Positions 1 to 64,000 of a stretch of DNA of 64,000 nt are shown piece after piece (within the stretch, counting starts at the first letter, position 1; each line of letters starts with the position of its first letter). Both the position numbers and the translations under genes were made by a program. The DNA lies in the sequence record MK774614.2. One strand, 5' to 3'. The notes below the pieces were generated by a model. The model saw only the letters and a list, made by a program, of their open reading frames with translations. It searched no databases and was not told where the DNA came from.

Positions 1-1680
1 GAGTATCAATTAATCCCAGCGCTGCAAGCGCATATCTACAACATGGTGGAGACGTCATTTCGAACAGAATATCTCTTAACTGATAACTTGATGTTGACAG
101 CGTTACTTGGTAACTTATACGGGTCCCTGATCCCTGCTATTTTACAAATCCGTAAAGAGGCAGAAGGAACACGGTACGCACACGAGTTTTATATTTGGGC
201 AAGATTGACTTCTTTAGGGTTATCTACCATTTATAAAGATGTCTTAGATCGTCATCAAACCATGTGGCTCTATCGAAACCTTGATTATGTCTTGCGCCTC
301 CAGGGAAGGCGTCAAACCTTCGATGAATTGGTGGACGTGATCTTAACCAGACGTTCTATTCCGCTCGCTCGTTACGAAGTACTTCAAACCACTACCGATC
401 AATTGGAAACACTCACTCCCAGTCCTCGGTTGATTTCTAAACCAGTGAACTTAGCCAATGAGTTTGGGATGAGTACCAAGCTTTGGACAGTCGAAGAGGT
501 AGTTAGAAAAGAACTTCCCTTGGCGCTGGATAATGAACGTAACCAAGAGATGGACAACGAGATTACCGATTACGCCATTCGGTATGACATGACATCGAAG
601 ATTCCGACTAAAGTGTTGGAATCAACCATGGTGGATGCGACTGACCGCAATCCTCAGTCGATCATGAAAGTGCTCCATAATCATTGGTTATATTTAACCG
701 CAAATGACCTTTACGTGATCAACCATGATTTTGTTGATTTACGTACCGGAAGACACTTTCGGTTAAATACCAAGCAAGCCTACATACTTTGGTGTTACCT
801 CATAGATCAGTACAATGGGTTTCCCCGAGAGGACATCCCGTATTACGATTATTATGATGTAAGAAAGATCACTCCCCCAACTTATCAGACACTGATGTCG
901 TTGGGACACAGAGAGATCCTAACAGAAGAGTTATGTAAAGACATTTTAAATGTCAATGTGGTATTTCCAAGACTGGTTTCCCCTGACGGGTTTTTTGCAA
1001 AAGTAAAGGAAGCGTTTGATCAAATCTGGGAACACAAGAAGTTATATTTACACATCAATAACTTGTTCATTCAATCACGCACTAAAAATGCCGTGGAAGC
1101 ACTTTATGAAACAGGATGTGTTAAATTAACAGAAACCAAAACGTACCAAGCCTTTTTAGCAGAGAACGATCTCTCCTTTAGCGATTATGGTAAAGAGGAT
1201 CTCTTGGATCTGGCGTGGGGGATTTGGAAAAAGGTAACTGGCTGGGAAAACGTCAACTACATCACGGTCGGGGATCAGCAACGAACACTGATTAACCTAA
1301 TGGCCGACTTGACCAGTTATACTGTACAGTATATCGGGAGCACAGAAAGTAACAATGGACATTATCAGTTAGCATTCCCTCTCCAAGTTGATACGGACAT
1401 TTGGCCGGTAAACGGAGACACCGCACTGGAAAGTGATAACAAGGATCTGCATGTTCCTGTTCACTTCAAAGGCGTGGTGGAACCTCAGTTATTTGCATCC
1501 AGTCGACCTCACTCAGTAGAAGGGAATTTGATTCACCACATCGAAGGGTTGTCAGAAGGAAGAAGCGATCTGACGTTGTCCATGAATTTGTACGATGACA
1601 CGTCGCCTGATACCATGATGCCGTGTATGATTAGAACGGGACTGATTGTTCGAGCAGACCCCAGTAATTGGAGCGAATGA
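1..1680 (+). CDS. Probable virion structural (baseplate-region) protein, 5'-truncated by the window edge
   Basis: Frame is open from base 1 (EYQLIPALQAHIYN precedes the ORF-track Met at 43). Long ORF heading a structural-looking block. Function inferred from context only. Confidence 0.55.
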   Translation, partial: EYQLIPALQAHIYNMVETSFRTEYLLTDNLMLTALLGNLYGSLIPAILQIRKEAEGTRYAHEFYIWARLTSLGLSTIYKDVLDRHQTMWLYRNLDYVLRLQGRRQTFDELVDVILTRRSIPLARYEVLQTTTDQLETLTPSPRLISKPVNLANEFGMSTKLWTVEEVVRKELPLALDNERNQEMDNEITDYAIRYDMTSKIPTKVLESTMVDATDRNPQSIMKVLHNHWLYLTANDLYVINHDFVDLRTGRHFRLNTKQAYILWCYLIDQYNGFPREDIPYYDYYDVRKITPPTYQTLMSLGHREILTEELCKDILNVNVVFPRLVSPDGFFAKVKEAFDQIWEHKKLYLHINNLFIQSRTKNAVEALYETGCVKLTETKTYQAFLAENDLSFSDYGKEDLLDLAWGIWKKVTGWENVNYITVGDQQRTLINLMADLTSYTVQYIGSTESNNGHYQLAFPLQVDTDIWPVNGDTALESDNKDLHVPVHFKGVVEPQLFASSRPHSVEGNLIHHIEGLSEGRSDLTLSMNLYDDTSPDTMMPCMIRTGLIVRADPSNWSE

Positions 1681-1681
1681 C

Positions 1682-1999
1682 ATGGAAAGACTCACCACCT
1701 TATATGAAGGTGAAAGTCTAAAAGTATTAGTTAAAAACGAACAGTCTTTATTGTTATTGGTTGGTAATCGTCATGTGAAATATGAAAAAACCGATTTGTG
1801 TTTTCTCAATGCATTACGTCTTTCAACATCGAAGTCTGTGTTAAACGCTCAAGACGTTGCCAACATTGTTCGAGAAAGTTATCGTCCTTTTTATTCAACC
1901 GATATTGAAACAATTGTTTCTAAGCCAGATTGTTTTGAAATCGTAATTAAAGACGATGTGTATATTCACCGTGGTAGTTTTTATATTTATAAGGAATAA
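1682..1999 (+). CDS. Hypothetical protein
   Basis: Fills the gap between neighbours. ATG at 1682 directly follows the upstream stop (track start 1646 is probably too early). Confidence 0.6.
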   Translation: MERLTTLYEGESLKVLVKNEQSLLLLVGNRHVKYEKTDLCFLNALRLSTSKSVLNAQDVANIVRESYRPFYSTDIETIVSKPDCFEIVIKDDVYIHRGSFYIYKE

Positions 2000-2002
2000 A
2001 CA

Positions 2003-2923
2003 ATGTCTTCTACTACAGACACTGGTCGTACCAAAAGTAAATTACCTTCAACACTTGCCACACCATTTGGGATTGGGATTGTTGTCTCTGCTGCTGTCAC
2101 TACCCGTCAACCATTCACCCTGCCGCAATGGACAACATTGAACGAACATTACGGTGTGCTTGCTGATGAGTCCTGGGGTCAGAAACACGGCAAAGATTTC
2201 TACTTGGGGTATTATGGGATTGGCATTGGTGGGTCTCGTTCCATTGGTCTGGGGACCAGCGGGCTTGAAAGTCGCAAAGTCAATGAACATAAAACCACCG
2301 ATGAAAATGCGTTTTATCCGATCCCGTTCGTCATTCGCGAAATTACCAATGATCTAGATCCAGTGGTGCGTGAGATGTACCGGATGCGGGTGGTGCGCAA
2401 AATCGGTGATAAAACGTACGTGATGTATTATCTAAAGAAAATCGGGTTTGCAGAATTTGATCCTTCCATGAAAATCGGGACCAGAGATCCTGTCACCGGC
2501 AATGAAACCGAACGTCCGTATGTGCCAAAGAAAGAAGACCTGGCTCCCCCCCCGTACGAACTGACTTCTGTTAACTCTATTCCGCTGACTAATAAATATG
2601 TCAATGGGACCGGTAAGATGGATCTGTCGTTGAATGAAGACGATCTGAATGAAGTTAAGAACGTATGCCGGATTCTCTTTAATGATGCGTCCTTGGCAGC
2701 TATTAATGAGATGTATCTGGCTTATGGTGTAGAAACCACCGCTGATGGTCAGGTTGGTGAAACAGGGACAGTCAATTACAAAGAACTGCAATCGGCAGTA
2801 GTTGCCTATTCAGTTAACGAAGCCTGGGCGCGGGATGCTAATGCAAACACCAAGATGCCATGGTTTTTCCATTATGGTAACTCACTGCCATTGTTGGTTG
2901 ATCAGTCTGCTTTAGCGGGTTAA
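2003..2923 (+). CDS. Probable virion structural protein
   Basis: 306 aa with AAGGAATAAAC RBS. The FYLGYYGIGIGG motif resembles conserved jumbo-phage baseplate-region proteins (recall, not searched). Confidence 0.55.
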   Translation: MSSTTDTGRTKSKLPSTLATPFGIGIVVSAAVTTRQPFTLPQWTTLNEHYGVLADESWGQKHGKDFYLGYYGIGIGGSRSIGLGTSGLESRKVNEHKTTDENAFYPIPFVIREITNDLDPVVREMYRMRVVRKIGDKTYVMYYLKKIGFAEFDPSMKIGTRDPVTGNETERPYVPKKEDLAPPPYELTSVNSIPLTNKYVNGTGKMDLSLNEDDLNEVKNVCRILFNDASLAAINEMYLAYGVETTADGQVGETGTVNYKELQSAVVAYSVNEAWARDANANTKMPWFFHYGNSLPLLVDQSALAG

Positions 2924-2938
2924 TAGAAGGAGGTTGTT

Positions 2939-3565
2939 ATGAACTACAGAGCAACCTCCGAGAGCAGTTTGTATTTATCATTAAACATCAGTGATAAAGC
3001 AGAACATGTGATTAAACAACTTAATCATCGTTATCCCCTTCATCTTGATCCAAATCGATTTGCTAACAATCAGGTCTTTTTGGATCAAACAGGGAATCTG
3101 CGAATCGATCTGATTAATGCGCAAACTAACCTCACGGAATGGGTCGTCAAACATCGGGATGATGATTCTGATCAACCTTACCTGACTCCTGAAGTCAAAC
3201 TGATCCGACACCCCAAGTTATTAGACCACCCTGAATTAATGCAATACCAATCGGTGTTGATTAACACCAAGCAAGAACTGGAGTTTCTTCTTTCTGTTCC
3301 CTTGGATACCAACGGTCAGGATTCACTGACTAGCCTCGATAAAGCACACCGGTTAATGGAACTTTTAAACCAGTATCACATCGGCCCTGGTTGGAGTTGC
3401 AATCCCGGTGTTGCTTACACAACTGCGTATTTTAAGGTTCTTTATGCGGGACCTTTTGATACCATGCCCGATGAATATAAACTCAATCCCAACGTAACCT
3501 TTGTTGCTGTTGTGGAATTGACCGGTGAAACAGGGCCAGTTGTGTACTCTTTGACAGTGGGATAA
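2939..3565 (+). CDS. Hypothetical protein, possibly structural
   Basis: 208 aa, GGAGG RBS, co-directional within the operon. Confidence 0.6.
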   Translation: MNYRATSESSLYLSLNISDKAEHVIKQLNHRYPLHLDPNRFANNQVFLDQTGNLRIDLINAQTNLTEWVVKHRDDDSDQPYLTPEVKLIRHPKLLDHPELMQYQSVLINTKQELEFLLSVPLDTNGQDSLTSLDKAHRLMELLNQYHIGPGWSCNPGVAYTTAYFKVLYAGPFDTMPDEYKLNPNVTFVAVVELTGETGPVVYSLTVG

Positions 3566-3570
3566 AGAGT

Positions 3571-4158
3571 ATGATTAAAATAATGGGCATTGACCCGGGT
3601 ACCCGAAGTTTGGGGTTAGCAGCACTGGAGGTTTCTGTTCATGAAAAGAAACCCTTTAAACTGGTGTATGCTGATACCATTCTTGGGGAATATAACAAAT
3701 ACGACATCAGAGCTGATGGTGAGCATCAGGTATTCGCAAAAGGGCTAACCCGGGCATATTCACATGTGTTCGATATGTTGGATCCAACAGTAGTAGGATG
3801 CGAAGATAACTTCTTAGGTCTGAATCCTGCGTCGTTTAAACGTCTGATTGAAGTAGTCTCTTATTTCAATATTTACACGACGACCAACAAAAAAGACACG
3901 CCGTTTAAACTGATTCTCCCCCGTCTCGGTAAACAAATCGTTGGTGCGGACTTTAGAGGTTCTGAAAAAGAAGATGTTAAAAAGGGATTAAAGGCCTGTC
4001 CTTTCTTAGATACTAATGGGATAGATCTTGATACTCTTTCTGAACACGCTCATGATGCGATCTTGATGGCACTTTACGTTTCAGTGCAGTATTATAAAGA
4101 TCTTGGATGGAACGTACTCAATGGAGAAGATACCAACGCCATCGGTAAACCCAGATGA
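3571..4158 (+). CDS. ruvC: Holliday junction resolvase, RuvC family
   Basis: IMGIDPG (catalytic Asp), VVGCEDN (catalytic Glu), EHAHDAI (C-terminal acidic/His pair). Confidence 0.88.
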   Translation: MIKIMGIDPGTRSLGLAALEVSVHEKKPFKLVYADTILGEYNKYDIRADGEHQVFAKGLTRAYSHVFDMLDPTVVGCEDNFLGLNPASFKRLIEVVSYFNIYTTTNKKDTPFKLILPRLGKQIVGADFRGSEKEDVKKGLKACPFLDTNGIDLDTLSEHAHDAILMALYVSVQYYKDLGWNVLNGEDTNAIGKPR

Positions 4159-4819
4159 CTCGTATGACTGGATTCCGATGATTTTGAAATCAACCTCTGG
4201 ATTTAACTCTTGTTTAACAGTCGCTATTACCAGTATCATTTTTGTCATCACCATCCATGACGGGATTATGTATACCCAGATTGGATGGTTCAGTGCAAGT
4301 CAAATCTTTTTGATGACCTGCGGTGTGATGATCATGGCGTGGCACTTTGTTAATGCCAATGTGACACTCTCCTCTGTGCTTAAAACAGAGGTAGAAGAAC
4401 AGCAAGAAGAAATTCCCCAGAGTGTTGAAAGTGATCGGGTGTGTGATAATTTAAAATGCACACACAAAGCGCATAAAACGCGCGTAGGTGGATTGGCAGA
4501 AGAAGATATAGCATTAGAGCGTAATCTGTTAGGATTGTCCACAGTGCTCATGAGAGCGGTTGCTGGATGTGTTTCTGTGCATGTCATCTGTTTTGGTAGC
4601 TTGATCTTTACGTGGAGCATTCGAGAAGCCATTTTAATTGGAAAAACGATGCCAGGAGATATGCAAATCTTTTTGGCAGTTATTGGTCCGATTATTACCT
4701 CTTGGAACTTTGTTAAAGCAGCAAATACCATCAATGTCCTAATGAGCTCCGGTGGAGCGATTTTGAAACTGAGAAGTAAACTTGCTGAATTCATCTCACC
4801 AAAACCCCCAACCCCATAA
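4121..4819 (+). CDS. Multi-pass membrane protein (about 4 hydrophobic segments); holin candidate
   Basis: Hydrophobic stretches CLTVAITSIIFVITI, IFLMTCGVMIMAWHFV, AVAGCVSVHVICFGSLIFTW, IFLAVIGPIITSWNFV. Converges on the spanin pair. Confidence 0.55.
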   Translation: MEKIPTPSVNPDDSYDWIPMILKSTSGFNSCLTVAITSIIFVITIHDGIMYTQIGWFSASQIFLMTCGVMIMAWHFVNANVTLSSVLKTEVEEQQEEIPQSVESDRVCDNLKCTHKAHKTRVGGLAEEDIALERNLLGLSTVLMRAVAGCVSVHVICFGSLIFTWSIREAILIGKTMPGDMQIFLAVIGPIITSWNFVKAANTINVLMSSGGAILKLRSKLAEFISPKPPTP

Positions 4820-4826
4820 ACAAACA

Positions 4827-4860
4827 GTTCTCTACTCTCCTTCACAGGAGAGTAGAGAAC
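4827..4860. terminator. Bidirectional intrinsic terminator
   Basis: 15-bp perfect stem gttctctactctcct/aggagagtagagaac with loop tcac, between convergent genes. Confidence 0.8.
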
Positions 4861-4873
4861 GTTATATTCAACG

Positions 4874-5320
4874 TTACTTTTTGTCACTTGCACTGAGCTC
4901 ATCGATGATTAAATTAATGCTTGCAATGAGCTGATCAATGCTTTCATTTAATCCCGTGACTCTGGCATTGGTTACATCCAACTCTTTGGTTGTCGCAATT
5001 AAAATCAACCTGGTTGTCTTATAACACGTTTCTCGAGCAGTCGTTCGAGTACAGTCATTCATCGCCAGATATTGATTTAACTGCTCCATCCGAGGAGGTT
5101 GAGGTTTCCAATCAGGAACGTACACATTAGGGGGTAGTTTTGTGAGTGAGCTCTTTAGCCCTTTTAACTGCGTCTTGTACAGTTCCAGTTTTGCTAGTTC
5201 TGTTTTCATCTCCACGTAATTGCCCGCCGCCGTCACCTTTGGTTGACTGGAGCAGCTGCTTAGCATAAATGTCATCAAGACTAGCACTAGCATCTGTTTG
5301 ATCGTATTCATATTTATCAT
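4874..5320 (-). CDS. o-spanin-like outer-membrane lipoprotein
   Basis: MNTIKQMLVLVLMTFM-LSS|C lipobox, Pro-rich segment LPPNVYVPDWKPQPP, 5' end overlaps the i-spanin in another frame. Start at 5320 (AAGGGA RBS) or 5311. Confidence 0.75.
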   Translation of the reverse strand: MINMNTIKQMLVLVLMTFMLSSCSSQPKVTAAGNYVEMKTELAKLELYKTQLKGLKSSLTKLPPNVYVPDWKPQPPRMEQLNQYLAMNDCTRTTARETCYKTTRLILIATTKELDVTNARVTGLNESIDQLIASINLIIDELSASDKK

Positions 5321-5615
5321 ATATCCCTTGATACCCTTGTTCAATAAGCAGATTTTGTTTAGCAATCTGCATCTCAAGGTTTTGCGCCCATTCCCGTTGC
5401 TGTTCTGCGGCTTGCGTTAACTTCTCAGAAGCCAATGAAAACTTATCCACCGCCACCACTAATTTCTCGACAGTTTCCTGATTAAGTTTATTGGGGTCTT
5501 CTTTAAAGAACATCGCGTACGCTGTAAACACGATCAGTATCCAAATTCCAATCGCAGTGAGCAGCTTTGTTTTATCCATTTCGGGGAGTAAATTTAGCCC
5601 AGGTAGTGGTAACAT
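5127..5615 (-). CDS. i-spanin-like inner-membrane protein
   Basis: Single N-terminal TM (LLTAIGIWILIVFTAYAMFF) followed by a coiled-coil-like region. ATG 5615 is coupled to the upstream stop at 5617-5619 (alternative start 5579). Confidence 0.7.
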   Translation of the reverse strand: MLPLPGLNLLPEMDKTKLLTAIGIWILIVFTAYAMFFKEDPNKLNQETVEKLVVAVDKFSLASEKLTQAAEQQREWAQNLEMQIAKQNLLIEQGYQGIYDKYEYDQTDASASLDDIYAKQLLQSTKGDGGGQLRGDENRTSKTGTVQDAVKRAKELTHKTTP

Positions 5616-5616
5616 A

Positions 5617-6849
5617 TTAGTGAGTCTCAAAGTTAATCCCGTAGATTTTAAAAAAGTATCCCTTAGGTAAATGTCCAGGTGAGCTTTGATTAATATCCAG
5701 AGAGTTAACAAAGTTACCTCCCATTGCACCGGCAGTTTGGATAGGATAAACTTTCTTAATACGGACGTCATGGTTTAACAAACGCTGTCCAATCCCATAG
5801 CTCTTTACATAAGGCAAGGGGAACAGCCCATTTTCAAGCACCACTGGATGAGGGAACCGCTCCTCTGTGTGCAAGACATTCGGATAATGGAACGTTGTTA
5901 ACGGCACAACACTCACACCGACTGTGGGATTATCAATTAGGACTACAAAAGAGTTAGCCATGGTCAAGGCTTCTTTTTTGTAGAGATCTAATTTTTTCAT
6001 ATTGGTTAATTTAGGGGTACGAGTAAACTCCTTGTACGTTTGATAATGAGACATGGCATCAAATGCACCTAAGTTCACAATGATGTCTTTATCACCGACT
6101 TGGTAAATCAAATCTGGATCAGTTAGTAACTGACCATTCACAACAACCCAGATGGTTTTGTTTTGAAGATCCTGATCAGGAAGATTGATTTTCCACCTTG
6201 TCGCACCAGTCGTTTGAACATCCTTTAACATGTCAGCACTAATCGGGATTGTTTTCAATGAGCCAATCTTTTCAAAGTTAAGGGCACTGATACGGATGTC
6301 CTTTCTAACTGCAATGTAATCGTTCCCGGCACCCAATAAATAAATCCCATCTTGACGACCTACAGCTCGTGTAAAAACACCATTAACTGTAAAGAGACAT
6401 TGTTGTGCTTGTTTAGCATAATCAATCCCTGTTACAAATTTATAGTGTTTAAGCAAGACGTCAGGAGCTGAATCGACCAAGAGATCGGACTGTCTATCTT
6501 TTGCAAGATTAAGATCAGCGGGGTAATGAAAATACCCGTTCTCAAACAACCGTTCTAATTTTACGTATTGCTTATCAGTTCCCGGTTGAATTTTAGACCG
6601 TTTTAGGACAACTTGGGATTTCGTATCAAGCCAACCTTGGATACCATTGGTAGGATCCGCGGCAAACTCTAGCGCGTAATCGTCTAGGGTAATTGTCAGC
6701 TTTGTGTTATAGAGTTTATCCTCAACCACAATGTAAAGTACAGAGAACAATTTCCCTAGATCTTTAACATAGTAGTTGCGTATATCCACGACATGAAAAC
6801 CCGGTTGATAATCCTTATATCGTCCAACTGCATATAAGTACTTATACAT
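5617..6849 (-). CDS. Probable virion structural protein
   Basis: 410-aa beta-rich ORF in the structural block. Position next to tail-fibre genes is as in phiKZ-like phages (inference). Confidence 0.5.
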   Translation of the reverse strand: MYKYLYAVGRYKDYQPGFHVVDIRNYYVKDLGKLFSVLYIVVEDKLYNTKLTITLDDYALEFAADPTNGIQGWLDTKSQVVLKRSKIQPGTDKQYVKLERLFENGYFHYPADLNLAKDRQSDLLVDSAPDVLLKHYKFVTGIDYAKQAQQCLFTVNGVFTRAVGRQDGIYLLGAGNDYIAVRKDIRISALNFEKIGSLKTIPISADMLKDVQTTGATRWKINLPDQDLQNKTIWVVVNGQLLTDPDLIYQVGDKDIIVNLGAFDAMSHYQTYKEFTRTPKLTNMKKLDLYKKEALTMANSFVVLIDNPTVGVSVVPLTTFHYPNVLHTEERFPHPVVLENGLFPLPYVKSYGIGQRLLNHDVRIKKVYPIQTAGAMGGNFVNSLDINQSSPGHLPKGYFFKIYGINFETH

Positions 6850-6878
6850 TTTTCACCTTTCTCTTAGTAGAGGTTTCT

Positions 6879-7643
6879 ATGGCAAATAATCTCATGGCAC
6901 TGGGTGGACAACTCATTTATCCATGGAACCCGTTTAATGATCTGGCCGAAAACGAGATCAGAAATGAAGTGGTTCACGTTGAACCAAACGCAAAAGGAGT
7001 GGTGTTACTCCCTCGTAAAGGACCTTTTCACGTTAACGGTGTAAAAATTCGATTACGTGATTCGGGACGTGAATTGCGTTTAGAAGCAGGAGATTATTCG
7101 TTTATTTATCCCTTTGGGGCATTCATTCGTAAATACTCTCTGCTGGTCTACGGCGGTATCCAGATTCACAACATCACTGATCCAACGAATCTGGAAATTG
7201 ATTACAATACCATCGGCGCGGATTTCGTACTTGATGATATTGCGTATGCAGAAGCCGTCGCATTGACATTGACCAGACCACGGCGAGCTGACTGGAATCA
7301 GATCACTAATGTTCCGACCACGTTCCCCTCTGACCCTCATCCTCATCCTGCGTCTGATACCATCGGCTATGATGACATGATGATTGCACTGAAAAGTTAT
7401 ATCGACGCAGTGGCGGGACCCGGTAATCCAGAATCACTCCAATCCCTATTGGAAGAACATTTGTCTGCGGATCTTCGTTTAGCCCACAAAGCCACCCTTG
7501 CAGACTTGGGATTAAAGAACCTCCAAGATTGGGCAATGGTCAGTAACGATGAATTGATCACCGGTGAAAGTACAGAGGTGTTAATGAACTTGAATGCCAC
7601 TAAACAACTGATCCGTGCGTATGCTCAAGGTCTGTGGAACTAA
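6879..7643 (+). CDS. Tail-fibre/baseplate attachment protein, short member of the local paralog family
   Basis: WNQITNVPTTFPSDPHPH phage-tail-repeat-like motif and EHLSADLRLAHKATLADLGL motif, both shared with the downstream fibres. Confidence 0.65.
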   Translation: MANNLMALGGQLIYPWNPFNDLAENEIRNEVVHVEPNAKGVVLLPRKGPFHVNGVKIRLRDSGRELRLEAGDYSFIYPFGAFIRKYSLLVYGGIQIHNITDPTNLEIDYNTIGADFVLDDIAYAEAVALTLTRPRRADWNQITNVPTTFPSDPHPHPASDTIGYDDMMIALKSYIDAVAGPGNPESLQSLLEEHLSADLRLAHKATLADLGLKNLQDWAMVSNDELITGESTEVLMNLNATKQLIRAYAQGLWN

Positions 7644-7656
7644 TCCCCCATTTCGC

Positions 7657-7686
7657 AGAAAGAGAGGTCTTCGGATCTCTCTTTCT
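7657..7686 (+). terminator. Intrinsic terminator
   Basis: 13-bp stem (one G-U pair) with cUUCGg loop, followed by T-rich sequence. Confidence 0.75.
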
Positions 7687-7704
7687 TTATGTGAGATATG
7701 AATA

Positions 7705-10700
7705 ATGAACAAAGAAGATTTTCCGCTTTACAAATTAGATCTGACAGGGATTTCGCCCTTTAATAAGATCACCTTGGAATATGGGAAACGAGATTCGCAA
7801 ACAAACGGTGATCTTTTTATTCCATTAAAAGCCCCTTTCTATATTAACAGTGTTCAACTTTATCATCCCAACGGCGCTCCTATGGTGCTCGATGAGGATT
7901 ATGAGTTTTATGGGATCTTAAGTAAACTCAGTGCCTATACAGCAAAACCGGTAGGGCTTTATATCCGGTTTAAGAAACCCGAGATCCAGGAATGGAAAGT
8001 AACATATCAAACAGTGGGGAACTTTAATAAAATCACCACTGAAATTTTGAATATGTTAAAAGTGTTGACGACCGATGACCGGATGGTGGACTGGGAGAAC
8101 ATTGACAATAAACCACTGTGGTTTGTTCCAGAAGTTCACCAGCATGATTGGTCATTTGAGATTTTCATGTTCACAGAACTTGCTTCTGAACTGTTACGGT
8201 TAGTCGGGATCCAAGAAACCACATCTAATAACGTATTGGTTCGTTTAGAGAAGTTCCAAGCTCGCATTGAAGTCTATATTGAAGAGTATCAAAAAGGACT
8301 CTTTAAACTCATTGAAGATCACGACGCAGGAAGAGTTAATAACCACGGCGTCAGCAAAGCAGTCTTGGGCCTGGAGAACGTGGATAACTTCGCCACAGCC
8401 ACGCTACAAGAAACCTTGGATGGTTTACGCAATGACCTACACCTCACTGTTCAAAACGCTACAAAGGCTGTAGAAGCCGCCAGTGGCCGTAATGAACGGC
8501 TATTCCCATCAGGTTCTCTTCCTTTACTGCGTTATGGCTCCGATTCCTTTATTCCGCCTAAAATCGACGGGTCGTTTGAAGGGATGGGTGGAATCTTTGG
8601 TCGTATCGGTGCGGTCCTTGAGAGTAGCGGAGAACTGCTAGTTTTGCAGAGCCGTTATAATGGTCAAACTCGCGGGCTTTATTACATCCGTGCAATGCGA
8701 TTTGGAACCACTCGTCCTGAGTGGGAGTTTACCAGTTATCGTTATGAACACCCCACTGCCAAAGCAGACGGGGCGACGTTATCAGTAATCATTAATGGAT
8801 CCAACCAATACGGGATGGTGGTTGGGGATAACGTTAACAATATCTGGTATTGGTGTGAAACCAATGGGACACTCAATCCTGCACGGCATATCTTAAAACG
8901 TATTGATACGGCTACTGCCACATTACTGACTCAATTCCACGCAAGAACAAACTTGCTGGTTGATCAAGACTACAAAAATAAAATGGTCTTGATGATGGGG
9001 GTAGACATTGCTTATGTTAAGACTGTCAGACCCACTTGGCCGGATACAGCAGCAACTGGCGGGGGGGACCGTAAGTTAGAAGGGTATCTGTTCTTTGCTA
9101 ATTTAAAGTTAAGCGGGACATGGACCAATTGCAAAGTCAATTACACACACCCAAGTTTTGGGAATTACAATGACAAATTGTTTACTCCCTATATTCGCAA
9201 GATGGGAACGGCAGGTGGTTTAACAGGCGTCATTGAGTTCCACGCTAAATACAGTAAAGCGCTTTCGAGTATTTGGGAATACGACACCGTTTACGCATTC
9301 TCAGGTCAAGGGAGTGACGGGAAAGCTGTTCTTCGACTAGAGACTCGTATCTACGGTCAAACAGCTGCAGGTAATTCTAACATTGCCTGTAGTAACGTTT
9401 GGAAAGGAAAATTTGAGATTGTTGAAAGTCCAACCATGACCATCAACATCACACCTGTAGAAAACGAAAAACTGTACAAAGTAAACCCAGAGTCGCCTTT
9501 TGATACCAGTAATGGAAACGAAGGAGATTTGTATAAACAATGGAAGGTTTCTCCCTTTGCTTTTGTTATTTCCTGGGGAACGTATGCCGGGAGTATCTTG
9601 CTTCCTGGTGGTCATCGTTTAACACTGGTCTCTACCATGTCTTATTCTATCCCGTTTAAGGCTAACTTTACAACGTCGGTTAACTTTAGCTCACCTGATA
9701 AGTTGATAGAAATAGAGGATTACGTTACACCGATTGTCAAATCGTCGGATATGATATTGGAGTACACACCGATTGGTCTTGCTGGATCGTTTATTAACCC
9801 ATTCATGCTTGTTGCGAACATTGATGACACAACTACAGCGGGCGTAATGGTCAGACAAGTGGCAAGCGACGGGAACACTGAATGGATTCATCGTAACCAG
9901 CCTTTTATGGATGCAACATATGGGATGCGAAATGATAACGTCACAACCATGACCATCGATGGACGTCCTGTCAAAAGTCACCCCATTGTCTCTAAAACCA
10001 ATAAAGTCAATTTGGGACAGCATATTGTTTTAACCCAAACGGGGCTCCCGAATGAATCAAGTACCGCCATTAAACGAAAACGTTGGGTGGAGTTCTTAGG
10101 GGCAGATGCGTTTAGTTCTATTGATGGTAAAGCAGCTGGGGTAGGAGATGGGTTACTCGTTAAAACGTGTAAACCAACAATTATTAACGATGTTATCAAT
10201 TTGGTTCCACAGATTGTGTACAATGTTAAAAAGCCTATCATGACCACAATCAAAGCGTGGCTCCAGACAAAAGGTTTCCCCGTTGATCGGTTAGATAAGT
10301 CCTGGACAATCCACCGCGGAACAATGCCAGATGGAACGACCTTTGAATACCTGATAGTGACCGGGACACGTCCGGGAAGTAACGGATATCGAAACGCATA
10401 CTTCTGTCCCATCTTGGTTAGATTTGCAGGAACGGGAACCCCGACCACTGTTAATGGATATCAGTATTATGATGATGTTTCTGTTACCATCCTTTCTACG
10501 TTTGTTGAAAAGCTCTATTTGGACAACGTGATTGGGGATTCTTTTGGTAATCCTGGCGGAATACAAGCGCAAAGCGCCATCGGCTTTAATGGGTGGAATA
10601 AATCCATAAACGGGACATTGCAACCAACTGAGATTTGCGGAATGTTGCGCAGTCTTCACCGTTATCCTGTTCCTGGATATAACTACACAGTTGACGTCTT

Positions 10701-11352
10701 AATTGAGATCGACACCGCGTACAATATCAAACGGGTAGCTGGATTGATTCAGGATGGGTACAATCCCGAATCAAGAACTATCGGAAATGCGTTCTATGGG
10801 ATTGGATCTGTTACCACCACAAAAGACATGATGCAAGGTGCTGGTGTGATCGTGGCAGATTACGACATGAGTGGGGCAAGCGCTACGTTGTATGATGCGA
10901 TTTTAACCGATCGATTGAGCAACACTCGGTCATTGGTTATTTCTAATCTCTTGGGAACGAGTTACATTGTTTATTTCAAAGAGATCAAGAACGTCATCTT
11001 AGGTGGAAAGACCTATGACATTCCAGCTGGGTATAAAGATATTCGAGCAACGGACACTAATCCTGCAAACAAGATCTTCTATGTCTATTTGCGCTTTAGG
11101 GGTGGTGTTCCAGTGTACGATATCACCAGTGCGATGTCCGCAGAAAGTCCTGTTAACTCCTTGATTGCAAAAATAACCTGCGGCGCGACCCAGATTGATA
11201 CCATTGTCCCATATAACCGTTTTAGTATGGACAGTGCGATCATTTCTGATCAACGTCAAGGTTCTGCTATCTTGTCAACAGGCGGTTCAATTTATCAAGT
11301 AGGGGATACCTCTACTATTTTGAACCCCGCTACAGATTACGTTTCTGAGTAA
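7705..11352 (+). CDS. Large tail-fibre-family virion protein (1215 aa)
   Basis: WENIDNKPLWFVPEVHQH, NNHGVSKAVLGLENVDN and YGSDSFIPPKIDGSFEGMG motifs, paralogous to 11417-15337. Confidence 0.75.
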   Translation: MNKEDFPLYKLDLTGISPFNKITLEYGKRDSQTNGDLFIPLKAPFYINSVQLYHPNGAPMVLDEDYEFYGILSKLSAYTAKPVGLYIRFKKPEIQEWKVTYQTVGNFNKITTEILNMLKVLTTDDRMVDWENIDNKPLWFVPEVHQHDWSFEIFMFTELASELLRLVGIQETTSNNVLVRLEKFQARIEVYIEEYQKGLFKLIEDHDAGRVNNHGVSKAVLGLENVDNFATATLQETLDGLRNDLHLTVQNATKAVEAASGRNERLFPSGSLPLLRYGSDSFIPPKIDGSFEGMGGIFGRIGAVLESSGELLVLQSRYNGQTRGLYYIRAMRFGTTRPEWEFTSYRYEHPTAKADGATLSVIINGSNQYGMVVGDNVNNIWYWCETNGTLNPARHILKRIDTATATLLTQFHARTNLLVDQDYKNKMVLMMGVDIAYVKTVRPTWPDTAATGGGDRKLEGYLFFANLKLSGTWTNCKVNYTHPSFGNYNDKLFTPYIRKMGTAGGLTGVIEFHAKYSKALSSIWEYDTVYAFSGQGSDGKAVLRLETRIYGQTAAGNSNIACSNVWKGKFEIVESPTMTINITPVENEKLYKVNPESPFDTSNGNEGDLYKQWKVSPFAFVISWGTYAGSILLPGGHRLTLVSTMSYSIPFKANFTTSVNFSSPDKLIEIEDYVTPIVKSSDMILEYTPIGLAGSFINPFMLVANIDDTTTAGVMVRQVASDGNTEWIHRNQPFMDATYGMRNDNVTTMTIDGRPVKSHPIVSKTNKVNLGQHIVLTQTGLPNESSTAIKRKRWVEFLGADAFSSIDGKAAGVGDGLLVKTCKPTIINDVINLVPQIVYNVKKPIMTTIKAWLQTKGFPVDRLDKSWTIHRGTMPDGTTFEYLIVTGTRPGSNGYRNAYFCPILVRFAGTGTPTTVNGYQYYDDVSVTILSTFVEKLYLDNVIGDSFGNPGGIQAQSAIGFNGWNKSINGTLQPTEICGMLRSLHRYPVPGYNYTVDVLIEIDTAYNIKRVAGLIQDGYNPESRTIGNAFYGIGSVTTTKDMMQGAGVIVADYDMSGASATLYDAILTDRLSNTRSLVISNLLGTSYIVYFKEIKNVILGGKTYDIPAGYKDIRATDTNPANKIFYVYLRFRGGVPVYDITSAMSAESPVNSLIAKITCGATQIDTIVPYNRFSMDSAIISDQRQGSAILSTGGSIYQVGDTSTILNPATDYVSE

Positions 11353-11364
11353 CATTAATAACTT

Positions 11365-11396
11365 CTGAGAGTACGATCTTTTGATCGTACTCTCAG
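11365..11396. terminator. Stem-loop / terminator
   Basis: 14-bp perfect stem ctgagagtacgatc/gatcgtactctcag, loop tttt. Confidence 0.7.
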
Positions 11397-11416
11397 TTTA
11401 TCCTTGAGGTTTTACT

Positions 11417-14400
11417 ATGAAAGATATTGAAATTATCGACATAGACTACTCCGGTTCTAATGCTCTTTACAAAAGAGAAGAGAAGTTTAAAGTCGCCGAT
11501 ATCCCTGCTCCTTGGATTGTTCCAGGAGAGGGTCCCTTTTATGGGGAGGGTGTTAGATTACTAAACGGAGGAACCCCTCTGGTAAAGGAAATCGATTACA
11601 CGTTAGAAACGCCCGTCCCACAGTTAACTACCATGTTGGGTAAACCTGTTTACCTACACATTGAATTAAAAGATCATGTTCTTGCCAGTGTGACAGAAAT
11701 CGACGTTATCTACCAAAAGGTGGGTGCCCCAGTGCTGTCCCGAAACAAGTTATTAGAACTTTTAGAAAATGCATTGATCTCTGGTGGAACGATTGATTAC
11801 GAAACCCAGATTTCTGGGAAACCCAGCACGTTTCCGTCAGCAGCACATCAAATGGATATTCGTAATCCCGATGAGATGGTTGGCTTTGGGAACATGCTTT
11901 TATTGTTCACCCTGATGAAAAGTCGGATTGATGATCAAAGCAAACGTGTTATTCCGCTGCTAAAAGCAATGCAAGATGATTCATGGGAGAAACTTGATTA
12001 CATCTATAACTTGCGCTGGCAGGCGATCATGCATCACGCAAGAATGGCAGTAAACCCACATGGTGTAACACCAGAAGAAGTCGATATTGAACATATCGAA
12101 AACTTTCACACTGCAAGTATTCAGCAAGATGCGGAAGGGGTGCGAGATGATCTTTATTCGACCCCGGCTGGTTTAGCACGTTTAATTGAAGAATCTGAAC
12201 CTGATCCAGAAGAGTACATCTTTCAAAACGAGTTACCCTTTAGTTATTACGGCTCAGGGATTTACCTTCCCCCTTCAATCACTGGTTCATTTGAAGGTCT
12301 GGGTGGGGATATTGAGAACTCGTGCTTTGTCAGAGAAGGGAACGGTTGGTTAGTGGGGTTGATGCGTCAGTTTGATGGTCGGGTCAGAAACCTCTACTAC
12401 GTTTATCAGTCAATTATGATAGACCGGTACACTATCACAGAACCCATTTTAACCTATCATCCGTACAATCATCCTGACCTGATTGCTAAAAGCTTTAAAC
12501 CTGAGTACGTGATTGCAGGTTCTGGCAGTGATGTCATCGCTGTTGCCGATACAGCCAAACCTAACCGAGTGATGTTCAGCCTGACCAATGGTACGTTGGA
12601 CCCTGCTTCTCACAAGTACATTGAGATCGACTACAGTTCTATCACTGCGTTCGATCGTGGGTTTAACCTTGTTAATGGATTGTGGTTAAATTCACTTCGC
12701 ACGTCTACGGTTGCCAAAGTTGGGGATTATATTTATATCATTTTCTCTAACGGAAACATTGATAACATTCCTGCAAATGAACTGGGGTGGACTGATCCAA
12801 ACGGAACAGCGTGGGGCTATTCGGATAACATGACGCAGTTCATCTTCCGTTTCCCTGTTTCTGCATTTAATACTCCAGCGACAGTAGTTGTCCCGCAACC
12901 AGTTACCTTGACCTACGATAACTTTAACCGCGAACGTAAAACAACCACTGCCGGTTTCCCAGGACTTCGACTGATAAAGTACGCTCAAGATGCCCAAAGA
13001 CGGATTGTTAATGGGATCATGACGTACACCAAACCTTGTGACATTTCCATTGGTCACCGTCGCCGGGCGTTCATTGTTGTTCAAGATCCCAACAACAAGG
13101 ATAAATGTCGGATCAAAGCAATCATCCCCACTTATTCGACATGGATTGATGGGGGGAATAATGGCGGAACAAACTGCACTATTATTGCTGACTTTAACGT
13201 TGACTTCGCTGCAAGGACTTGGGACCTTGATCCAAAGTGGAAAAAACCTCGACTAAACTTTGACACCAATTTGTTAGACGGACTTCCTGAAACGGATCTT
13301 CAATACGTGTGGGGAACCCGTGCAACTGACAAATTAACAAATGGGTACATTTCCCAAGCCCACAGTTTTGTTCCGGGTTTTGGAACGGTCTGTGTTGGGT
13401 CATTAACCACAGGCTCTGCTCCGTTTAATCTGAACTTTTTCCAGATAAACCCAACGGGTGATCCGGGTAATGATTTTGCATCAACCAAGTTACCCCATCT
13501 ACAGATAGATGCAAAAGGGAACAATAACGTTTTTGCACTTGAATTGAAAATGCCTTCACCTGTAGGATTGGGGTCTTTCCCTCGGTTCTTTAGCGACATT
13601 TATCGCTATAACAATCAAAACAACACTACTCCCATTGAGCTCTTCTGCGGTGATATGGATAGCAAATATACGGGGGTTGTGTTTAACCGAATGCCAGAAC
13701 CGGGGGATGGACTGACATACAAAGTCAGAACCGAACTCCAATGTGCGTTTATTCCTAAACGTATTCTGGGTCGTGCTCCTAACGCTAAGATTGGTAAAAC
13801 GGTTGGGTGTGATTATTGGTTACCTAGCTGTAATTACCCTCAGCTTAGGGATGAGAAATCCACGTTCCACTCTATGTCAAATTTCTTCTGGCAGAAATCT
13901 AAAAATGGGTTTGGGGAATCGGGTGTTATTCCTAACCCATTTAGAGCCAGTGAAACAGACCCAGAGATGATCCCTCAGATTGATCCTGTCTCAAAGGACT
14001 TGCTGTTTAGCACCAGTCTGAATTGGCAGTACAATGCACTGACTAAACAACTTACTGCAAGTAATGTTCCAGCCAAAACAATCCGGTTAACCCAAGCACA
14101 GCACATGGGGTTCTTGCAAGGGTACTTTGGCGCCGCATGGAGTAAAGTCCAAGACATCGCAGTCCAGTGGTATCTTGCGCCTTATCCGGGTCCTGAATCG
14201 GCAACGAATACGCCTTCGTTTATGCACGTCTTTTATCACAACACGGGAGAAGGACAGCAACAGCGTGCATTTGTGATTAAGTTTAACTGGAACAATAATG
14301 GGACTTATCCAGATGGGACATTGGCGGTCACACTGACCAATGCAGTGTCGGTTGGATATTCGGATTGGACAAAAACTAATCTTCTTCCGCCAAGTCAGTA

Positions 14401-15337
14401 TAACGGGACACAACAAGATATCAGCACGTATTACCAAATGGCAGTGGACAGCGGCGGGAACTGGATTAATCTGTTCTGGAAACAGTACAGTCACACAGCC
14501 CGTAAATCCCACACTGAAATTTACTCCTTTGGCAGTGCCGCGAAAGACTTGGTTGTGTTTAGTTATAGCGGGGTTTACTTAACCGTATTGGGGAACATGG
14601 TTTCCAGCATTCTTGCTTGGGATAACCGCACTGGGACAAACCGAGCCGTGTTGTTTATGACCCCAATTAATGCCCCATTGGAATATCCGAACACTGCCCA
14701 AGCAATACCAGGGTGGGGGATTGTTCCTGGGGTGTCAATGAACGACACAGGGAACGCAGTAACGTTGCATTCTCCAGACAGTGCCAAGGTCCAGGCTATT
14801 GCGAATAACTTACCTACAACTGATGCGGTGATGTTAGGTGCCACCTTTGTTCAAAGTAACTGGACAGTGTTTGTTAACAGCGACGTTGGTGTGACCTTTA
14901 ATGGTTACGCAATGAAAGCCGCTAAACGAGCATTTGATCTTCGTGACTTTGCAACGGTATATAAAGATTCGGTGTTTTATTTATACTGCATTGCCAGAGG
15001 GAACGTGGCTGAATATGAACTGACCAAAACCCTTAAGCAACCTGATGGAAACTGTTTGTTAGTGGCAAAGGTCACAACTAACCAAAATGGGATTACGACC
15101 ATTAAGGCGCTGCAACAATTCTGTATTGCCGGCTACCCCCTGACCCGTGTCAGGGATGCGGGTATTCCAGTATCGTCAGGGATGTTTAATGAAACAGGGT
15201 CTTATAAGTTCATTAAGGAATCGGAACTCTACAGTGGCAGTTTGGCAGAACGCGACCGAAGCGTCTTGGACATTACAATGAATAACCGCTGGCCTCGTAA
15301 GGACGGGATTACTGATCCTCCTGTTCCATTGCCGTAA
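11417..15337 (+). CDS. Large tail-fibre-family virion protein (1306 aa)
   Basis: QISGKPSTFPSAAHQ, NPHGVTPEEVDIEHIEN, YGSGIYLPPSITGSFEGLG. C-terminal module paralogous to 7705-11352, plus an extra peptide tail. Confidence 0.75.
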   Translation: MKDIEIIDIDYSGSNALYKREEKFKVADIPAPWIVPGEGPFYGEGVRLLNGGTPLVKEIDYTLETPVPQLTTMLGKPVYLHIELKDHVLASVTEIDVIYQKVGAPVLSRNKLLELLENALISGGTIDYETQISGKPSTFPSAAHQMDIRNPDEMVGFGNMLLLFTLMKSRIDDQSKRVIPLLKAMQDDSWEKLDYIYNLRWQAIMHHARMAVNPHGVTPEEVDIEHIENFHTASIQQDAEGVRDDLYSTPAGLARLIEESEPDPEEYIFQNELPFSYYGSGIYLPPSITGSFEGLGGDIENSCFVREGNGWLVGLMRQFDGRVRNLYYVYQSIMIDRYTITEPILTYHPYNHPDLIAKSFKPEYVIAGSGSDVIAVADTAKPNRVMFSLTNGTLDPASHKYIEIDYSSITAFDRGFNLVNGLWLNSLRTSTVAKVGDYIYIIFSNGNIDNIPANELGWTDPNGTAWGYSDNMTQFIFRFPVSAFNTPATVVVPQPVTLTYDNFNRERKTTTAGFPGLRLIKYAQDAQRRIVNGIMTYTKPCDISIGHRRRAFIVVQDPNNKDKCRIKAIIPTYSTWIDGGNNGGTNCTIIADFNVDFAARTWDLDPKWKKPRLNFDTNLLDGLPETDLQYVWGTRATDKLTNGYISQAHSFVPGFGTVCVGSLTTGSAPFNLNFFQINPTGDPGNDFASTKLPHLQIDAKGNNNVFALELKMPSPVGLGSFPRFFSDIYRYNNQNNTTPIELFCGDMDSKYTGVVFNRMPEPGDGLTYKVRTELQCAFIPKRILGRAPNAKIGKTVGCDYWLPSCNYPQLRDEKSTFHSMSNFFWQKSKNGFGESGVIPNPFRASETDPEMIPQIDPVSKDLLFSTSLNWQYNALTKQLTASNVPAKTIRLTQAQHMGFLQGYFGAAWSKVQDIAVQWYLAPYPGPESATNTPSFMHVFYHNTGEGQQQRAFVIKFNWNNNGTYPDGTLAVTLTNAVSVGYSDWTKTNLLPPSQYNGTQQDISTYYQMAVDSGGNWINLFWKQYSHTARKSHTEIYSFGSAAKDLVVFSYSGVYLTVLGNMVSSILAWDNRTGTNRAVLFMTPINAPLEYPNTAQAIPGWGIVPGVSMNDTGNAVTLHSPDSAKVQAIANNLPTTDAVMLGATFVQSNWTVFVNSDVGVTFNGYAMKAAKRAFDLRDFATVYKDSVFYLYCIARGNVAEYELTKTLKQPDGNCLLVAKVTTNQNGITTIKALQQFCIAGYPLTRVRDAGIPVSSGMFNETGSYKFIKESELYSGSLAERDRSVLDITMNNRWPRKDGITDPPVPLP
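15266..15334 (+). repeat. Peptide repeat copy 1 (LDITMNNRWPRKDGITDPPVPLP)
   Basis: Last 23 codons of 11417-15337. Confidence 0.9.
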
Positions 15338-15351
15338 TTAATGTGTAACAA

Positions 15352-15373
15352 AGGGTAGCGTTAACGCTACCCT
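15352..15373. terminator. Perfect 22-bp palindrome, probable terminator hairpin
   Basis: agggtagcgttaacgctaccct, between two fibre genes. Confidence 0.6.
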
Positions 15374-15399
15374 AACCTTAACCTACAAGCGAGTTCTTT

Positions 15400-18300
15400 A
15401 TGAAGGTAGATAAGGATAAGCCTCTTAATCCTACAACGCAAAAAGATCCAGTGGGACAAGTACTGGATGCCTTTATTCGTGTAGACAGAAAAATGCAAGA
15501 AAACGGGACTGGTTCTAGTGATGAGGATCGGGTGATTCTTGACATCACGATGAACAACGCCTGGCCAAGAGAAGATGGGATTACTGATCCTCCGATTCCT
15601 ATTCCGGAACCGGGCGCTATTATCGAGATGACCCAGGAAGAAGCTATCCAGGAGATCAAGACAGCGGTTTCTGTTAAGCTCGATGAGTTTGCGGGTAAAG
15701 TTGACGCTCAGTTGGAAACGCACACGGTTAAGACAGGAACGGTTCACGGGGAAACTAAAGAGACTGTCGGACTTGGAAAGAAAGATAACTGGGGAATGGC
15801 GACGATTGATCAACATCAAGAAGGTGTTGCTGATAATCTTTATTGTCACCCTGCGGGATTATTGAAAATCATTGATACCCGCATGAAAGTGGATCCTCGT
15901 TCTTACCTTCCAGCTCGTTCCATCCCCATCGCTTGTGGTGGGTTACTTGGCGAGGTTCCTCAGTGGAAATATGACTACTTTAAAGGTGAACTGGTTCAAA
16001 GCCCAACGGATCCGAAAGCCTTTTTAGGGGAAACGGCCTTTGAGTTCAGTACCCAAAATGGAATGCAAATTTTTGGGTGTATGAATAACTCTCCTGAGTT
16101 AGGTCGTTATACGCCAATGCCATCTGGAACTGCACCTGAAGTTCAAACGCCTCACGGTGGAACCAAGGTGAGAAGTTACGCTGGTCGCACAGATTTGAAA
16201 CGTTCTCGTCCTTCTCACATTAAAGGCTGGCGTAGCCCTGGGAACCTCGGGACCGCAGTGAAAGTCATGGAGAACATGTTTGAGCCCTCAGCTGTTTCTT
16301 TCATGGAAGGGAGTCGTGTTTGTTTGCGTTCATTTAACCGAGGGATTCTTCCCTTTGATGTATTAAAAACAACCGAGCGCAATAGTGTCTTTGAAGGGAT
16401 CTTTGAGAGCAGTGAATCCTATCTCTTTAACTTTGTGACTAAACCCAGTTTCGGTGTTTATCAAGGTGAGAGTACCAGCGCAGTTCATCTTGTTTTAACT
16501 CCCACTGTGTACAATCTCACTCCTTGGGAATTGGAACTCCAAGAAGGTCCACCTGATAAGACCCCCGAGTACATCAGTGAGAATCCAACCCAGTATCAGA
16601 CCAGCGATATCAGTGTTCCGGTTGGTGGGAAACTCATTGGGTTGGATTATTCCGGAAACGGAAACAAATCAGTGGTGATCCCGTTTAAAGAACTCTTTAC
16701 ACTTCCTGCTGGGAGTTTGTCAGAGTTCTTTAGTAAGCTAGATATTCGTCGCCTTCGCAAGATGACGTTTGCCTGGCGAACTAAACTACGGTATCAGGGT
16801 GTATTGAGACTTTATTTAGGGTGGTTTAATAAAGATAATACCAAATACTGGCACACGTATCTTGATTTGGAATTGTCCTTTAGTTTTGATGACGTGACCA
16901 AAACCACCACCATGAATGTCACCACGGGACCTGATTGGGATCTCCCTAAACAAACCTTAACTGACAACTGGGATTTGGTTGGTAATGGACTCATGGTAGA
17001 ATACACACCCCATGTGAAAGAACAACCCGACCACCCACTTTGTCAAAGCGGTATCTTTGAAAGTTCGGGAGGACATTTACGTACCTTCACGATGTACAAC
17101 AGACAGTATGTCGGAAAGTACGAGCATGACGTTGGTTTCCCACTCGAGTACCTTGATCGGGGACGTGGACCGTTTCCCACTATTACAAAATACAGTTACA
17201 GCCCTCAGTCTACCATTAACCAAGATGGCATGTACGGCGATCACCTACGCCATATCCCAATCAGTATCACCTCTGGCGAGTCTCGGTCTTTCAGACTGTC
17301 CACCATTGATCTAGCGGCAAATAACCGCTGGCCTAAAATGGACGGAACCCAAGACCCGGTCATCCCGATAGAGGATCCCAGTTCCACCATGCGATTAAAG
17401 ATCACGTATTTGACGTTGACACGTGATTATCGAAATCGTTACCGATGGGCATTAGTGGATTCAGACGCAACCAGATCGTACATACAAGGGAACAGTTACG
17501 GAAGTTATTTAGCGCCCGATAGTACTAACCTGGTGTGGTTATCTGAGAAGTTTGAAACGGTTCCGTCTTTCTTAATCGAGAATGACGATTTGTCCGATGT
17601 CATGAATGTCAACAACTTGGTATTCAATGAACATAACCGATTCACGAACTACCTGGAGTACACCTTAAATAATGCCAGTCTGGATACTCCGCTTACATTC
17701 ACTAACCCGGTTTCTATCCACGATGAAATTCTGTCTTGGATTGGGAAGAATGCAGGAAATTGGCAAAAACAGCATAAAACTTTCTTTTACTTTAAATCCA
17801 CCCTCTTTTGGATGAATCAGTGTTTGAGCAGTAACGATTATCCTGCTAATGGAAAAGATTGTTTCTATGGGATAATCAAGAACTGTTATGTCCATGTAGA
17901 TAGTAACGGAAAGAAAACGCTTAAAGCCCGGGATGGGGTTGCAAACGCGATTACAGTTAACAGCATGAATGTTAACAAGAAAGCGTCGTTGCAAATTAAT
18001 CAAGGCGAAATACTGGGGTTTGATCAATTCAAAACTCAAGACATCTACTTGATGAAAAAATCAGAGGCAATTGATTCTGTTAAATGGGATGTGATGTTAA
18101 ACGTCGCGCCGTTCAATAATTTCTTTATTGAGATGAGTTTGACCCATAACCCGTTGACAGATGACTATACCTTTGGCCCCAGTCTAAATGCCCAAGATCC
18201 AATCTTCCCGTACGATCCAGTCAATGGGTATCAGATTGATTATGACAAAGAGATTTTGTATGGAACAAAACTCCCGCACCGTCTCCATGTGAATTATCAG

Positions 18301-19320
18301 TCACCCGTGATGCTCGCCAAAGGGATGTGGTCATTTAGAAAAACGCCGAATAACTACGGTGTCTTTACTCGGCGTTACGGGTTTATGACTTATACCGGTG
18401 GGTTAATGGGAACCTCTGAAGGGTTTACGTTGTATCCAATTGGGGGCGTGATTACCCATAGTGGGAAGAACACCATTATTAAAAGTCCGGTGAAAATTCG
18501 GATCATGGAGTTCTTTGGGTATGATGAGTTGTTTGTCAGGGCGGTGGGTGAAAACTTCATTCCTTATGGACGGTTTAATAATCCAAACGGGTATGAGATT
18601 GAACCACACAGCGGGGGTGTTCCTGCCGGGTTTATCAATGGTTCGGAATTCAGTTACCAAGATCAATCAGGTTGGCGTAATGCGTTCTTCCCGATTATTG
18701 ATGGGAAGCGCTTAAACATCACCGGGGATGGATCAAGTTTCCCTGTGTTCTTAGGACGACCAGGTAGTTCACTTCCCATTAACCGGTTCTTTAAAGAGAA
18801 CGTTTCTTCTCGGTTAATGTGGGATACAACTAAAGGTCGGGTGATTCCGATTGTTAACCGAGCTGGCGGTTCACCAATCTTGATTATCAATGGAACCAGT
18901 TATCCCTTGTCAGGGCTCAATAGTTTCACCATTCCGGGAAGTTACACTGGGACAATCATGGTGGACATATACGGAGTCTCGGTGCTTAAATGGGGAGCGG
19001 GCTTAAGTGAACTGGTGACCATTGGTAACCGTGTCACTGAACTCGATTTCTCTGGATCCAGTAGTTTCAAGATCAGTTGTGATCTGCCCAAAACTGTCAG
19101 TAACTTTAACCGAGTCTTTTTAAATGCAACTGCAACATCCTATCCGGGATTGGAATACTGGGACATGGGGAACGTCTATACCATGAACGAGTGTTTCAAA
19201 GATGCGGTGAATTTTAACCAAGACTTATCACGTTGGACCATGGATCGTCTTGCTACCTATATCGATTATGATAAAGGGGCGGTGAAGTGGACACTTCCAA
19301 GACCCACTATCCCAGCATAA
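15400..19320 (+). CDS. Large tail-fibre-family virion protein with C-terminal DUF285/BspA-like repeat (1306 aa)
   Basis: TVHGETKETVGLGKKDN family motif. C-terminal LEYWDMGNVYTMNECFKDAVNFNQDLSRW matches the DUF285 repeat pattern. Confidence 0.75.
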   Translation: MKVDKDKPLNPTTQKDPVGQVLDAFIRVDRKMQENGTGSSDEDRVILDITMNNAWPREDGITDPPIPIPEPGAIIEMTQEEAIQEIKTAVSVKLDEFAGKVDAQLETHTVKTGTVHGETKETVGLGKKDNWGMATIDQHQEGVADNLYCHPAGLLKIIDTRMKVDPRSYLPARSIPIACGGLLGEVPQWKYDYFKGELVQSPTDPKAFLGETAFEFSTQNGMQIFGCMNNSPELGRYTPMPSGTAPEVQTPHGGTKVRSYAGRTDLKRSRPSHIKGWRSPGNLGTAVKVMENMFEPSAVSFMEGSRVCLRSFNRGILPFDVLKTTERNSVFEGIFESSESYLFNFVTKPSFGVYQGESTSAVHLVLTPTVYNLTPWELELQEGPPDKTPEYISENPTQYQTSDISVPVGGKLIGLDYSGNGNKSVVIPFKELFTLPAGSLSEFFSKLDIRRLRKMTFAWRTKLRYQGVLRLYLGWFNKDNTKYWHTYLDLELSFSFDDVTKTTTMNVTTGPDWDLPKQTLTDNWDLVGNGLMVEYTPHVKEQPDHPLCQSGIFESSGGHLRTFTMYNRQYVGKYEHDVGFPLEYLDRGRGPFPTITKYSYSPQSTINQDGMYGDHLRHIPISITSGESRSFRLSTIDLAANNRWPKMDGTQDPVIPIEDPSSTMRLKITYLTLTRDYRNRYRWALVDSDATRSYIQGNSYGSYLAPDSTNLVWLSEKFETVPSFLIENDDLSDVMNVNNLVFNEHNRFTNYLEYTLNNASLDTPLTFTNPVSIHDEILSWIGKNAGNWQKQHKTFFYFKSTLFWMNQCLSSNDYPANGKDCFYGIIKNCYVHVDSNGKKTLKARDGVANAITVNSMNVNKKASLQINQGEILGFDQFKTQDIYLMKKSEAIDSVKWDVMLNVAPFNNFFIEMSLTHNPLTDDYTFGPSLNAQDPIFPYDPVNGYQIDYDKEILYGTKLPHRLHVNYQSPVMLAKGMWSFRKTPNNYGVFTRRYGFMTYTGGLMGTSEGFTLYPIGGVITHSGKNTIIKSPVKIRIMEFFGYDELFVRAVGENFIPYGRFNNPNGYEIEPHSGGVPAGFINGSEFSYQDQSGWRNAFFPIIDGKRLNITGDGSSFPVFLGRPGSSLPINRFFKENVSSRLMWDTTKGRVIPIVNRAGGSPILIINGTSYPLSGLNSFTIPGSYTGTIMVDIYGVSVLKWGAGLSELVTIGNRVTELDFSGSSSFKISCDLPKTVSNFNRVFLNATATSYPGLEYWDMGNVYTMNECFKDAVNFNQDLSRWTMDRLATYIDYDKGAVKWTLPRPTIPA
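15538..15606 (+). repeat. Peptide repeat copy 2 (LDITMNNAWPREDGITDPPIPIP)
   Basis: 19/23 aa identical to copy 1. Confidence 0.9.
17305..17373 (+). repeat. Peptide repeat copy 3 (IDLAANNRWPKMDGTQDPVIPIE)
   Basis: 11/23 aa identical to copy 1. Shares the 15-nt aataaccgctggcct with copy 1. Confidence 0.8.
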
Positions 19321-19327
19321 ACTGATT

Positions 19328-19359
19328 CTCTCTACTCTCCTGCGAAGGAGAGTAGAGAG
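19328..19359. terminator. Bidirectional intrinsic terminator
   Basis: 14-bp perfect stem with gcga loop between convergent genes. 13 nt of the arm are identical to the 4827 terminator. Confidence 0.8.
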
Positions 19360-19373
19360 TTTATTATCATTGT

Positions 19374-20333
19374 TTAAACAACAGAACCAGATTCATCATC
19401 ACCTCGTTGAACTTGACTATGACGGTGATCTTTACCAGACTTACCAGCGGAAATACAGTCAGTATCTGAACTGATTGCTCCTGTGGCACTGAGTTTTCCA
19501 GTTTGTACGGTATCCCCAGTATGCTGAGTGTTACCGGTATGAACAAAGTTGCCTGTAAAATTAAATGTAGGAGAAGTCATGTTGGTTTCTTGTCCAACTT
19601 CTAGGTTAAAGGTTTCTCCTACCTTTACGTTTAGCACTTTTGTGTTGACAGTCATGCTTTCTGTTGCATTGACAACAATTTGATCTTCCGCATTGAGTAG
19701 AATCTTTTTCTTATCAATAGCCACCACAGATTTATCTTGGTTGCTCATGTTCCAGACGTGTTCTACACTGTTAAGTGCAAACAAGTTCTCCTCACTGTCT
19801 GTTAATGAGAAGATCCCTTCTTTGGTATCCAATGTAATTACATACGCCGCTTTCTCGCCATTCCCTTGTCCTGTTAAAAATTGGACTTTCCCTGTATGGG
19901 TAGAGAGCAGTAAGATATAAAAGTTCTCTGGTGTTAAGGGAGAATCTTTAGTGGTGTTAGGTGACGATGAGAATGCATGGACAATCGTTTCTAACCGAAA
20001 TGTTCCATCTAACCCATAGGACATCCAGCGAAACTCACTGGTGCCTTTAAACTTATAGACAACAACTTGGCTTCCTTTTCTTACATCAGGTGCAGTGACA
20101 CGGTTAGTGTTAAACGCAAGCCATTTACAAGGAATACCGTTACTACTTAATCCGCCACTGGACGTTGCATCTCCTGTGGGGGTCTTTATATCAGTTTGTG
20201 TTTCTTCTACTACCCCAACAGCTTCACCGTCAGCCCCTGAAAAGATTGCAGGGCAATGAACAAGAACTTCATCGGTATCGGTCTCTTTATCCTGGAGTAC
20301 CGTACCGATGCCATAACACTCAAGAACATTCAT
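19374..20333 (-). CDS. Baseplate central spike (gpV/gp5-like)
   Basis: OB-fold-like N-terminus (GIGTV...PDVRKGSQVVV), beta-strand repeats, C-terminal HxH metal-binding tip motif (GKSGKDHRH) as in P2 gpV-type spikes. Confidence 0.8.
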   Translation of the reverse strand: MNVLECYGIGTVLQDKETDTDEVLVHCPAIFSGADGEAVGVVEETQTDIKTPTGDATSSGGLSSNGIPCKWLAFNTNRVTAPDVRKGSQVVVYKFKGTSEFRWMSYGLDGTFRLETIVHAFSSSPNTTKDSPLTPENFYILLLSTHTGKVQFLTGQGNGEKAAYVITLDTKEGIFSLTDSEENLFALNSVEHVWNMSNQDKSVVAIDKKKILLNAEDQIVVNATESMTVNTKVLNVKVGETFNLEVGQETNMTSPTFNFTGNFVHTGNTQHTGDTVQTGKLSATGAISSDTDCISAGKSGKDHRHSQVQRGDDESGSVV

Positions 20334-20360
20334 TTGTTTGATTCCATCTAGAGGTCTAAC

Positions 20361-22841
20361 ATGATCGTAGGCTTAACGTTAAAAAATTACAATCCATTAT
20401 TAAAGAAAGGGGTGAGTATTGTTGAGCTAGACACACGTGAACTGTTCAACATTATTCTAGGTCGAAATGGATTTGGCAAGACATCCTTACTTCGAGAGAT
20501 CTCTCCCTTTCCGCCGGACAATGCGGACTATGCACAAGGCGGATATAAGGAATGGAGATATAAAGACGATAGAGGAACATTTGTTTTAAAATCCTCTACC
20601 GGAAAGAGTTCAAACCATGAGTTTATCTTTAATGGGAAAAACCTTAACGAAGGTAACACATTATTGGTGCAACGAGAGTTGGTTAAAATCCACTTTGGAT
20701 TAACACCCAATATTAAAAATGTCTTAACAGGGCTAGATGTAAGAGACCTGTTCACCACCATGAGCGCAGCGCGTCGTAAAGACTTTTTGATGTCTGTTAA
20801 TCCAAATGACACCAGTTATGCATTGAAGATCTTTGATAAGCTCAAAAACAACTACAACGCCATTAAAGGTGGGTTAAAGACACAACGTCAACGTTTGGTG
20901 GTTGAAGAAGGTCGGATGACTCAACTGGCTTCAATGAACGTGGATGAGCTTCAAAAAGAGATTAACCTCATGGATGAGCAATTAAAGAACGCGTTGCTTA
21001 TTCACGGAAGTTTGGCCAATGTTGATCGAGAAGATATTCTCCCATTAAAAGAAAAAATCAATGACATCATCAGTCGGTTGCTTGCCAGTAACCCAGAAAT
21101 CAAGTTCACAAAAGGTCAGTATATACAGCAACGTGAACAAAAGTTGGTTTGGTTAGATCGTTGTACCAAGATGAATGCCAAACTAAGCACTATCTTGGGT
21201 GAGATCACCACACAGCTCCAAGGTGTGGATAACGGGACTGATAACTTAGAAGGGTACGAGCTCAGATTAAAACAAGTATTAGACTTACTGGATCTTTATA
21301 CACAGGAATTGGAAGAGACCAGTTTGTTCTTTGATAATCACAGGGAGTTCAAGGCGTTTAATAATGTTAACCTCATGACAAAACACGGACATGAACTAAT
21401 AGACCAAATTCAAATGGTCTCCAGAGCCCGTGATCCTGATGTTAGTTCCACCTCCTTTGTTAAAGCCCAAGAACAATTAACTCACCTTCGCAATGAACAC
21501 AATACCATTGAAAATGACATCAAAGCGATTAATCATCAACTAGCGCACTTTAACAATGCAGAAGCGATTGCTTGTCCAGCATGTGATAATGAGTTTAAGT
21601 TGGGATTTGAGCGTTTTGATAAAGCGGGATTGGAAGAACGGCGTGAGGTGTGCGTAAAACGTTCTGTAACGCTCTGTGAGAACATTAAGACACTCGAGAG
21701 TTACATTGAGGTGAATGAGGATTGGTATCACTCTATGAGCGGTTTAATGCGCTTTATAAAGAGACAGCATGAATCATTGGAATTACTTGATTTGGTGCAA
21801 GTGTATCAAATCGGTAAAAAAGACACGGGAATGTTGGTTGAGTGTATTAGACGAAGTCTGCGTTGGTTTGAGTTGGAAAAACAAACCCATCAACTAAGCG
21901 ATGAGTCACAGCAACTTCAAGCCCAAATCAAATTCTTGCGAAGTTCTGATATCGCAGGTCTCTTTCAACGTGCAGAAGACACTGAACGGGAATTAGCGAT
22001 TACTCAACGTCAGATACAACATGCGCGCGATGAAATTGCGAAAATCGATGAACATATTAATTTGATCATTGAACATGAAGCTCTGCGTGATCAGCTAGAT
22101 ATGTTAATTGAAGAGATCAAGGAGAAAGTTGAAAACAACGGGAAGTTTTTAATTAAAACTCGAGTAGAAGAAGTGATCAATGAAATCTCTCCCAGAAAAG
22201 ATCAGTTGATCTCGGGATTGATCCGAGCACAATCGTTGCATTCGGTGATAGATTCTATTAAGGAGAACATCATTGATTTAGAACGGCGTGAGAAACACAC
22301 CCTGTTGTTGATGGAAGGGTTGTCTCCGGTTAAAGGGTTGATTGGTTATCTGATGAACGATTTCCTAAAAGCAGTCGTCGGAAACGTTAATGCAATCATC
22401 CATCCCATTTGGAGTAATCGTCTTCATGTTCTCAATTGTGAAACCTCTAAAACTGATGATGATTCTGTTGATTTGAATTATCAGTTTCCTGTGATTTCAG
22501 GAGACAGCGATAAAACAAACAAAGACATTGGGGATTGTTCTGGGGGAGAGCGGGAGATCATTAACTTTGCATTTCGGGTTGTGTTGTTACGTTATTTAGG
22601 AAAACACTGCGGACTTCCCTTGATCATGGATGAAGTAGGGGTGGCGTTTGACGAACTCCATCGTGGGCGTTTTTCCAGTTGGTTAAGTGAACAACTGCGT
22701 ATGGATAAGTTAGGACAAATCTTCATGGTCTCTCACTACATCGCACAGTTTGGAGCGTATCACGATGCCAATGTGATTGCACTTAACACGGAAGGATTGT
22801 CAGTGGGTTTGACCACAAACACCCGTTCTGTGTTTAGATAA
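20361..22841 (+). CDS. sbcC: SbcC/Rad50-like SMC ATPase
   Basis: Walker A GRNGFGKT, coiled coils, zinc hook CPAC, signature CSGGE, Walker B LIMDE, D-loop VAFD. Confidence 0.92.
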   Translation: MIVGLTLKNYNPLLKKGVSIVELDTRELFNIILGRNGFGKTSLLREISPFPPDNADYAQGGYKEWRYKDDRGTFVLKSSTGKSSNHEFIFNGKNLNEGNTLLVQRELVKIHFGLTPNIKNVLTGLDVRDLFTTMSAARRKDFLMSVNPNDTSYALKIFDKLKNNYNAIKGGLKTQRQRLVVEEGRMTQLASMNVDELQKEINLMDEQLKNALLIHGSLANVDREDILPLKEKINDIISRLLASNPEIKFTKGQYIQQREQKLVWLDRCTKMNAKLSTILGEITTQLQGVDNGTDNLEGYELRLKQVLDLLDLYTQELEETSLFFDNHREFKAFNNVNLMTKHGHELIDQIQMVSRARDPDVSSTSFVKAQEQLTHLRNEHNTIENDIKAINHQLAHFNNAEAIACPACDNEFKLGFERFDKAGLEERREVCVKRSVTLCENIKTLESYIEVNEDWYHSMSGLMRFIKRQHESLELLDLVQVYQIGKKDTGMLVECIRRSLRWFELEKQTHQLSDESQQLQAQIKFLRSSDIAGLFQRAEDTERELAITQRQIQHARDEIAKIDEHINLIIEHEALRDQLDMLIEEIKEKVENNGKFLIKTRVEEVINEISPRKDQLISGLIRAQSLHSVIDSIKENIIDLERREKHTLLLMEGLSPVKGLIGYLMNDFLKAVVGNVNAIIHPIWSNRLHVLNCETSKTDDDSVDLNYQFPVISGDSDKTNKDIGDCSGGEREIINFAFRVVLLRYLGKHCGLPLIMDEVGVAFDELHRGRFSSWLSEQLRMDKLGQIFMVSHYIAQFGAYHDANVIALNTEGLSVGLTTNTRSVFR

Positions 22842-22847
22842 GGCCAG

Positions 22848-22880
22848 AACCTCCTAGGATCATTTCTGGGAGGTTTCTTT
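22848..22880 (+). terminator. Intrinsic terminator
   Basis: aacctcctagga/ttctgggaggtt stem with G-U pairs, followed by T-rich sequence, after the sbcC stop. Confidence 0.65.
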
Positions 22881-22978
22881 ATTTAATTAGTACAAACCCT
22901 GATGTTATGTAAGGAAACTGCCGTACTCGCTCCTAGAGCGGTACAGCGGTATAGGTATCAATGGTTATTTTTAGGAAC

Positions 22979-23016
22979 TCTATAATAAAATAAACCGATA
23001 TTATCAATGTGTGAGA
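22979..23016 (+). promoter_or_regulatory. Phage promoter-like motif, copy 1
   Basis: 29/38 ungapped match to the identical 38-mers at 30122 and 63614. Core GATATTAT. Confidence 0.65.
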
Positions 23017-23065
23017 GTAGCAGAGTTGATTCTCACCAACACCCTAAACTCTAAGGATTAATCCC

Positions 23066-23821
23066 ATGAAAAAGACGTTTCTGATGCTCATCTGTTTGAT
23101 GATGAGTACATTCACCTACGCCACTAGTGGTATGAACTATAACGACCATGTAAAAGGTATCATGCTGGAGCGCTTTGACAGTGTCGCTGATCACCTTTAC
23201 GAAGCGTCCGCCAAGACCGGAATGAGCATGGCCGAACTCACCGCCATTGCATCTTTGGAGTCAAAACTTCGGATCAAGGCGAAGAATCCGCACAGTACTG
23301 CATCGGGTATCTTACAATACACAAAACGTACCTGGAAAAACAAACGCCGTGAGTATGGTCCAGAACTCGGCATTTCTCCCAATGCGCAACCTATGAACCC
23401 TCGCGCTAATTTGCTCATTGGAAGCAAAGACCTGACTGACTCGAAAACCCGGTTAATTGAGAAAACCCACCTCACCCAAGAAACGGTTCGTCTGGGTGAT
23501 GTTTATATATCCCATTTCTTGGGGGAGTATGGTGCCACCAAACTGATTAACTCGCACTCTAATAAACCCATTAATCGGATCATCGCTATCCATAAAGGGA
23601 ATTACCGGTATTACTATAAACCCAATGGTCAAATCAGAACAGCCAGAGAGTTTCGTAACTACATGGACACCATCGCGAAAAAGGAGCTTGCTGTTTATGA
23701 GAAAGCGATCATGGAATATCAAGTAAAACGCCTCTTTCAACCGTTTAATGACGTCATAGATAATCTTCGTACCCAACCACAATTTGCAATGATCACCACC
23801 ATTCAACGATCGTTGACTTAA
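23066..23821 (+). CDS. Lytic transglycosylase (SLT/goose-lysozyme fold, phiKZ gp144-like catalytic domain) with N-terminal signal peptide
   Basis: AIASLES (catalytic Glu), STASGILQY, YISHFLG. N-terminus MKKTFLMLICLMMSTFTYA. Confidence 0.82.
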   Translation: MKKTFLMLICLMMSTFTYATSGMNYNDHVKGIMLERFDSVADHLYEASAKTGMSMAELTAIASLESKLRIKAKNPHSTASGILQYTKRTWKNKRREYGPELGISPNAQPMNPRANLLIGSKDLTDSKTRLIEKTHLTQETVRLGDVYISHFLGEYGATKLINSHSNKPINRIIAIHKGNYRYYYKPNGQIRTAREFRNYMDTIAKKELAVYEKAIMEYQVKRLFQPFNDVIDNLRTQPQFAMITTIQRSLT

Positions 23822-23885
23822 TGTAACACGAAGAAGGTGATGTTGTGAAACAGTAACAAATTCAATATTTTCATAGGAACTCATC

Positions 23886-24149
23886 ATGTCTTCACAACTT
23901 CCCTGTGTCTTTGACCAAAACCGGATTCTTCATCCTGTCACCTCCGGTATGCTAGGATCACCTATTACCGTTGACATTACGATCACGGAAGATCCCATGA
24001 CGGGACGCACTGGTACTGTTAGCTGGGCGGGATCTGTACAAGGGTTTTTACACCTTGCGGTAGACAGCAATGCAGTCATCGGGTTTACCCCTGTTAATGA
24101 AGATCCTGTTGTGCTTGCGTCATTGGTTAACATCGTAAATGGTCTTTAA
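23886..24149 (+). CDS. Hypothetical protein
   Basis: 87 aa, AGGA RBS, followed by a terminator. Confidence 0.6.
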   Translation: MSSQLPCVFDQNRILHPVTSGMLGSPITVDITITEDPMTGRTGTVSWAGSVQGFLHLAVDSNAVIGFTPVNEDPVVLASLVNIVNGL

Positions 24150-24172
24150 AGAAATGAATAGGTTCATTCCTA

Positions 24173-24210
24173 AACTCGTTACGGCTTCGGTCGTAACGAG
24201 TTGTTTCTTT
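24173..24210 (+). terminator. Intrinsic terminator
   Basis: 13-bp stem (one G-U pair) with cUUCGg loop and T-rich tail. Confidence 0.75.
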
Positions 24211-24245
24211 GCCGTTCACAATAATTTACTACTCGGAGTATTGTA

Positions 24246-24449
24246 ATGCAACGTACCCAAAAGTATCACGAAGTCGCCGAATTGTTTTTGCACCATTATA
24301 AAGTCACCGTGGTTACGGTAATTAGGGAAATTGATGAACGTCATTCAATTCCGCTCCAGATGTCACTGTCCGGGCACAAACTCCCCGATGAAAAAATCAA
24401 TCGGGCGGTAGAGTCGCTCTATAACTGCAAAATCCCAAATATTCATTAA
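24246..24449 (+). CDS. Hypothetical protein
   Basis: 67 aa, GGAG RBS, directly upstream of the ligase. Confidence 0.55.
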   Translation: MQRTQKYHEVAELFLHHYKVTVVTVIREIDERHSIPLQMSLSGHKLPDEKINRAVESLYNCKIPNIH

Positions 24450-24461
24450 AAGGAATATCCC

Positions 24462-26402
24462 ATGTCCCAAGCATACTTGGAGTTTGTTGATCTGGAAAAA
24501 CAGATCAAGTACCATGACTATCTTTACAGTGTTGCTGACAAACCGATCATCAGCGACAGTGAATACGACATCCTGGTGCAGCGTTATCACACACTTCTTT
24601 CGGAACACCCGGAATACAAACCTTCTCATACCCCAGGGTTTGTGGATGTCCCCGAAGGGTTTAAAGTGGTCAAATTGGTTGAACCCATGATTTCTATCTT
24701 GAAAAAGAAATCTGTGGATGATTTTCAGCAGTGGATTAAAAAGAATACCGAAGGGGGAGAAGTTTACGAAGAGAAGCTTGATGGATTAGGTCTCAGACTG
24801 ATCTATAAGTTTGGTGGTTTAACTATTGCTCACCTTCGTGGTTCTCAAACCCAAGAAGGGCTGGATGTTACCCACCGAGTCAAATTGGTCTCCAATATCC
24901 CTAAACAGATTGATGAATTTAAACATCTGGAATACAGCCATGTTGATGGTGAAGTGTTCTGTATGTTTAAAGATCTGGAACGCTACTGCGAGCAGTGGGA
25001 TAAAGATTACGCTGAAACTGAACCGCGTTCAACTGTCAGTGGGATGATGAAACGTCTCAAAGATAATGAACGTGATACCTTAACCATGTATTTCCGTGCC
25101 TATGGGGCGAGTACATCCGTTCGCGCTCTGTGCAATGACTATGAACATCTTCGCACCAAGCTCGAAGACTGGGGGTTTGATACACCACAACGTCTAGACG
25201 GTTCTTTGCTTCAGAGTTTGTATAAACTCAAAGAACGCCCTGACTTTGGTTATCCCATTGACGGCATTGTGGTTAAAGTCAACGATTTAAGTAAATGGAA
25301 CGATACACACATGGTAGGATATTACACCTATACCGCGTGTTATAAATTCCCTACTCGTTGTTTGGAAACCAAACTCAAAGATGTGATCTGGGGATTGAGT
25401 ACACAGGGTGAATTGGTCGGCGTGGTGACTTACGATCCCGTGGAGTACGATGGCACCATCTTGCAACGGGCTAAATTTGATTACGCCAACGAGTATATCA
25501 AAGCCGGGATTCGTATCGGTTCGATTATCCAAGTCACCAAAGCCAATGAGATCATTCCCAACATCGTGGGAGTGAAGGAAATCGGTAATGGTAAAAAGAT
25601 TGAGTTCCCAACAAAATGCCCGTGTTGCGATTCGCTTCTGGTCATTGAAACACCTGCGGTGAGACGCTGCGTGAACGATAGCTGTTCGGGGAAGTTCCTG
25701 AAACAGATGAATCGACTTGTTGGACCTCGTGGTTTGGATATTAAAGGGCTGGGTAAGAAAGGATTAGAAGCACTGGTGGATGCAGGTTATCTTTCCAGTC
25801 CTCAAGATCTTTTTAAACTCACTCGGGATGACTATCTTAACTTGGATGTATTTGATCAAAACCAAGTGGACAGCATCTTAGAGCAAATCAGTGAAACACC
25901 GAAACTGCCGTTGAACAACTGGTTGTTTGCATCCTGTATTCCCAATATGGGTGTTGTGGCGGCGCTGGAGCTAGCTCAAGAACAAGGGAAACTGTTCAGC
26001 GAATTGAGTACCTTGATGGATGTGTTGAAAAATTCAGACATCTTGGTTTCTCTTTTCGGGGTTGATGGATTGGTGATGAGCAAGTATGTGAAAGATAATG
26101 AAGCGGTGTTAATGCACTTCTTTATTCACTACAACTTTAGCAATCCTATCCAAACTGTTCCAGATGCAATTCCGGTGGCGATCAGTGGTGGTTGGTTAAT
26201 CCCAAGGGAAGAGCTCCGTAAACGTCTCGCGGAGGACGGGTACGAGTTAGTAGACTCTGTGACTAAGAGCGTAACACGGCTACTCCTTGGGAAAGACCCA
26301 TCTCCTGGTAAAATTGCTAAGGCAGAGAAATATGGGATTCGGACATTGGTGCTTAATAACAATGTTTCCTATGACAATTTGCTGACTATGTTGGCGTCGT
26401 AA
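24462..26402 (+). CDS. ligA: NAD-dependent DNA ligase
   Basis: N-terminal Ia domain (YHDYLY...ISDSEYD), motif I EEKLDG, VDGEVF, IDGIVVKV, KANEIIP, Zn finger CPCC...C...C, HhH region, C-terminal BRCT. Confidence 0.95.
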   Translation: MSQAYLEFVDLEKQIKYHDYLYSVADKPIISDSEYDILVQRYHTLLSEHPEYKPSHTPGFVDVPEGFKVVKLVEPMISILKKKSVDDFQQWIKKNTEGGEVYEEKLDGLGLRLIYKFGGLTIAHLRGSQTQEGLDVTHRVKLVSNIPKQIDEFKHLEYSHVDGEVFCMFKDLERYCEQWDKDYAETEPRSTVSGMMKRLKDNERDTLTMYFRAYGASTSVRALCNDYEHLRTKLEDWGFDTPQRLDGSLLQSLYKLKERPDFGYPIDGIVVKVNDLSKWNDTHMVGYYTYTACYKFPTRCLETKLKDVIWGLSTQGELVGVVTYDPVEYDGTILQRAKFDYANEYIKAGIRIGSIIQVTKANEIIPNIVGVKEIGNGKKIEFPTKCPCCDSLLVIETPAVRRCVNDSCSGKFLKQMNRLVGPRGLDIKGLGKKGLEALVDAGYLSSPQDLFKLTRDDYLNLDVFDQNQVDSILEQISETPKLPLNNWLFASCIPNMGVVAALELAQEQGKLFSELSTLMDVLKNSDILVSLFGVDGLVMSKYVKDNEAVLMHFFIHYNFSNPIQTVPDAIPVAISGGWLIPREELRKRLAEDGYELVDSVTKSVTRLLLGKDPSPGKIAKAEKYGIRTLVLNNNVSYDNLLTMLAS

Positions 26403-26450
26403 TACACTAAGGGGAAAGTACACTTTCCCCTCTTTATTTGAATTAGGAGA

Positions 26451-26774
26451 ATGAGAATGGCAAAACAGATTGGGTATCAAAAGCTGGTGATTGGATTTCC
26501 GGGGGTATGTCAATCCCGGGTTGAACACTACACTGACAAACTGTCCGAGATTGGTGAACAAGAGATCGTGGTTGAAAGCACAACAAATCGAAGTATCACC
26601 TGCTACGTAAAAGACAGTGTTCATCTTCCCGATTATATTAATGCCATCAATGAGTTTATTGATGGAACACTGACTTTCTTTGGTCGCTGTGATCGTGTTG
26701 CTGTCGTGCGTTTTAGCGAAGCAAGAAACGAGTTAGATCAAGTGGCAAGCCAAAAGGCAGCGAATCTGTTTTAA
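26451..26774 (+). CDS. Hypothetical protein
   Basis: 107 aa, AGGAG RBS. Confidence 0.6.
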   Translation: MRMAKQIGYQKLVIGFPGVCQSRVEHYTDKLSEIGEQEIVVESTTNRSITCYVKDSVHLPDYINAINEFIDGTLTFFGRCDRVAVVRFSEARNELDQVASQKAANLF

Positions 26775-26785
26775 GGAGAGGGGTT

Positions 26786-27160
26786 GTGAGAGATCCAAGA
26801 GATAATCCATTTGACCCTAACAATCTTGCGTTTCACATTCGTCGTAACTATTTTAGCCGAGGGGTAGTTGAGTATTCAACAAAACCCGGTGAATGGGGAT
26901 ATTGTCAATTTATTACACCGCCAGGCGCTTATCCATGGCAATGGTTAAAAGAGCTTTCTGATGACTGGTTGAGTAGAACATATGACGTTTCCCTTGATCC
27001 TCATCCTTCTATTGAGTTGAGGATGAAAGCGGCAACTAAATTTAACCTGTACATGCAAACCGAACCAGAACGGTTAAGTGATCTAGACGAAGAGACAAAG
27101 GCACTCTATGTCGAGACATTTAAAGAGTACATGGTTCCGGCGGATGTTAAACTAAATTGA
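26786..27160 (+). CDS. Hypothetical protein
   Basis: 124 aa, GTG start after AAGGAG. Confidence 0.6.
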   Translation: MRDPRDNPFDPNNLAFHIRRNYFSRGVVEYSTKPGEWGYCQFITPPGAYPWQWLKELSDDWLSRTYDVSLDPHPSIELRMKAATKFNLYMQTEPERLSDLDEETKALYVETFKEYMVPADVKLN

Positions 27161-27169
27161 TACAGGAGC

Positions 27170-27904
27170 ATGTCAATGGGACAAGCAAAACTTAAGCATG
27201 AACAAGGCGAGTTATTTAACATCCCAATGGGGTCCACACTCTTGGAGTTAGCGGTGTTTGTTAACTCTCAAAATACCCTCTCTGGGATACAAAAAGATGT
27301 GGTCAACTTTCTAAACAAGATGCACGTTGTGAAAGGATGTGCACCAGAAGTTTGTCACATCACATCAAACGAAGTGGTGTTGTCCTGCTGGTATGATCCG
27401 GAAAAAGAGATATACGTATTCCAAGATCAAACCCAGACCATCCAGTGGCGCATTGCGCATAATGAACTTGAAGAGAGAAGTTCGTTATATAGTAATGGGA
27501 GTCAACTGTACTCACTGGTCTTTGCATCGCTACTTGCAAGTCATTATCCTAAATTGACATTTAGTCAATTGTTGTTTAAAGATGTCAAGGGATTTAAACC
27601 AAATAAAGAGCTAGATGAACTGTGCTTTGATGTATTGATGGCATCACTGCGTGGTCATCGTTGCAGCGAACTCCAAGTGACAGACAGTTTTGGCTGGCCA
27701 ACTGGTAAAGGACGCCGTCATATCCCTTATGTGGTGACGGATATTTCAGACTCTGGGTTCAGGGTTGGAATTAATGACCCTCAAGTGGGGTTTAATTTGT
27801 ACTGTGATTTTGGAGACCATTATCCCTGTCTAGCTAATTTAGAAAAACAGTTTGATCATCTTTGTGCTGTAAACTGTCACTCTAAGGAGCATGATACGGT
27901 ATGA
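27170..27904 (+). CDS. Hypothetical protein
   Basis: 244 aa, AGGAG RBS. Confidence 0.65.
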   Translation: MSMGQAKLKHEQGELFNIPMGSTLLELAVFVNSQNTLSGIQKDVVNFLNKMHVVKGCAPEVCHITSNEVVLSCWYDPEKEIYVFQDQTQTIQWRIAHNELEERSSLYSNGSQLYSLVFASLLASHYPKLTFSQLLFKDVKGFKPNKELDELCFDVLMASLRGHRCSELQVTDSFGWPTGKGRRHIPYVVTDISDSGFRVGINDPQVGFNLYCDFGDHYPCLANLEKQFDHLCAVNCHSKEHDTV

Positions 27905-27928
27905 ATTCAAAATCATTAAGGAGGAGTT

Positions 27929-28474
27929 ATGTCCCTATGGGTGGCAAGTACCGATGGGTCAGCTCTTGAAAACAGCAACCCAGAAGGTGGACCAGGTGGT
28001 CTGGGTGTCCAATTGATCTATGATAATGATACGGTGACTGAATGGGGCATTGGGTATTTTAAAACCACCAATAACCGCATGGAGATCATGGCGATCATTT
28101 CTGTCTTAGAGCAATTCCAAGAACCCACTGAAATCACTATCAGAACCGACTCAGAATACACTATAAATGGCGCAACCAAATGGGTGTATGGTTGGATTAA
28201 AAATAACTGGGAAACGGCTGGAGGACTTCCTGTTAAGAATAAGGATCTCTTCCAACGTTTGCACAAGTTAATGAAATTCCATAAAGTGACACTGGTGAAG
28301 GTAAAGGGACACTCCGGTGATCCTGGGAATGAAGCTGCCGATCGTTTGGCAGGAGAAGCGGCTAAAAACCCAACACTGGTTGATGAAGGATTTATTCCAA
28401 GTAGTCAACAGCCAAAACCGGATCCCGGTAAGCAGAAATGGAATTGGAAGAACCGTTTCCAAAAACGTAAATAA
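27929..28474 (+). CDS. rnhA: Ribonuclease HI
   Basis: STDGSA, TTNNRMEIMA, IRTDSEY, KVKGHSGDPGNEAADRLA. Confidence 0.95.
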   Translation: MSLWVASTDGSALENSNPEGGPGGLGVQLIYDNDTVTEWGIGYFKTTNNRMEIMAIISVLEQFQEPTEITIRTDSEYTINGATKWVYGWIKNNWETAGGLPVKNKDLFQRLHKLMKFHKVTLVKVKGHSGDPGNEAADRLAGEAAKNPTLVDEGFIPSSQQPKPDPGKQKWNWKNRFQKRK

Positions 28475-28568
28475 GAGTACTGCTTAACTGAACCGGATGG
28501 TTCAGTTAAGCTATTTCTTATTTATTTTTAGATTGTTTGAACCACCACTAACAAATAAGGACAGTGTG

Positions 28569-29582
28569 ATGAAACTGGATAATTTTTCTATTGCACAATT
28601 AAAAGAGTTTGGATTAAAGGCACAGACAGATATTGTTGTCATTAAGGAAACGATTCTTGATAATAAAGATCAATACGCTGGGTGCGAGTCTCATAGTGAC
28701 GAAGGTCAACGTTTAGTTCGAGTTGCCGAATACATCAAAGAAACGTATAACGAGGAAGTCTCGCCGGATATTGCTGGGATGGAAGGGTTTATTGAAAAAC
28801 TCCAAGCTGGTTGGGGTAAAATCAAAGAACTGCTCAAATCCAAAACCAAGAACCCAAAAGTAAGTGGGCATATTGGTAAAACCAAAAAGGAAATACTCCT
28901 TTATGCAACTGATGGTTGGTTGAACCAAATGACCTTTAAAAATGTCGGGTCTGCCAAGTTTAAGATCCCTGCTATTTTTAAAGAAGTCAATACTCCAGAT
29001 GGTGTGGAGAAAATCATCGCTGGATTTCTTAAGCAAGTTAAAACAGAATTTCAGCAACATCAGCAAAACTCTACTCAGCGGTTATCAGCTGGATTAAAAA
29101 TCTTTAATCAATTTGATAAAATAAAGATACCAGATACCTTGTCAAAGGAAGACTTTGATAAACATCAAAGCGAACTTGCCAAATACTTTCCGATTAAACC
29201 AGAGAAGAAACCCGATATTGAGCAAGCTGACATTATCAAGCTACTTGATCTGAATACTGTTGATGGTGCTATCCCTGTTCTGAACAAAGATGGTGTAAAG
29301 GCTGCGGTTAAAGTAATGACCTCTCTTTGTGACATGGTCTCTGATCTGGAAATGAAAATCTTTGATGTGATGGAAAAGGGTATCGATTACGACGATCGTG
29401 ACGGTTCCGATTTCTGGTACAGAATGCATGAACGTGGTTCTGAATACGAGAAAGAACTGTTTAAAGCGATTAACTGGGAGGCAACTACCGATTCATTGAC
29501 TGAGATCGAAATGGCTTTTGAGAAACAAGTCATTAAGATTCTTAAATTTATGGAGTGGTGGATTCTGTTTTCTATCAAATAA
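28569..29582 (+). CDS. phiKZ-type internal head protein with propeptide
   Basis: AGCE and AGME sites fit the (S/A/G)-X-E specificity of the phiKZ gp175 prohead protease, followed by GFIEKLQAGWGKIKELL, typical of mature N-termini in this class. Start 28569 (AAGGAC RBS) rather than 28497. Confidence 0.7.
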   Translation: MKLDNFSIAQLKEFGLKAQTDIVVIKETILDNKDQYAGCESHSDEGQRLVRVAEYIKETYNEEVSPDIAGMEGFIEKLQAGWGKIKELLKSKTKNPKVSGHIGKTKKEILLYATDGWLNQMTFKNVGSAKFKIPAIFKEVNTPDGVEKIIAGFLKQVKTEFQQHQQNSTQRLSAGLKIFNQFDKIKIPDTLSKEDFDKHQSELAKYFPIKPEKKPDIEQADIIKLLDLNTVDGAIPVLNKDGVKAAVKVMTSLCDMVSDLEMKIFDVMEKGIDYDDRDGSDFWYRMHERGSEYEKELFKAINWEATTDSLTEIEMAFEKQVIKILKFMEWWILFSIK

Positions 29583-29590
29583 ACTTATTT

Positions 29591-29620
29591 GGAACTGACT
29601 GGGGAAACCTGGTCAGTTCC
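29591..29620 (+). terminator. Stem-loop with GAAA loop
   Basis: ggaactgac-tggggaaacctg-gtcagttcc. The core ctggggaaacctgg recurs in the 53591 hairpin. Confidence 0.65.
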
Positions 29621-29687
29621 TATGCTGGTATTATTTTAAATTACCAGAATGAGTAATGTATGTAAGTACTCATAAGGAAATTGAATA

Positions 29688-30068
29688 ATGAACACCTCCC
29701 AACATTTACTTAAAGAAATCCTTGCTCGCAAAACTGTTCATCCCATCACCGAGATTCATAACTATATGAATCAAAATGACGATAAAACAAAAGCGGTTTG
29801 TTTAGCTCTTTACGAGCAATTAAAAGAACTCAATCAAACCAAGGTTCAAAATAAGCTCTCTATCGTCTTCTCAGAAGACCCTAAGCATAAGTTAGGGAAA
29901 CATATCGATCTGGTGTTAGAATCGCTCTGCGTTGATCCTATCAGCGAAAAAGAGTACTTTACACTCAGTAGCGAGCTCCCTGCTTACAAAGATCGTTTAA
30001 ACCGGGTGAAGTTCGATTATGCACTACTGACACCCCTGTGTAAATTGGAATTGAATTTAGAACTATAG
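29688..30068 (+). CDS. Hypothetical protein
   Basis: 126 aa, AAGGA RBS, flanked by hairpins. Confidence 0.6.
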   Translation: MNTSQHLLKEILARKTVHPITEIHNYMNQNDDKTKAVCLALYEQLKELNQTKVQNKLSIVFSEDPKHKLGKHIDLVLESLCVDPISEKEYFTLSSELPAYKDRLNRVKFDYALLTPLCKLELNLEL

Positions 30069-30078
30069 TAACAAAAAA

Positions 30079-30108
30079 AACAATTAGGGATACAAATCCC
30101 TAATTGTT
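30079..30108. terminator. Intrinsic terminator
   Basis: 13-bp perfect stem, loop acaa, A-run before and T-rich sequence after. Confidence 0.7.
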
Positions 30109-30121
30109 TAATATTTGTCTG

Positions 30122-30159
30122 TCTATAATTTTTGAAACAGATATTATTGATGTGTAAGA
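30122..30159 (+). promoter_or_regulatory. Phage promoter-like motif, copy 2
   Basis: tctataatttttgaaacagatattattgatgtgtaaga, identical to 63614-63651. Confidence 0.8.
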
Positions 30160-30225
30160 GTGAATATAAACACTCTAATGTAAGAACTTTCAATCAGCTA
30201 TTAATCGTACTTTAGGAGAATTAAT

Positions 30226-30579
30226 ATGCGTTATAAAAATAAAGCCGTATCCAAAGCTAAGAACGTCCTGGTCACTCGTATGGGTTATATTGTTAACCTG
30301 TTGTGTGTTCGGGGTGAAAGTGTAAAGGGAATCAGTGACCGTACCGGTGCGAGTTATTTTGGTCTGCTGGCGCTTAAAAATAAGCAGCCAGAAAAGATAT
30401 CGTTTGACCACCTGCTTGTCTTAGCTGACAAGTTGGGGTTAGACTACTCGTTGACTATGAAAACCGTCAATGGAGAACATTTCGTTTCTCTGGATTTGCC
30501 AGGGTACATTGAAATGGAAAAATCCATGGGTCTTCATCGTCCTAATAAAGCAAATGGGGTGCAATTAACACATCACTAA
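30226..30579 (+). CDS. Putative XRE/Cro-like helix-turn-helix protein
   Basis: GESVKGISDRTGASYFGLLALKN (HTH-like) followed by ISFDHLLVLADKLG, the usual post-HTH helix of XRE domains. Confidence 0.55.
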   Translation: MRYKNKAVSKAKNVLVTRMGYIVNLLCVRGESVKGISDRTGASYFGLLALKNKQPEKISFDHLLVLADKLGLDYSLTMKTVNGEHFVSLDLPGYIEMEKSMGLHRPNKANGVQLTHH

Positions 30580-30594
30580 AGGTAACCCAATGCA

Positions 30595-30693
30595 ATGTTA
30601 AAAAATATTAAAGAACTAGTGGTCCTGTTATATGTCAGTGCTAATAAGATAACTCAGCGGGATAAGTTAGCTTATAAAGGAGCGAACGTATGA
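30595..30693 (+). CDS. Small hypothetical protein (32 aa), below the ORF-track cutoff
   Basis: MLKNIKELVVLLYVSANKITQRDKLAYKGANV. The stop overlaps the next start (ATGA). Confidence 0.35.
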   Translation: MLKNIKELVVLLYVSANKITQRDKLAYKGANV

Positions 30694-31031
30694 GTTACGT
30701 AGAAGACAAATACACGATATCGCAACGAGTCAAATCAGAAATAGCGTGGATTTTGTTAATTGTCTTTGTATTGTTACTTCCCGGGATCATTGCTGATGTG
30801 TTTATCATGGCAAGAGAACATCGGGATATAACTGTGCGATTGACGTTAATGGGCAAAGAGAGTGTCGTTGTTTACCCTAACTTTATGATGGAGTGTCGGG
30901 GTGAACACGGCTGGAGTGCAAACTTTGCTGATCCACAAACCGGGGTAAGAGAAACGCGTAACTATTGCGTGTACGATTTCTCTCCTCCTCTGCATATGGA
31001 GTATAAGAAAGGAGATGAATCTGCGAAATAA
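30690..31031 (+). CDS. Membrane-anchored hypothetical protein
   Basis: TM segment IAWILLIVFVLLLPGIIA, AAGGAG RBS. Confidence 0.6.
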   Translation: MSYVEDKYTISQRVKSEIAWILLIVFVLLLPGIIADVFIMAREHRDITVRLTLMGKESVVVYPNFMMECRGEHGWSANFADPQTGVRETRNYCVYDFSPPLHMEYKKGDESAK

Positions 31032-31128
31032 AAAGCGGGGTTTGCTGGCAGTAGGGATCATTGCTGTGTTCTGGATATCCGTCACGGTGATCATCAATCT
31101 CTACTTTAGCGCCCCACCTAGCCCATAG
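31015..31128 (+). CDS. Small membrane protein (37 aa)
   Basis: MNLRNKKRGLLAVGIIAVFWISVTVIINLYFSAPPSP, AAAGGAG RBS, followed by a hairpin at 31142-31159. Confidence 0.5.
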   Translation: MNLRNKKRGLLAVGIIAVFWISVTVIINLYFSAPPSP

Positions 31129-31194
31129 TTGTGTGTAATAGGGAGAGGGTTTCCTCTCCTTTATTTTTGTTTGTTCGTAAAAGGAAAATAAATC

Positions 31195-32418
31195 ATGGCT
31201 AAAGAAAAGAAAGAGAAAGCTAAAGCACTGGATAATGTCTTGGCTTCTGTTGAAGCGGACATGACAGTAGAGGTTGTTGAGAACGAAGATAATTATTGTC
31301 CTGGTGATGATACGCTGACCTCGTTTGATGTCCAGTTTCAAACCAAAGAAGGGGTTCGGGTTCATAAAGAGTATCAAAAGCCTAACGGTGAACCCAAGGT
31401 GACCATTGCTGGAAAAGAAATCCAGTTGACCAAAACAGATGACTGTCCAGATAGTCCTTATAGTTTTTATCGCCATGATATCCAAGGCGATAAAAGCCGA
31501 GGGTTTTATAAATACGAGTCACTGGAGCAATTCACTAAACTCTGTGCTGAACGCAAATACCGTTGGTGGACAGCAATTGTTAATGGAGTCAAACTGTTTG
31601 TGACAGAAGGCTCTATCCTAACTCTTGATACGATCACTGAACAGTATTACGACGAACAAGATCCTGTTCCAGCCAGTCTTTATTTGACCGCCTCTTCTTT
31701 GGTAGGTGGACACCTTTATGTTTCTAAAACAAACAAGATTGTCAACGGTGACTTTGAGTTTGAAAACTGTACAATGGAAGGATGCGATGTAAAACATTCC
31801 CGTCTTGATGGGAAGTATTTGAATATGTCAAAGTCCACTGTTATCCGCTCTGTGGTAAAAAGCGGGAACGTTACACTTATTAATGCACAGGTGTACGATA
31901 GCCATTTGGGAGTGAGTGGGTACATTAGTCTGGAAAATAAAGCGGAACTGCGTAAAGTTAACATTACCGATGGTTACGCTCGAAGTAATGCATCCAAACT
32001 GTTGATTACTGTTCCTGTCAGTGATTTTAGTATTGATGTTAAAACCGAAGACAAAGTTGTTCAGATCACCCACCGTGCTCATTACGGGTATATCCAAGGG
32101 ATTGACAGAACCCCGTTCGTTAAACTGGGATTGGATTTTACCAATTTCCTTGGTATGATGATCGCCGGAACTATTATCAGCCGGGAAGAAGCACTGACTA
32201 ATTCTCGCCCATTCCTTATGACCGATACAGATAAGATGGAGCAGCTTTGTACCCGGTTGTTTAACCAGGATCTTGCACCTTCTTACCGACGTGATGATTG
32301 GGTAGAACGTAAAGTTCCCTTCCCGTTCACTATTAAATCTCAAATCGACAATATCCGTTCTCAGATTGCATCTAAGATGGAGTTGTGGGATTTGATTGAG
32401 ACTGTTAAAGGCAGTTAA
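31195..32418 (+). CDS. Hypothetical protein with a beta-solenoid-like central region
   Basis: 407 aa, AAGGA RBS. Alternating aliphatic/small-residue segment FENCTMEGCDVKHSRLDG...SVVKSGNVTLINAQVYDSHL. Confidence 0.6.
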   Translation: MAKEKKEKAKALDNVLASVEADMTVEVVENEDNYCPGDDTLTSFDVQFQTKEGVRVHKEYQKPNGEPKVTIAGKEIQLTKTDDCPDSPYSFYRHDIQGDKSRGFYKYESLEQFTKLCAERKYRWWTAIVNGVKLFVTEGSILTLDTITEQYYDEQDPVPASLYLTASSLVGGHLYVSKTNKIVNGDFEFENCTMEGCDVKHSRLDGKYLNMSKSTVIRSVVKSGNVTLINAQVYDSHLGVSGYISLENKAELRKVNITDGYARSNASKLLITVPVSDFSIDVKTEDKVVQITHRAHYGYIQGIDRTPFVKLGLDFTNFLGMMIAGTIISREEALTNSRPFLMTDTDKMEQLCTRLFNQDLAPSYRRDDWVERKVPFPFTIKSQIDNIRSQIASKMELWDLIETVKGS

Positions 32419-32427
32419 GGTTTCACT

Positions 32428-33153
32428 ATGTCAGCTGTATGTTGCGAACAAGCAAAACTCATTAATGATCGGATTCGATCAACCTATGAGCAACTGCTGC
32501 GTAAACACGGATCACTTTATTTACACCTTTCTGGTGAAGGTAAAGTGTCTTTTAATAATGGTCACGCGTGGCTTGGATTTATCCAGACCTGTTTTGATGG
32601 TGACATGGGTTGTTTGCAACCGAGCAATCCAGAGTTTAGCACTTGCGCTAAAACCATGATGTTCAGTTATCTACGAAAGCTGATCATTGGACCTCATCTG
32701 AATATGTCTCCTTTGAGCACGTATACGCTTGATGAAGATGAGTGGGTAGACGGACTTCAAATGCTCTCGGACAGTATTGATGAGAGTTTAGAAGGGACGT
32801 GTTGGAAACAGGAAATCATGAAGGATGGAGAGCTTATTGCCACTCTGACCATCAAGGCTGTGTCTAATCCATTTATCACGGGACTCTGGGTCGCTAACCA
32901 TGACGCGGAGTACGTCACTCAGATTGAACAGATTGGAGAACATCCTAATCCCAACCCTAATGCAAGAATTGCACCTATTGATCAATGGGAGATTCCTGTG
33001 TTAGATGGAAACGGAGAAACCCATCTGCTGACCAAAGAGAACACCATCTATTTGGTTAAAGATATGAGAAGTATCGGCGGTTATCATCTTCTTAAAGACA
33101 ATCAATCCGGAAAGTATTTCGTGATTGATGAAGATGATTATTACCCGCAGTAA
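32428..33153 (+). CDS. Hypothetical protein
   Basis: 241 aa, co-directional, ends before a terminator. Confidence 0.65.
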   Translation: MSAVCCEQAKLINDRIRSTYEQLLRKHGSLYLHLSGEGKVSFNNGHAWLGFIQTCFDGDMGCLQPSNPEFSTCAKTMMFSYLRKLIIGPHLNMSPLSTYTLDEDEWVDGLQMLSDSIDESLEGTCWKQEIMKDGELIATLTIKAVSNPFITGLWVANHDAEYVTQIEQIGEHPNPNPNARIAPIDQWEIPVLDGNGETHLLTKENTIYLVKDMRSIGGYHLLKDNQSGKYFVIDEDDYYPQ

Positions 33154-33162
33154 ACTCCCTAC

Positions 33163-33200
33163 AGAGTAGGATGGGATTTCCCATCCTACTCTTTTCTATT
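33163..33200 (+). terminator. Intrinsic terminator
   Basis: 13-bp perfect stem agagtaggatggg/cccatcctactct with T tail. Confidence 0.8.
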
Positions 33201-33233
33201 TTTAAGTTCAATAAAATTTCAAGTAGATATTAT
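33201..33233 (+). promoter_or_regulatory. Phage promoter-like motif, copy 3
   Basis: tttaagttcaataaaatttcaagtagatattat, aligns without gaps to copies at 45458 and 51498. Confidence 0.75.
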
Positions 33234-33278
33234 TGAACTGTAAAGTACGTAACTCTATTTTAGCAACGAGGTAATGCA

Positions 33279-34013
33279 ATGGCTCGCAGTGTCGTCAAAA
33301 CACGTCAAAAGAAATCTCCTCAGGAACAGCGCCGTAATCGGGTTTCTGCAATTAAATACGTGGTCAATTCGGTCATTGGTAAATATTACATGATTGGGGA
33401 TCGTCACACACTCCCGTCAAGTTTCAATTTTTCTGAACTCCACATGAAACTCAAAGGAGAAGATCTTCGTATTGCCAAACAACTCATTATCGATTTCATG
33501 TTTGGAGAACAGCGAGATTGGGTGGTGATGTTTTATTTCTTCTTTGATTGTGATAACATCATTGAAGTGGTGCCGGTTGAATGTGTGATCAATGATGTCA
33601 CGATGGCGTCAGGTGCTGATTACTTAACTGAGCTAGCAGAGCAAGTTAAACTTTATCTTGGTGAATCAGAAGAGTATAAAGACCTGATGGATGGATACCT
33701 GTCCTATGGTTATTATTACACTTGGCTAAACGAAGACGGACTTAATTTTGATAAAATGGATGGTGAGATCATCCCTGGTCTAATGAAAGTCGCAAAGGAC
33801 TTTACGTGTAATGACCGACCTGTAGTTACCGTAAATGGATTTGATATTGTTGAGCAAGTTGCCAAAGAGAAATTTAGCTTAACCGCGAAAGATGTGATGG
33901 AAACTGATTTCATAGAAATCACCGAAGAACTCATCGACTCACTTAGCAAAAGGAAAACAGTATGGAAAGGGTATTTGAAGGATTGTCAGAAGTTGCCAAA
34001 CAAAGATTGTTAA
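33279..34013 (+). CDS. Hypothetical protein, basic N-terminus
   Basis: 244 aa, GAGG RBS, first gene after the promoter motif. Confidence 0.65.
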   Translation: MARSVVKTRQKKSPQEQRRNRVSAIKYVVNSVIGKYYMIGDRHTLPSSFNFSELHMKLKGEDLRIAKQLIIDFMFGEQRDWVVMFYFFFDCDNIIEVVPVECVINDVTMASGADYLTELAEQVKLYLGESEEYKDLMDGYLSYGYYYTWLNEDGLNFDKMDGEIIPGLMKVAKDFTCNDRPVVTVNGFDIVEQVAKEKFSLTAKDVMETDFIEITEELIDSLSKRKTVWKGYLKDCQKLPNKDC

Positions 34014-34294
34014 AAGGGGTAGAAGAAAGCGTAAAATCGTTTTGGGGTTCTTCTCACAAAGATTTTAAACGTTTTAATTTAGGAAACGGTTCTAGTGCGT
34101 TGATTAAATTTGAACGACTCTCTGTTGGTAGTGACTGCGTGAGTGCACAGTTTTCTAATCCTAAATGTAAGGTTGTTGAAACGGCAACCGTCTATTTCCG
34201 CATTTCGAATATTGCAAGAAAAGGGCTTTTTGCAGAAAAAGCAAAAGAACTTTCTTTGGAAGTTGCTATGCTACTGGCAGAAACTCATAAATAA
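33962..34294 (+). CDS. Hypothetical protein
   Basis: 110 aa, AAGGA RBS, overlaps the previous stop. Confidence 0.55.
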   Translation: MERVFEGLSEVAKQRLLKGVEESVKSFWGSSHKDFKRFNLGNGSSALIKFERLSVGSDCVSAQFSNPKCKVVETATVYFRISNIARKGLFAEKAKELSLEVAMLLAETHK

Positions 34295-34315
34295 CCTAAT
34301 AAAGGAAACTAAAAC

Positions 34316-34657
34316 ATGAAACCGCAATTTATTAATAAAATCGCTGATCTGATGACCAACCCTAAATCTGAGCACCGCGTTTTGCCAGACGCCGGTGAGT
34401 TTCGTTTGGGTGGGTCCACAACCGAGATCGGAAGTTTTGAACTGACCGTCACGTATGATGGAGATCACATGACGCTGACCGGATCCATTGGTCGTCAATA
34501 CATCAGCGTCACTCAACAGGATGGTAAATACGTTGCTAAATTCCAGCGCCGTCAAGGAGGACAAGTTCGCGAACCCATTGTATTGGGATTGCGTGATACC
34601 GCTGGGTTTGTGGAGTTTTTGAAAAACTGGACACAAGACGTTATTAAAGAGGGTTAA
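34316..34657 (+). CDS. Hypothetical protein
   Basis: 113 aa, AAGGA RBS. Confidence 0.62.
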   Translation: MKPQFINKIADLMTNPKSEHRVLPDAGEFRLGGSTTEIGSFELTVTYDGDHMTLTGSIGRQYISVTQQDGKYVAKFQRRQGGQVREPIVLGLRDTAGFVEFLKNWTQDVIKEG

Positions 34658-34660
34658 ACA

Positions 34661-35227
34661 ATGGCTGATTTAAATGGGATTGAAGTACGAGAAAACCCGA
34701 TCGCAAAAGCACTAATGGATGCGATGAATCCCGAACTTTATATTCGATTGGAAAATGTAGGTGAATTGCTTTTGGAAGGGATCTTTAATGGGATCGGGTT
34801 TAAACTGAAACTCAATCGTTGCATGGGATCATTTTTGTTAAATGGGTTTATTGACGAAAAGGCCCATTATCTCTCTAAGTCCAAAACAGAATCAGCAGTT
34901 GTTCATAAAGATCACGTTTTGACCGACGTTAAAGAAGTATTGGAGTGGAACGATCTCTCTAGCTTGCGGGACAGTGTAGAAAATCTCTTTATTCCAGATT
35001 CCGATGTTTCTGATGAGACTGTTATCAATGCAATGACTTGGTGTCTTAATGAACGTTGTATTACTCGAGGGTTATTTAAGCTCTTGGGGTTGCGGGAAAT
35101 TGCCGTTGCCCAAACCAGTGATAAAGACTCCATTATCTTTGTTTACAAAGAACAGGTGTTGGTAATCGATTGGGATAATTGGGATGAAGATGAACTTGAA
35201 GAGTTCATTGGCTTAACTACCAAATAA
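34661..35227 (+). CDS. Hypothetical protein
   Basis: 188 aa, tightly packed in the operon. Confidence 0.62.
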   Translation: MADLNGIEVRENPIAKALMDAMNPELYIRLENVGELLLEGIFNGIGFKLKLNRCMGSFLLNGFIDEKAHYLSKSKTESAVVHKDHVLTDVKEVLEWNDLSSLRDSVENLFIPDSDVSDETVINAMTWCLNERCITRGLFKLLGLREIAVAQTSDKDSIIFVYKEQVLVIDWDNWDEDELEEFIGLTTK

Positions 35228-35237
35228 GGAATAAGTA

Positions 35238-35663
35238 ATGTTGACCAAAGCTTTAGTTAACACGCTAGTAAACCAAATGTTGTTTATTACCCGTTATGGT
35301 GAAATTCCTTACCCGGATAAAACAACTAGTTGGTTATCGATCGCGCAGTTAGTAGAAATCGAAAAACACGTTTCTTATTATAGGGGCCCTAATGCACCAT
35401 CCCCCGGTTTGCCTGCCGAAACAGCAAACTTAAGTCTGACCATCGATAAACAAAAACATTTCTTTTGCTTAGATGGCGCAAGAGGTTTTCTGACCTGCAC
35501 TTTCACTCCCCCCGAATTGCCAGATTTACGGGCAAGGGTTATATATCCGTTACTTCCGTCAACCGACCCGGAGTTTCAAAAATCTGAACTTTGGGTAAAT
35601 AAAGTAATCGTTGAACAATTGACTTACTGGCTCACCGGGTTGGGACTTACCATTACTGATTAG
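35238..35663 (+). CDS. Hypothetical protein
   Basis: 141 aa, AAGGAATAA RBS. Confidence 0.62.
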   Translation: MLTKALVNTLVNQMLFITRYGEIPYPDKTTSWLSIAQLVEIEKHVSYYRGPNAPSPGLPAETANLSLTIDKQKHFFCLDGARGFLTCTFTPPELPDLRARVIYPLLPSTDPEFQKSELWVNKVIVEQLTYWLTGLGLTITD

Positions 35664-35666
35664 GGA

Positions 35667-36026
35667 GTGACTATGCAACTTTGTTCTGAAACACTTGGTG
35701 ATATCAAAAATGATATTATCGCGATTATTCTGAATGCCTTTTTGAATAAAGAGATGATCCGCACCAAAGTGTGTGTACAGGGTGAAGATTATCAAATTGA
35801 GATTACGATCAATGTGATAGATCACAAACATCACTGCGTTGGAGATGTTATTGCCGAATTTACAGCGGCAATTCGTTATCCAATACCGGAAACCACACAC
35901 TATGGTCCGGAAGTGATGCTTGGGTCGGATTCTTATGTTTATCGTAAAGCAAATGGGGCTGCCTGGGTATCAGAATTTTCGGATGTGTTTGCAACTAAGA
36001 TTGTTGGCAAACTGTCCAATAAATAA
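35667..36026 (+). CDS. Hypothetical protein
   Basis: 119 aa. Start at 35667 (GTG) or 35673 (ATG after GGGAG). Confidence 0.58.
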   Translation: MTMQLCSETLGDIKNDIIAIILNAFLNKEMIRTKVCVQGEDYQIEITINVIDHKHHCVGDVIAEFTAAIRYPIPETTHYGPEVMLGSDSYVYRKANGAAWVSEFSDVFATKIVGKLSNK

Positions 36027-36042
36027 TGTTAGGGGATTTTAG

Positions 36043-36468
36043 GTGAGAAAAGAGAAGTTGGTAAAAGTAATGCCATTAATTGCACTGTTTTTGCATGAAG
36101 TAAAAACCAATGGTGACGTGTTTAAACCCATTGATTTGTTAAATGGCCTGGGTATAAAAACCCAGGTTGTTCCAAGTTCAGCAGGTCCAATTATCACATT
36201 TAGCGGGTATGGGATGATCTGTTGTATTGAGCATTACTATGAAACAAACGTGACCGAAATTGAGTACTCGCACAACGTTTACGAAAAACATAAATCGCAT
36301 TGGCGGGACGCACCACTTGATGATGCGATTATCTTAAAAGAAATTAACACGTTCTTTGTGGATAAGCTGGAAATTGATGATGGGACTCGTTATAAACGTA
36401 GCTTGCTTTGGACAGCAAGCGCATTGTTCTTCACCACACTGGGATTATATTTATGGAAAACACTGTAA
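36043..36468 (+). CDS. Hypothetical protein with C-terminal membrane anchor
   Basis: C-terminal SLLWTASALFFTTLGLYLW. Confidence 0.58.
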   Translation: MRKEKLVKVMPLIALFLHEVKTNGDVFKPIDLLNGLGIKTQVVPSSAGPIITFSGYGMICCIEHYYETNVTEIEYSHNVYEKHKSHWRDAPLDDAIILKEINTFFVDKLEIDDGTRYKRSLLWTASALFFTTLGLYLWKTL

Positions 36469-36791
36469 CGGATACTGTTGTGTTTAAGCCGTTTCATATT
36501 ACCGAGGAAGAACGGGCAGGAACGGATCTGCAAGATTGGACTAATCGGCTTCTCCCTTCCATTACTGCGGTGATGCGGTTTGCTGAAAAAGAACAGATTG
36601 AAGGTCACAGTAAATTTGACAAATATCTGGAAAACGATTTTGTCTTACTGGAAAATTTGGCCTGTCGATACGGTGTTTTGAAACAAGATGCGGTAAAACA
36701 CATCAAGGCACTGGACTCGTTGATCCCGGAAAGTCCTGGTAAAAAGACCATTTTGTTTTATTTGGTCGATCTTTGGTTCATTGTTAAATAG
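36453..36791 (+). CDS. Hypothetical protein
   Basis: Probable ATG at 36453 (track start 36408), overlapping the previous stop. Confidence 0.55.
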   Translation: MENTVTDTVVFKPFHITEEERAGTDLQDWTNRLLPSITAVMRFAEKEQIEGHSKFDKYLENDFVLLENLACRYGVLKQDAVKHIKALDSLIPESPGKKTILFYLVDLWFIVK

Positions 36792-36803
36792 CGAGTATTC
36801 GGA

Positions 36804-37157
36804 ATGAAGAAAAAGATTGGGATGATGATAGGGAGTTTTCTGATACTGGTTATCATTGCTTTATCATCGCCTCGGGTGGGTGCTGGCGATAACAAATACA
36901 GCTATGCTAATTACCAACAGGGTTACCAGAAAGCAACCGTAATGTATGTAGAGAACTGTTCTCAAGATGGTCCATTAACACTCTGCATGGCAATTATTAA
37001 GAAGGGTGAGGTAGAAGTTCCTACAGCAGTAACTGGGAGTGTAAGTATCGGAGACAGTGTTTACAAGGAATGCCGAAAGAAGTTGGGCACGAACATTTGT
37101 TCTGATGAATGGAAACCTTGGATTGGTGAAGCTTATTTACTAGGCGGCGAAATTTAA
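36804..37157 (+). CDS. Exported or membrane-anchored Cys-containing protein
   Basis: MKKKIGMMIGSFLILVIIALSS signal/anchor, four Cys in the remainder. Confidence 0.6.
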   Translation: MKKKIGMMIGSFLILVIIALSSPRVGAGDNKYSYANYQQGYQKATVMYVENCSQDGPLTLCMAIIKKGEVEVPTAVTGSVSIGDSVYKECRKKLGTNICSDEWKPWIGEAYLLGGEI

Positions 37158-37165
37158 ATTGTTTA

Positions 37166-37205
37166 ACTCTCTTACTCCCACATCGGGAGTAAGAGAGTCT
37201 TTTAT
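37166..37205 (+). terminator. Intrinsic terminator
   Basis: 14-bp perfect stem actctcttactccc/gggagtaagagagt, then a T-run. Confidence 0.8.
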
Positions 37206-37297
37206 ATGTTTATTTATTTTTAACTATAACGCGGATTAATGGTTCTGGATCCTATGCAAAAGTTGACAACAACGACTTTATTAATGAGGGACAGACT

Positions 37298-39580
37298 ATG
37301 AGTTCAACAGGCAATCCTATCGGTCAACCCGATCCACGGGATACGTATTTAAACGCGAGCAACTTAGATAAAGCATTAAATGGTGAAGCTGAAACTTGGC
37401 GAGACCGTTTTGGAGTCACACGGGTCAGCTGGGCCGGTGTAGAAAAGATTTTATTAAACTCCCCTAATGTAAACATTGAAGACCCAAGATTTGGTGGATT
37501 GGGTAAAGGTAAAGATTTAGATGTTTTAACTGCGGCAGTTAATTTTGCCAATAACTCTGGCCAAAATTTGGTTCTAGGGAGCGGAAATAAATTAAAGTTA
37601 GTTGGTGGAACCACGATTATTATTAAAGTTAGTTGTGATTTTAACAACTGCGAGATTGACCTCAGTGAGTTTTCTGGTAAACTAAAATTCACTGACGGGG
37701 TAGAGTGGGTCAATTATTCTTCTACTCATGCGGTGGTTACAAAACTAAATAGTGCAGGTACATTAGCCGGAAACGTAATAAAACCTTGGTCTGATGTTTC
37801 TGAAGTGGAGAATAGCTTTGTAAGATTTAACACGGATCAGGATTTTTATAGTTATCGGGGCGCTCCTAAAAAACGTGTGGAATTAAACGCCCACACACGT
37901 TATGGTCAATTGGATAGCGAATTCACTTACCCATTATTGGGAACACGTGTAATCTCGGTGGATGTTAAAAAGTTTCCAAATAAGCTTACCATTGTCCGTA
38001 ATTTAAATTTTAATTTAGGTTCCAATGACCTTACTGGCGATTTTATTAGCATTTCTGGTTCTTTGATGACATTAGAAAATGTCACATTTAACCAAAATAA
38101 CTTTAAGAACCTTCTAACCAACCAAACGTGGTTAATGTTGGATTCTTGTGCATATATTAGGTTAAGGAATATCCGATTTATCTGGGCACCCCATAGCGGA
38201 GCAACAACCGGGTATACCTATAATCTTTCTATGCAAAATTGTTATAATGTTCAATTTGAAAATGTTAAAGGCTCTGGAGATGGCTGGGGAGCAACTGGCA
38301 GTAATCTTTGTCGAATCATTAAATTTGATAATTGCCACCTATCAAGGATCGATTTCCATCAACCCTTTTCTGAATTAATGCAAATTAGTAATTCAAAAAT
38401 TGGGAGCTGGGGAGTTTTGGTTACCGCGACTGGCGACCTGATTATTGAAAATACCGAATTTTTATTTTCCAACAACGTCAATGTCAATAATAGTGGATTC
38501 ATACGAAGTCGCGGGGATACTGGTGGTTTTTGTGATGGGGAGGTTAGACTAACTGGCTGTAGCTTTAAACGTGATAGTGCCGCCTACACCTACCTTTTTC
38601 AACATCTTGCAGAAGACCAGCCGAAACCTGCTGAAAGCCCTATCACTTATAGTTTCTGGAGAAGTATCACCATGGATAATTGTGATACCAACACTAAACT
38701 TGTGATAGCGCCTAAGATAATGCCGACACCCGACATTCGTTATCCGGTTAAAATGTCATTTTCTAATTTATCTAAAGGCGACTTCTTCTTTAACGTCGAT
38801 CCGGACATGGGTTTACTGAACCCCGCTTTTGGTGGCGATATTCCAGTAAACTTTCCACTTAAGAAAAGTTTTAATTGTCAAATTGCGTTTGATACTGTCA
38901 ATTTAAAACGTCTTTCTATTGTTGAACGAGGGACCAGTAAGTTTAACTTTAAACTTAGCTTAAACAACATCCTTTCGGTCACAGATGACCCATTTTGCCC
39001 GGTGGAATTGCTATGTGCCGGCGTTGTCGATATTACAAACTCTTTAATCGAGGGGATCGACTTTTATAGTGGTGGATCTTTAGACAAGAAGATCTACATC
39101 TCCGTGGTGGGTGGAGTCATTAAACATACTGGGTTTGAAAACCCCCAAGTGTTTAACGGCAAAAATAGTTATGCCAATGTTTCTATAACAAATACCTTCC
39201 TCTACACCACCGCGGACTATCGTTATTTTTTCATGGCAAAATTAAATAACGTGATGTGGGGAATTGGAGATTATTCTGATGACGGCTGCGCTGTATTAAC
39301 GTGGGGAAATTCTGACGTCATTACCGCTCCAATTTCCGGATCATTTTTTAGTAGTTTTAACCGAAAAAACCAGGTAATCCTCGTTTCTGGATTTGATTCT
39401 GATAAAACAAGAAAAGAAACCCCTTGTTTTATTCCGGCACCTGGATGCAATGTGGTAGTTCCGATCACAGCGACAAAAACAATAACACTTTCTTTATCTG
39501 CTGATGGTCAATCTCTCACAGCGACACCATCTGTTTATAGTGATAAAGAAGCAACTCCAAGGGCAATTAACTTCTATTAA
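37298..39580 (+). CDS. Tailspike / putative polysaccharide depolymerase 1
   Basis: Anchor GNPIGQPDPRDTYLNASNLDKALNG..WRDRFG..RVSW, beta-helix entry (PRFGGLGKGKDLDVLTAAVNFA), Asn/Ile/Val-rich solenoid body. Confidence 0.8.
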   Translation: MSSTGNPIGQPDPRDTYLNASNLDKALNGEAETWRDRFGVTRVSWAGVEKILLNSPNVNIEDPRFGGLGKGKDLDVLTAAVNFANNSGQNLVLGSGNKLKLVGGTTIIIKVSCDFNNCEIDLSEFSGKLKFTDGVEWVNYSSTHAVVTKLNSAGTLAGNVIKPWSDVSEVENSFVRFNTDQDFYSYRGAPKKRVELNAHTRYGQLDSEFTYPLLGTRVISVDVKKFPNKLTIVRNLNFNLGSNDLTGDFISISGSLMTLENVTFNQNNFKNLLTNQTWLMLDSCAYIRLRNIRFIWAPHSGATTGYTYNLSMQNCYNVQFENVKGSGDGWGATGSNLCRIIKFDNCHLSRIDFHQPFSELMQISNSKIGSWGVLVTATGDLIIENTEFLFSNNVNVNNSGFIRSRGDTGGFCDGEVRLTGCSFKRDSAAYTYLFQHLAEDQPKPAESPITYSFWRSITMDNCDTNTKLVIAPKIMPTPDIRYPVKMSFSNLSKGDFFFNVDPDMGLLNPAFGGDIPVNFPLKKSFNCQIAFDTVNLKRLSIVERGTSKFNFKLSLNNILSVTDDPFCPVELLCAGVVDITNSLIEGIDFYSGGSLDKKIYISVVGGVIKHTGFENPQVFNGKNSYANVSITNTFLYTTADYRYFFMAKLNNVMWGIGDYSDDGCAVLTWGNSDVITAPISGSFFSSFNRKNQVILVSGFDSDKTRKETPCFIPAPGCNVVVPITATKTITLSLSADGQSLTATPSVYSDKEATPRAINFY

Positions 39581-39582
39581 GC

Positions 39583-39619
39583 ATTATGTATCGCGTGACT
39601 GAGTCACGCGATACATAAT
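39583..39619. repeat. 18-bp perfect inverted repeat with 1-nt centre
   Basis: attatgtatcgcgtgact-g-agtcacgcgatacataat, between the tailspike genes. Confidence 0.85.
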
Positions 39620-39684
39620 TTATAAAAGAATTGGATCATTTGTAGCATCGATAAAGTATAGCAAACACGACAGGAGTTTTGAAT

Positions 39685-41988
39685 ATGAGTAGTAATAATC
39701 CCTTAGGGAGTACGAGTGTTTCTGATATGTTCTTAAACGCTGGTAACTTAGATAAAGCACTTAATGGAAATCAAGATAGTTGGATTGATCGATTTGGTGT
39801 AGAACGTGTAAGTTGGAGCTACATTGAGAAAGTAACGAAGACAGGGGAATTGTCAAAACAAGCTCGTGAAGCGCTGCGGAGAAGTTACGCAGAAGCTGGG
39901 TTGAATATGGTTGACGGGAGCTTTGAGAAAGGCGGGATTCTCGTTAATGCGAATGATGTGTTGCTACATGAAGCTACCGGGAAATGTTATTCTGGGAATG
40001 CTGGAACAGTGGCTCCTGGAACGTTACCCACTGCAGGTGGGTTTCAATCCAGGGACGAATACATTAGTTTTTACATCACACCTGAAATGTATGGCGCAAG
40101 GGGACTTCCGTATGACGACACAACTGCGTTAAGGGACGCAATGCAAGCTGCCGTCGATATAAATAAACCGCTCTTGTTATTAAAAAGTTATGGACACAAG
40201 GGCCAAGTAACAGCTATGCCCAAAAAACATGGTGACCGTTTGGTCATTTATGGAAACGGAAACACATTACAAAGGCTGGAGTGGTCAAATACAGATTGGT
40301 GGGGCATCTGTTTTTACCGCAATTGGCATGACACAACGCCTTTGTACAAAAATACAAGTTTCATAGTTAGAGATTTGAACGTAGATTGTGGATTTAATGA
40401 GAGTAATTTTAATTGGGATGCACCTACATCGGCAAAACCCGGTGTTTCCACGGCCTCGATGGCCACCGCTGCCGAAAACGTTGTAATGCATAACGTTCAA
40501 ATCTCAAACAGCCAGCGCTACGGACTGGCTTGCATATGGCCAAAATTTGTAGAAATAAAGAATTTCAGAACAGTCAACCTCGGTGGGAAAGCCTATGAAT
40601 CCGGGGACCATGACTCGTATTCAGATCCTCTTTTGCTTAGAATGATCCAAGGTGGCGGGAAAATAGATATTGATGGGTTTAATGCAGTTGGTATCGGATA
40701 CCCAACATCTCCTATGAGTAGGATTGGAATATCCGCTCAAGATTGCACAGGAACATTTACCTTCTCTTTACGAGATGCTGAAATATTTGGTTTTGAAAGA
40801 ACGCTTCATTTTGAACATATGGATTATTACTACACCGTTAATATTGATGCACTGGACTCCAAAGGGACTTTTTGTGGTGTCCATGTGACAAGAGGTGCTG
40901 GGACAATTAATGTACAACCGAGCATAAATATTGAAAATTCTCAAATAACTGTTTGTAAAAATACATTTTACAAACCTGGAATGTTTGAATTTTCAGAAGC
41001 AATTGCCGGATGGGTAAGGGATGCTAGAAGGTCTGATGAAGATGCTAGTTTGGGCGCTGTGTTTAATATTAGTAACACTAAATTAAACATCGGTGCAGGT
41101 CTGGACGGTATCGTTTATCCAGTTCCATGGGGTGGAAACGTCAATCTCTCTAACTGTAAGATTAACTATAATAATACCAATTCTGTAAAACAGAGCGGTT
41201 ACACCCGTATTGAAAATTCGGTTATAACTGGGTTGGGAACAAGTGGAGAATATTTCTTTCCATGGAATCCAACCACTCACCAAGTAACTATTGAACTAGA
41301 TAATTGTTGGCTTGAACTATCGCCGTTGGCGGATAAAACTAAGTCTGCAAAATTTCATCATAGTTTTGGATTAGTCAAAGGACCCTACGATAACGTTAAA
41401 AATTGTAAAATTAGGGGTCATATCAAACTCCCCATTAATGAAAGCGTTGATAGTGGAAACCATTTTTTGTTCTTAGCTAACAACGACCTTGATGCTGCAT
41501 CTCAAGTGGGATCCCTCTCCTTGACAACAGAAAATACCGGGGAATTCCCTCCCAGGGGGTGTGTAGCACAAGTGGGGTCTGAGGTAATCCCCGCGAGTAA
41601 AACAGCAAATAATTTTGTAAAGGGAGGATACGTTGTTGCAAGCGCCGGATTAAAACTAAGGGATATCATGACCGGTCTAAGAACTGGGATATACACCCTT
41701 GTTGTGCGTCCAACAACCGGGTCTAGTTCTATCGCTATGGCGGTAGTCTCCCCTATGGATCCAGGGTATGGTAAATGTCTTCAAGTTATTAAAGTGTTAT
41801 CCCCTACCGTATTTTCTTCTTTGACCCCAGAGAGATTCGGGAGGGATCAAACTCTGGATGGATTAAAAATAGAATTTGATACAACAAATATCCTTTGGTA
41901 TAAAAATCCAACTGACGGAACAAACGTCGTTAATATTGCCTGGGGACTTTATGCCGGTAATATCTCAGCTGATATATACAAAGGGTAA
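39685..41988 (+). CDS. Tailspike / putative polysaccharide depolymerase 2
   Basis: Same anchor (NNPLGSTSVSDMFLNAGNLDKALNG..WIDRFG..RVSW), then a TSP1/Gp66-type N-domain (AREALRRSYAEAGLNMVDGSFEKGG), then a pectate-lyase-3-like entry ITPEMYGARG.YDDTTAL. Start 39685 (AGGAG RBS) or 39679. Confidence 0.85.
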   Translation: MSSNNPLGSTSVSDMFLNAGNLDKALNGNQDSWIDRFGVERVSWSYIEKVTKTGELSKQAREALRRSYAEAGLNMVDGSFEKGGILVNANDVLLHEATGKCYSGNAGTVAPGTLPTAGGFQSRDEYISFYITPEMYGARGLPYDDTTALRDAMQAAVDINKPLLLLKSYGHKGQVTAMPKKHGDRLVIYGNGNTLQRLEWSNTDWWGICFYRNWHDTTPLYKNTSFIVRDLNVDCGFNESNFNWDAPTSAKPGVSTASMATAAENVVMHNVQISNSQRYGLACIWPKFVEIKNFRTVNLGGKAYESGDHDSYSDPLLLRMIQGGGKIDIDGFNAVGIGYPTSPMSRIGISAQDCTGTFTFSLRDAEIFGFERTLHFEHMDYYYTVNIDALDSKGTFCGVHVTRGAGTINVQPSINIENSQITVCKNTFYKPGMFEFSEAIAGWVRDARRSDEDASLGAVFNISNTKLNIGAGLDGIVYPVPWGGNVNLSNCKINYNNTNSVKQSGYTRIENSVITGLGTSGEYFFPWNPTTHQVTIELDNCWLELSPLADKTKSAKFHHSFGLVKGPYDNVKNCKIRGHIKLPINESVDSGNHFLFLANNDLDAASQVGSLSLTTENTGEFPPRGCVAQVGSEVIPASKTANNFVKGGYVVASAGLKLRDIMTGLRTGIYTLVVRPTTGSSSIAMAVVSPMDPGYGKCLQVIKVLSPTVFSSLTPERFGRDQTLDGLKIEFDTTNILWYKNPTDGTNVVNIAWGLYAGNISADIYKG

Positions 41989-42019
41989 ACTGGCAACTTG
42001 ACATAAAGTATTTTGTATT

Positions 42020-42056
42020 AAATCCTCCTTCTCTCGAATCGAGAGAAGGAGGATTA
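42020..42056. terminator. Bidirectional intrinsic terminator
   Basis: 17-bp perfect stem between convergent genes. Confidence 0.8.
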
Positions 42057-42059
42057 CTT

Positions 42060-45000
42060 TTAATTTCTGTTCATATCAACCAATAGTTTTACATTCCAAC
42101 TGACTTCTTTTGTGTTATTATTTTCAGAAGTAATTAAATCAAACAAGATCTCTCCCTTTCCTACCATCCCTGCGGAAATCACTTCCAACCTATAATTTCC
42201 CCCATTATCTACTATCTGAATATTGTTCACCTCATTAAAATAATCCGTATCAAATACCAGATTTTCAATACGTTTCATAATAACTGGAGAATTAAAATTA
42301 TTCAGTTTATCTTGGAAGAGTTTAAAGTTAATCACAGACTGAATGTTATTAACGGCAATACCAGAATTCAGCATTGTAACATTAATCACAGCTGGTTCTA
42401 CAACGATATCAGGAACAATTACAGTTACGATTTCACCACCTACTCTGACTTTCAAGGATACTAATCCCATCCCGCCAAAGTGGTTTGTGGTAATCTTAAA
42501 CTCGTAATTTCCTAATGTAGCTGGACCACGACGTTCCACCATATTGTTACGATAACTTTGGATCGGGCCTAACATATCAACCTGATTGCCAAAGATAACA
42601 CTTTCCAATACAACACCGAGTAATGGATCACCATCTGGGTCGGTCAGATTCATTAATATTGCTTGATCGGAAACCACAGGTTTAATGGGGTTAGTTAACA
42701 CTATACCACTAGTGGTTGTGAATCGATCACGTTTGAGTTCGATCACTGCTTCTTTGGTTCGGGTTTGTGTTTTCCCTTCCTCGTCCACAAATGACATTTC
42801 AACAATTAATTCATAATGGATATTTCCGCCCATTGGAACGTTGTCGATCAAACTGATGAAGTTAAACCCGATAGCTGTTCTCTCCCCAATGCTGATTACA
42901 CCTTGCGCGATCCCTACCGGAGTAACGTCCAATCGAACCCTTGGGTCATTAATCGGAATGTTTGCGCCTTTATAAGTGATCTGACAAAGCACTTCCCCAG
43001 GTAGCAAAGGTTTTGCGGTCGTGATCCCAGGAACCACGAAGAAGAGTTCTTCACCCGCTTCAATATTAGCAGTTAACCCAACACTTATTCCCTCGAGAGG
43101 ATCAGTGTCATCTCCCAAACTAAAAACCAAGTCCCCTGAGTAATTTCCTTGTGTATGAAGCTGATAACTCGCCTCTACAAATTCAGGATTTCTTACACTG
43201 ATCGGATTAAAACTCAGCTGAGGTGGTATCGCACTTTGTTCCGATATAAACTGAACGGCTGCGTTAGCAAACTGATCTTCATTAAAGAACGAGTATCTCG
43301 TTATGCCACCATCTCCCGCTTTTCCTTTTAACAAAACCGCATTTGGAATAACACCTAATTCACCACCTTGCCAAGCATTGACCGTAAATGCTTTAATTCC
43401 CTTTACAGTTCGAACTCCATTATCAATGTTTAACGAAACAGTGAATTCCACAGAACTGGTTTGTTCCGTATCACCAGTATCCAATACTTGCCATTCCCCA
43501 AACGGGCGTTCCGCGAACAGGGTTTTTCTAACAAATCCATTTGGATCATTAATAGCAATATCGGTGATTTTACTGTAATCTTCTTTGCCATTAATCAGCA
43601 ATCTAAATGGGAACTTCCCACTCTCATATTTACTGGCAATAATGTTGGCTGTTGTTAACGGGATAAGTTTGATATCAGATGGGGTGATGACTGTCGGGGT
43701 AATTTGGTCTTGTCTTGTATAAACCAATCCTGTATTCTGGTCTATGTAGCGAACACTAAACACCACCGTATCAGTTTCAATTTCACCAGCACCGTTGGTT
43801 CCATTTACTAGCATATACTGGATTTTGTCTGGTGTTGTTCCGGTGAAACGGATCAACCGTCTTGTCCCTAGTTCCCCATTAGGAATATCCAGAGAGGCGG
43901 TTGGAATTACAACACCCCCTAAACTGTTAACGTAAAAGAATTCACCTAAGGTATCAACCTCGCCAGAAAATGCGCTGGGTTCTAACCGGTCATTTACCAA
44001 CACTGGGAAATTCGGATCAACAGGGTTAATGACCAAATCGACAAAGACAGATGCTGTATGAGTCACGTTTGCGCTGATATACGTAAACTGTCCCTTTACC
44101 AAATCCAGTAATTGCTGGCCTTCTTCAACAACAGGATTACACGTCCCTAAATACAATACCCCACCCCGATAAGCGCCGAAGTTATTTAAGGTCGTATTTG
44201 AAACCATGCTGGTTAAGAATGATGGCATTTGCGTAAAGTTAATTTGACTTCCATTAACAAATCCCTTTACCACTACCCCTATTTGTTTTCCACAAGGAAC
44301 GGTTACTTCTACTGGATAACCCATTAAGGTTAACTGAGAAGGGATATCGGAAACAATCCTTACTGCAATCTGAGTTTGCTTCGTAAAGAGTTCTCCCATG
44401 AATTCCACTGAGATATCAATAGTGATTGTCTCCATGGTTTCTTGGGTTTTATTCCCCCGGATAATTTTAAAGACACTTTCCAGCTTATTACCAGTTGTTG
44501 AACAATTTATCCGTTGTTGTCCAGTGGAATAATTAATTGTTGCTCTGCCAGTAACATCTTCATCACCGATCATGATTTTCAGTGCATGACGAAGTGTGTC
44601 ACCTCGTCTTCCCATCAGAGTTGGGGGAAAGTTATCCACTAACCGATCAAGGGCTAACTGTTCTATAATGTTCTCTGTCACAAAAACGTGTACAAGCTCA
44701 TCTGAGCACGTTCTGTCCTTAATCCGAACAACCCCACTGGTTAAGGTATCGGGATCGATTGTGGGTTCATCTACGCGCTCTAGGGAGAGTTCATCAAAGA
44801 AGATGTGTTTAAATAACTCATCTGTTTTCTGAAGATCTAATAGTTGGTTATTATCCAAGCAAACGCCAAAAGCGTCTCGCCAAACAAGATAAAGAACTTT
44901 ACCCTGAACATTCCCTTGTTTAAACTGATAAATAAAATCACCCATGGTATTAATTGTGAGATAGCTAACCGATTGATCAATAAAGATATCTCGCAATCTA

Positions 45001-45266
45001 ACTTGCTCTAGATTCAAATCAACACGTGCAAATTGTTTATTGCGTCTGACTAAACAAAAACGGTTAACGCCATCACTGCCATGGTCAATGTCTTCTGCAA
45101 CAAAGTCTTCTGGTTTCATTCCCTGATAACGCTCTTTTGCAAGTAGTCGTTCTGTTAGTGTTCCTTCTTTGTTGATCAGTGCTAATTGTTTATTCAAAAA
45201 CTGTTTAATCGGTGTAAAAAGTGGATCCCTGATCCAACGAGGAAACACCTTCTTTTCGATAGCCAT
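42060..45266 (-). CDS. Large beta-rich probable virion protein (1068 aa) with Ig-like-looking modules
   Basis: Alternating V/I/F strand patterns throughout. N-terminal domain paralogous to 54164-54844. AAGGA RBS. Confidence 0.6.
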   Translation of the reverse strand: MAIEKKVFPRWIRDPLFTPIKQFLNKQLALINKEGTLTERLLAKERYQGMKPEDFVAEDIDHGSDGVNRFCLVRRNKQFARVDLNLEQVRLRDIFIDQSVSYLTINTMGDFIYQFKQGNVQGKVLYLVWRDAFGVCLDNNQLLDLQKTDELFKHIFFDELSLERVDEPTIDPDTLTSGVVRIKDRTCSDELVHVFVTENIIEQLALDRLVDNFPPTLMGRRGDTLRHALKIMIGDEDVTGRATINYSTGQQRINCSTTGNKLESVFKIIRGNKTQETMETITIDISVEFMGELFTKQTQIAVRIVSDIPSQLTLMGYPVEVTVPCGKQIGVVVKGFVNGSQINFTQMPSFLTSMVSNTTLNNFGAYRGGVLYLGTCNPVVEEGQQLLDLVKGQFTYISANVTHTASVFVDLVINPVDPNFPVLVNDRLEPSAFSGEVDTLGEFFYVNSLGGVVIPTASLDIPNGELGTRRLIRFTGTTPDKIQYMLVNGTNGAGEIETDTVVFSVRYIDQNTGLVYTRQDQITPTVITPSDIKLIPLTTANIIASKYESGKFPFRLLINGKEDYSKITDIAINDPNGFVRKTLFAERPFGEWQVLDTGDTEQTSSVEFTVSLNIDNGVRTVKGIKAFTVNAWQGGELGVIPNAVLLKGKAGDGGITRYSFFNEDQFANAAVQFISEQSAIPPQLSFNPISVRNPEFVEASYQLHTQGNYSGDLVFSLGDDTDPLEGISVGLTANIEAGEELFFVVPGITTAKPLLPGEVLCQITYKGANIPINDPRVRLDVTPVGIAQGVISIGERTAIGFNFISLIDNVPMGGNIHYELIVEMSFVDEEGKTQTRTKEAVIELKRDRFTTTSGIVLTNPIKPVVSDQAILMNLTDPDGDPLLGVVLESVIFGNQVDMLGPIQSYRNNMVERRGPATLGNYEFKITTNHFGGMGLVSLKVRVGGEIVTVIVPDIVVEPAVINVTMLNSGIAVNNIQSVINFKLFQDKLNNFNSPVIMKRIENLVFDTDYFNEVNNIQIVDNGGNYRLEVISAGMVGKGEILFDLITSENNNTKEVSWNVKLLVDMNRN

Positions 45267-45457
45267 ATGAATTCCTTAAGTACCTTGGAAACGATCATAA
45301 AATCTCAATCGTAATTTATTTATTAAGTGGAATTGCTAATAAATTGTACCTAGATCTGTTCCGGCAGGAAAGGGAGGGGTTTTTGTATTTAATAATACAG
45401 GTTATGAACGAAGTGAGTAACATCCTTATTTCTTTTCTTGTTTACTCTGTTCAATAA

Positions 45458-45490
45458 TTTAAGTTCCAAAAATAATCAAGTAGATATTAT
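45458..45490 (+). promoter_or_regulatory. Phage promoter-like motif, copy 4
   Basis: tttaagttccaaaaataatcaagtagatattat, followed by a leader hairpin aagtagaa...ttctactt. Confidence 0.75.
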
Positions 45491-45552
45491 CTAAGTAGAA
45501 GAGAGGAGAAATCTTTTCTACTTATTGTTAATTCATTTAGAGAGAGTGTGAA

Positions 45553-46146
45553 ATGAAAACAATCAATGAGATAGAGAAATACTTCTATCGTGATCCAATT
45601 ACGCAGATAGACGATGTTGTAACCCAGGGAATAAGAAAAATTGTTTTTACCAAAGATGACATGGGTCGTCATGGTGGAAGGATTCCTTATGAAATATTGG
45701 AATCCTCTAAAATGTTTCTTTATACCTATTTAGATGAATCTAAAGCGGGATATAGGTTCATTTTTACCAATGTTTCTAGCAAGCTTATTACACACCAAAT
45801 CGACATTGCAAACGTTTTTGAAGAACGAGGGTTCTGGAATGTTTTAACGTTTGGTTTGGCCAATAGAACACTGAAGCAAACACTTGCAGATGTTAAGAAA
45901 TTTATCCGCAGTGATAAAAACCAGACACAAGAACCTGTTATTCAACCACAACTTGAAATCCCGGCGTCCCTAATAGGAAAAAGGGTTTGTGATGAAACGA
46001 TCTCTGAAGTTCGGGAACAATTGGATGACCACCCTAATCCTCAATACACGTTTGAACAAGTGAAACAACTGGTTACAATCATCCGGGGCGATATGGATGA
46101 CCAACTCATTAAACAACTTTTGGAGACGAACCATGTACAAAGCTGA
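45553..46146 (+). CDS. Hypothetical protein
   Basis: 197 aa, first gene after the promoter motif. C-terminal motif shared with 49572-50390. Confidence 0.65.
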   Translation: MKTINEIEKYFYRDPITQIDDVVTQGIRKIVFTKDDMGRHGGRIPYEILESSKMFLYTYLDESKAGYRFIFTNVSSKLITHQIDIANVFEERGFWNVLTFGLANRTLKQTLADVKKFIRSDKNQTQEPVIQPQLEIPASLIGKRVCDETISEVREQLDDHPNPQYTFEQVKQLVTIIRGDMDDQLIKQLLETNHVQS

Positions 46147-46573
46147 AAATATTGAAACTACGTTGGGTCCCGTGGATGTTCGTGTTGATTTGACCGCGCC
46201 CCAACAATCAGTAACCGGACAAATGCTTCATAAGTTGATGTATTTTAATACATCGCTCTATGAGCTTGCGCCTAACCCTATAGGTTGTCCCCACAGTGGC
46301 GGTGAACATAAACTGGTTATAACCGGTCCACGTCAAGAAGTGAATGCCTGGTTGGATTTGGTGGCTGAAACCTACCCGACTGTTTGCAAAATGGTTCAGT
46401 ACGTTAAACGCCATATCCATAAAGAATACCTTCATGGTGATTGGCGCAAACACAATCGCATTAATATTAAACTGAAAACTCTTCAGCACCTGGAAAAGAA
46501 AGACCATCAAGATCAACCTGTTGCGGTGAAATGGTTCCAAAGCGAACTTGAACGGTTTACAGTCAATCAATAA
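46133..46573 (+). CDS. Hypothetical protein, paralog of 46584-47018
   Basis: GGAG RBS before ATG 46133. Motif TG..LHKL...LYEL...G..QEV..WL.LVAE. Confidence 0.62.
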   Translation: MYKAENIETTLGPVDVRVDLTAPQQSVTGQMLHKLMYFNTSLYELAPNPIGCPHSGGEHKLVITGPRQEVNAWLDLVAETYPTVCKMVQYVKRHIHKEYLHGDWRKHNRINIKLKTLQHLEKKDHQDQPVAVKWFQSELERFTVNQ

Positions 46574-46583
46574 GGGAAAAGTT

Positions 46584-47018
46584 ATGGAAGTCACTGTAAA
46601 GATTGAAGGATCACTTAGCACATACACTGGTATTGGATTTCACAAGCTCCTGAATGCAATCGCTGGGATTTATGTAGAGCTTAGGGAAATTGCACCCATT
46701 GCTGCTATCGCAAGTAGACAAGGGTCTGTTGACTTTACGCTAAAGGGCTCCAAGGAAACGGTTGAAGAGTTTCTTTACCTTTTTGCTGAATACAACAAAA
46801 ACATGCTCCCGTTTGCTGATCACATTTCAGCACGCATTAAGGATGCTGAAAAGCGAGGGTGGAGTACATTGAAGGTATACACCGGCAACACACTCTGTAT
46901 GGATTTTGTTGATGGTCAATGGATACAGTGCCGAGATTGGTTTGAACGTCCTTCTGATCAACTTCGCGATGAAGAGAGCACCATCACTGGACCTTGTTCA
47001 GGTTTGTTTACTAAATAG
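46584..47018 (+). CDS. Hypothetical protein, paralog of 46133-46573
   Basis: AAGGGA RBS before ATG 46584. Motif TG..FHKL...VEL...G..ETV..FL.LFAE. Confidence 0.62.
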   Translation: MEVTVKIEGSLSTYTGIGFHKLLNAIAGIYVELREIAPIAAIASRQGSVDFTLKGSKETVEEFLYLFAEYNKNMLPFADHISARIKDAEKRGWSTLKVYTGNTLCMDFVDGQWIQCRDWFERPSDQLRDEESTITGPCSGLFTK

Positions 47019-47035
47019 TTAAGGAGTTGTAAAAA

Positions 47036-47494
47036 ATGCACCCAGTTGAAAAATCGTTTAAAGAACTCGTTGCCGACATGCAAGTATTTGCTCCCATTCA
47101 TGTTCGTGATACAATTATCGAAACACTGAAAAATATTACTCATCAAAGTTTTGGGGATAAAAACATTTTTGAAAGTTCTTTGGTTAATTTTAAAGAGCGT
47201 GTCAGGTATAAATATGAAGCGTTCCCCAATCAACTCACAGAAGAACGGTATGATGAAATGGCTGATTACCGGGGGATTTATTCAGAACTCATTTCTGGTT
47301 TATCCATCCCATTAATTTCGCCAAAATGGTCAGTAGGTAGTCGAGCAAGATTAGTAATAGCCGTTCCTGATGACCTTTATATTCCACAGATCTCAATTCA
47401 GTTCTATGTTGATAATGTAGACAAGTGGGTAACTGTCCCGTGTAAAACCAACACAGTTAAAGAAACCATTATGAACCTCTTTCCACAAGAGTAA
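47036..47494 (+). CDS. Hypothetical protein
   Basis: 152 aa, AAGGAG RBS. Confidence 0.62.
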   Translation: MHPVEKSFKELVADMQVFAPIHVRDTIIETLKNITHQSFGDKNIFESSLVNFKERVRYKYEAFPNQLTEERYDEMADYRGIYSELISGLSIPLISPKWSVGSRARLVIAVPDDLYIPQISIQFYVDNVDKWVTVPCKTNTVKETIMNLFPQE

Positions 47495-47517
47495 CTTTTA
47501 TTAATAAGGAAATAAAC

Positions 47518-48045
47518 ATGTTAAAACAAGTTTGTGTTCACACTGGTAAACGTCATCGTTTCTTTGTGATGGAAGAGGGAAGCGTTAGCAATTTTATCGA
47601 AGAAGTAAAGAAAGTTAAAACTGACGATCTTTATCCGACTGGTGCTGTTGAAGACTTTGATCTGTCAAAACGGTTTAACTCCCCGCATTTTAAGTTGCGT
47701 TTTAGTGTTGAACTGGGTTATTCTATACTTTCCTATGGTCTGAGTTCTACAGATGGGTTAGGGATACCTGGTTTCCTTGAACCTCATTCTGACTGCCGAG
47801 AAGCGGTAAACAAAATGGGCGTCAAGGAGTTTTTCTACCAAGCTGAAATAGACTTTCTTGCCGGGACGACTGATCCTAAAAAGTTTGACTTCACTGGAGA
47901 AGTTTATGGAACATTCCTTGATGAGGAAACCTTTGAACGTATCAAGGATACTCTAGAGAAACACGGTGTTCCATTGGACATTGCCCAGGAACTTATTTTG
48001 AAGAAATCGCTGAGAGAAAAGACATGCTCCCTCCAATCCCAGTAG
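47518..48045 (+). CDS. Hypothetical protein
   Basis: 175 aa, AAGGAAATAAAC RBS. Confidence 0.62.
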   Translation: MLKQVCVHTGKRHRFFVMEEGSVSNFIEEVKKVKTDDLYPTGAVEDFDLSKRFNSPHFKLRFSVELGYSILSYGLSSTDGLGIPGFLEPHSDCREAVNKMGVKEFFYQAEIDFLAGTTDPKKFDFTGEVYGTFLDEETFERIKDTLEKHGVPLDIAQELILKKSLREKTCSLQSQ

Positions 48046-48224
48046 ATGGAATACACACCGGCCTATTAACATTGCTGGAGCGCAGAGAGAAGGTAGCGAA
48101 ACAAAAACTCTGCTGTCCACGTTGTGACACCAATCAAGTCCAGCTAGTTAGCTGGACTAGTCCTGTTGTGGATTTAAAATGTCGGCGTTGTAAATACACC
48201 TTTAAATGGGATGCTAAAACGTAA
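48024..48224 (+). CDS. Small zinc-ribbon protein
   Basis: CPRC and CRRC pairs. Confidence 0.65.
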   Translation: MLPPIPVDGIHTGLLTLLERREKVAKQKLCCPRCDTNQVQLVSWTSPVVDLKCRRCKYTFKWDAKT

Positions 48225-48249
48225 CCACTTTTAGATAAGGAATAAACAG

Positions 48250-48696
48250 ATGAGTCAGTTCGAACCTAAAGGAACACCCAGTGAGAACCAAGACTGGTTT
48301 TATTACAACAGTTACTGGCGAACTTGGTCTCGCGTATTGTTAAGAATGGGTGGACAATTCCATACCCAAGTCGAAATTGATTTAACTCCCATCAACAACG
48401 AAAATAGCGAGTGGGAACACATCAAGAAGTTTAATGTCCGTGAACACCGTACTCCCACAGCCAGAGGGGATATTTGGACCCATTATCTTCCCGATGAAGT
48501 CTTAACACGGCTTCATAAACGGCTTTCTCTTAAACAGATTCATATCTTATTACACGCCGATGTGTTTAAGTTGATCGATCGAGATGTGCTTAAAGCAGCA
48601 AGCACGTCGCTGTGTTTAACCAAAGCGTGTAAAGCCGAACTCAAACCAGAATTACTTGCACTTTGGACAAGTGATCTATATTTCATTTACTTTTAG
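48250..48696 (+). CDS. Hypothetical protein
   Basis: 148 aa, AAGGAATAAAC RBS. Confidence 0.62.
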   Translation: MSQFEPKGTPSENQDWFYYNSYWRTWSRVLLRMGGQFHTQVEIDLTPINNENSEWEHIKKFNVREHRTPTARGDIWTHYLPDEVLTRLHKRLSLKQIHILLHADVFKLIDRDVLKAASTSLCLTKACKAELKPELLALWTSDLYFIYF

Positions 48697-48707
48697 GGAT
48701 TAATGCC

Positions 48708-49562
48708 ATGATTAATGTCTCTCGCCGTCTTAGCAATGTTTGGAGTAAATTGCAGTATCAATGGGGAGAAGTTTATATGTTCCCCGCCTGCCCCCCAGAA
48801 AACCATGGTGCAACCTCTGTCAGTGTGATTAGCGGTGAAACAATGATTGAAGGTTGGCCGGATGACAAGGTGATTGTTCATGTTGATCCTTGTGACCGTG
48901 TATTGTTGTTTAAACTCAATGAACCTAATAAGTTTATTGAACCATGGCACGGATCACAACCGGTTTGCACACTGAAACTTGAAGACATCAACACTACCAT
49001 GATGAACTTGATCGAGTTTCGGTTGTGTTGGGATTATCGGGCAGAATTTGTTTCAGCTATTTTGGAACACGCTTTGCTGTCCCCTCCTGTGGTTAAGCCC
49101 AGTAAGAAAACGTGGTGGGTGGGTGTGAAAGATGAGGGGTTTGATTTTATCTTTGCATCAAAACAACAGGTGGACAAACTCCAATCGGTTTATCAACAAA
49201 TCCCAGTTGAACAAATTCCGCTTCTGATGACAGTACCAGAACTCCCGGTTGATTTTTACATCGTTGAAAAGATCATCCATGTCTGGGTGCCGCATTTGCC
49301 AGAAGTGATGAATATCTGGAAAGGATCACTGGAAGCAAGGGAACATGTGCTGTTCACTCTGCCAGCAGGTGTTATCACGCATGTACTGCTTTCTGACACG
49401 ACCCACAACTTGGTTGCTGGGGATAAGCTTAACTGGGGTAAACGTTTGGTAGAGCGCTTCTGTGAAGCTGAAATCATCATGGATGATGAAGACGTACTGT
49501 CTTATCAATATCCCGTTGAAATTTCACCGGAACATGAACTCCTTCCCCTCCCTTCATTTTAA
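48708..49562 (+). CDS. Hypothetical protein
   Basis: 284 aa, co-directional. Confidence 0.62.
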   Translation: MINVSRRLSNVWSKLQYQWGEVYMFPACPPENHGATSVSVISGETMIEGWPDDKVIVHVDPCDRVLLFKLNEPNKFIEPWHGSQPVCTLKLEDINTTMMNLIEFRLCWDYRAEFVSAILEHALLSPPVVKPSKKTWWVGVKDEGFDFIFASKQQVDKLQSVYQQIPVEQIPLLMTVPELPVDFYIVEKIIHVWVPHLPEVMNIWKGSLEAREHVLFTLPAGVITHVLLSDTTHNLVAGDKLNWGKRLVERFCEAEIIMDDEDVLSYQYPVEISPEHELLPLPSF

Positions 49563-49571
49563 GGAAAAATT

Positions 49572-50390
49572 ATGACCACTAACTACTTGCGAATCAGTCC
49601 CACTCGTTTTGTAGTGACCGGATCTATTTGCGATGACCATATCCAAGTTGTTCCAGCGGATCAGTTTAAACAAGTTGTTAAAGATTGCGGATTAAAGAGC
49701 ACTTGGTCATTGTGGTTCGAATCAGGTTATTTCCCAAATGACACTAATGTCGTAGTGATCGTTGATCTGCTTCCAAGCCCGCCGATGAACCGTCAAGGAA
49801 CAACAGCAACGGGTGAAGAGATCCTTGGGATGATTGAACGGGACGAGTTTAACTATAGCTCAGATCCATTTAATCCCAAGTATACTGCAGATGGAGCGCC
49901 GGGGTCTGGGATTGCCTTGTTCCAGCCTTTGGGTAAGGACGCTTATCACGTACATCGTGAAGAATCCTACTTTGGTCAATACTTGCGAATTGAAGAAGTC
50001 CGAGAGCTGGTTGATGTGAAAGCAAAAGACTGGCGGATCTACTTTAACAGTGAAGTTGGTAAAGAAGCAGGCGTTATCATTGCTAAGGAAATTCCGTACA
50101 CCAATGGTGCACAGTGGGCAGATCTGGATCAAACGTTTAATCACTTTGGTGAAGTTATCGATTACTTGGAGCATAACAAGTTTTTGAGTGACTGGATCAA
50201 AGGAGAGAACAAACAAGATCCTGTTCCTTATCTGGAAACGGATTGGGATAACACCGATGTGAAAGTAACCGATGATGTGTTTGTTAAACAGGTAACTTAC
50301 ACGAAAGAAGAGGTGCTGGAGATCATCAGGTTCCTCCGACCTGATCTGGACGCTGATTCTAACATGTTGGTTAAACTGCTTCACAAGTAA
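49572..50390 (+). CDS. Hypothetical protein
   Basis: 272 aa, AAGGA RBS. C-terminal motif shared with 45553-46146. Confidence 0.65.
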   Translation: MTTNYLRISPTRFVVTGSICDDHIQVVPADQFKQVVKDCGLKSTWSLWFESGYFPNDTNVVVIVDLLPSPPMNRQGTTATGEEILGMIERDEFNYSSDPFNPKYTADGAPGSGIALFQPLGKDAYHVHREESYFGQYLRIEEVRELVDVKAKDWRIYFNSEVGKEAGVIIAKEIPYTNGAQWADLDQTFNHFGEVIDYLEHNKFLSDWIKGENKQDPVPYLETDWDNTDVKVTDDVFVKQVTYTKEEVLEIIRFLRPDLDADSNMLVKLLHK

Positions 50391-50396
50391 TGTTCT

Positions 50397-50426
50397 GTTC
50401 CTAGGGAGTGAAAACTCCCTAGGAAC
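50397..50426. terminator. Stem-loop terminator
   Basis: 13-bp perfect stem gttcctagggagt/actccctaggaac, GAAA loop. Confidence 0.75.
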
Positions 50427-50442
50427 TTATAAGGTTATTTTT

Positions 50443-50541
50443 ATGTCCACAGTAAAAAAGAAGAAAAGTCTCTATCTTTCGCAACAAATTTTGTTTCGTC
50501 TTCGTAAACGATTTAAACATAAGGAAAAACAGAGTGTTTAA
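50443..50541 (+). CDS. Small basic peptide (32 aa)
   Basis: MSTVKKKKSLYLSQQILFRLRKRFKHKEKQSV, AAGG RBS, overlaps the next start. Confidence 0.35.
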   Translation: MSTVKKKKSLYLSQQILFRLRKRFKHKEKQSV

Positions 50542-50944
50542 AAACTTATGGTTTTGGTTAAGGGTGCGATGGCTAATCGTCTATTTTAATCTTTGGCAAT
50601 TTAAAGAGCGGGTATTAAATGCATGTTTTTGTCCTAAAAGGAACCATGTATTAACCCAAGGTCACATCATTAACTTGAGAATGGGAAATGACGTTATTCT
50701 TATTCGCCATTGTACTTGGTGGTTTGGACGACAAGGATTTAAATTAATTGGTGTAAAATACCCAGTTAATTCTGGTATAAGGCTGGTTGGTCAAGATGTT
50801 TGTTTACGGCTTAAACCAAACGAAACTGCATCGCAAGCAGTGATCCGTTATAATGCAACGGTAAGAAAGGTTCACGATGCCGCAGAACAGATCAACCAAA
50901 TTACAAAAGAATTAAATAGCAAGTCACCTTTCATAAAAGCATAA
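50534..50944 (+). CDS. Hypothetical protein
   Basis: 136 aa, GTG start after AAGGA. Confidence 0.55.
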   Translation: MFKNLWFWLRVRWLIVYFNLWQFKERVLNACFCPKRNHVLTQGHIINLRMGNDVILIRHCTWWFGRQGFKLIGVKYPVNSGIRLVGQDVCLRLKPNETASQAVIRYNATVRKVHDAAEQINQITKELNSKSPFIKA

Positions 50945-50953
50945 GGAAACCCC

Positions 50954-51502
50954 ATGAACGTTATTAAAAATCTGAAATTCTTCCGTGTCTCCGCTGTTCA
51001 AATGAACCGCCGCAATTACGGCTTGGCTTTTTATTTGGATCGGGGGGCGCTGAACGAGGAACTCAAAAACAATCCTCCTACTGAGAATGACAACGAAGTT
51101 CAAACAGTTGAAACCGAAAATGGATTTGAAGAAGTCCAATTCGTTAAAGGAACGTTTAGTCAGTCTCAATTTCCTTTTGGAAGTGAAACCGTGCTAATCG
51201 GAAACATGGTAAAGGAATTGGCTTCTCGTGAACGCACTGGGTGGAACGGTGAGAAGATCGATCTCCCTTCCCAAGCACGAACCATTTTGCAAGGTTTTGG
51301 TAAATCCACTCTGACTGTTCAAAGTCGTTTTGATCAAGACGGTTTCTTGGTTCAGATCTTTGTTGGAACAAAACGTGCCTTTATGAAGGGTGTTGTCAAT
51401 CGTCACGCTTGGACACCCAGTAGTAACGAAGAGCTGGTTGTTATCCAACAATCTTGGCCAGAACTTTTTAAACACTTCTTTATTATCCCTACTGCAATTT
51501 AA
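50954..51502 (+). CDS. Hypothetical protein
   Basis: 182 aa, AAGGA RBS. Confidence 0.62.
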   Translation: MNVIKNLKFFRVSAVQMNRRNYGLAFYLDRGALNEELKNNPPTENDNEVQTVETENGFEEVQFVKGTFSQSQFPFGSETVLIGNMVKELASRERTGWNGEKIDLPSQARTILQGFGKSTLTVQSRFDQDGFLVQIFVGTKRAFMKGVVNRHAWTPSSNEELVVIQQSWPELFKHFFIIPTAI

Positions 51503-51530
51503 GTTGATGTAACTTTCAGACCTATATTAC
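51498..51530 (+). promoter_or_regulatory. Phage promoter-like motif, copy 5 (TATATTAC variant)
   Basis: tttaagttgatgtaactttcagacctatattac aligns without gaps to 33201-33233. Followed by hairpin aacgtgata...tatcacgtt. Confidence 0.65.
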
Positions 51531-51590
51531 CAACGTGATAGATACACAACGTTTTATCACGTTATTTACTTTACTTAGAAGGAATAAAAC

Positions 51591-51983
51591 ATGAATACCA
51601 TGCTCAACGAAATGTTTGCCCAGACATTTAAACGTAAACATTACGGTCTGAAAGCCACGTTCCGTTTTCTCAAAGATGACGAAACCATCGATCAAGCGGA
51701 TCATCAATTTGCAGTTCTGGGATTTGGGATCTTTAAGTTTAAAGATCAAGACCATTTGGAAGAGTATCTGGAACATCGCCAGCAGGAGTCTTTGGGTACC
51801 TGTTGGGAGTCCAAGGTGCTTGCACACCTCATGAAACATCCAGAAGAGTTCGCCATTGGGTATAAATTGATTTTGATTGCACGTCTTCTTGATCGTCCGA
51901 ACGATGTTGCTGTTTGGCCAACTTCAGTTCCTGGCGATAAAGTGGGTGAGTATGATCAACGTGTGTTTATTCGTAAATTGTAA
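51591..51983 (+). CDS. Hypothetical protein
   Basis: 130 aa, AAGGAATAAAAC RBS. Confidence 0.62.
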   Translation: MNTMLNEMFAQTFKRKHYGLKATFRFLKDDETIDQADHQFAVLGFGIFKFKDQDHLEEYLEHRQQESLGTCWESKVLAHLMKHPEEFAIGYKLILIARLLDRPNDVAVWPTSVPGDKVGEYDQRVFIRKL

Positions 51984-51996
51984 AAAGGAGTTTACC

Positions 51997-52350
51997 ATGA
52001 ACGTAATTAAATACTTCCTGATCTCGCTGTTGTTCTTGGGCTTTAGTGCTAAAGCAGAGCCTCAAGATCCCTTTCTAGTGCAGAGTGGGGAGCAAGGGAA
52101 CTACTTGGTTATCCAGTTGACTTCTGTGGTAGATGAAGTGACTGTAAATAGTGTTTGGGTTAACCGAGGTGGGTGTGATAATCCTTCCTTGGGAAATCCG
52201 GGAAAAGGAACAAAGATCCGTTACGGTCAATCTAAGAACTACCGCTGGATGATTTATAATTCCATGAATGGTAACAGCTATCCTTGTAACGTACTGGAAA
52301 TCGAAGTCCGTACTACTGAAGGTAATTGGACTTACTATCCCCAGCACTAG
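51997..52350 (+). CDS. Secreted (periplasmic) beta-rich protein
   Basis: Sec signal MNVIKYFLISLLFLGFSAKA with an AxA cleavage site, AAGGAG RBS, two Cys, VNRGGC motif. The track start 51877 is too early. Confidence 0.7.
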   Translation: MNVIKYFLISLLFLGFSAKAEPQDPFLVQSGEQGNYLVIQLTSVVDEVTVNSVWVNRGGCDNPSLGNPGKGTKIRYGQSKNYRWMIYNSMNGNSYPCNVLEIEVRTTEGNWTYYPQH

Positions 52351-52353
52351 GAG

Positions 52354-52803
52354 ATGATCATGAAACAAATCAGTTTTCCTGTGAAACCCGGACGGATCAA
52401 TATCTTTCGACTGGGATACACCGACCCTGGGATGAGAGACGCCAACGCGTTTATTTTGATCGCCGGGGAAGAAGAGAAAGACGAACTTCTCCAAGTCCCA
52501 GATTGGGTATCGGATCAGTGGGACATTCATGAACCCGTAGATTACGAAGCACAAAACTTTGCTGATCTATTTGATATCATGGAAGCGGATGAAGTTGGTG
52601 AACATGATCTGCGCGAGTCCATGGAAACCCTGCTGGATGATACTGACAACCAACCGGTTTGTTATGAAATCAACGAAGAAGGATTTCAAGCCATCCTCGT
52701 GCTACCAGAAAGGCAATTCAGCGGACGGTTCCAAGAACACTGGGATCGGGTTGATGAAGAAGATGCGTTTGAAGATTTGTCCATTATTGCACGTCACGAT
52801 TAA
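52354..52803 (+). CDS. Acidic hypothetical protein
   Basis: 149 aa, D/E-rich, GGAG RBS. Confidence 0.62.
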   Translation: MIMKQISFPVKPGRINIFRLGYTDPGMRDANAFILIAGEEEKDELLQVPDWVSDQWDIHEPVDYEAQNFADLFDIMEADEVGEHDLRESMETLLDDTDNQPVCYEINEEGFQAILVLPERQFSGRFQEHWDRVDEEDAFEDLSIIARHD

Positions 52804-52823
52804 TTAACCATTAAGGAAGTGTT

Positions 52824-53201
52824 ATGACTGTAAAAGGTATCAAAGAAAACCAAATCATCGTAGGAACTGTGAAGTCTGGTAAAGTGGGAGTGTTGCCTAG
52901 TAAGGTGATCATCTCCTCTTCTAAAGGCAGCGTGGAAGATCTGGGGGTCCAGCTGGATTGGATCACGCCACCGGAAATCATCGAAACTGAGAGTGTTAAA
53001 ACCCCAGCACAGATGGTGAAGGCGATCCAAAAACACGCTCGATCTTTGGAGAAAGAAGCAGGTACTCGACTCCAATGTCTTTTGGACTCTTTGACTACCT
53101 CTTCTCGCCAACACTTCTACGATGACGGTACCGATGACAACTGCATCTCGATCTGGATTTCCAAGAACACTCAATTGGATCTGGGTAAGTTTTGCGTCTA
53201 A
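52824..53201 (+). CDS. Hypothetical protein
   Basis: 125 aa, AAGGA RBS. Confidence 0.6.
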   Translation: MTVKGIKENQIIVGTVKSGKVGVLPSKVIISSSKGSVEDLGVQLDWITPPEIIETESVKTPAQMVKAIQKHARSLEKEAGTRLQCLLDSLTTSSRQHFYDDGTDDNCISIWISKNTQLDLGKFCV

Positions 53202-53218
53202 ACTCTGGGGTGAGTTAA

Positions 53219-53581
53219 ATGAATATTTTCGATATAGTAGAAGCGAAGAAGTCTAACATTAGCAATGAAGATTTTCAGAAGCTGTGGGACACTGTTACCA
53301 ATAAACATGTCCGTGCTGTGTTGAAGGAAGTGTCCTGTAAACTGGGTGATCGAGATCCGAACGGAAATGAATTTAGCAAAGCTAATCTTCAAAGCGCGCT
53401 AAAGAACATTTGTTGTTTCGAAAGTATCCGGTTTGAATCTTACAAGGAAAGTGCAGCTGTACTAGCTATGATCAAGGTCATCTATGAACAGGCACTGTAT
53501 TTGAAAGATCCAGATGTGGTCTATAAAGAACTCGAAACTCATTTCGAGCACTATTATAGTTTGTTGGACAAACCGTTCTAA
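53219..53581 (+). CDS. Hypothetical protein
   Basis: 120 aa, followed by a terminator. Confidence 0.6.
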   Translation: MNIFDIVEAKKSNISNEDFQKLWDTVTNKHVRAVLKEVSCKLGDRDPNGNEFSKANLQSALKNICCFESIRFESYKESAAVLAMIKVIYEQALYLKDPDVVYKELETHFEHYYSLLDKPF

Positions 53582-53590
53582 ATAACAACG

Positions 53591-53625
53591 ATGGATCTGG
53601 GGAAACCTGGATCCATTTTCTTTCT
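53591..53625 (+). terminator. Intrinsic terminator
   Basis: atggatc-tggggaaacctg-gatccat plus T tail. Confidence 0.72.
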
Positions 53626-53656
53626 GTTTTATTTTAGTATAAATTAAAGAGGAACT

Positions 53657-54115
53657 ATGTTTAAATATCTATTTGGGAAAATGCGTCAAAATGATGAAAC
53701 GGGTGAAGAAACGCATCGCGAAGACGCACTTGCAATTACCCGCCGTTGTGATTCGTATCAGCATCGTGACATGGCACGTGATATTTCAATGATTCCGTTT
53801 AATGGCGGGTTTTGTGGTTCTGCATTAAATTTTGATAACGCCTATCTTCCAGGACAGTTTAACGGAGAGTCAGTTTCCTGTCGGGTTAAAACCGAAGGAG
53901 ATGCAAAGAAGATTGAAGAGTTTGTTAAAGAAACAGATATCTTCGTTTGTAAGTTCGGTAAATCAGAATACCTGGTTGCGCTCTTTATTCCAAAAGGTAA
54001 TACGGTTGCTGATCCCTACAATAAAGAGATCAAACCGAATGATTGGAAGAAAGTTTCTCCTGAAGAGTTTTGTGCGCTCTTTAAAGAAGTCTTTGATAAT
54101 CCCTATTACATGTAA
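53657..54115 (+). CDS. Hypothetical protein
   Basis: 152 aa, GAGGA RBS. Confidence 0.62.
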   Translation: MFKYLFGKMRQNDETGEETHREDALAITRRCDSYQHRDMARDISMIPFNGGFCGSALNFDNAYLPGQFNGESVSCRVKTEGDAKKIEEFVKETDIFVCKFGKSEYLVALFIPKGNTVADPYNKEIKPNDWKKVSPEEFCALFKEVFDNPYYM

Positions 54116-54118
54116 TAA

Positions 54119-54148
54119 AGCTAGAGAACCCCAAAGGGTTCTCTAGCT
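54119..54148. terminator. Bidirectional intrinsic terminator
   Basis: 13-bp perfect stem between convergent genes. Confidence 0.78.
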
Positions 54149-54163
54149 CAACATACTTTTTTT

Positions 54164-54844
54164 TTAAATTGTTGCTGGATAATAAACATCTAACGTTTGC
54201 AAAGTTAAATTAGGGGCTTTGAATTTTGCTGTTCCGATGGTTCTTGCTTGAATTGTTTTTGTTGCGAATCCTTCCACGTTAGGATTCACATCCTTGACCA
54301 ATGTAGTTAATCCCACAGAGTGTTGACTATTATTGACAAGAACCTCCTCAGGGATCTCTATATCTAATTCTATCTCGTCCCAATAGATTTCCCCTAATGC
54401 TTTCCAGCAATCGTCTACAGTGTGCTTAGTGGGGTTTAATAAGAGCACATATTTGTTTTGATCATTGATGTGATAAAGTCCAAACGTATATGCCCCATTA
54501 CCAATCCCTGCTTCAAACTCCACCAAGGTCATTGAAGGAACATCAATAAAATGATCTTTATAAATTAATGGTAAATCGACCATCTTCAATTCTGCATCCG
54601 CGTAAAAGTATTCAGTGCGTCTTGATAGAAAACAAGCGATCAATTTTCCATTGGGAAATAACGTCGGTGGTTCTATTTGAACATCTTCGTTTTTAAGGTC
54701 GTAATATTTGGCAATCGCTTCGTCGTATTTCTTCAGGCCTTTTTGAGCGATCATCTTATCGGCAAGATCAGCTAAATACAGTTTTACCGATGAGAATAAC
54801 GGATCTTTAATCCGCTTACTTCTAACAATCTTGTCAGTTATCAT
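54164..54844 (-). CDS. Probable virion-associated protein sharing its N-terminal domain with 42060-45266
   Basis: RIKDPLFSSVKLYL versus WIRDPLFTPIKQFL, and CFLSRR..FYADAELKMVDL versus CLVRR..FARVDLNLEQVRL. Confidence 0.6.
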   Translation of the reverse strand: MITDKIVRSKRIKDPLFSSVKLYLADLADKMIAQKGLKKYDEAIAKYYDLKNEDVQIEPPTLFPNGKLIACFLSRRTEYFYADAELKMVDLPLIYKDHFIDVPSMTLVEFEAGIGNGAYTFGLYHINDQNKYVLLLNPTKHTVDDCWKALGEIYWDEIELDIEIPEEVLVNNSQHSVGLTTLVKDVNPNVEGFATKTIQARTIGTAKFKAPNLTLQTLDVYYPATI

Positions 54845-54894
54845 GATTTAACACCCGGTTCGCAATTATAAGGTATTTGTTCAAACAATCAATC

Positions 54895-54920
54895 TCTATA
54901 ATTTTTCAAGTAGATATTAT
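54895..54920 (+). promoter_or_regulatory. Phage promoter-like motif, copy 6
   Basis: tctataatttttcaagtagatattat, a hybrid of the two sub-types. Confidence 0.75.
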
Positions 54921-54960
54921 CTTTATGTACGAATACCGGGATTATTCATTAGGAGGACAT

Positions 54961-55380
54961 GTGTTTACTGGACCAGAATTTGATTACTACTACGAAGGAA
55001 CGGTTGATGAAAATATCAGAGCGTTCTTTGGGAGTAAACAAGCGATGCATGAAAGTAAACTGTTTCGCCAAATGGAATCGGTGAAATTGGAAATGATAGT
55101 CTTACAAGGGGATTTGGAAATATTTCAATATAAACTAGGGTTTATTAATCAATGTCGAGTAAATAGTTTTAATCGCTCTCTAAACGCGTTTATTGATCTT
55201 TGCGATATCCACATGTGTTTTGCTACTAAGCACGGGTTGGAAGTGATTACAGAAGCATCTAGACGCATTAGAAAACGGTTTAAACGTTTAATAGCTCAAC
55301 TTTACGATTTCAGTAAAGAAATCGAATTATTGGATCAACAATTTAGTATAAGGAATAAACATGACTCTCATTGCATTTGA
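54961..55380 (+). CDS. Hypothetical protein
   Basis: In-frame GTG at 54961 after AGGAGG. The track start 54877 overlaps the promoter motif (ATG 54925 is an alternative). Confidence 0.55.
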   Translation: MFTGPEFDYYYEGTVDENIRAFFGSKQAMHESKLFRQMESVKLEMIVLQGDLEIFQYKLGFINQCRVNSFNRSLNAFIDLCDIHMCFATKHGLEVITEASRRIRKRFKRLIAQLYDFSKEIELLDQQFSIRNKHDSHCI

Positions 55381-56065
55381 CGGTAAGCATTTAGTTGTTG
55401 ATGGCGCTTCCACATTAGAAAATCCCCGCTATAAAAAGTCAGGGGATGTGTTTCATTTAATGAAAATTGTTGTCCCTAATTTTAAGTGGTATGATGAAGA
55501 GAGTAAACATGAGATCTGTGCGTTAGTCGGTACTGGAACGACATCTGATATTAAAGATGTTATCGAAGAATTAATGGTCGCTGGAAAACTTGAGTTACCG
55601 GGTCACGATCATTTTACTCGTATACAAAAGCTATTAAGAGAACGTGTTCACTGTCAAATTGTAACAGTTGGTTTTGATTATTCAACAGGCGAGAAACAAC
55701 CTTGGGTCGGATCTCTTTTCAAAAGTATCGATTTTGAAGATAGTTATTTTCGTTACAGCAGGTTTAATCCAACCATCCCAGCGATTGCTGGTTATACAGA
55801 AGAATTCCCAAAATGGGAACTTGGTAAGGGATGGAATAATGCAGTTGAAATCGTATCGTTGGGTGCTGTATTGTATCCAGAAAAGATCGGTGGACTGTTA
55901 ACTCGGTTTAATTTGGAAACAGGTAAACTCGATCATCCTAAATTAACCGGAAATGGTCGGTTAAATAAAATGCTCTATCAGTATGAAAAGGAGCGCCTGG
56001 CGGAAATTAAAAAGAAATTCTCAAAAGCCCGCGAGTTTGTCGCTAGTCCTATTAATACGTATTAA
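55361..56065 (+). CDS. Ntn-hydrolase (proteasome-beta/HslV-like) family protein
   Basis: Thr at position 2 (MTLIAFDGKHLVVDGAST), downstream Lys (MKIV), GTG..SD, C-terminal AVEIV..GA......GG. AAGGAATAAAC RBS fixes the start. Confidence 0.6.
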   Translation: MTLIAFDGKHLVVDGASTLENPRYKKSGDVFHLMKIVVPNFKWYDEESKHEICALVGTGTTSDIKDVIEELMVAGKLELPGHDHFTRIQKLLRERVHCQIVTVGFDYSTGEKQPWVGSLFKSIDFEDSYFRYSRFNPTIPAIAGYTEEFPKWELGKGWNNAVEIVSLGAVLYPEKIGGLLTRFNLETGKLDHPKLTGNGRLNKMLYQYEKERLAEIKKKFSKAREFVASPINTY

Positions 56066-56076
56066 CATTTTAGGAA

Positions 56077-56496
56077 ATGAATATGAGACTATTTGGTTGT
56101 CAAGAACGTGTTTGCGGAAGAGATCGCCAAGTCTTTATCTCTAAAGACATCGTGATCAAACTTCCAGTGGTTGACAGTTGGATTGCCTTTGTAAGAGGGC
56201 TTGCGTCTAACCTAAAAGAGCATGAAACTATTTCTATGTACAAAGGAAAGTTTCCTAACCATGTTCCAGAAATTAAATGGATGGGGTTTGGTGGATTAGT
56301 TCTTGTAATGGAACGTTACCAAGAAGTCCTGGATGATCCAGCCCATCGAAGACGCTTTTATCAACATTTGGAAAGAGTAAGGGAGCGGGATCTGGCCGAA
56401 TGGAATTTTGTTTGGGATGGTGATAACAAGGTATTTAACTACGCCTGGGATAAATACGGGCGATTGGTCAAAATTGATTTAGGTATTTACTATTAA
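56077..56496 (+). CDS. Minimal protein-kinase-like protein
   Basis: GRDRQV (Gly-loop), VIKLP (Lys), NLKE (alphaC Glu), LVMER (hinge), DNKVFN (catalytic loop), KIDLG (DFG-like). Confidence 0.65.
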   Translation: MNMRLFGCQERVCGRDRQVFISKDIVIKLPVVDSWIAFVRGLASNLKEHETISMYKGKFPNHVPEIKWMGFGGLVLVMERYQEVLDDPAHRRRFYQHLERVRERDLAEWNFVWDGDNKVFNYAWDKYGRLVKIDLGIYY

Positions 56497-56879
56497 TGGA
56501 GATTAAAATTATGGGTATTCAAGAACAGATCCTCCCAGTGTTAATTAACACTGTTAATGATTTAATTAATGTACTTGAAAAAGTCGTTAATAAAGAAACT
56601 ATCGTTGATTCTCTTCGTATTGATCCCCAGTGTTCTCGACTTACAACGTTCAATCTATCAACGGGAGAACTCGTTACAGAACAAGTTCCTGTGATTTATG
56701 AAGAATATGAAATAATCGATATCGATTTTGTTCTGTCTGAAACCCTAACGGTAGGAAAATTAATTTGGATCCTTCAGCAAGTCCCAAAAGAAACCTTTAT
56801 TTACAGCATTAGACTAAAGGCCGCTTCAAATGGAGTTTATGTTGCAATCGATACAAATGGTTTAGTTATCTGCGATTAA
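56496..56879 (+). CDS. Hypothetical protein
   Basis: 127 aa, start overlaps the kinase stop (TAATG). Confidence 0.58.
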   Translation: MEIKIMGIQEQILPVLINTVNDLINVLEKVVNKETIVDSLRIDPQCSRLTTFNLSTGELVTEQVPVIYEEYEIIDIDFVLSETLTVGKLIWILQQVPKETFIYSIRLKAASNGVYVAIDTNGLVICD

Positions 56880-56889
56880 GGAAAACTTT

Positions 56890-57381
56890 ATGTCTGTTGA
56901 ATTTTATTTAGATCTTCTTCGTAAAGTTTATGCTATCGAGGAAACCAGAATTCCTAATTACTCAAAAGGTAAATTTTACTCGCGTATTTTGGAGCTCTCT
57001 GGAACCCATCCTGATAATGATCATTTCATGGTCCCTGATATGTTAAAGGTCATGTTAGGGATTAACCACGGTGACTTAACCCATCTACTCAAAGATGAAA
57101 TCAGTTATATGAAAACCAACATGATTTTGCAATTTGGCTTTATTGCAAAACGTGTATCGGATACTACCAAAGGTCGAATCAAAGTTTATAACTGGGAACA
57201 TTATCAAGAACGGTATATTGATGGGCTTGAAATAAAGATTACCACCGCAGAAGAAATGCGGATGCTGGTTCATGCGTTGGTTGTATTTTGGAAAGAAGAA
57301 GTTCCCTACATAAACATCAAGGGAGATTTCACGTCACCTGATCCTAAGAAGTTTGATCTTCAATCATTAAAGGGATGGTAA
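56890..57381 (+). CDS. Hypothetical protein
   Basis: 163 aa, AAGGA RBS. Confidence 0.62.
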   Translation: MSVEFYLDLLRKVYAIEETRIPNYSKGKFYSRILELSGTHPDNDHFMVPDMLKVMLGINHGDLTHLLKDEISYMKTNMILQFGFIAKRVSDTTKGRIKVYNWEHYQERYIDGLEIKITTAEEMRMLVHALVVFWKEEVPYINIKGDFTSPDPKKFDLQSLKGW

Positions 57382-57382
57382 A

Positions 57383-57901
57383 ATGAATGACAGTCAATAT
57401 ATCAAAGGACTTTGGGAAGAGTCCCCTGAAATTGTCGAACAGGCTAAAAAATCATTGAGTGAATTTATCGAGAGACTGGGTCCGCCAGTTGATCAAGATG
57501 AACTCTTTGGAAACTTCATTGATCCGGCTAAACGAAAATCTGGTCCAATTGTCTTTCAGGGAGTAAAACCTGATTTGGTTCGCAGCGTTGCCATGGAGTG
57601 TCATCATTCCGTGGACCCTGCATTTAATAATCTTGGTGCGCAACACTTGGGGATTGAAGCACCTATCGTAGTAACAGGCGGCAGTCAATTCCGGGGAAGG
57701 GGTCTTTTGTTCTCGGTGGTTGATAACACTTGTAATAAAGATGTGTTATTTACGCTACGCAAAGAGGGCCATAAACCGCTAGTCAACGTACAGCGTCACA
57801 TAGATGAACAAAAATATTGGAACCCTGTAGAAAAACAGATCTCAAAAGCCCCATCCTGTTTTATCGATGACAAATACATTTACCGTAAAGGACGAAAGTA
57901 A
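57383..57901 (+). CDS. Hypothetical protein
   Basis: 172 aa, stop coupled to the thyA start. Confidence 0.6.
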   Translation: MNDSQYIKGLWEESPEIVEQAKKSLSEFIERLGPPVDQDELFGNFIDPAKRKSGPIVFQGVKPDLVRSVAMECHHSVDPAFNNLGAQHLGIEAPIVVTGGSQFRGRGLLFSVVDNTCNKDVLFTLRKEGHKPLVNVQRHIDEQKYWNPVEKQISKAPSCFIDDKYIYRKGRK

Positions 57902-58917
57902 TGGAACAACCTATTCGTAACACATTTGAAAACTGGTACATCGAGGCTCTCAAGAGTCTATTGGGCGGTGTGAATAAAGACGATCGAACAGGAACCGGAA
58001 CAATCTCCACCACGTTCATGTCGCATAAGTATGACTTGCGAGATGGTTACCCAACGATGTACAGCCGTTTTCTAAAGCCAGAAAACCCTGCTAAGGAAAT
58101 GATCTGGATGTTGTCTGGATCTAAAAATGTAAAAGATCTGCAAGCACTAGGGGTTCCATTTTGGAATGCGTTTGCAGATGAGAGCGGTGACCTTGGTCCG
58201 ATCTATGGATACCTGTGGCGTAACTGGCCTAATCCGGATGGGAGTGTAACTGACCAGATTAAATACGTTCAGGAAGCACTTAAATCCAATCCTAGTTCGC
58301 GCCGGATGGTAGTTAGTTGCTGGAATCCATCCTTTATCCCCGATCCTAAGCGTCCTCCTAAGGAAAACTACAAGTTTGGACATTCTAGTCTGACAGCCTG
58401 TCATTATGCCTGGCAAGTGGTTTGTCAGCCAATGACGATTATGGAGCGTGTTCAACATGCGGTGACAAGTTTCTCTCTTCCGGATGAATTTGTCGATAAC
58501 CCGATCAAATTGATCACCCATCCTAACGGGGATGTGATACTGGACCAAGCAAATATCCCACGTTATTTCTTGGATCTGAAATTTGATATGCGTAGCAATG
58601 ATTTTGTTCTGGGCAATCCAGCTAACTGGGGAATGTACGCATTCCTAGCAGAGCTGCTTGCTTTTGAAAATAACATGGTGGCACGGTATCTGTGTTATGG
58701 CGGCATGGATGTCCATGTGTATCAAAATCATCTGCTGGGAGTACAACAACAGCTTAATTACTTTGAAGCTAATAAAGAACATGTCTTAGCGCAGCGAACA
58801 GACATTATCTTTAATAAGGGGACGACGCTCGATAACGTTACTCCGGAGAGCTTTAAATTCATCGGATACGCAAGAGAAGTGGCGGGTCCTGCTATCAAAT
58901 TCCCCATTGCAGTTTAA
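57901..58917 (+). CDS. thyA: Thymidylate synthase
   Basis: DRTGTGT, EMIWMLSG, LGPIYG, SRRMVV..WN, catalytic LTACH, MRSND, GNPAN, DVHVYQNH. Confidence 0.92.
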   Translation: MEQPIRNTFENWYIEALKSLLGGVNKDDRTGTGTISTTFMSHKYDLRDGYPTMYSRFLKPENPAKEMIWMLSGSKNVKDLQALGVPFWNAFADESGDLGPIYGYLWRNWPNPDGSVTDQIKYVQEALKSNPSSRRMVVSCWNPSFIPDPKRPPKENYKFGHSSLTACHYAWQVVCQPMTIMERVQHAVTSFSLPDEFVDNPIKLITHPNGDVILDQANIPRYFLDLKFDMRSNDFVLGNPANWGMYAFLAELLAFENNMVARYLCYGGMDVHVYQNHLLGVQQQLNYFEANKEHVLAQRTDIIFNKGTTLDNVTPESFKFIGYAREVAGPAIKFPIAV

Positions 58918-58927
58918 GGTCTCTTAA

Positions 58928-59464
58928 ATGAAAGACACAAAATCATTGGAAATAGAACGCAAATGGATGGTCACGTGTTTCCCAAAATTTGACACTGTGT
59001 TTTATCCAGTTTCTGTTCTTCAAATTACACAATTTTATAATGAGAAAAACGAACGTTTCAGAGAAACTATTAGTCCTGATGATAAAGTTGTTTATAAAAG
59101 AACCGTCAAGCAAGGTGAAGGACTGGTCCGGGAAGAGGTAGAAGAAACCATTTCCCTTGAAAAATATCTGGATGCGTTTAATAAACTTGGTAACAATACA
59201 CCGATTCTTAAAACAAGATATAAAATACCCTTTGGAGATTTTGTTATAGAACTGGATGAGTTTGATACAGGAGAGTTATACGCCGAGATAGAATTTAGTT
59301 CCGAGGAACAGGCAAGAAGTTTGGTTGTTCTCCCAGATTGGTTTGGGGAGGAAGTCACGGAACAAAAGGGACATGACAATTTTTCTATTTTTAAACAAAA
59401 GCAACTCCAGCGAATATCGGGGAAGTGTCAATGTTATTCTTGCAAACAGGCTGGTAAAACATGA
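58928..59464 (+). CDS. CYTH / triphosphate-tunnel metalloenzyme
   Basis: EIERKW, RFRE, REEVE, KTRY, IELD, YAEIEF, WFGEEVT. Confidence 0.85.
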   Translation: MKDTKSLEIERKWMVTCFPKFDTVFYPVSVLQITQFYNEKNERFRETISPDDKVVYKRTVKQGEGLVREEVEETISLEKYLDAFNKLGNNTPILKTRYKIPFGDFVIELDEFDTGELYAEIEFSSEEQARSLVVLPDWFGEEVTEQKGHDNFSIFKQKQLQRISGKCQCYSCKQAGKT

Positions 59465-59580
59465 AGTGGTTGATTCTCCTTTATTTGGCTTTTAATCTGG
59501 TTATGGGATTTTGGTTTTACTCTATTTTCAAGAGTAAAGATACTAAGGTCCCTAAACGTAGAACCTTTAAAGAAGGCTAA
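59461..59580 (+). CDS. Small membrane protein (39 aa)
   Basis: MKWLILLYLAFNLVMGFWFYSIFKSKDTKVPKRRTFKEG. ATGA overlap with the CYTH stop. Confidence 0.5.
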   Translation: MKWLILLYLAFNLVMGFWFYSIFKSKDTKVPKRRTFKEG

Positions 59581-59633
59581 TAATTACAATAAGGGGAGGG
59601 ACTCTCCCCTATTTTATTTATGGGATAAATGGA

Positions 59634-60023
59634 ATGACTAAAATACCAGATGCGCTGTTCTTTGGAACCAACAGTGTTTTTGATTTTGTTTATTTAACCA
59701 GCCTGGTGAATGCCAGTGCTATTGAAAACTGTTTTCATCAAACAACTATTTTAGGGAAGAAAATTAAGTTTCAAGTAACCAAGATCCAGAACACTGTTTT
59801 AATCGGTGGATCTATTGGAACACGAACAGTTCTGATCACCAATATGAATGGACTGTGGTTGATCTATTACAACGATCACTATAACTTTGAAGGATGTGAT
59901 ATTGCGTTCATGAGACGTTTTATTTCATCTCCGGAAACTGTTGTAAAACAATTTGATATCAAACGACGCGATCTTTTTGATCAAGTCTGCGAGACACTTG
60001 TCCGCACTGCTGGACGTCAATAA
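59634..60023 (+). CDS. Hypothetical protein
   Basis: 129 aa, after a hairpin at 59592-59610. Confidence 0.58.
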   Translation: MTKIPDALFFGTNSVFDFVYLTSLVNASAIENCFHQTTILGKKIKFQVTKIQNTVLIGGSIGTRTVLITNMNGLWLIYYNDHYNFEGCDIAFMRRFISSPETVVKQFDIKRRDLFDQVCETLVRTAGRQ

Positions 60024-60039
60024 CTTAGGAGCAACCAAC

Positions 60040-60327
60040 ATGGACTATTTCTTGGAACAACTTTATCTCTTCTTCATTGTCAATTGGGATACTCCCGTTC
60101 TTTTTGCTGTACTTTACCTGATTGTTTGTTATGTCCATTATGTCTATGAAGTCAGGGCAGAAGCAAAACTGATTTACCATACCTGGAATAAAACAGCACT
60201 TAAGGCAATGATCCCGACTCATTGGGAGTGTATCAAGCGTTCTGTTCCTCGTATCTTGCTTGAACTCCCATTTGGAATAATGGGTGTGTTTTTCATGTAC
60301 TTGGCATTTGATTATTTCTTTAAATGA
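60040..60327 (+). CDS. Membrane protein
   Basis: AGGAG RBS before ATG 60040, two hydrophobic segments. Confidence 0.6.
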   Translation: MDYFLEQLYLFFIVNWDTPVLFAVLYLIVCYVHYVYEVRAEAKLIYHTWNKTALKAMIPTHWECIKRSVPRILLELPFGIMGVFFMYLAFDYFFK

Positions 60328-60527
60328 ACGTCACTTTTATCCCATTGTGTTTGGTCATCATCACAGTTGTTGTTTTTGCTATATGGACTTACCGATCTCG
60401 GTTAAAAACAGAACAATGCAAGATTAGTGATCATTTTCTAATCATGATCTTAGTCAGTGCTGTGCTAGGAAGTGGTTGGATGGGGGCATTGATTGTGGTG
60501 TTTATTAAACAAATGAAATTCACTTAA
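60324..60527 (+). CDS. Small two-TM membrane protein
   Basis: 67 aa, two hydrophobic segments, ATGA overlap. Confidence 0.58.
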   Translation: MNVTFIPLCLVIITVVVFAIWTYRSRLKTEQCKISDHFLIMILVSAVLGSGWMGALIVVFIKQMKFT

Positions 60528-60593
60528 CTATCACTGATGGGAGAATACTGCGTTGGCAGTATTCTCTCTTTGTTATTTATAAGGAAAGACCCC

Positions 60594-61226
60594 ATGACGG
60601 AATTTGAAGAAATTGATCCAATTGCATCTTTAACAATGATAAAGGTTTTTTACGAAGAAGTATTTGGGTTTAAAAACGATTTAAAGAAATCCCTTTCTCG
60701 TAATTTCGTAAAGGATCTAAATAATCGTATTAACTCATTACAATGTAATATTCAGCCGCTTGCTTTTGAAATCGATCCCGAGAGTCAATTGATCTGTATT
60801 GGACAATTCCATCATCGTGCAAGTTTGAAATTAGAGAAGATTACCGGATGCACCATCCCTGGTTCTATTTGCGATTACATCATTAACAATCCGGTCAAAT
60901 ACTTTCCTCCTTTATTTGCCGCAATTAAAGCAGCTGAAAAGCTGGTTCCCCAATTTGTCCAAGCAACGCGCGAAGAGGAAGTCGGGATTAGTTCTATTAG
61001 AGGGAGTTTAGAATTTCTTCCATCTGAATGGGAGGGATCCGTTTATTTTATCAATTTCCCAGATACGTCCCCTGAGATGGTCGGTGGATATCTTATCCAC
61101 AATAAAACTTTGAATGGCTTTACGTTGGAATGGAAAATTGTAGACAGTCATAAAGACACCGAAGTTTCTCACAACTGTATTAATAAATTTGTTGAAACCC
61201 TAAATAGTCAAAAGAAAGGTATTTAA
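60594..61226 (+). CDS. Hypothetical protein
   Basis: AAGGA RBS before ATG 60594 (track start 60537). Confidence 0.6.
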   Translation: MTEFEEIDPIASLTMIKVFYEEVFGFKNDLKKSLSRNFVKDLNNRINSLQCNIQPLAFEIDPESQLICIGQFHHRASLKLEKITGCTIPGSICDYIINNPVKYFPPLFAAIKAAEKLVPQFVQATREEEVGISSIRGSLEFLPSEWEGSVYFINFPDTSPEMVGGYLIHNKTLNGFTLEWKIVDSHKDTEVSHNCINKFVETLNSQKKGI

Positions 61227-61228
61227 TA

Positions 61229-61870
61229 ATGTCCCATGTTATTTTAGCGCTAGATTATGATGACACCCTGTGCAAAACAGGCGCCTATATTAATGAACAG
61301 ATCAAATACTTCTTCTGGCAACAGGGGATGGAAAAAGAACATCAGTTTATTTTGGATAATGAAGACAAAATGTCCACTATGCATTATCCGGAGTTTATTA
61401 AGAAACACGTCAATGAACAGGTCATTGGTCCGGGACTTTATATGCTCCAGGCTAAACCAACACCCTTGGCGACACGTGGGATCATGCGGGTATTGCAAGA
61501 TTTCAAACAACGTTATCCCACACACCTCAAAATTGTAGGTTGTACTCACCGAGGCTTTCATAAAGACGGAGAACGTTTTACACGAGCTTGGTTGAAGACA
61601 ATGATGATCGACCACATGTTTGACGATCTTCATATGCTCGACAGTAAAAACGATCCAAATAAAGTTGAGTTCCTTAAACAAACTTATCCGGATGCCCAAA
61701 TTGTGCTTGTTGATGATAACCCGCTTCATGATCATGATAAAATCCATCCCAAAATGGATGAGTTGGTTATTTATGACCGTGAAAATAAATACGAGGGTTA
61801 TAAACATCAACAAACCTACGACAGTATCCATGGGTTGATCCGAATCTTGGAATCCAAGCTGGTTTACTAA
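61229..61870 (+). CDS. HAD-superfamily phosphatase (5'(3')-deoxyribonucleotidase-like)
   Basis: Motif I LALDYDDTL, motif II CTHR, motif III Lys (KVEFLK), motif IV LVDDN. Confidence 0.8.
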   Translation: MSHVILALDYDDTLCKTGAYINEQIKYFFWQQGMEKEHQFILDNEDKMSTMHYPEFIKKHVNEQVIGPGLYMLQAKPTPLATRGIMRVLQDFKQRYPTHLKIVGCTHRGFHKDGERFTRAWLKTMMIDHMFDDLHMLDSKNDPNKVEFLKQTYPDAQIVLVDDNPLHDHDKIHPKMDELVIYDRENKYEGYKHQQTYDSIHGLIRILESKLVY

Positions 61871-61884
61871 AAAAGGATTAAGTA

Positions 61885-62508
61885 ATGAGCACAACAGAGT
61901 GTAGGAAGTTAAATCACTCAACTTTTATTACTGGGGTTTGGTTTAACTATAACGGATGGCGTTTTAAGACCAATTATGATGTTAAGTTAAAGACCGGTGA
62001 AATCATTAAAAATATGTACCCGAATGGGAACAGTTGGAGTGGATCTGGCCGGCACGTTAATGATGATGAGGTTGAGCAAATTCGCTCTATCCCGGATAAT
62101 GAAGTTCACCAATATCATTATACCGGTAAATCTCGCATGGAAAGAGATCTTCGTTACTTTGGTTACGATATTCCTTGCTGGCTAGAAGGTGAACAGCGGT
62201 TTGTCAGACCGGAGATGTTACCAGAAGGGACGTACATTAAACCAACGCAACGCGCAATTTGGTTTGCATGTAAGACCAAGGAAGGGGATGGAAAAGAAAC
62301 CTTTGAACCCGTTGTTTTATTGGTTGCTGGAGTGTTAACTCAAGAAAAACCGATTAATACAGATTCGTTTTTGCTTTCCTTGTTAAAGGAAGGGAAAGAA
62401 AAGGATCGCCTCATCACCCATGAGGAACTTCAAGAACGAATTCGTGCTTATGGGATTTGCCCAACCGGTCATGAACAATGGTATAAAGATTTAGCAAAAG
62501 GGAATTAA
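61885..62508 (+). CDS. Hypothetical protein
   Basis: 207 aa, AAGGA RBS. Confidence 0.62.
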   Translation: MSTTECRKLNHSTFITGVWFNYNGWRFKTNYDVKLKTGEIIKNMYPNGNSWSGSGRHVNDDEVEQIRSIPDNEVHQYHYTGKSRMERDLRYFGYDIPCWLEGEQRFVRPEMLPEGTYIKPTQRAIWFACKTKEGDGKETFEPVVLLVAGVLTQEKPINTDSFLLSLLKEGKEKDRLITHEELQERIRAYGICPTGHEQWYKDLAKGN

Positions 62509-62510
62509 TA

Positions 62511-63017
62511 ATGAACGATTACAGTTTCTTTTGGATGGATTATAACAGCGCTATTGAAAATCTAACTCCCGAAGAAGGAAACAAGATCATTGAGTGGTGT
62601 AATGCGCTGATCACTCATGAATGTCAATTCCGGACATTTCCCTATGAACAAGAGGGAAATAAAAATCCCCGGTTTATTACCGGCCCTCAAGATCTCTTTA
62701 CTGTAGGGTGGGAAAATGCCGGTGTCTATTTGGCAGTCCTTAAATACAAAGGGGAAATTGTCAGTGTGGCGCGCTTGACCTACGGGGTGAATGACTACGC
62801 AACCGAATTGATCTTGACGTTTGTGATGACTAATCCGGATTACCGTAAACAAGGTCATGCTAAAGAGTTGATGGAACGGATCAAGGAAGGAGCTAAGGTG
62901 CGTAACTTCACATTCCTTTCTCTGTGCTATGATGGCCGTAATCACGATGCGGTAGAGTTTTATCGTAAAACAGGCTGGATCACAGGACAAGTTAACGCAG
63001 GGAAATTCATTCAATGA
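62511..63017 (+). CDS. GNAT-family N-acetyltransferase
   Basis: Motif A VMTNPDYRKQGHAKELM, motif B NHDAVEFYRKTGW. Confidence 0.88.
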   Translation: MNDYSFFWMDYNSAIENLTPEEGNKIIEWCNALITHECQFRTFPYEQEGNKNPRFITGPQDLFTVGWENAGVYLAVLKYKGEIVSVARLTYGVNDYATELILTFVMTNPDYRKQGHAKELMERIKEGAKVRNFTFLSLCYDGRNHDAVEFYRKTGWITGQVNAGKFIQ

Positions 63018-63571
63018 CACAACCCATTATCAGTGCCATTTTTGCCATTGATTGTTATGGCGGAATGGGATATGAAAACAAACTTCCATGGTCACCGATA
63101 AAAGAAGACTTTGCTTGGTTTAAACAACACACCATGAACAAAGTGGTGGTGATGGGATATAAAACGTGGGATTCTCTTCCAGTAAGACCGCTCATGAATA
63201 GAACTAATGTCGTATTGAGTAATCGGATAGATACGATTGAAGGCGCGGTAGTTTGTAAGAGTTTTGCAGATGTGATTGCGAAGTACCCCAATGAAAAAGA
63301 GATCGTGATCATTGGGGGTGCTGAAACGATCAGGACACTTCGTGACCACATTAGTCGTGTCTATGTCACTACGGTTAATACGGTCAACTTAGCTGATCTA
63401 CTAGTAGAAGGAAACTGGGAGGAATGGGATCTTCGTTATCATGATGAGTTCACCTCTGAACGGTGTACGTTTGACATCTGGGAAATGATAGACGATTCCC
63501 CCAGTTTAGCCTTTTACACGAAAGGCGGACTAAAGCCTGAACGTAAAGAGCTGATGGCAAAACAAGATTAA
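63014..63571 (+). CDS. folA: Dihydrofolate reductase
   Basis: GMGYENKLPW, EDFAWFK, VVMGYKTWDSLP.RPL.NR.NVVLS, IIGGAE. Confidence 0.93.
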   Translation: MTQPIISAIFAIDCYGGMGYENKLPWSPIKEDFAWFKQHTMNKVVVMGYKTWDSLPVRPLMNRTNVVLSNRIDTIEGAVVCKSFADVIAKYPNEKEIVIIGGAETIRTLRDHISRVYVTTVNTVNLADLLVEGNWEEWDLRYHDEFTSERCTFDIWEMIDDSPSLAFYTKGGLKPERKELMAKQD

Positions 63572-63578
63572 TGCATCT

Positions 63579-63610
63579 ATCCTAGCTGGAAACGGCTAGG
63601 ATTTTTATTT
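63579..63610 (+). terminator. Intrinsic terminator
   Basis: atcctagctg-gaaa-cggctaggat plus T tail. Confidence 0.78.
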
Positions 63611-63613
63611 GTT

Positions 63614-63651
63614 TCTATAATTTTTGAAACAGATATTATTGATGTGTAAGA
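63614..63651 (+). promoter_or_regulatory. Phage promoter-like motif, copy 7
   Basis: Exact 38-nt copy of 30122-30159. Confidence 0.8.
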
Positions 63652-63680
63652 TTAGAAATAATATAAAGGAATAAACCATT

Positions 63681-63947
63681 ATGCCTGAATATGTTTATTG
63701 GATAATTGCGGCGCTAGTTGTATTACTCTATCTCTTCATTGGGTTAGTTTGTTTCGGTAGTTTTGGTTGGGTTATCGGAAGACCTCATCGCTATTCTAAA
63801 CGGGATAAACTGATTGGGGGACTTTGGGACTGGTCTGTTATTCTACTTTGGCCACTTTGGTTAATTACAATAATCGGGTGGACTGTATGGTTAATCGCTG
63901 AACACTGCTGGGTTGTATTTAAACGTAAATGGGGAAAGAACAAATGA
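63681..63947 (+). CDS. Small membrane protein
   Basis: 88 aa, two Trp-rich hydrophobic segments, AAGGAATAAAC RBS. Confidence 0.62.
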   Translation: MPEYVYWIIAALVVLLYLFIGLVCFGSFGWVIGRPHRYSKRDKLIGGLWDWSVILLWPLWLITIIGWTVWLIAEHCWVVFKRKWGKNK

Positions 63948-64000
63948 GCGAGCAAGAACAACAAGCGCCGGAAACACCTAAAGGCCAAATCAATAGTCTC
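63944..64000 (+). CDS. Partial CDS running off the window
   Basis: ATGA overlap with the previous stop. MSEQEQQAPETPKGQINSL, open to the end of the window. Confidence 0.4.
   Translation, partial: MSEQEQQAPETPKGQINSL

Follow-up and report, generated by a model that had tools for sequence, protein, structure and literature searches.

The window analysed here comprises 64,000 nucleotides of sequence record MK774614.2 and derives from Aeromonas phage CF8, a jumbo phage of the genus Chaoshanvirus. It includes the fibre genes gp131 to gp134, which are located on the plus strand, as are all further features described below. The gp131 gene (positions 6879-7643) encodes a protein of 254 amino acids that is restricted to a gp131-like N-terminal domain and a helix, both of which are common to gp132 and gp133. 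The deduced protein matches the PHROG families 2163 and 23008 and gave a blastp match to gp133, and the synteny around gp131 is kept in 14 of 14 related loci. The gp132 gene (7705-11352) encodes a paralogue of gp133 with 1215 amino acids that lacks the peptide described below and shares 29% identity with gp133 over residues 39-406 (blastp). The gp133 gene (CF8_0133; 11417-15337) specifies a gp131-like baseplate-fibre paralogue of 1306 amino acids that consists of the N-terminal domain, a long helix, predicted at residues 158-192 (positions 8-42 of the model), and a beta-rich body. It was assigned to PHROG 3573, 26147 and 2163, which are tail and virion families; homologues are present in more than 100 phage records, and a tblastn search starting from gp133 reached Pseudomonas jumbo phages at about 28% identity.

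The gp134 gene (CF8_0134; 15400-19320) likewise encodes 1306 amino acids in CF8, compared with 1560-2234 elsewhere. This fibre protein is composed of a short N-terminus, a helix, an HGETK motif and a beta-propeller-like body, and its C-terminus represents a residual DUF285/BspA repeat (Pfam DUF285). The long helix was predicted by DSSP on the AlphaFold2 model at residues 79-109 (15634-15726). With respect to the gp131-like N-terminal domain, gp131, gp132 and gp133 match PHROG 2163, 3573 and 26147 over residues 1-260, and gp134, which was also assigned to PHROG 17273, retains just the helix and the HG-motif part of this region (residues 75-166, PHROG). Generic tail families were the sole matches of the fibre proteins in searches of Pfam, PHROG and PDB sequences, and Foldseek returned generic beta-propeller matches alone for the gp134 model, with a TM-score of about 0.1.

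Three copies of a peptide in two adjacent fibre proteins

The initial annotation had described a 23-residue peptide that occurs three times in gp133 and gp134, and both its positions in the two open reading frames and the identities (19 of 23 residues between copies 1 and 2, 11 of 23 for copy 3) were reproduced. Copy 1 (core 15266-15334; full tail 15236-15334) forms a C-terminal extension of 33 residues in gp133 (residues 1274-1306). Copy 2 (core 15538-15606; full insertion 15511-15621) comprises 37 residues of gp134 (residues 38-74) and sits between the conserved first 38 residues of this protein and the long helix, which follows directly. Copy 3 (core 17305-17373; full insertion 17278-17388) comprises about 38 residues that extend the tip of a beta-hairpin midway along the gp134 body (residues 627-663); its sequence is degenerate in CF8, whereas the phages ZPAH34 and AerS_266 show the canonical form. 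The size of the module across the copies is 33-38 residues, and a stretch of 2.2 kb in two neighbouring genes accommodates all three sites.

A profile of the copies detected each of them in a six-frame scan with E = 1e-15 to 1e-20, and a blastp comparison of gp133 with gp134 recovered the motif pairs at E = 7e-12 and 4e-5; the likeness of the three copies is therefore not a matter of chance. The blastp similarity between both proteins that reaches upstream of the motif is probably fortuitous. An alignment of 10 copies revealed six invariant and five near-invariant columns, the invariant positions including W, P, R, D, G and Asn, and the second half of the peptide is proline-rich, with four to six prolines.

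Copies 1 and 2 have 21 of 27 residues in common and use different codons at 11 of these 21, which bears out the earlier remark on diverged third codon positions; the nucleotide identity between the copies is 0.49-0.69. Where the copies agree in a residue, roughly every second codon is different, and the coding sequences therefore indicate that selection acts on the peptide at the amino-acid level. Between CF8 and ZPAH34, the identity of copy 1 amounts to 74%, compared with 46% over the whole gp133 protein, and copy 2 displays 69% identity, compared with 63% over the whole protein. The exception to this conservation is copy 3 of CF8, with 45% identity to its orthologue. Paralogous copies are as alike as orthologous ones, with 21 of 27 residues for copies 1 and 2 of CF8 and 20 of 27 for copy 1 of CF8 and ZPAH34.

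Distribution of the peptide among related phages and in databases

In the phages ZPAH34 and AerS_266, the three sites known from CF8 are all occupied by a copy, with exactly three places per genome, and these sites are kept across genomes whose fibre proteins are 46-63% identical. Elsewhere the peptide is lacking: neither the homologues of 12 further genera nor some 35 relatives from metagenomes contain it, with the exception of phage AhC3_1 and a single metagenomic lineage. That it might be an ordinary conserved part of all homologous fibres, an outcome that the initial annotation had set against its own idea, is excluded by the lack of the peptide in most genera. AhC3_1 and the metagenomic lineage P0003/L017, for which the L017 contig was covered in part, contain only the N-terminal copy of gp134 (copy 2), which is diverged in AhC3_1 and has been kept in lineages at 42-44% identity. 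Because AhC3_1 and this metagenomic lineage possess the gp134 N-terminal copy alone, copy 2 is the oldest one.

At the site of copy 2, an alignment with 14 homologues displayed a clean gap of 37 columns in 10 genera, Joad being poorly aligned there. Copy 1 was found in ZPAH34 and AerS_266 as well as in three Chaoshanvirus-like proteins from metagenomes. It is absent from the gp133 orthologues of 12 other genera, as it is from 22 of the 27 database homologues, and all of these end two to three residues past the conserved SELY. These orthologues provide the main support for the earlier view that copy 1 was appended, and a lesser support comes from the paralogue gp132, which can be aligned to gp133 only up to residue 1255. 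The description of copy 3 as a loop insertion holds as well: its flanking strands are joined by three to six residues in 12 genera, and in the AlphaFold2 model the insert is bracketed by confidently predicted strands (gp134 residues 615-626 and 665-675). As judged from these sequence comparisons, the peptide was grafted in a lineage-specific manner, and its three sites differ in topology, being a C-terminal tail in gp133 and, in gp134, an N-terminal linker and the tip of a hairpin.

Further copies were detected neither in the window nor in 30 related loci by means of a six-frame profile scan, and the wider scan proposed earlier, run on all six frames of the window with a profile of the three copies, yielded only these three as significant hits. 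The profile of the three window copies did not find the peptide outside gp133 and gp134 in 1.84 billion representative proteins, nor was a copy present elsewhere in 50,697 phage genomes. No relatives of the peptide emerged when IMG/VR, JGI metagenomes and 185,579 prokaryote genomes were scanned for its pattern, and the additional relatives that the gp134 alignment retrieved from IMG/VR were all distant and lacked the motif. Comparisons with Pfam, PHROG and PDB sequences gave no match and no known binding module, and a published mention of the peptide was not found in the literature consulted.

Predicted structural context of the copies

In the AlphaFold2 monomer models, two regions of gp134 (residues 1-80 and 626-664) and the C-terminal region of gp133 (residues 1233-1306) had pLDDT values below 50, although low values may merely reflect that two to five sequences cover the insert columns. 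Copy 3 was modelled as a helix of at most 12 residues with low confidence. Within the modelled gp134 monomer, neither tag was docked on a domain of the same chain, and no confident pairing of copies 2 and 3 was predicted. The models suggest that all three copies are located in exposed, flexible or disordered segments that are not packed against folded protein. Burial in a folded domain, another outcome regarded beforehand as contrary to a docking role, is excluded in the monomer models by pLDDT values below 50 at all three sites. Since the peptide is neither an ordinary part of the fibres nor buried in these models, two of the three refuting outcomes named in the initial annotation are excluded.

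Tailspikes and their common N-terminal anchor

The genes gp159 (37298-39580; 760 amino acids) and gp160 (39685-41988; 767 amino acids) encode tailspikes whose N-terminal anchors (residues 1-51 of gp159, 37298-37450; residues 1-50 of gp160, 39685-39834) are candidate partners of the peptide. The gp159 protein belongs to PHROG 16586 (tail fibre), and its body matches the solved tail spike 8x8m. As had been claimed, the two tailspikes have one anchor domain in common, comprising 49 N-terminal residues that are 57% identical. Residues 4-51 of gp159 match residues 6-53 of phage Sf11 gp13 in the PDB entry 9OCC (E = 8e-5), and residues 3-121 of gp160 match the same protein (E = 1e-7). Common tailspike N-termini have already been noted for AerS_266, from which the authors inferred only some common mode of virion attachment (PMC10673249).

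Within the related jumbo-phage clade, the anchor is confined to three Aeromonas lineages, namely Chaoshanvirus, AhC3_1 and PS1-like phages. It occupies four to five places in Chaoshanvirus, two of those of CF8 being located in the window and two outside it, and one in AhC3_1. With respect to the suggested check, whether the peptide is absent where the tailspikes are absent, the co-occurrence covers about three related lineages, which are not phylogenetically independent: the anchor is encoded in every peptide-bearing genome, but the PS1-like phages contain two or three anchor-bearing tailspikes along with a short gp134 and no peptide, so that the anchor can dock without it. Moreover, the numbers are unequal, with three peptide copies versus four to five anchor genes; in AhC3_1, both the tag and the anchor gene are single.

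Interpretation of the peptide as a probable docking tag

The reading that we favour, with a probability of roughly 0.55, is that the peptide serves as a portable, flexible docking tag of some kind. A single insertion of 37 residues took place behind the first 38 residues of a gp134-type protein in the ancestor of Chaoshanvirus, AhC3_1 and one metagenomic lineage, and two further copyings occurred in Chaoshanvirus, onto the C-terminus of gp133 and into the hairpin tip of gp134. By analogy with phage phiKZ, the helices of gp131 to gp134 would join these proteins into one heteromeric fibre. Three tags would be displayed per fibre, or one in AhC3_1, and every copy might capture the same protein partner. 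The best candidate for such a partner would be the trimeric N-terminal anchor that is common to four to five tailspikes, two of them encoded in the window; in Sf11, each trimer of the homologous anchor encloses just one short stretch of a tail protein. This assignment of the partner is possible but tentative. More tags would provide more sockets for interchangeable tailspikes, on a fibre that may have shortened its C-terminal repeat array. The general notion that phages multiply sockets for interchangeable receptor-binding proteins by copying a docking tag of about 35 residues into exposed termini and loops, as a peptide-based plug-and-socket system, is speculative. The docking-site idea of the initial annotation is partly supported: the lineage-specific grafting, the selection, the exposed positions, the homology of the anchor to Sf11 gp13 and the anchor in all peptide-bearing genomes speak for it, but the PS1-like anchors without peptide, the unequal counts and the unlike adaptor of Sf11 do not.

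The arguments from exposure, selection and multiplication apply equally if the tag docks another virion or assembly protein, for instance the gp131-like N-terminal domain (with branching of fibres), the N-terminal domain of gp161 and gp179 or an assembly chaperone. Such a partner is in line with the docking of the same anchors without a tag in PS1-like phages, with the N-terminal domain of about 100 residues that gp161 and gp179 have in common, and with the disordered segment on a globular N-domain described for the DUF7941 proteins of phage Goslar (PMC13742148). It is nevertheless rather doubtful, since the named candidates occur in all related genera but the tag does not, neither DUF7941 nor another Pfam family was detected in gp161, gp179 and the neighbours examined, and the gp134 monomer model did not dock the tags on its own domains. 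A role of gp161 as lineage-specific adaptor was rejected because homologues exist in all related genera. It is unlikely that the copies instead bind one another, or build an oligomeric knot, as a clamp that ties the end of gp133 to gp134 and stiffens the heteromeric fibre. The presence of exactly three copies per Chaoshanvirus genome on two adjacent fibre proteins, the C-terminal position of one copy and that of another directly before a long helix, as well as the equal similarity of paralogous and orthologous copies (21 of 27 versus 20 of 27), would suit a clamp. However, a single copy has been conserved in AhC3_1 and in the L017 lineage, copies 2 and 3 of one chain were not confidently paired in the model, and copy 3 of CF8 has dropped to 45% identity to its orthologue, whereas copy 1 is well above and copy 2 slightly above the whole-protein identity.

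Exposed positions on receptor-binding fibres, together with the invariant Asp, Asn and Gly and the proline-rich, extended second half, might likewise indicate a direct action at the host surface, as a small adhesive or ion-binding loop, or a passive flexible spacer. Both are improbable: the invariance of W, P, R, D and G through synonymous drift is unexpected for a spacer, copy 2 is baseplate-proximal beside a bundle-forming helix and thus poorly sited for host contact, and no likeness to a known binding module was found in Pfam or PDB sequences. The idea that the copies have no function and are traces of local DNA duplication or gene conversion between neighbours, tolerated in loops and termini, gains from the location of the three sites within 2.2 kb in adjacent genes and from the degeneration of copy 3 in CF8, but is highly improbable. 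The peptide has been kept at a nucleotide identity of 0.49-0.69, with different codons for half of the identical residues, and its retention at three sites across genomes with fibre proteins of 46-63% identity and of copy 2 in lineages at 42-44% identity argues against a mere trace.

If the peptide is a docking tag, it bears on where the several tailspikes of jumbo phages are attached, the peripheral baseplate and the fibres being unresolved in both published chimallivirus virion structures. A tag at three defined exposed sites makes the hypothesis testable by structural work at the level of residues, and phages with zero, one and three tags provide a natural comparison series. Even if the partner proves to be other than the tailspikes, a peptide that selection has kept alike at a protein end, in a linker and in a loop illustrates with unusual clarity that a linear motif of a virion protein can be independent of its context.

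Comparison with known systems

In phage Sf11, cryo-EM revealed the docked N-terminus of gp13 as a trimer that encloses a single short adaptor segment of the tail protein gp17 (PDB 9OCC; PMC12724387), with which it forms a four-helix bundle (PMC12724387). The anchor of CF8 gp159 and gp160 is homologous to residues 4-59 of gp13, and the seating of a tailspike trimer by one short segment in another tail protein corresponds to the plug-and-socket logic proposed for CF8. However, Sf11 belongs to the siphophages, and the adaptor, a long alpha-helix of acidic character, is part of its distal tail protein gp17, whereas the CF8 peptide is proline-rich in one half, is present in three copies on fibre proteins and has only a proposed contact with the anchor. 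Since its second half is proline-rich, the peptide cannot form a long adaptor helix of the Sf11 type, and the score of its profile against the gp17 adaptor (-0.6 bits) was not significant. A gp17-like adaptor was rejected as its identity, the common acidic and amphipathic character alone not being counted as evidence.

The baseplate fibre of phiKZ is a hetero-hexamer of gp131-like paralogues, comprising three gp131 chains, gp133, gp134 and gp135 (PMC13250141), and phiKZ is so far the only phage for which such a heteromeric fibre on the peripheral baseplate is known. CF8 contains a syntenic set of paralogues with the gp131-like N-terminal domain and helix, and helices were predicted in gp133 and gp134. 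According to the model and by analogy, helix 79-109 of gp134 may be the counterpart of a helix in the six-helix fibre bundle of phiKZ. As no phiKZ chain in the PDB was recovered by phmmer and a 25-sequence profile, which gave no phage hit, the correspondence between CF8 and phiKZ rests on the published description (PMC13250141) and on the PHROG families. The peptide itself is not reported for phiKZ.

In the DUF7941 proteins of phage Goslar, a disordered segment is predicted to dock on a globular N-domain by strand addition (PMC13742148), which provides a chimallivirus precedent for a tail-associated disordered segment and a globular domain that build extended host-recognition structures. In Goslar it is DUF7941 modules that interact, whereas the CF8 peptide matches no Pfam family, DUF7941 included; DUF7941 modules were also rejected as partners, none being detected in gp132 to gp134, gp159 to gp161, gp179 and ten neighbours with a copy of Pfam that may not contain this family; a precomputed table was likewise empty.

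The C-terminal trimerisation element of T4 fibritin is an autonomous unit of about 30 residues at a fibre terminus beside a coiled coil, and its terminal or helix-adjacent position resembles that of copies 1 and 2 of CF8. In contrast, no resemblance in fold or sequence was obtained, one CF8 copy resides in a hairpin loop of a globular body, and the element fits poorly with the single-copy lineages and the model of a heteromeric fibre.

The phages CBA120 and G7C possess branched receptor-binding complexes, in which several tailspikes with a common N-terminal module are assembled on one scaffold. In these phages and in phiKp24, the tailspikes dock at folded domains that belong to a primary tailspike or an adaptor protein, and a repeated linear peptide of about 35 residues is not known to serve this purpose there. 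Phage phiKp24 is itself a multi-tailspike phage with a branched receptor-binding complex (PMC9700779). If the proposal for CF8 is true, the peptide plug-and-socket would stand apart from the folded domains that act as adaptors in the systems described to date, and three evolutionary stages of it, with no, one and three tags, would be seen among the phages compared.

Fibre locus and sequence of the peptide copies

The fibre locus of Aeromonas phage CF8 (genus Chaoshanvirus), to which the window is 100% identical over 11417-19320, comprises the genes encoding gp131 (6879-7643, 254 aa), gp132 (7705-11352), gp133 (11417-15337) and gp134 (15400-19320), with a baseplate protein encoded directly downstream of gp134 on the minus strand; addition of 124000 converts these window positions into those of the 238-kb record MK774614.2. 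An N-terminal domain of tail/virion PHROG families is common to gp131, gp132 and gp133, of which gp134 retains only the part containing the helix and the HG motif, and a DUF285/BspA repeat is located near the C-terminus of gp134. The gene order of a small protein, two paralogues of ~1250 aa and a gp134-type protein is kept in most of the related jumbo-phage loci examined (OBP to Joad), while the PS1 locus contains one gp132/133-type paralogue fewer. The remaining PS1 paralogue is annotated as two ORFs of 424 and 862 aa (L013, 5884-9809), and the gp132-type gene of D9 is likewise annotated as two ORFs (L006, 2252-5928).

The three copies of the peptide were recovered where the initial annotation had placed them, with the same identities of 19/23 and 11/23. 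Including its own linkers, the unit spans 33 residues in copy 1, the C-terminal tail of gp133 (15236-15334), 37 residues in copy 2, an N-terminal insertion in gp134 (15511-15621), and ~38 residues in copy 3, a hairpin insertion in the middle of gp134 (17278-17388). Across ten aligned copies, six columns (D, N, W, P, G, P) are invariant and conservation reaches 90% or more in a further five; when the window and 30 related loci were scanned in six frames with the corresponding profile, each copy was detected with an E-value between 1e-15 and 1e-20 and nothing else was matched. With a gap of 14 residues, the blastp similarity between the gp133 C-terminus and the gp134 N-terminus continues for ~23 residues beyond the upstream end of the motif (15137-15205 versus 15448-15519). 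This extension is probably due to chance, as genera that lack the tail also conserve this stretch of gp133.

Distribution and origin of the copies

A tblastn search of 50,697 phage genomes with copy 2 identified exactly three places each in CF8 and the Chaoshanvirus phages ZPAH34 and AerS_266, and no significant match in any other of these genomes. When the three window copies were combined into a profile and searched against 1.84 billion representative proteins, only gp134 and gp133 were retrieved; pattern scans of IMG/VR, the JGI metagenomes and 185,579 prokaryote species (one genome each) revealed no relative of the peptide, and a Pfam search with the peptide gave no match. The observation itself is solid, and no description of the peptide was found in the literature and databases searched.

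Copy 1 had been regarded as appended to gp133, and the gp133 orthologues of 12 other genera indeed end 2-3 residues past a conserved SELY, as do 22 of 27 database homologues; the tail was found only in CF8, ZPAH34, AerS_266 and three metagenomic Chaoshanvirus-like proteins. Copy 2 occupies a clean 37-column alignment gap that separates residues 1-38 of gp134, which are conserved, from the long helix. The proposed loop insertion of copy 3 is apparent as a gap of ~38 columns between two strands that are joined by 3-6 residues in 12 genera. The copy-free orthologues in these alignments thus rule out that the peptide is an ordinary conserved part of all homologous fibres.

ZPAH34 and AerS_266 contain three copies each at the same sites as CF8, and their copy 3 is much nearer to copies 1 and 2 than that of CF8. 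The related jumbo phage AhC3_1 and the metagenomic relative P0003 (L017) possess a diverged copy 2 only, along with a gp133 orthologue without the tail and a short gp134 hairpin, which indicates that copy 2 is the oldest and that the other two originated within Chaoshanvirus. A tail sheath gene is annotated in AhC3_1 (PV158447.1; L033, 27144-29342), which belongs to a myovirus-like jumbo group; the paper describing this phage reports a non-contractile tail.

Selection on the peptide

The third-codon differences between copies 1 and 2 of CF8 were substantiated, as different codons are used at 11 of the 21 positions, out of 27, at which the residues agree. The nucleotide identity from copy to copy is 0.49-0.69, and recent gene conversion between the copies is ruled out by synonymous drift. 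Between CF8 and ZPAH34, copy 1 is 74% identical (whole gp133, 46%) and copy 2 69% (whole gp134, 63%), whereas copy 3 reaches 45% against the 63% of whole gp134, a difference indicating that copy 3 is relaxing in CF8. The likeness between paralogous copies equals that between orthologous copies, which fits one common constraint on all of them.

Structural context of the copies

AlphaFold2 models of gp134 (residues 1-1200, 15-sequence alignment, mean pLDDT 65) and gp133 (residues 151-1306, 25-sequence alignment, mean pLDDT 71) contain confident beta-rich bodies, with a long helix following the N-terminal part in both proteins; Foldseek returned generic beta-propeller matches only. The regions of copy 1 (gp133 residues 1233-1306), copy 2 (gp134 residues 1-80) and copy 3 (gp134 residues 626-664, between confident strands 615-626 and 665-675) have pLDDT values below 50 and are unpacked against the body. 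Burial in a folded domain, an outcome considered in the initial annotation, is not seen in these monomer models, whose alignments are shallow over the insert columns, and the low pLDDT together with the lack of packing fits exposed, flexible segments. The ~40 residues of gp133 that precede the tail (1233-1273; window 15113-15235) are near-invariant in 25 homologues yet are modelled in the monomer with a pLDDT below 50; they probably act as a conserved arm through which the fibre subunits make contact.

Tailspikes and their common anchor

The tailspike-like proteins gp159 (37298-39580) and gp160 (39685-41988) are alike only over the first ~50 residues (57% identity), confirming a single anchor domain in both. 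In ZPAH34, four neighbouring tailspike genes begin with this anchor, which was counted at four places in CF8 and at five each in ZPAH34 and AerS_266; the common N-termini of the AerS_266 tailspikes were noted earlier (PMC10673249). The anchor matches residues 6-53 of the tailspike gp13 of Shigella phage Sf11 in PDB 9OCC (E = 8e-5 for gp159 and 1e-7 for gp160). The gp159 body (residues 74-430; window 37517-38587) matches the solved 'probable tail spike protein' 8x8m/8x8o (E = 2e-22), and gp160 has no solved relative outside the anchor. The cassette varies from two genes in CF8 (37298-41988) to four in ZPAH34 (L031, 12001-20884), where the bodies are esterase-like, beta-helix, pectate-lyase-like and 'head-binding', and AhC3_1 has a lone anchor-bearing ORF of 163 aa (L036, 30576-31067).

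An N-terminal domain of ~100 residues with a DPLF motif is common to gp161 (42060-45266, minus strand, 1068 aa; 'adhesin' in AerS_266) and gp179 (54164-54844, minus strand, 226 aa), with 28% identity (E = 4e-6) and no match in Pfam or PHROG. Homologues of gp161 occur beside the tailspike cassette in all related genera.

Co-occurrence of peptide and anchor

With the AhC3_1 anchor as query, a complete list of 38 matching records was obtained, in which jumbo phages are represented by Chaoshanvirus, AhC3_1 and the PS1-like group only; none of the 38 comes from Ludhianavirus, OBP, AH04, Kc263, N1M2, the Serratia phages, pEt-SU, SXP01 or Survivor. Local tblastn of the whole AhC3_1 genome detected one anchor-bearing gene, in line with the one copy of the peptide in this phage. 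Every peptide-bearing genome therefore has the anchor. The PS1-like phages depart from this pattern: they encode two or three anchor-bearing proteins (e.g. PS1_0011, 822 aa) and a short gp134, and their genomes, searched throughout, contain no peptide. The PS1-like phages thus show that the anchor can be mounted without the peptide, and the association rests on approximately three related lineages.

Genera with neither peptide nor anchor have a long gp134 (1560-2234 aa) with extended DUF285-like repeat arrays. Across the window, loci L004-L012 and L014 and proteins P0003-P0015, the gp134-type proteins measure 1306-1309 aa in Chaoshanvirus, 1174 aa in PS1 and 1560-2234 aa in other genera, where they continue into a long DUF285/BspA-like repeat array. 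Among sequenced phages, the short forms of Chaoshanvirus and PS1 come from lineages that encode separate tailspikes bearing the anchor; AhC3_1 runs against this trend with a long gp134 and an anchor gene, and the gp134 of Joad is also short.

Possible roles of the peptide and comparison with known systems

We consider it somewhat more probable than not (about 0.55) that the peptide is a portable docking tag of some kind. The tailspike anchor is the leading, if tentative, candidate for its partner, present in every peptide-bearing genome but mounted without the peptide in PS1-like phages; another virion or assembly protein as the partner ranks next and is only slightly less probable. Self-association of the copies is unlikely, a direct role at the host surface or as a spacer is still less so, and a functionless trace of duplication is very improbable.

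By analogy with the phiKZ fibre, a hetero-hexamer of gp131-like N-domains with a six-helix bundle that is composed of three gp131 together with gp133, gp134 and gp135 and occurs twelve times per virion (PMC13250141), gp131-134 of CF8 may form one fibre displaying three tags. In the Sf11 cryo-EM structure, one adaptor helix, contributed by the distal tail protein gp17, is enclosed by the three N-terminal helices of the gp13 trimer (PMC12724387). An anchor of this family is thus known to dock on a single short stretch of a different tail protein, which makes the grafted peptide reasonable as a socket for the homologous CF8 tailspike anchor. The peptide, however, has no similarity to the gp17 adaptor and its proline-rich half excludes a long helix, so that the geometry of any binding must differ from that in Sf11. 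Docking of a peptide has a precedent among these phages in Goslar, whose DUF7941 proteins have disordered linkers with a predicted docking site on the N-domain of the following protomer (PMC13742148). The CF8 proteins tested showed no DUF7941 module. The tag would represent a variant on the known principle of adaptor-mediated tailspike attachment, of relevance to phage structural biology.
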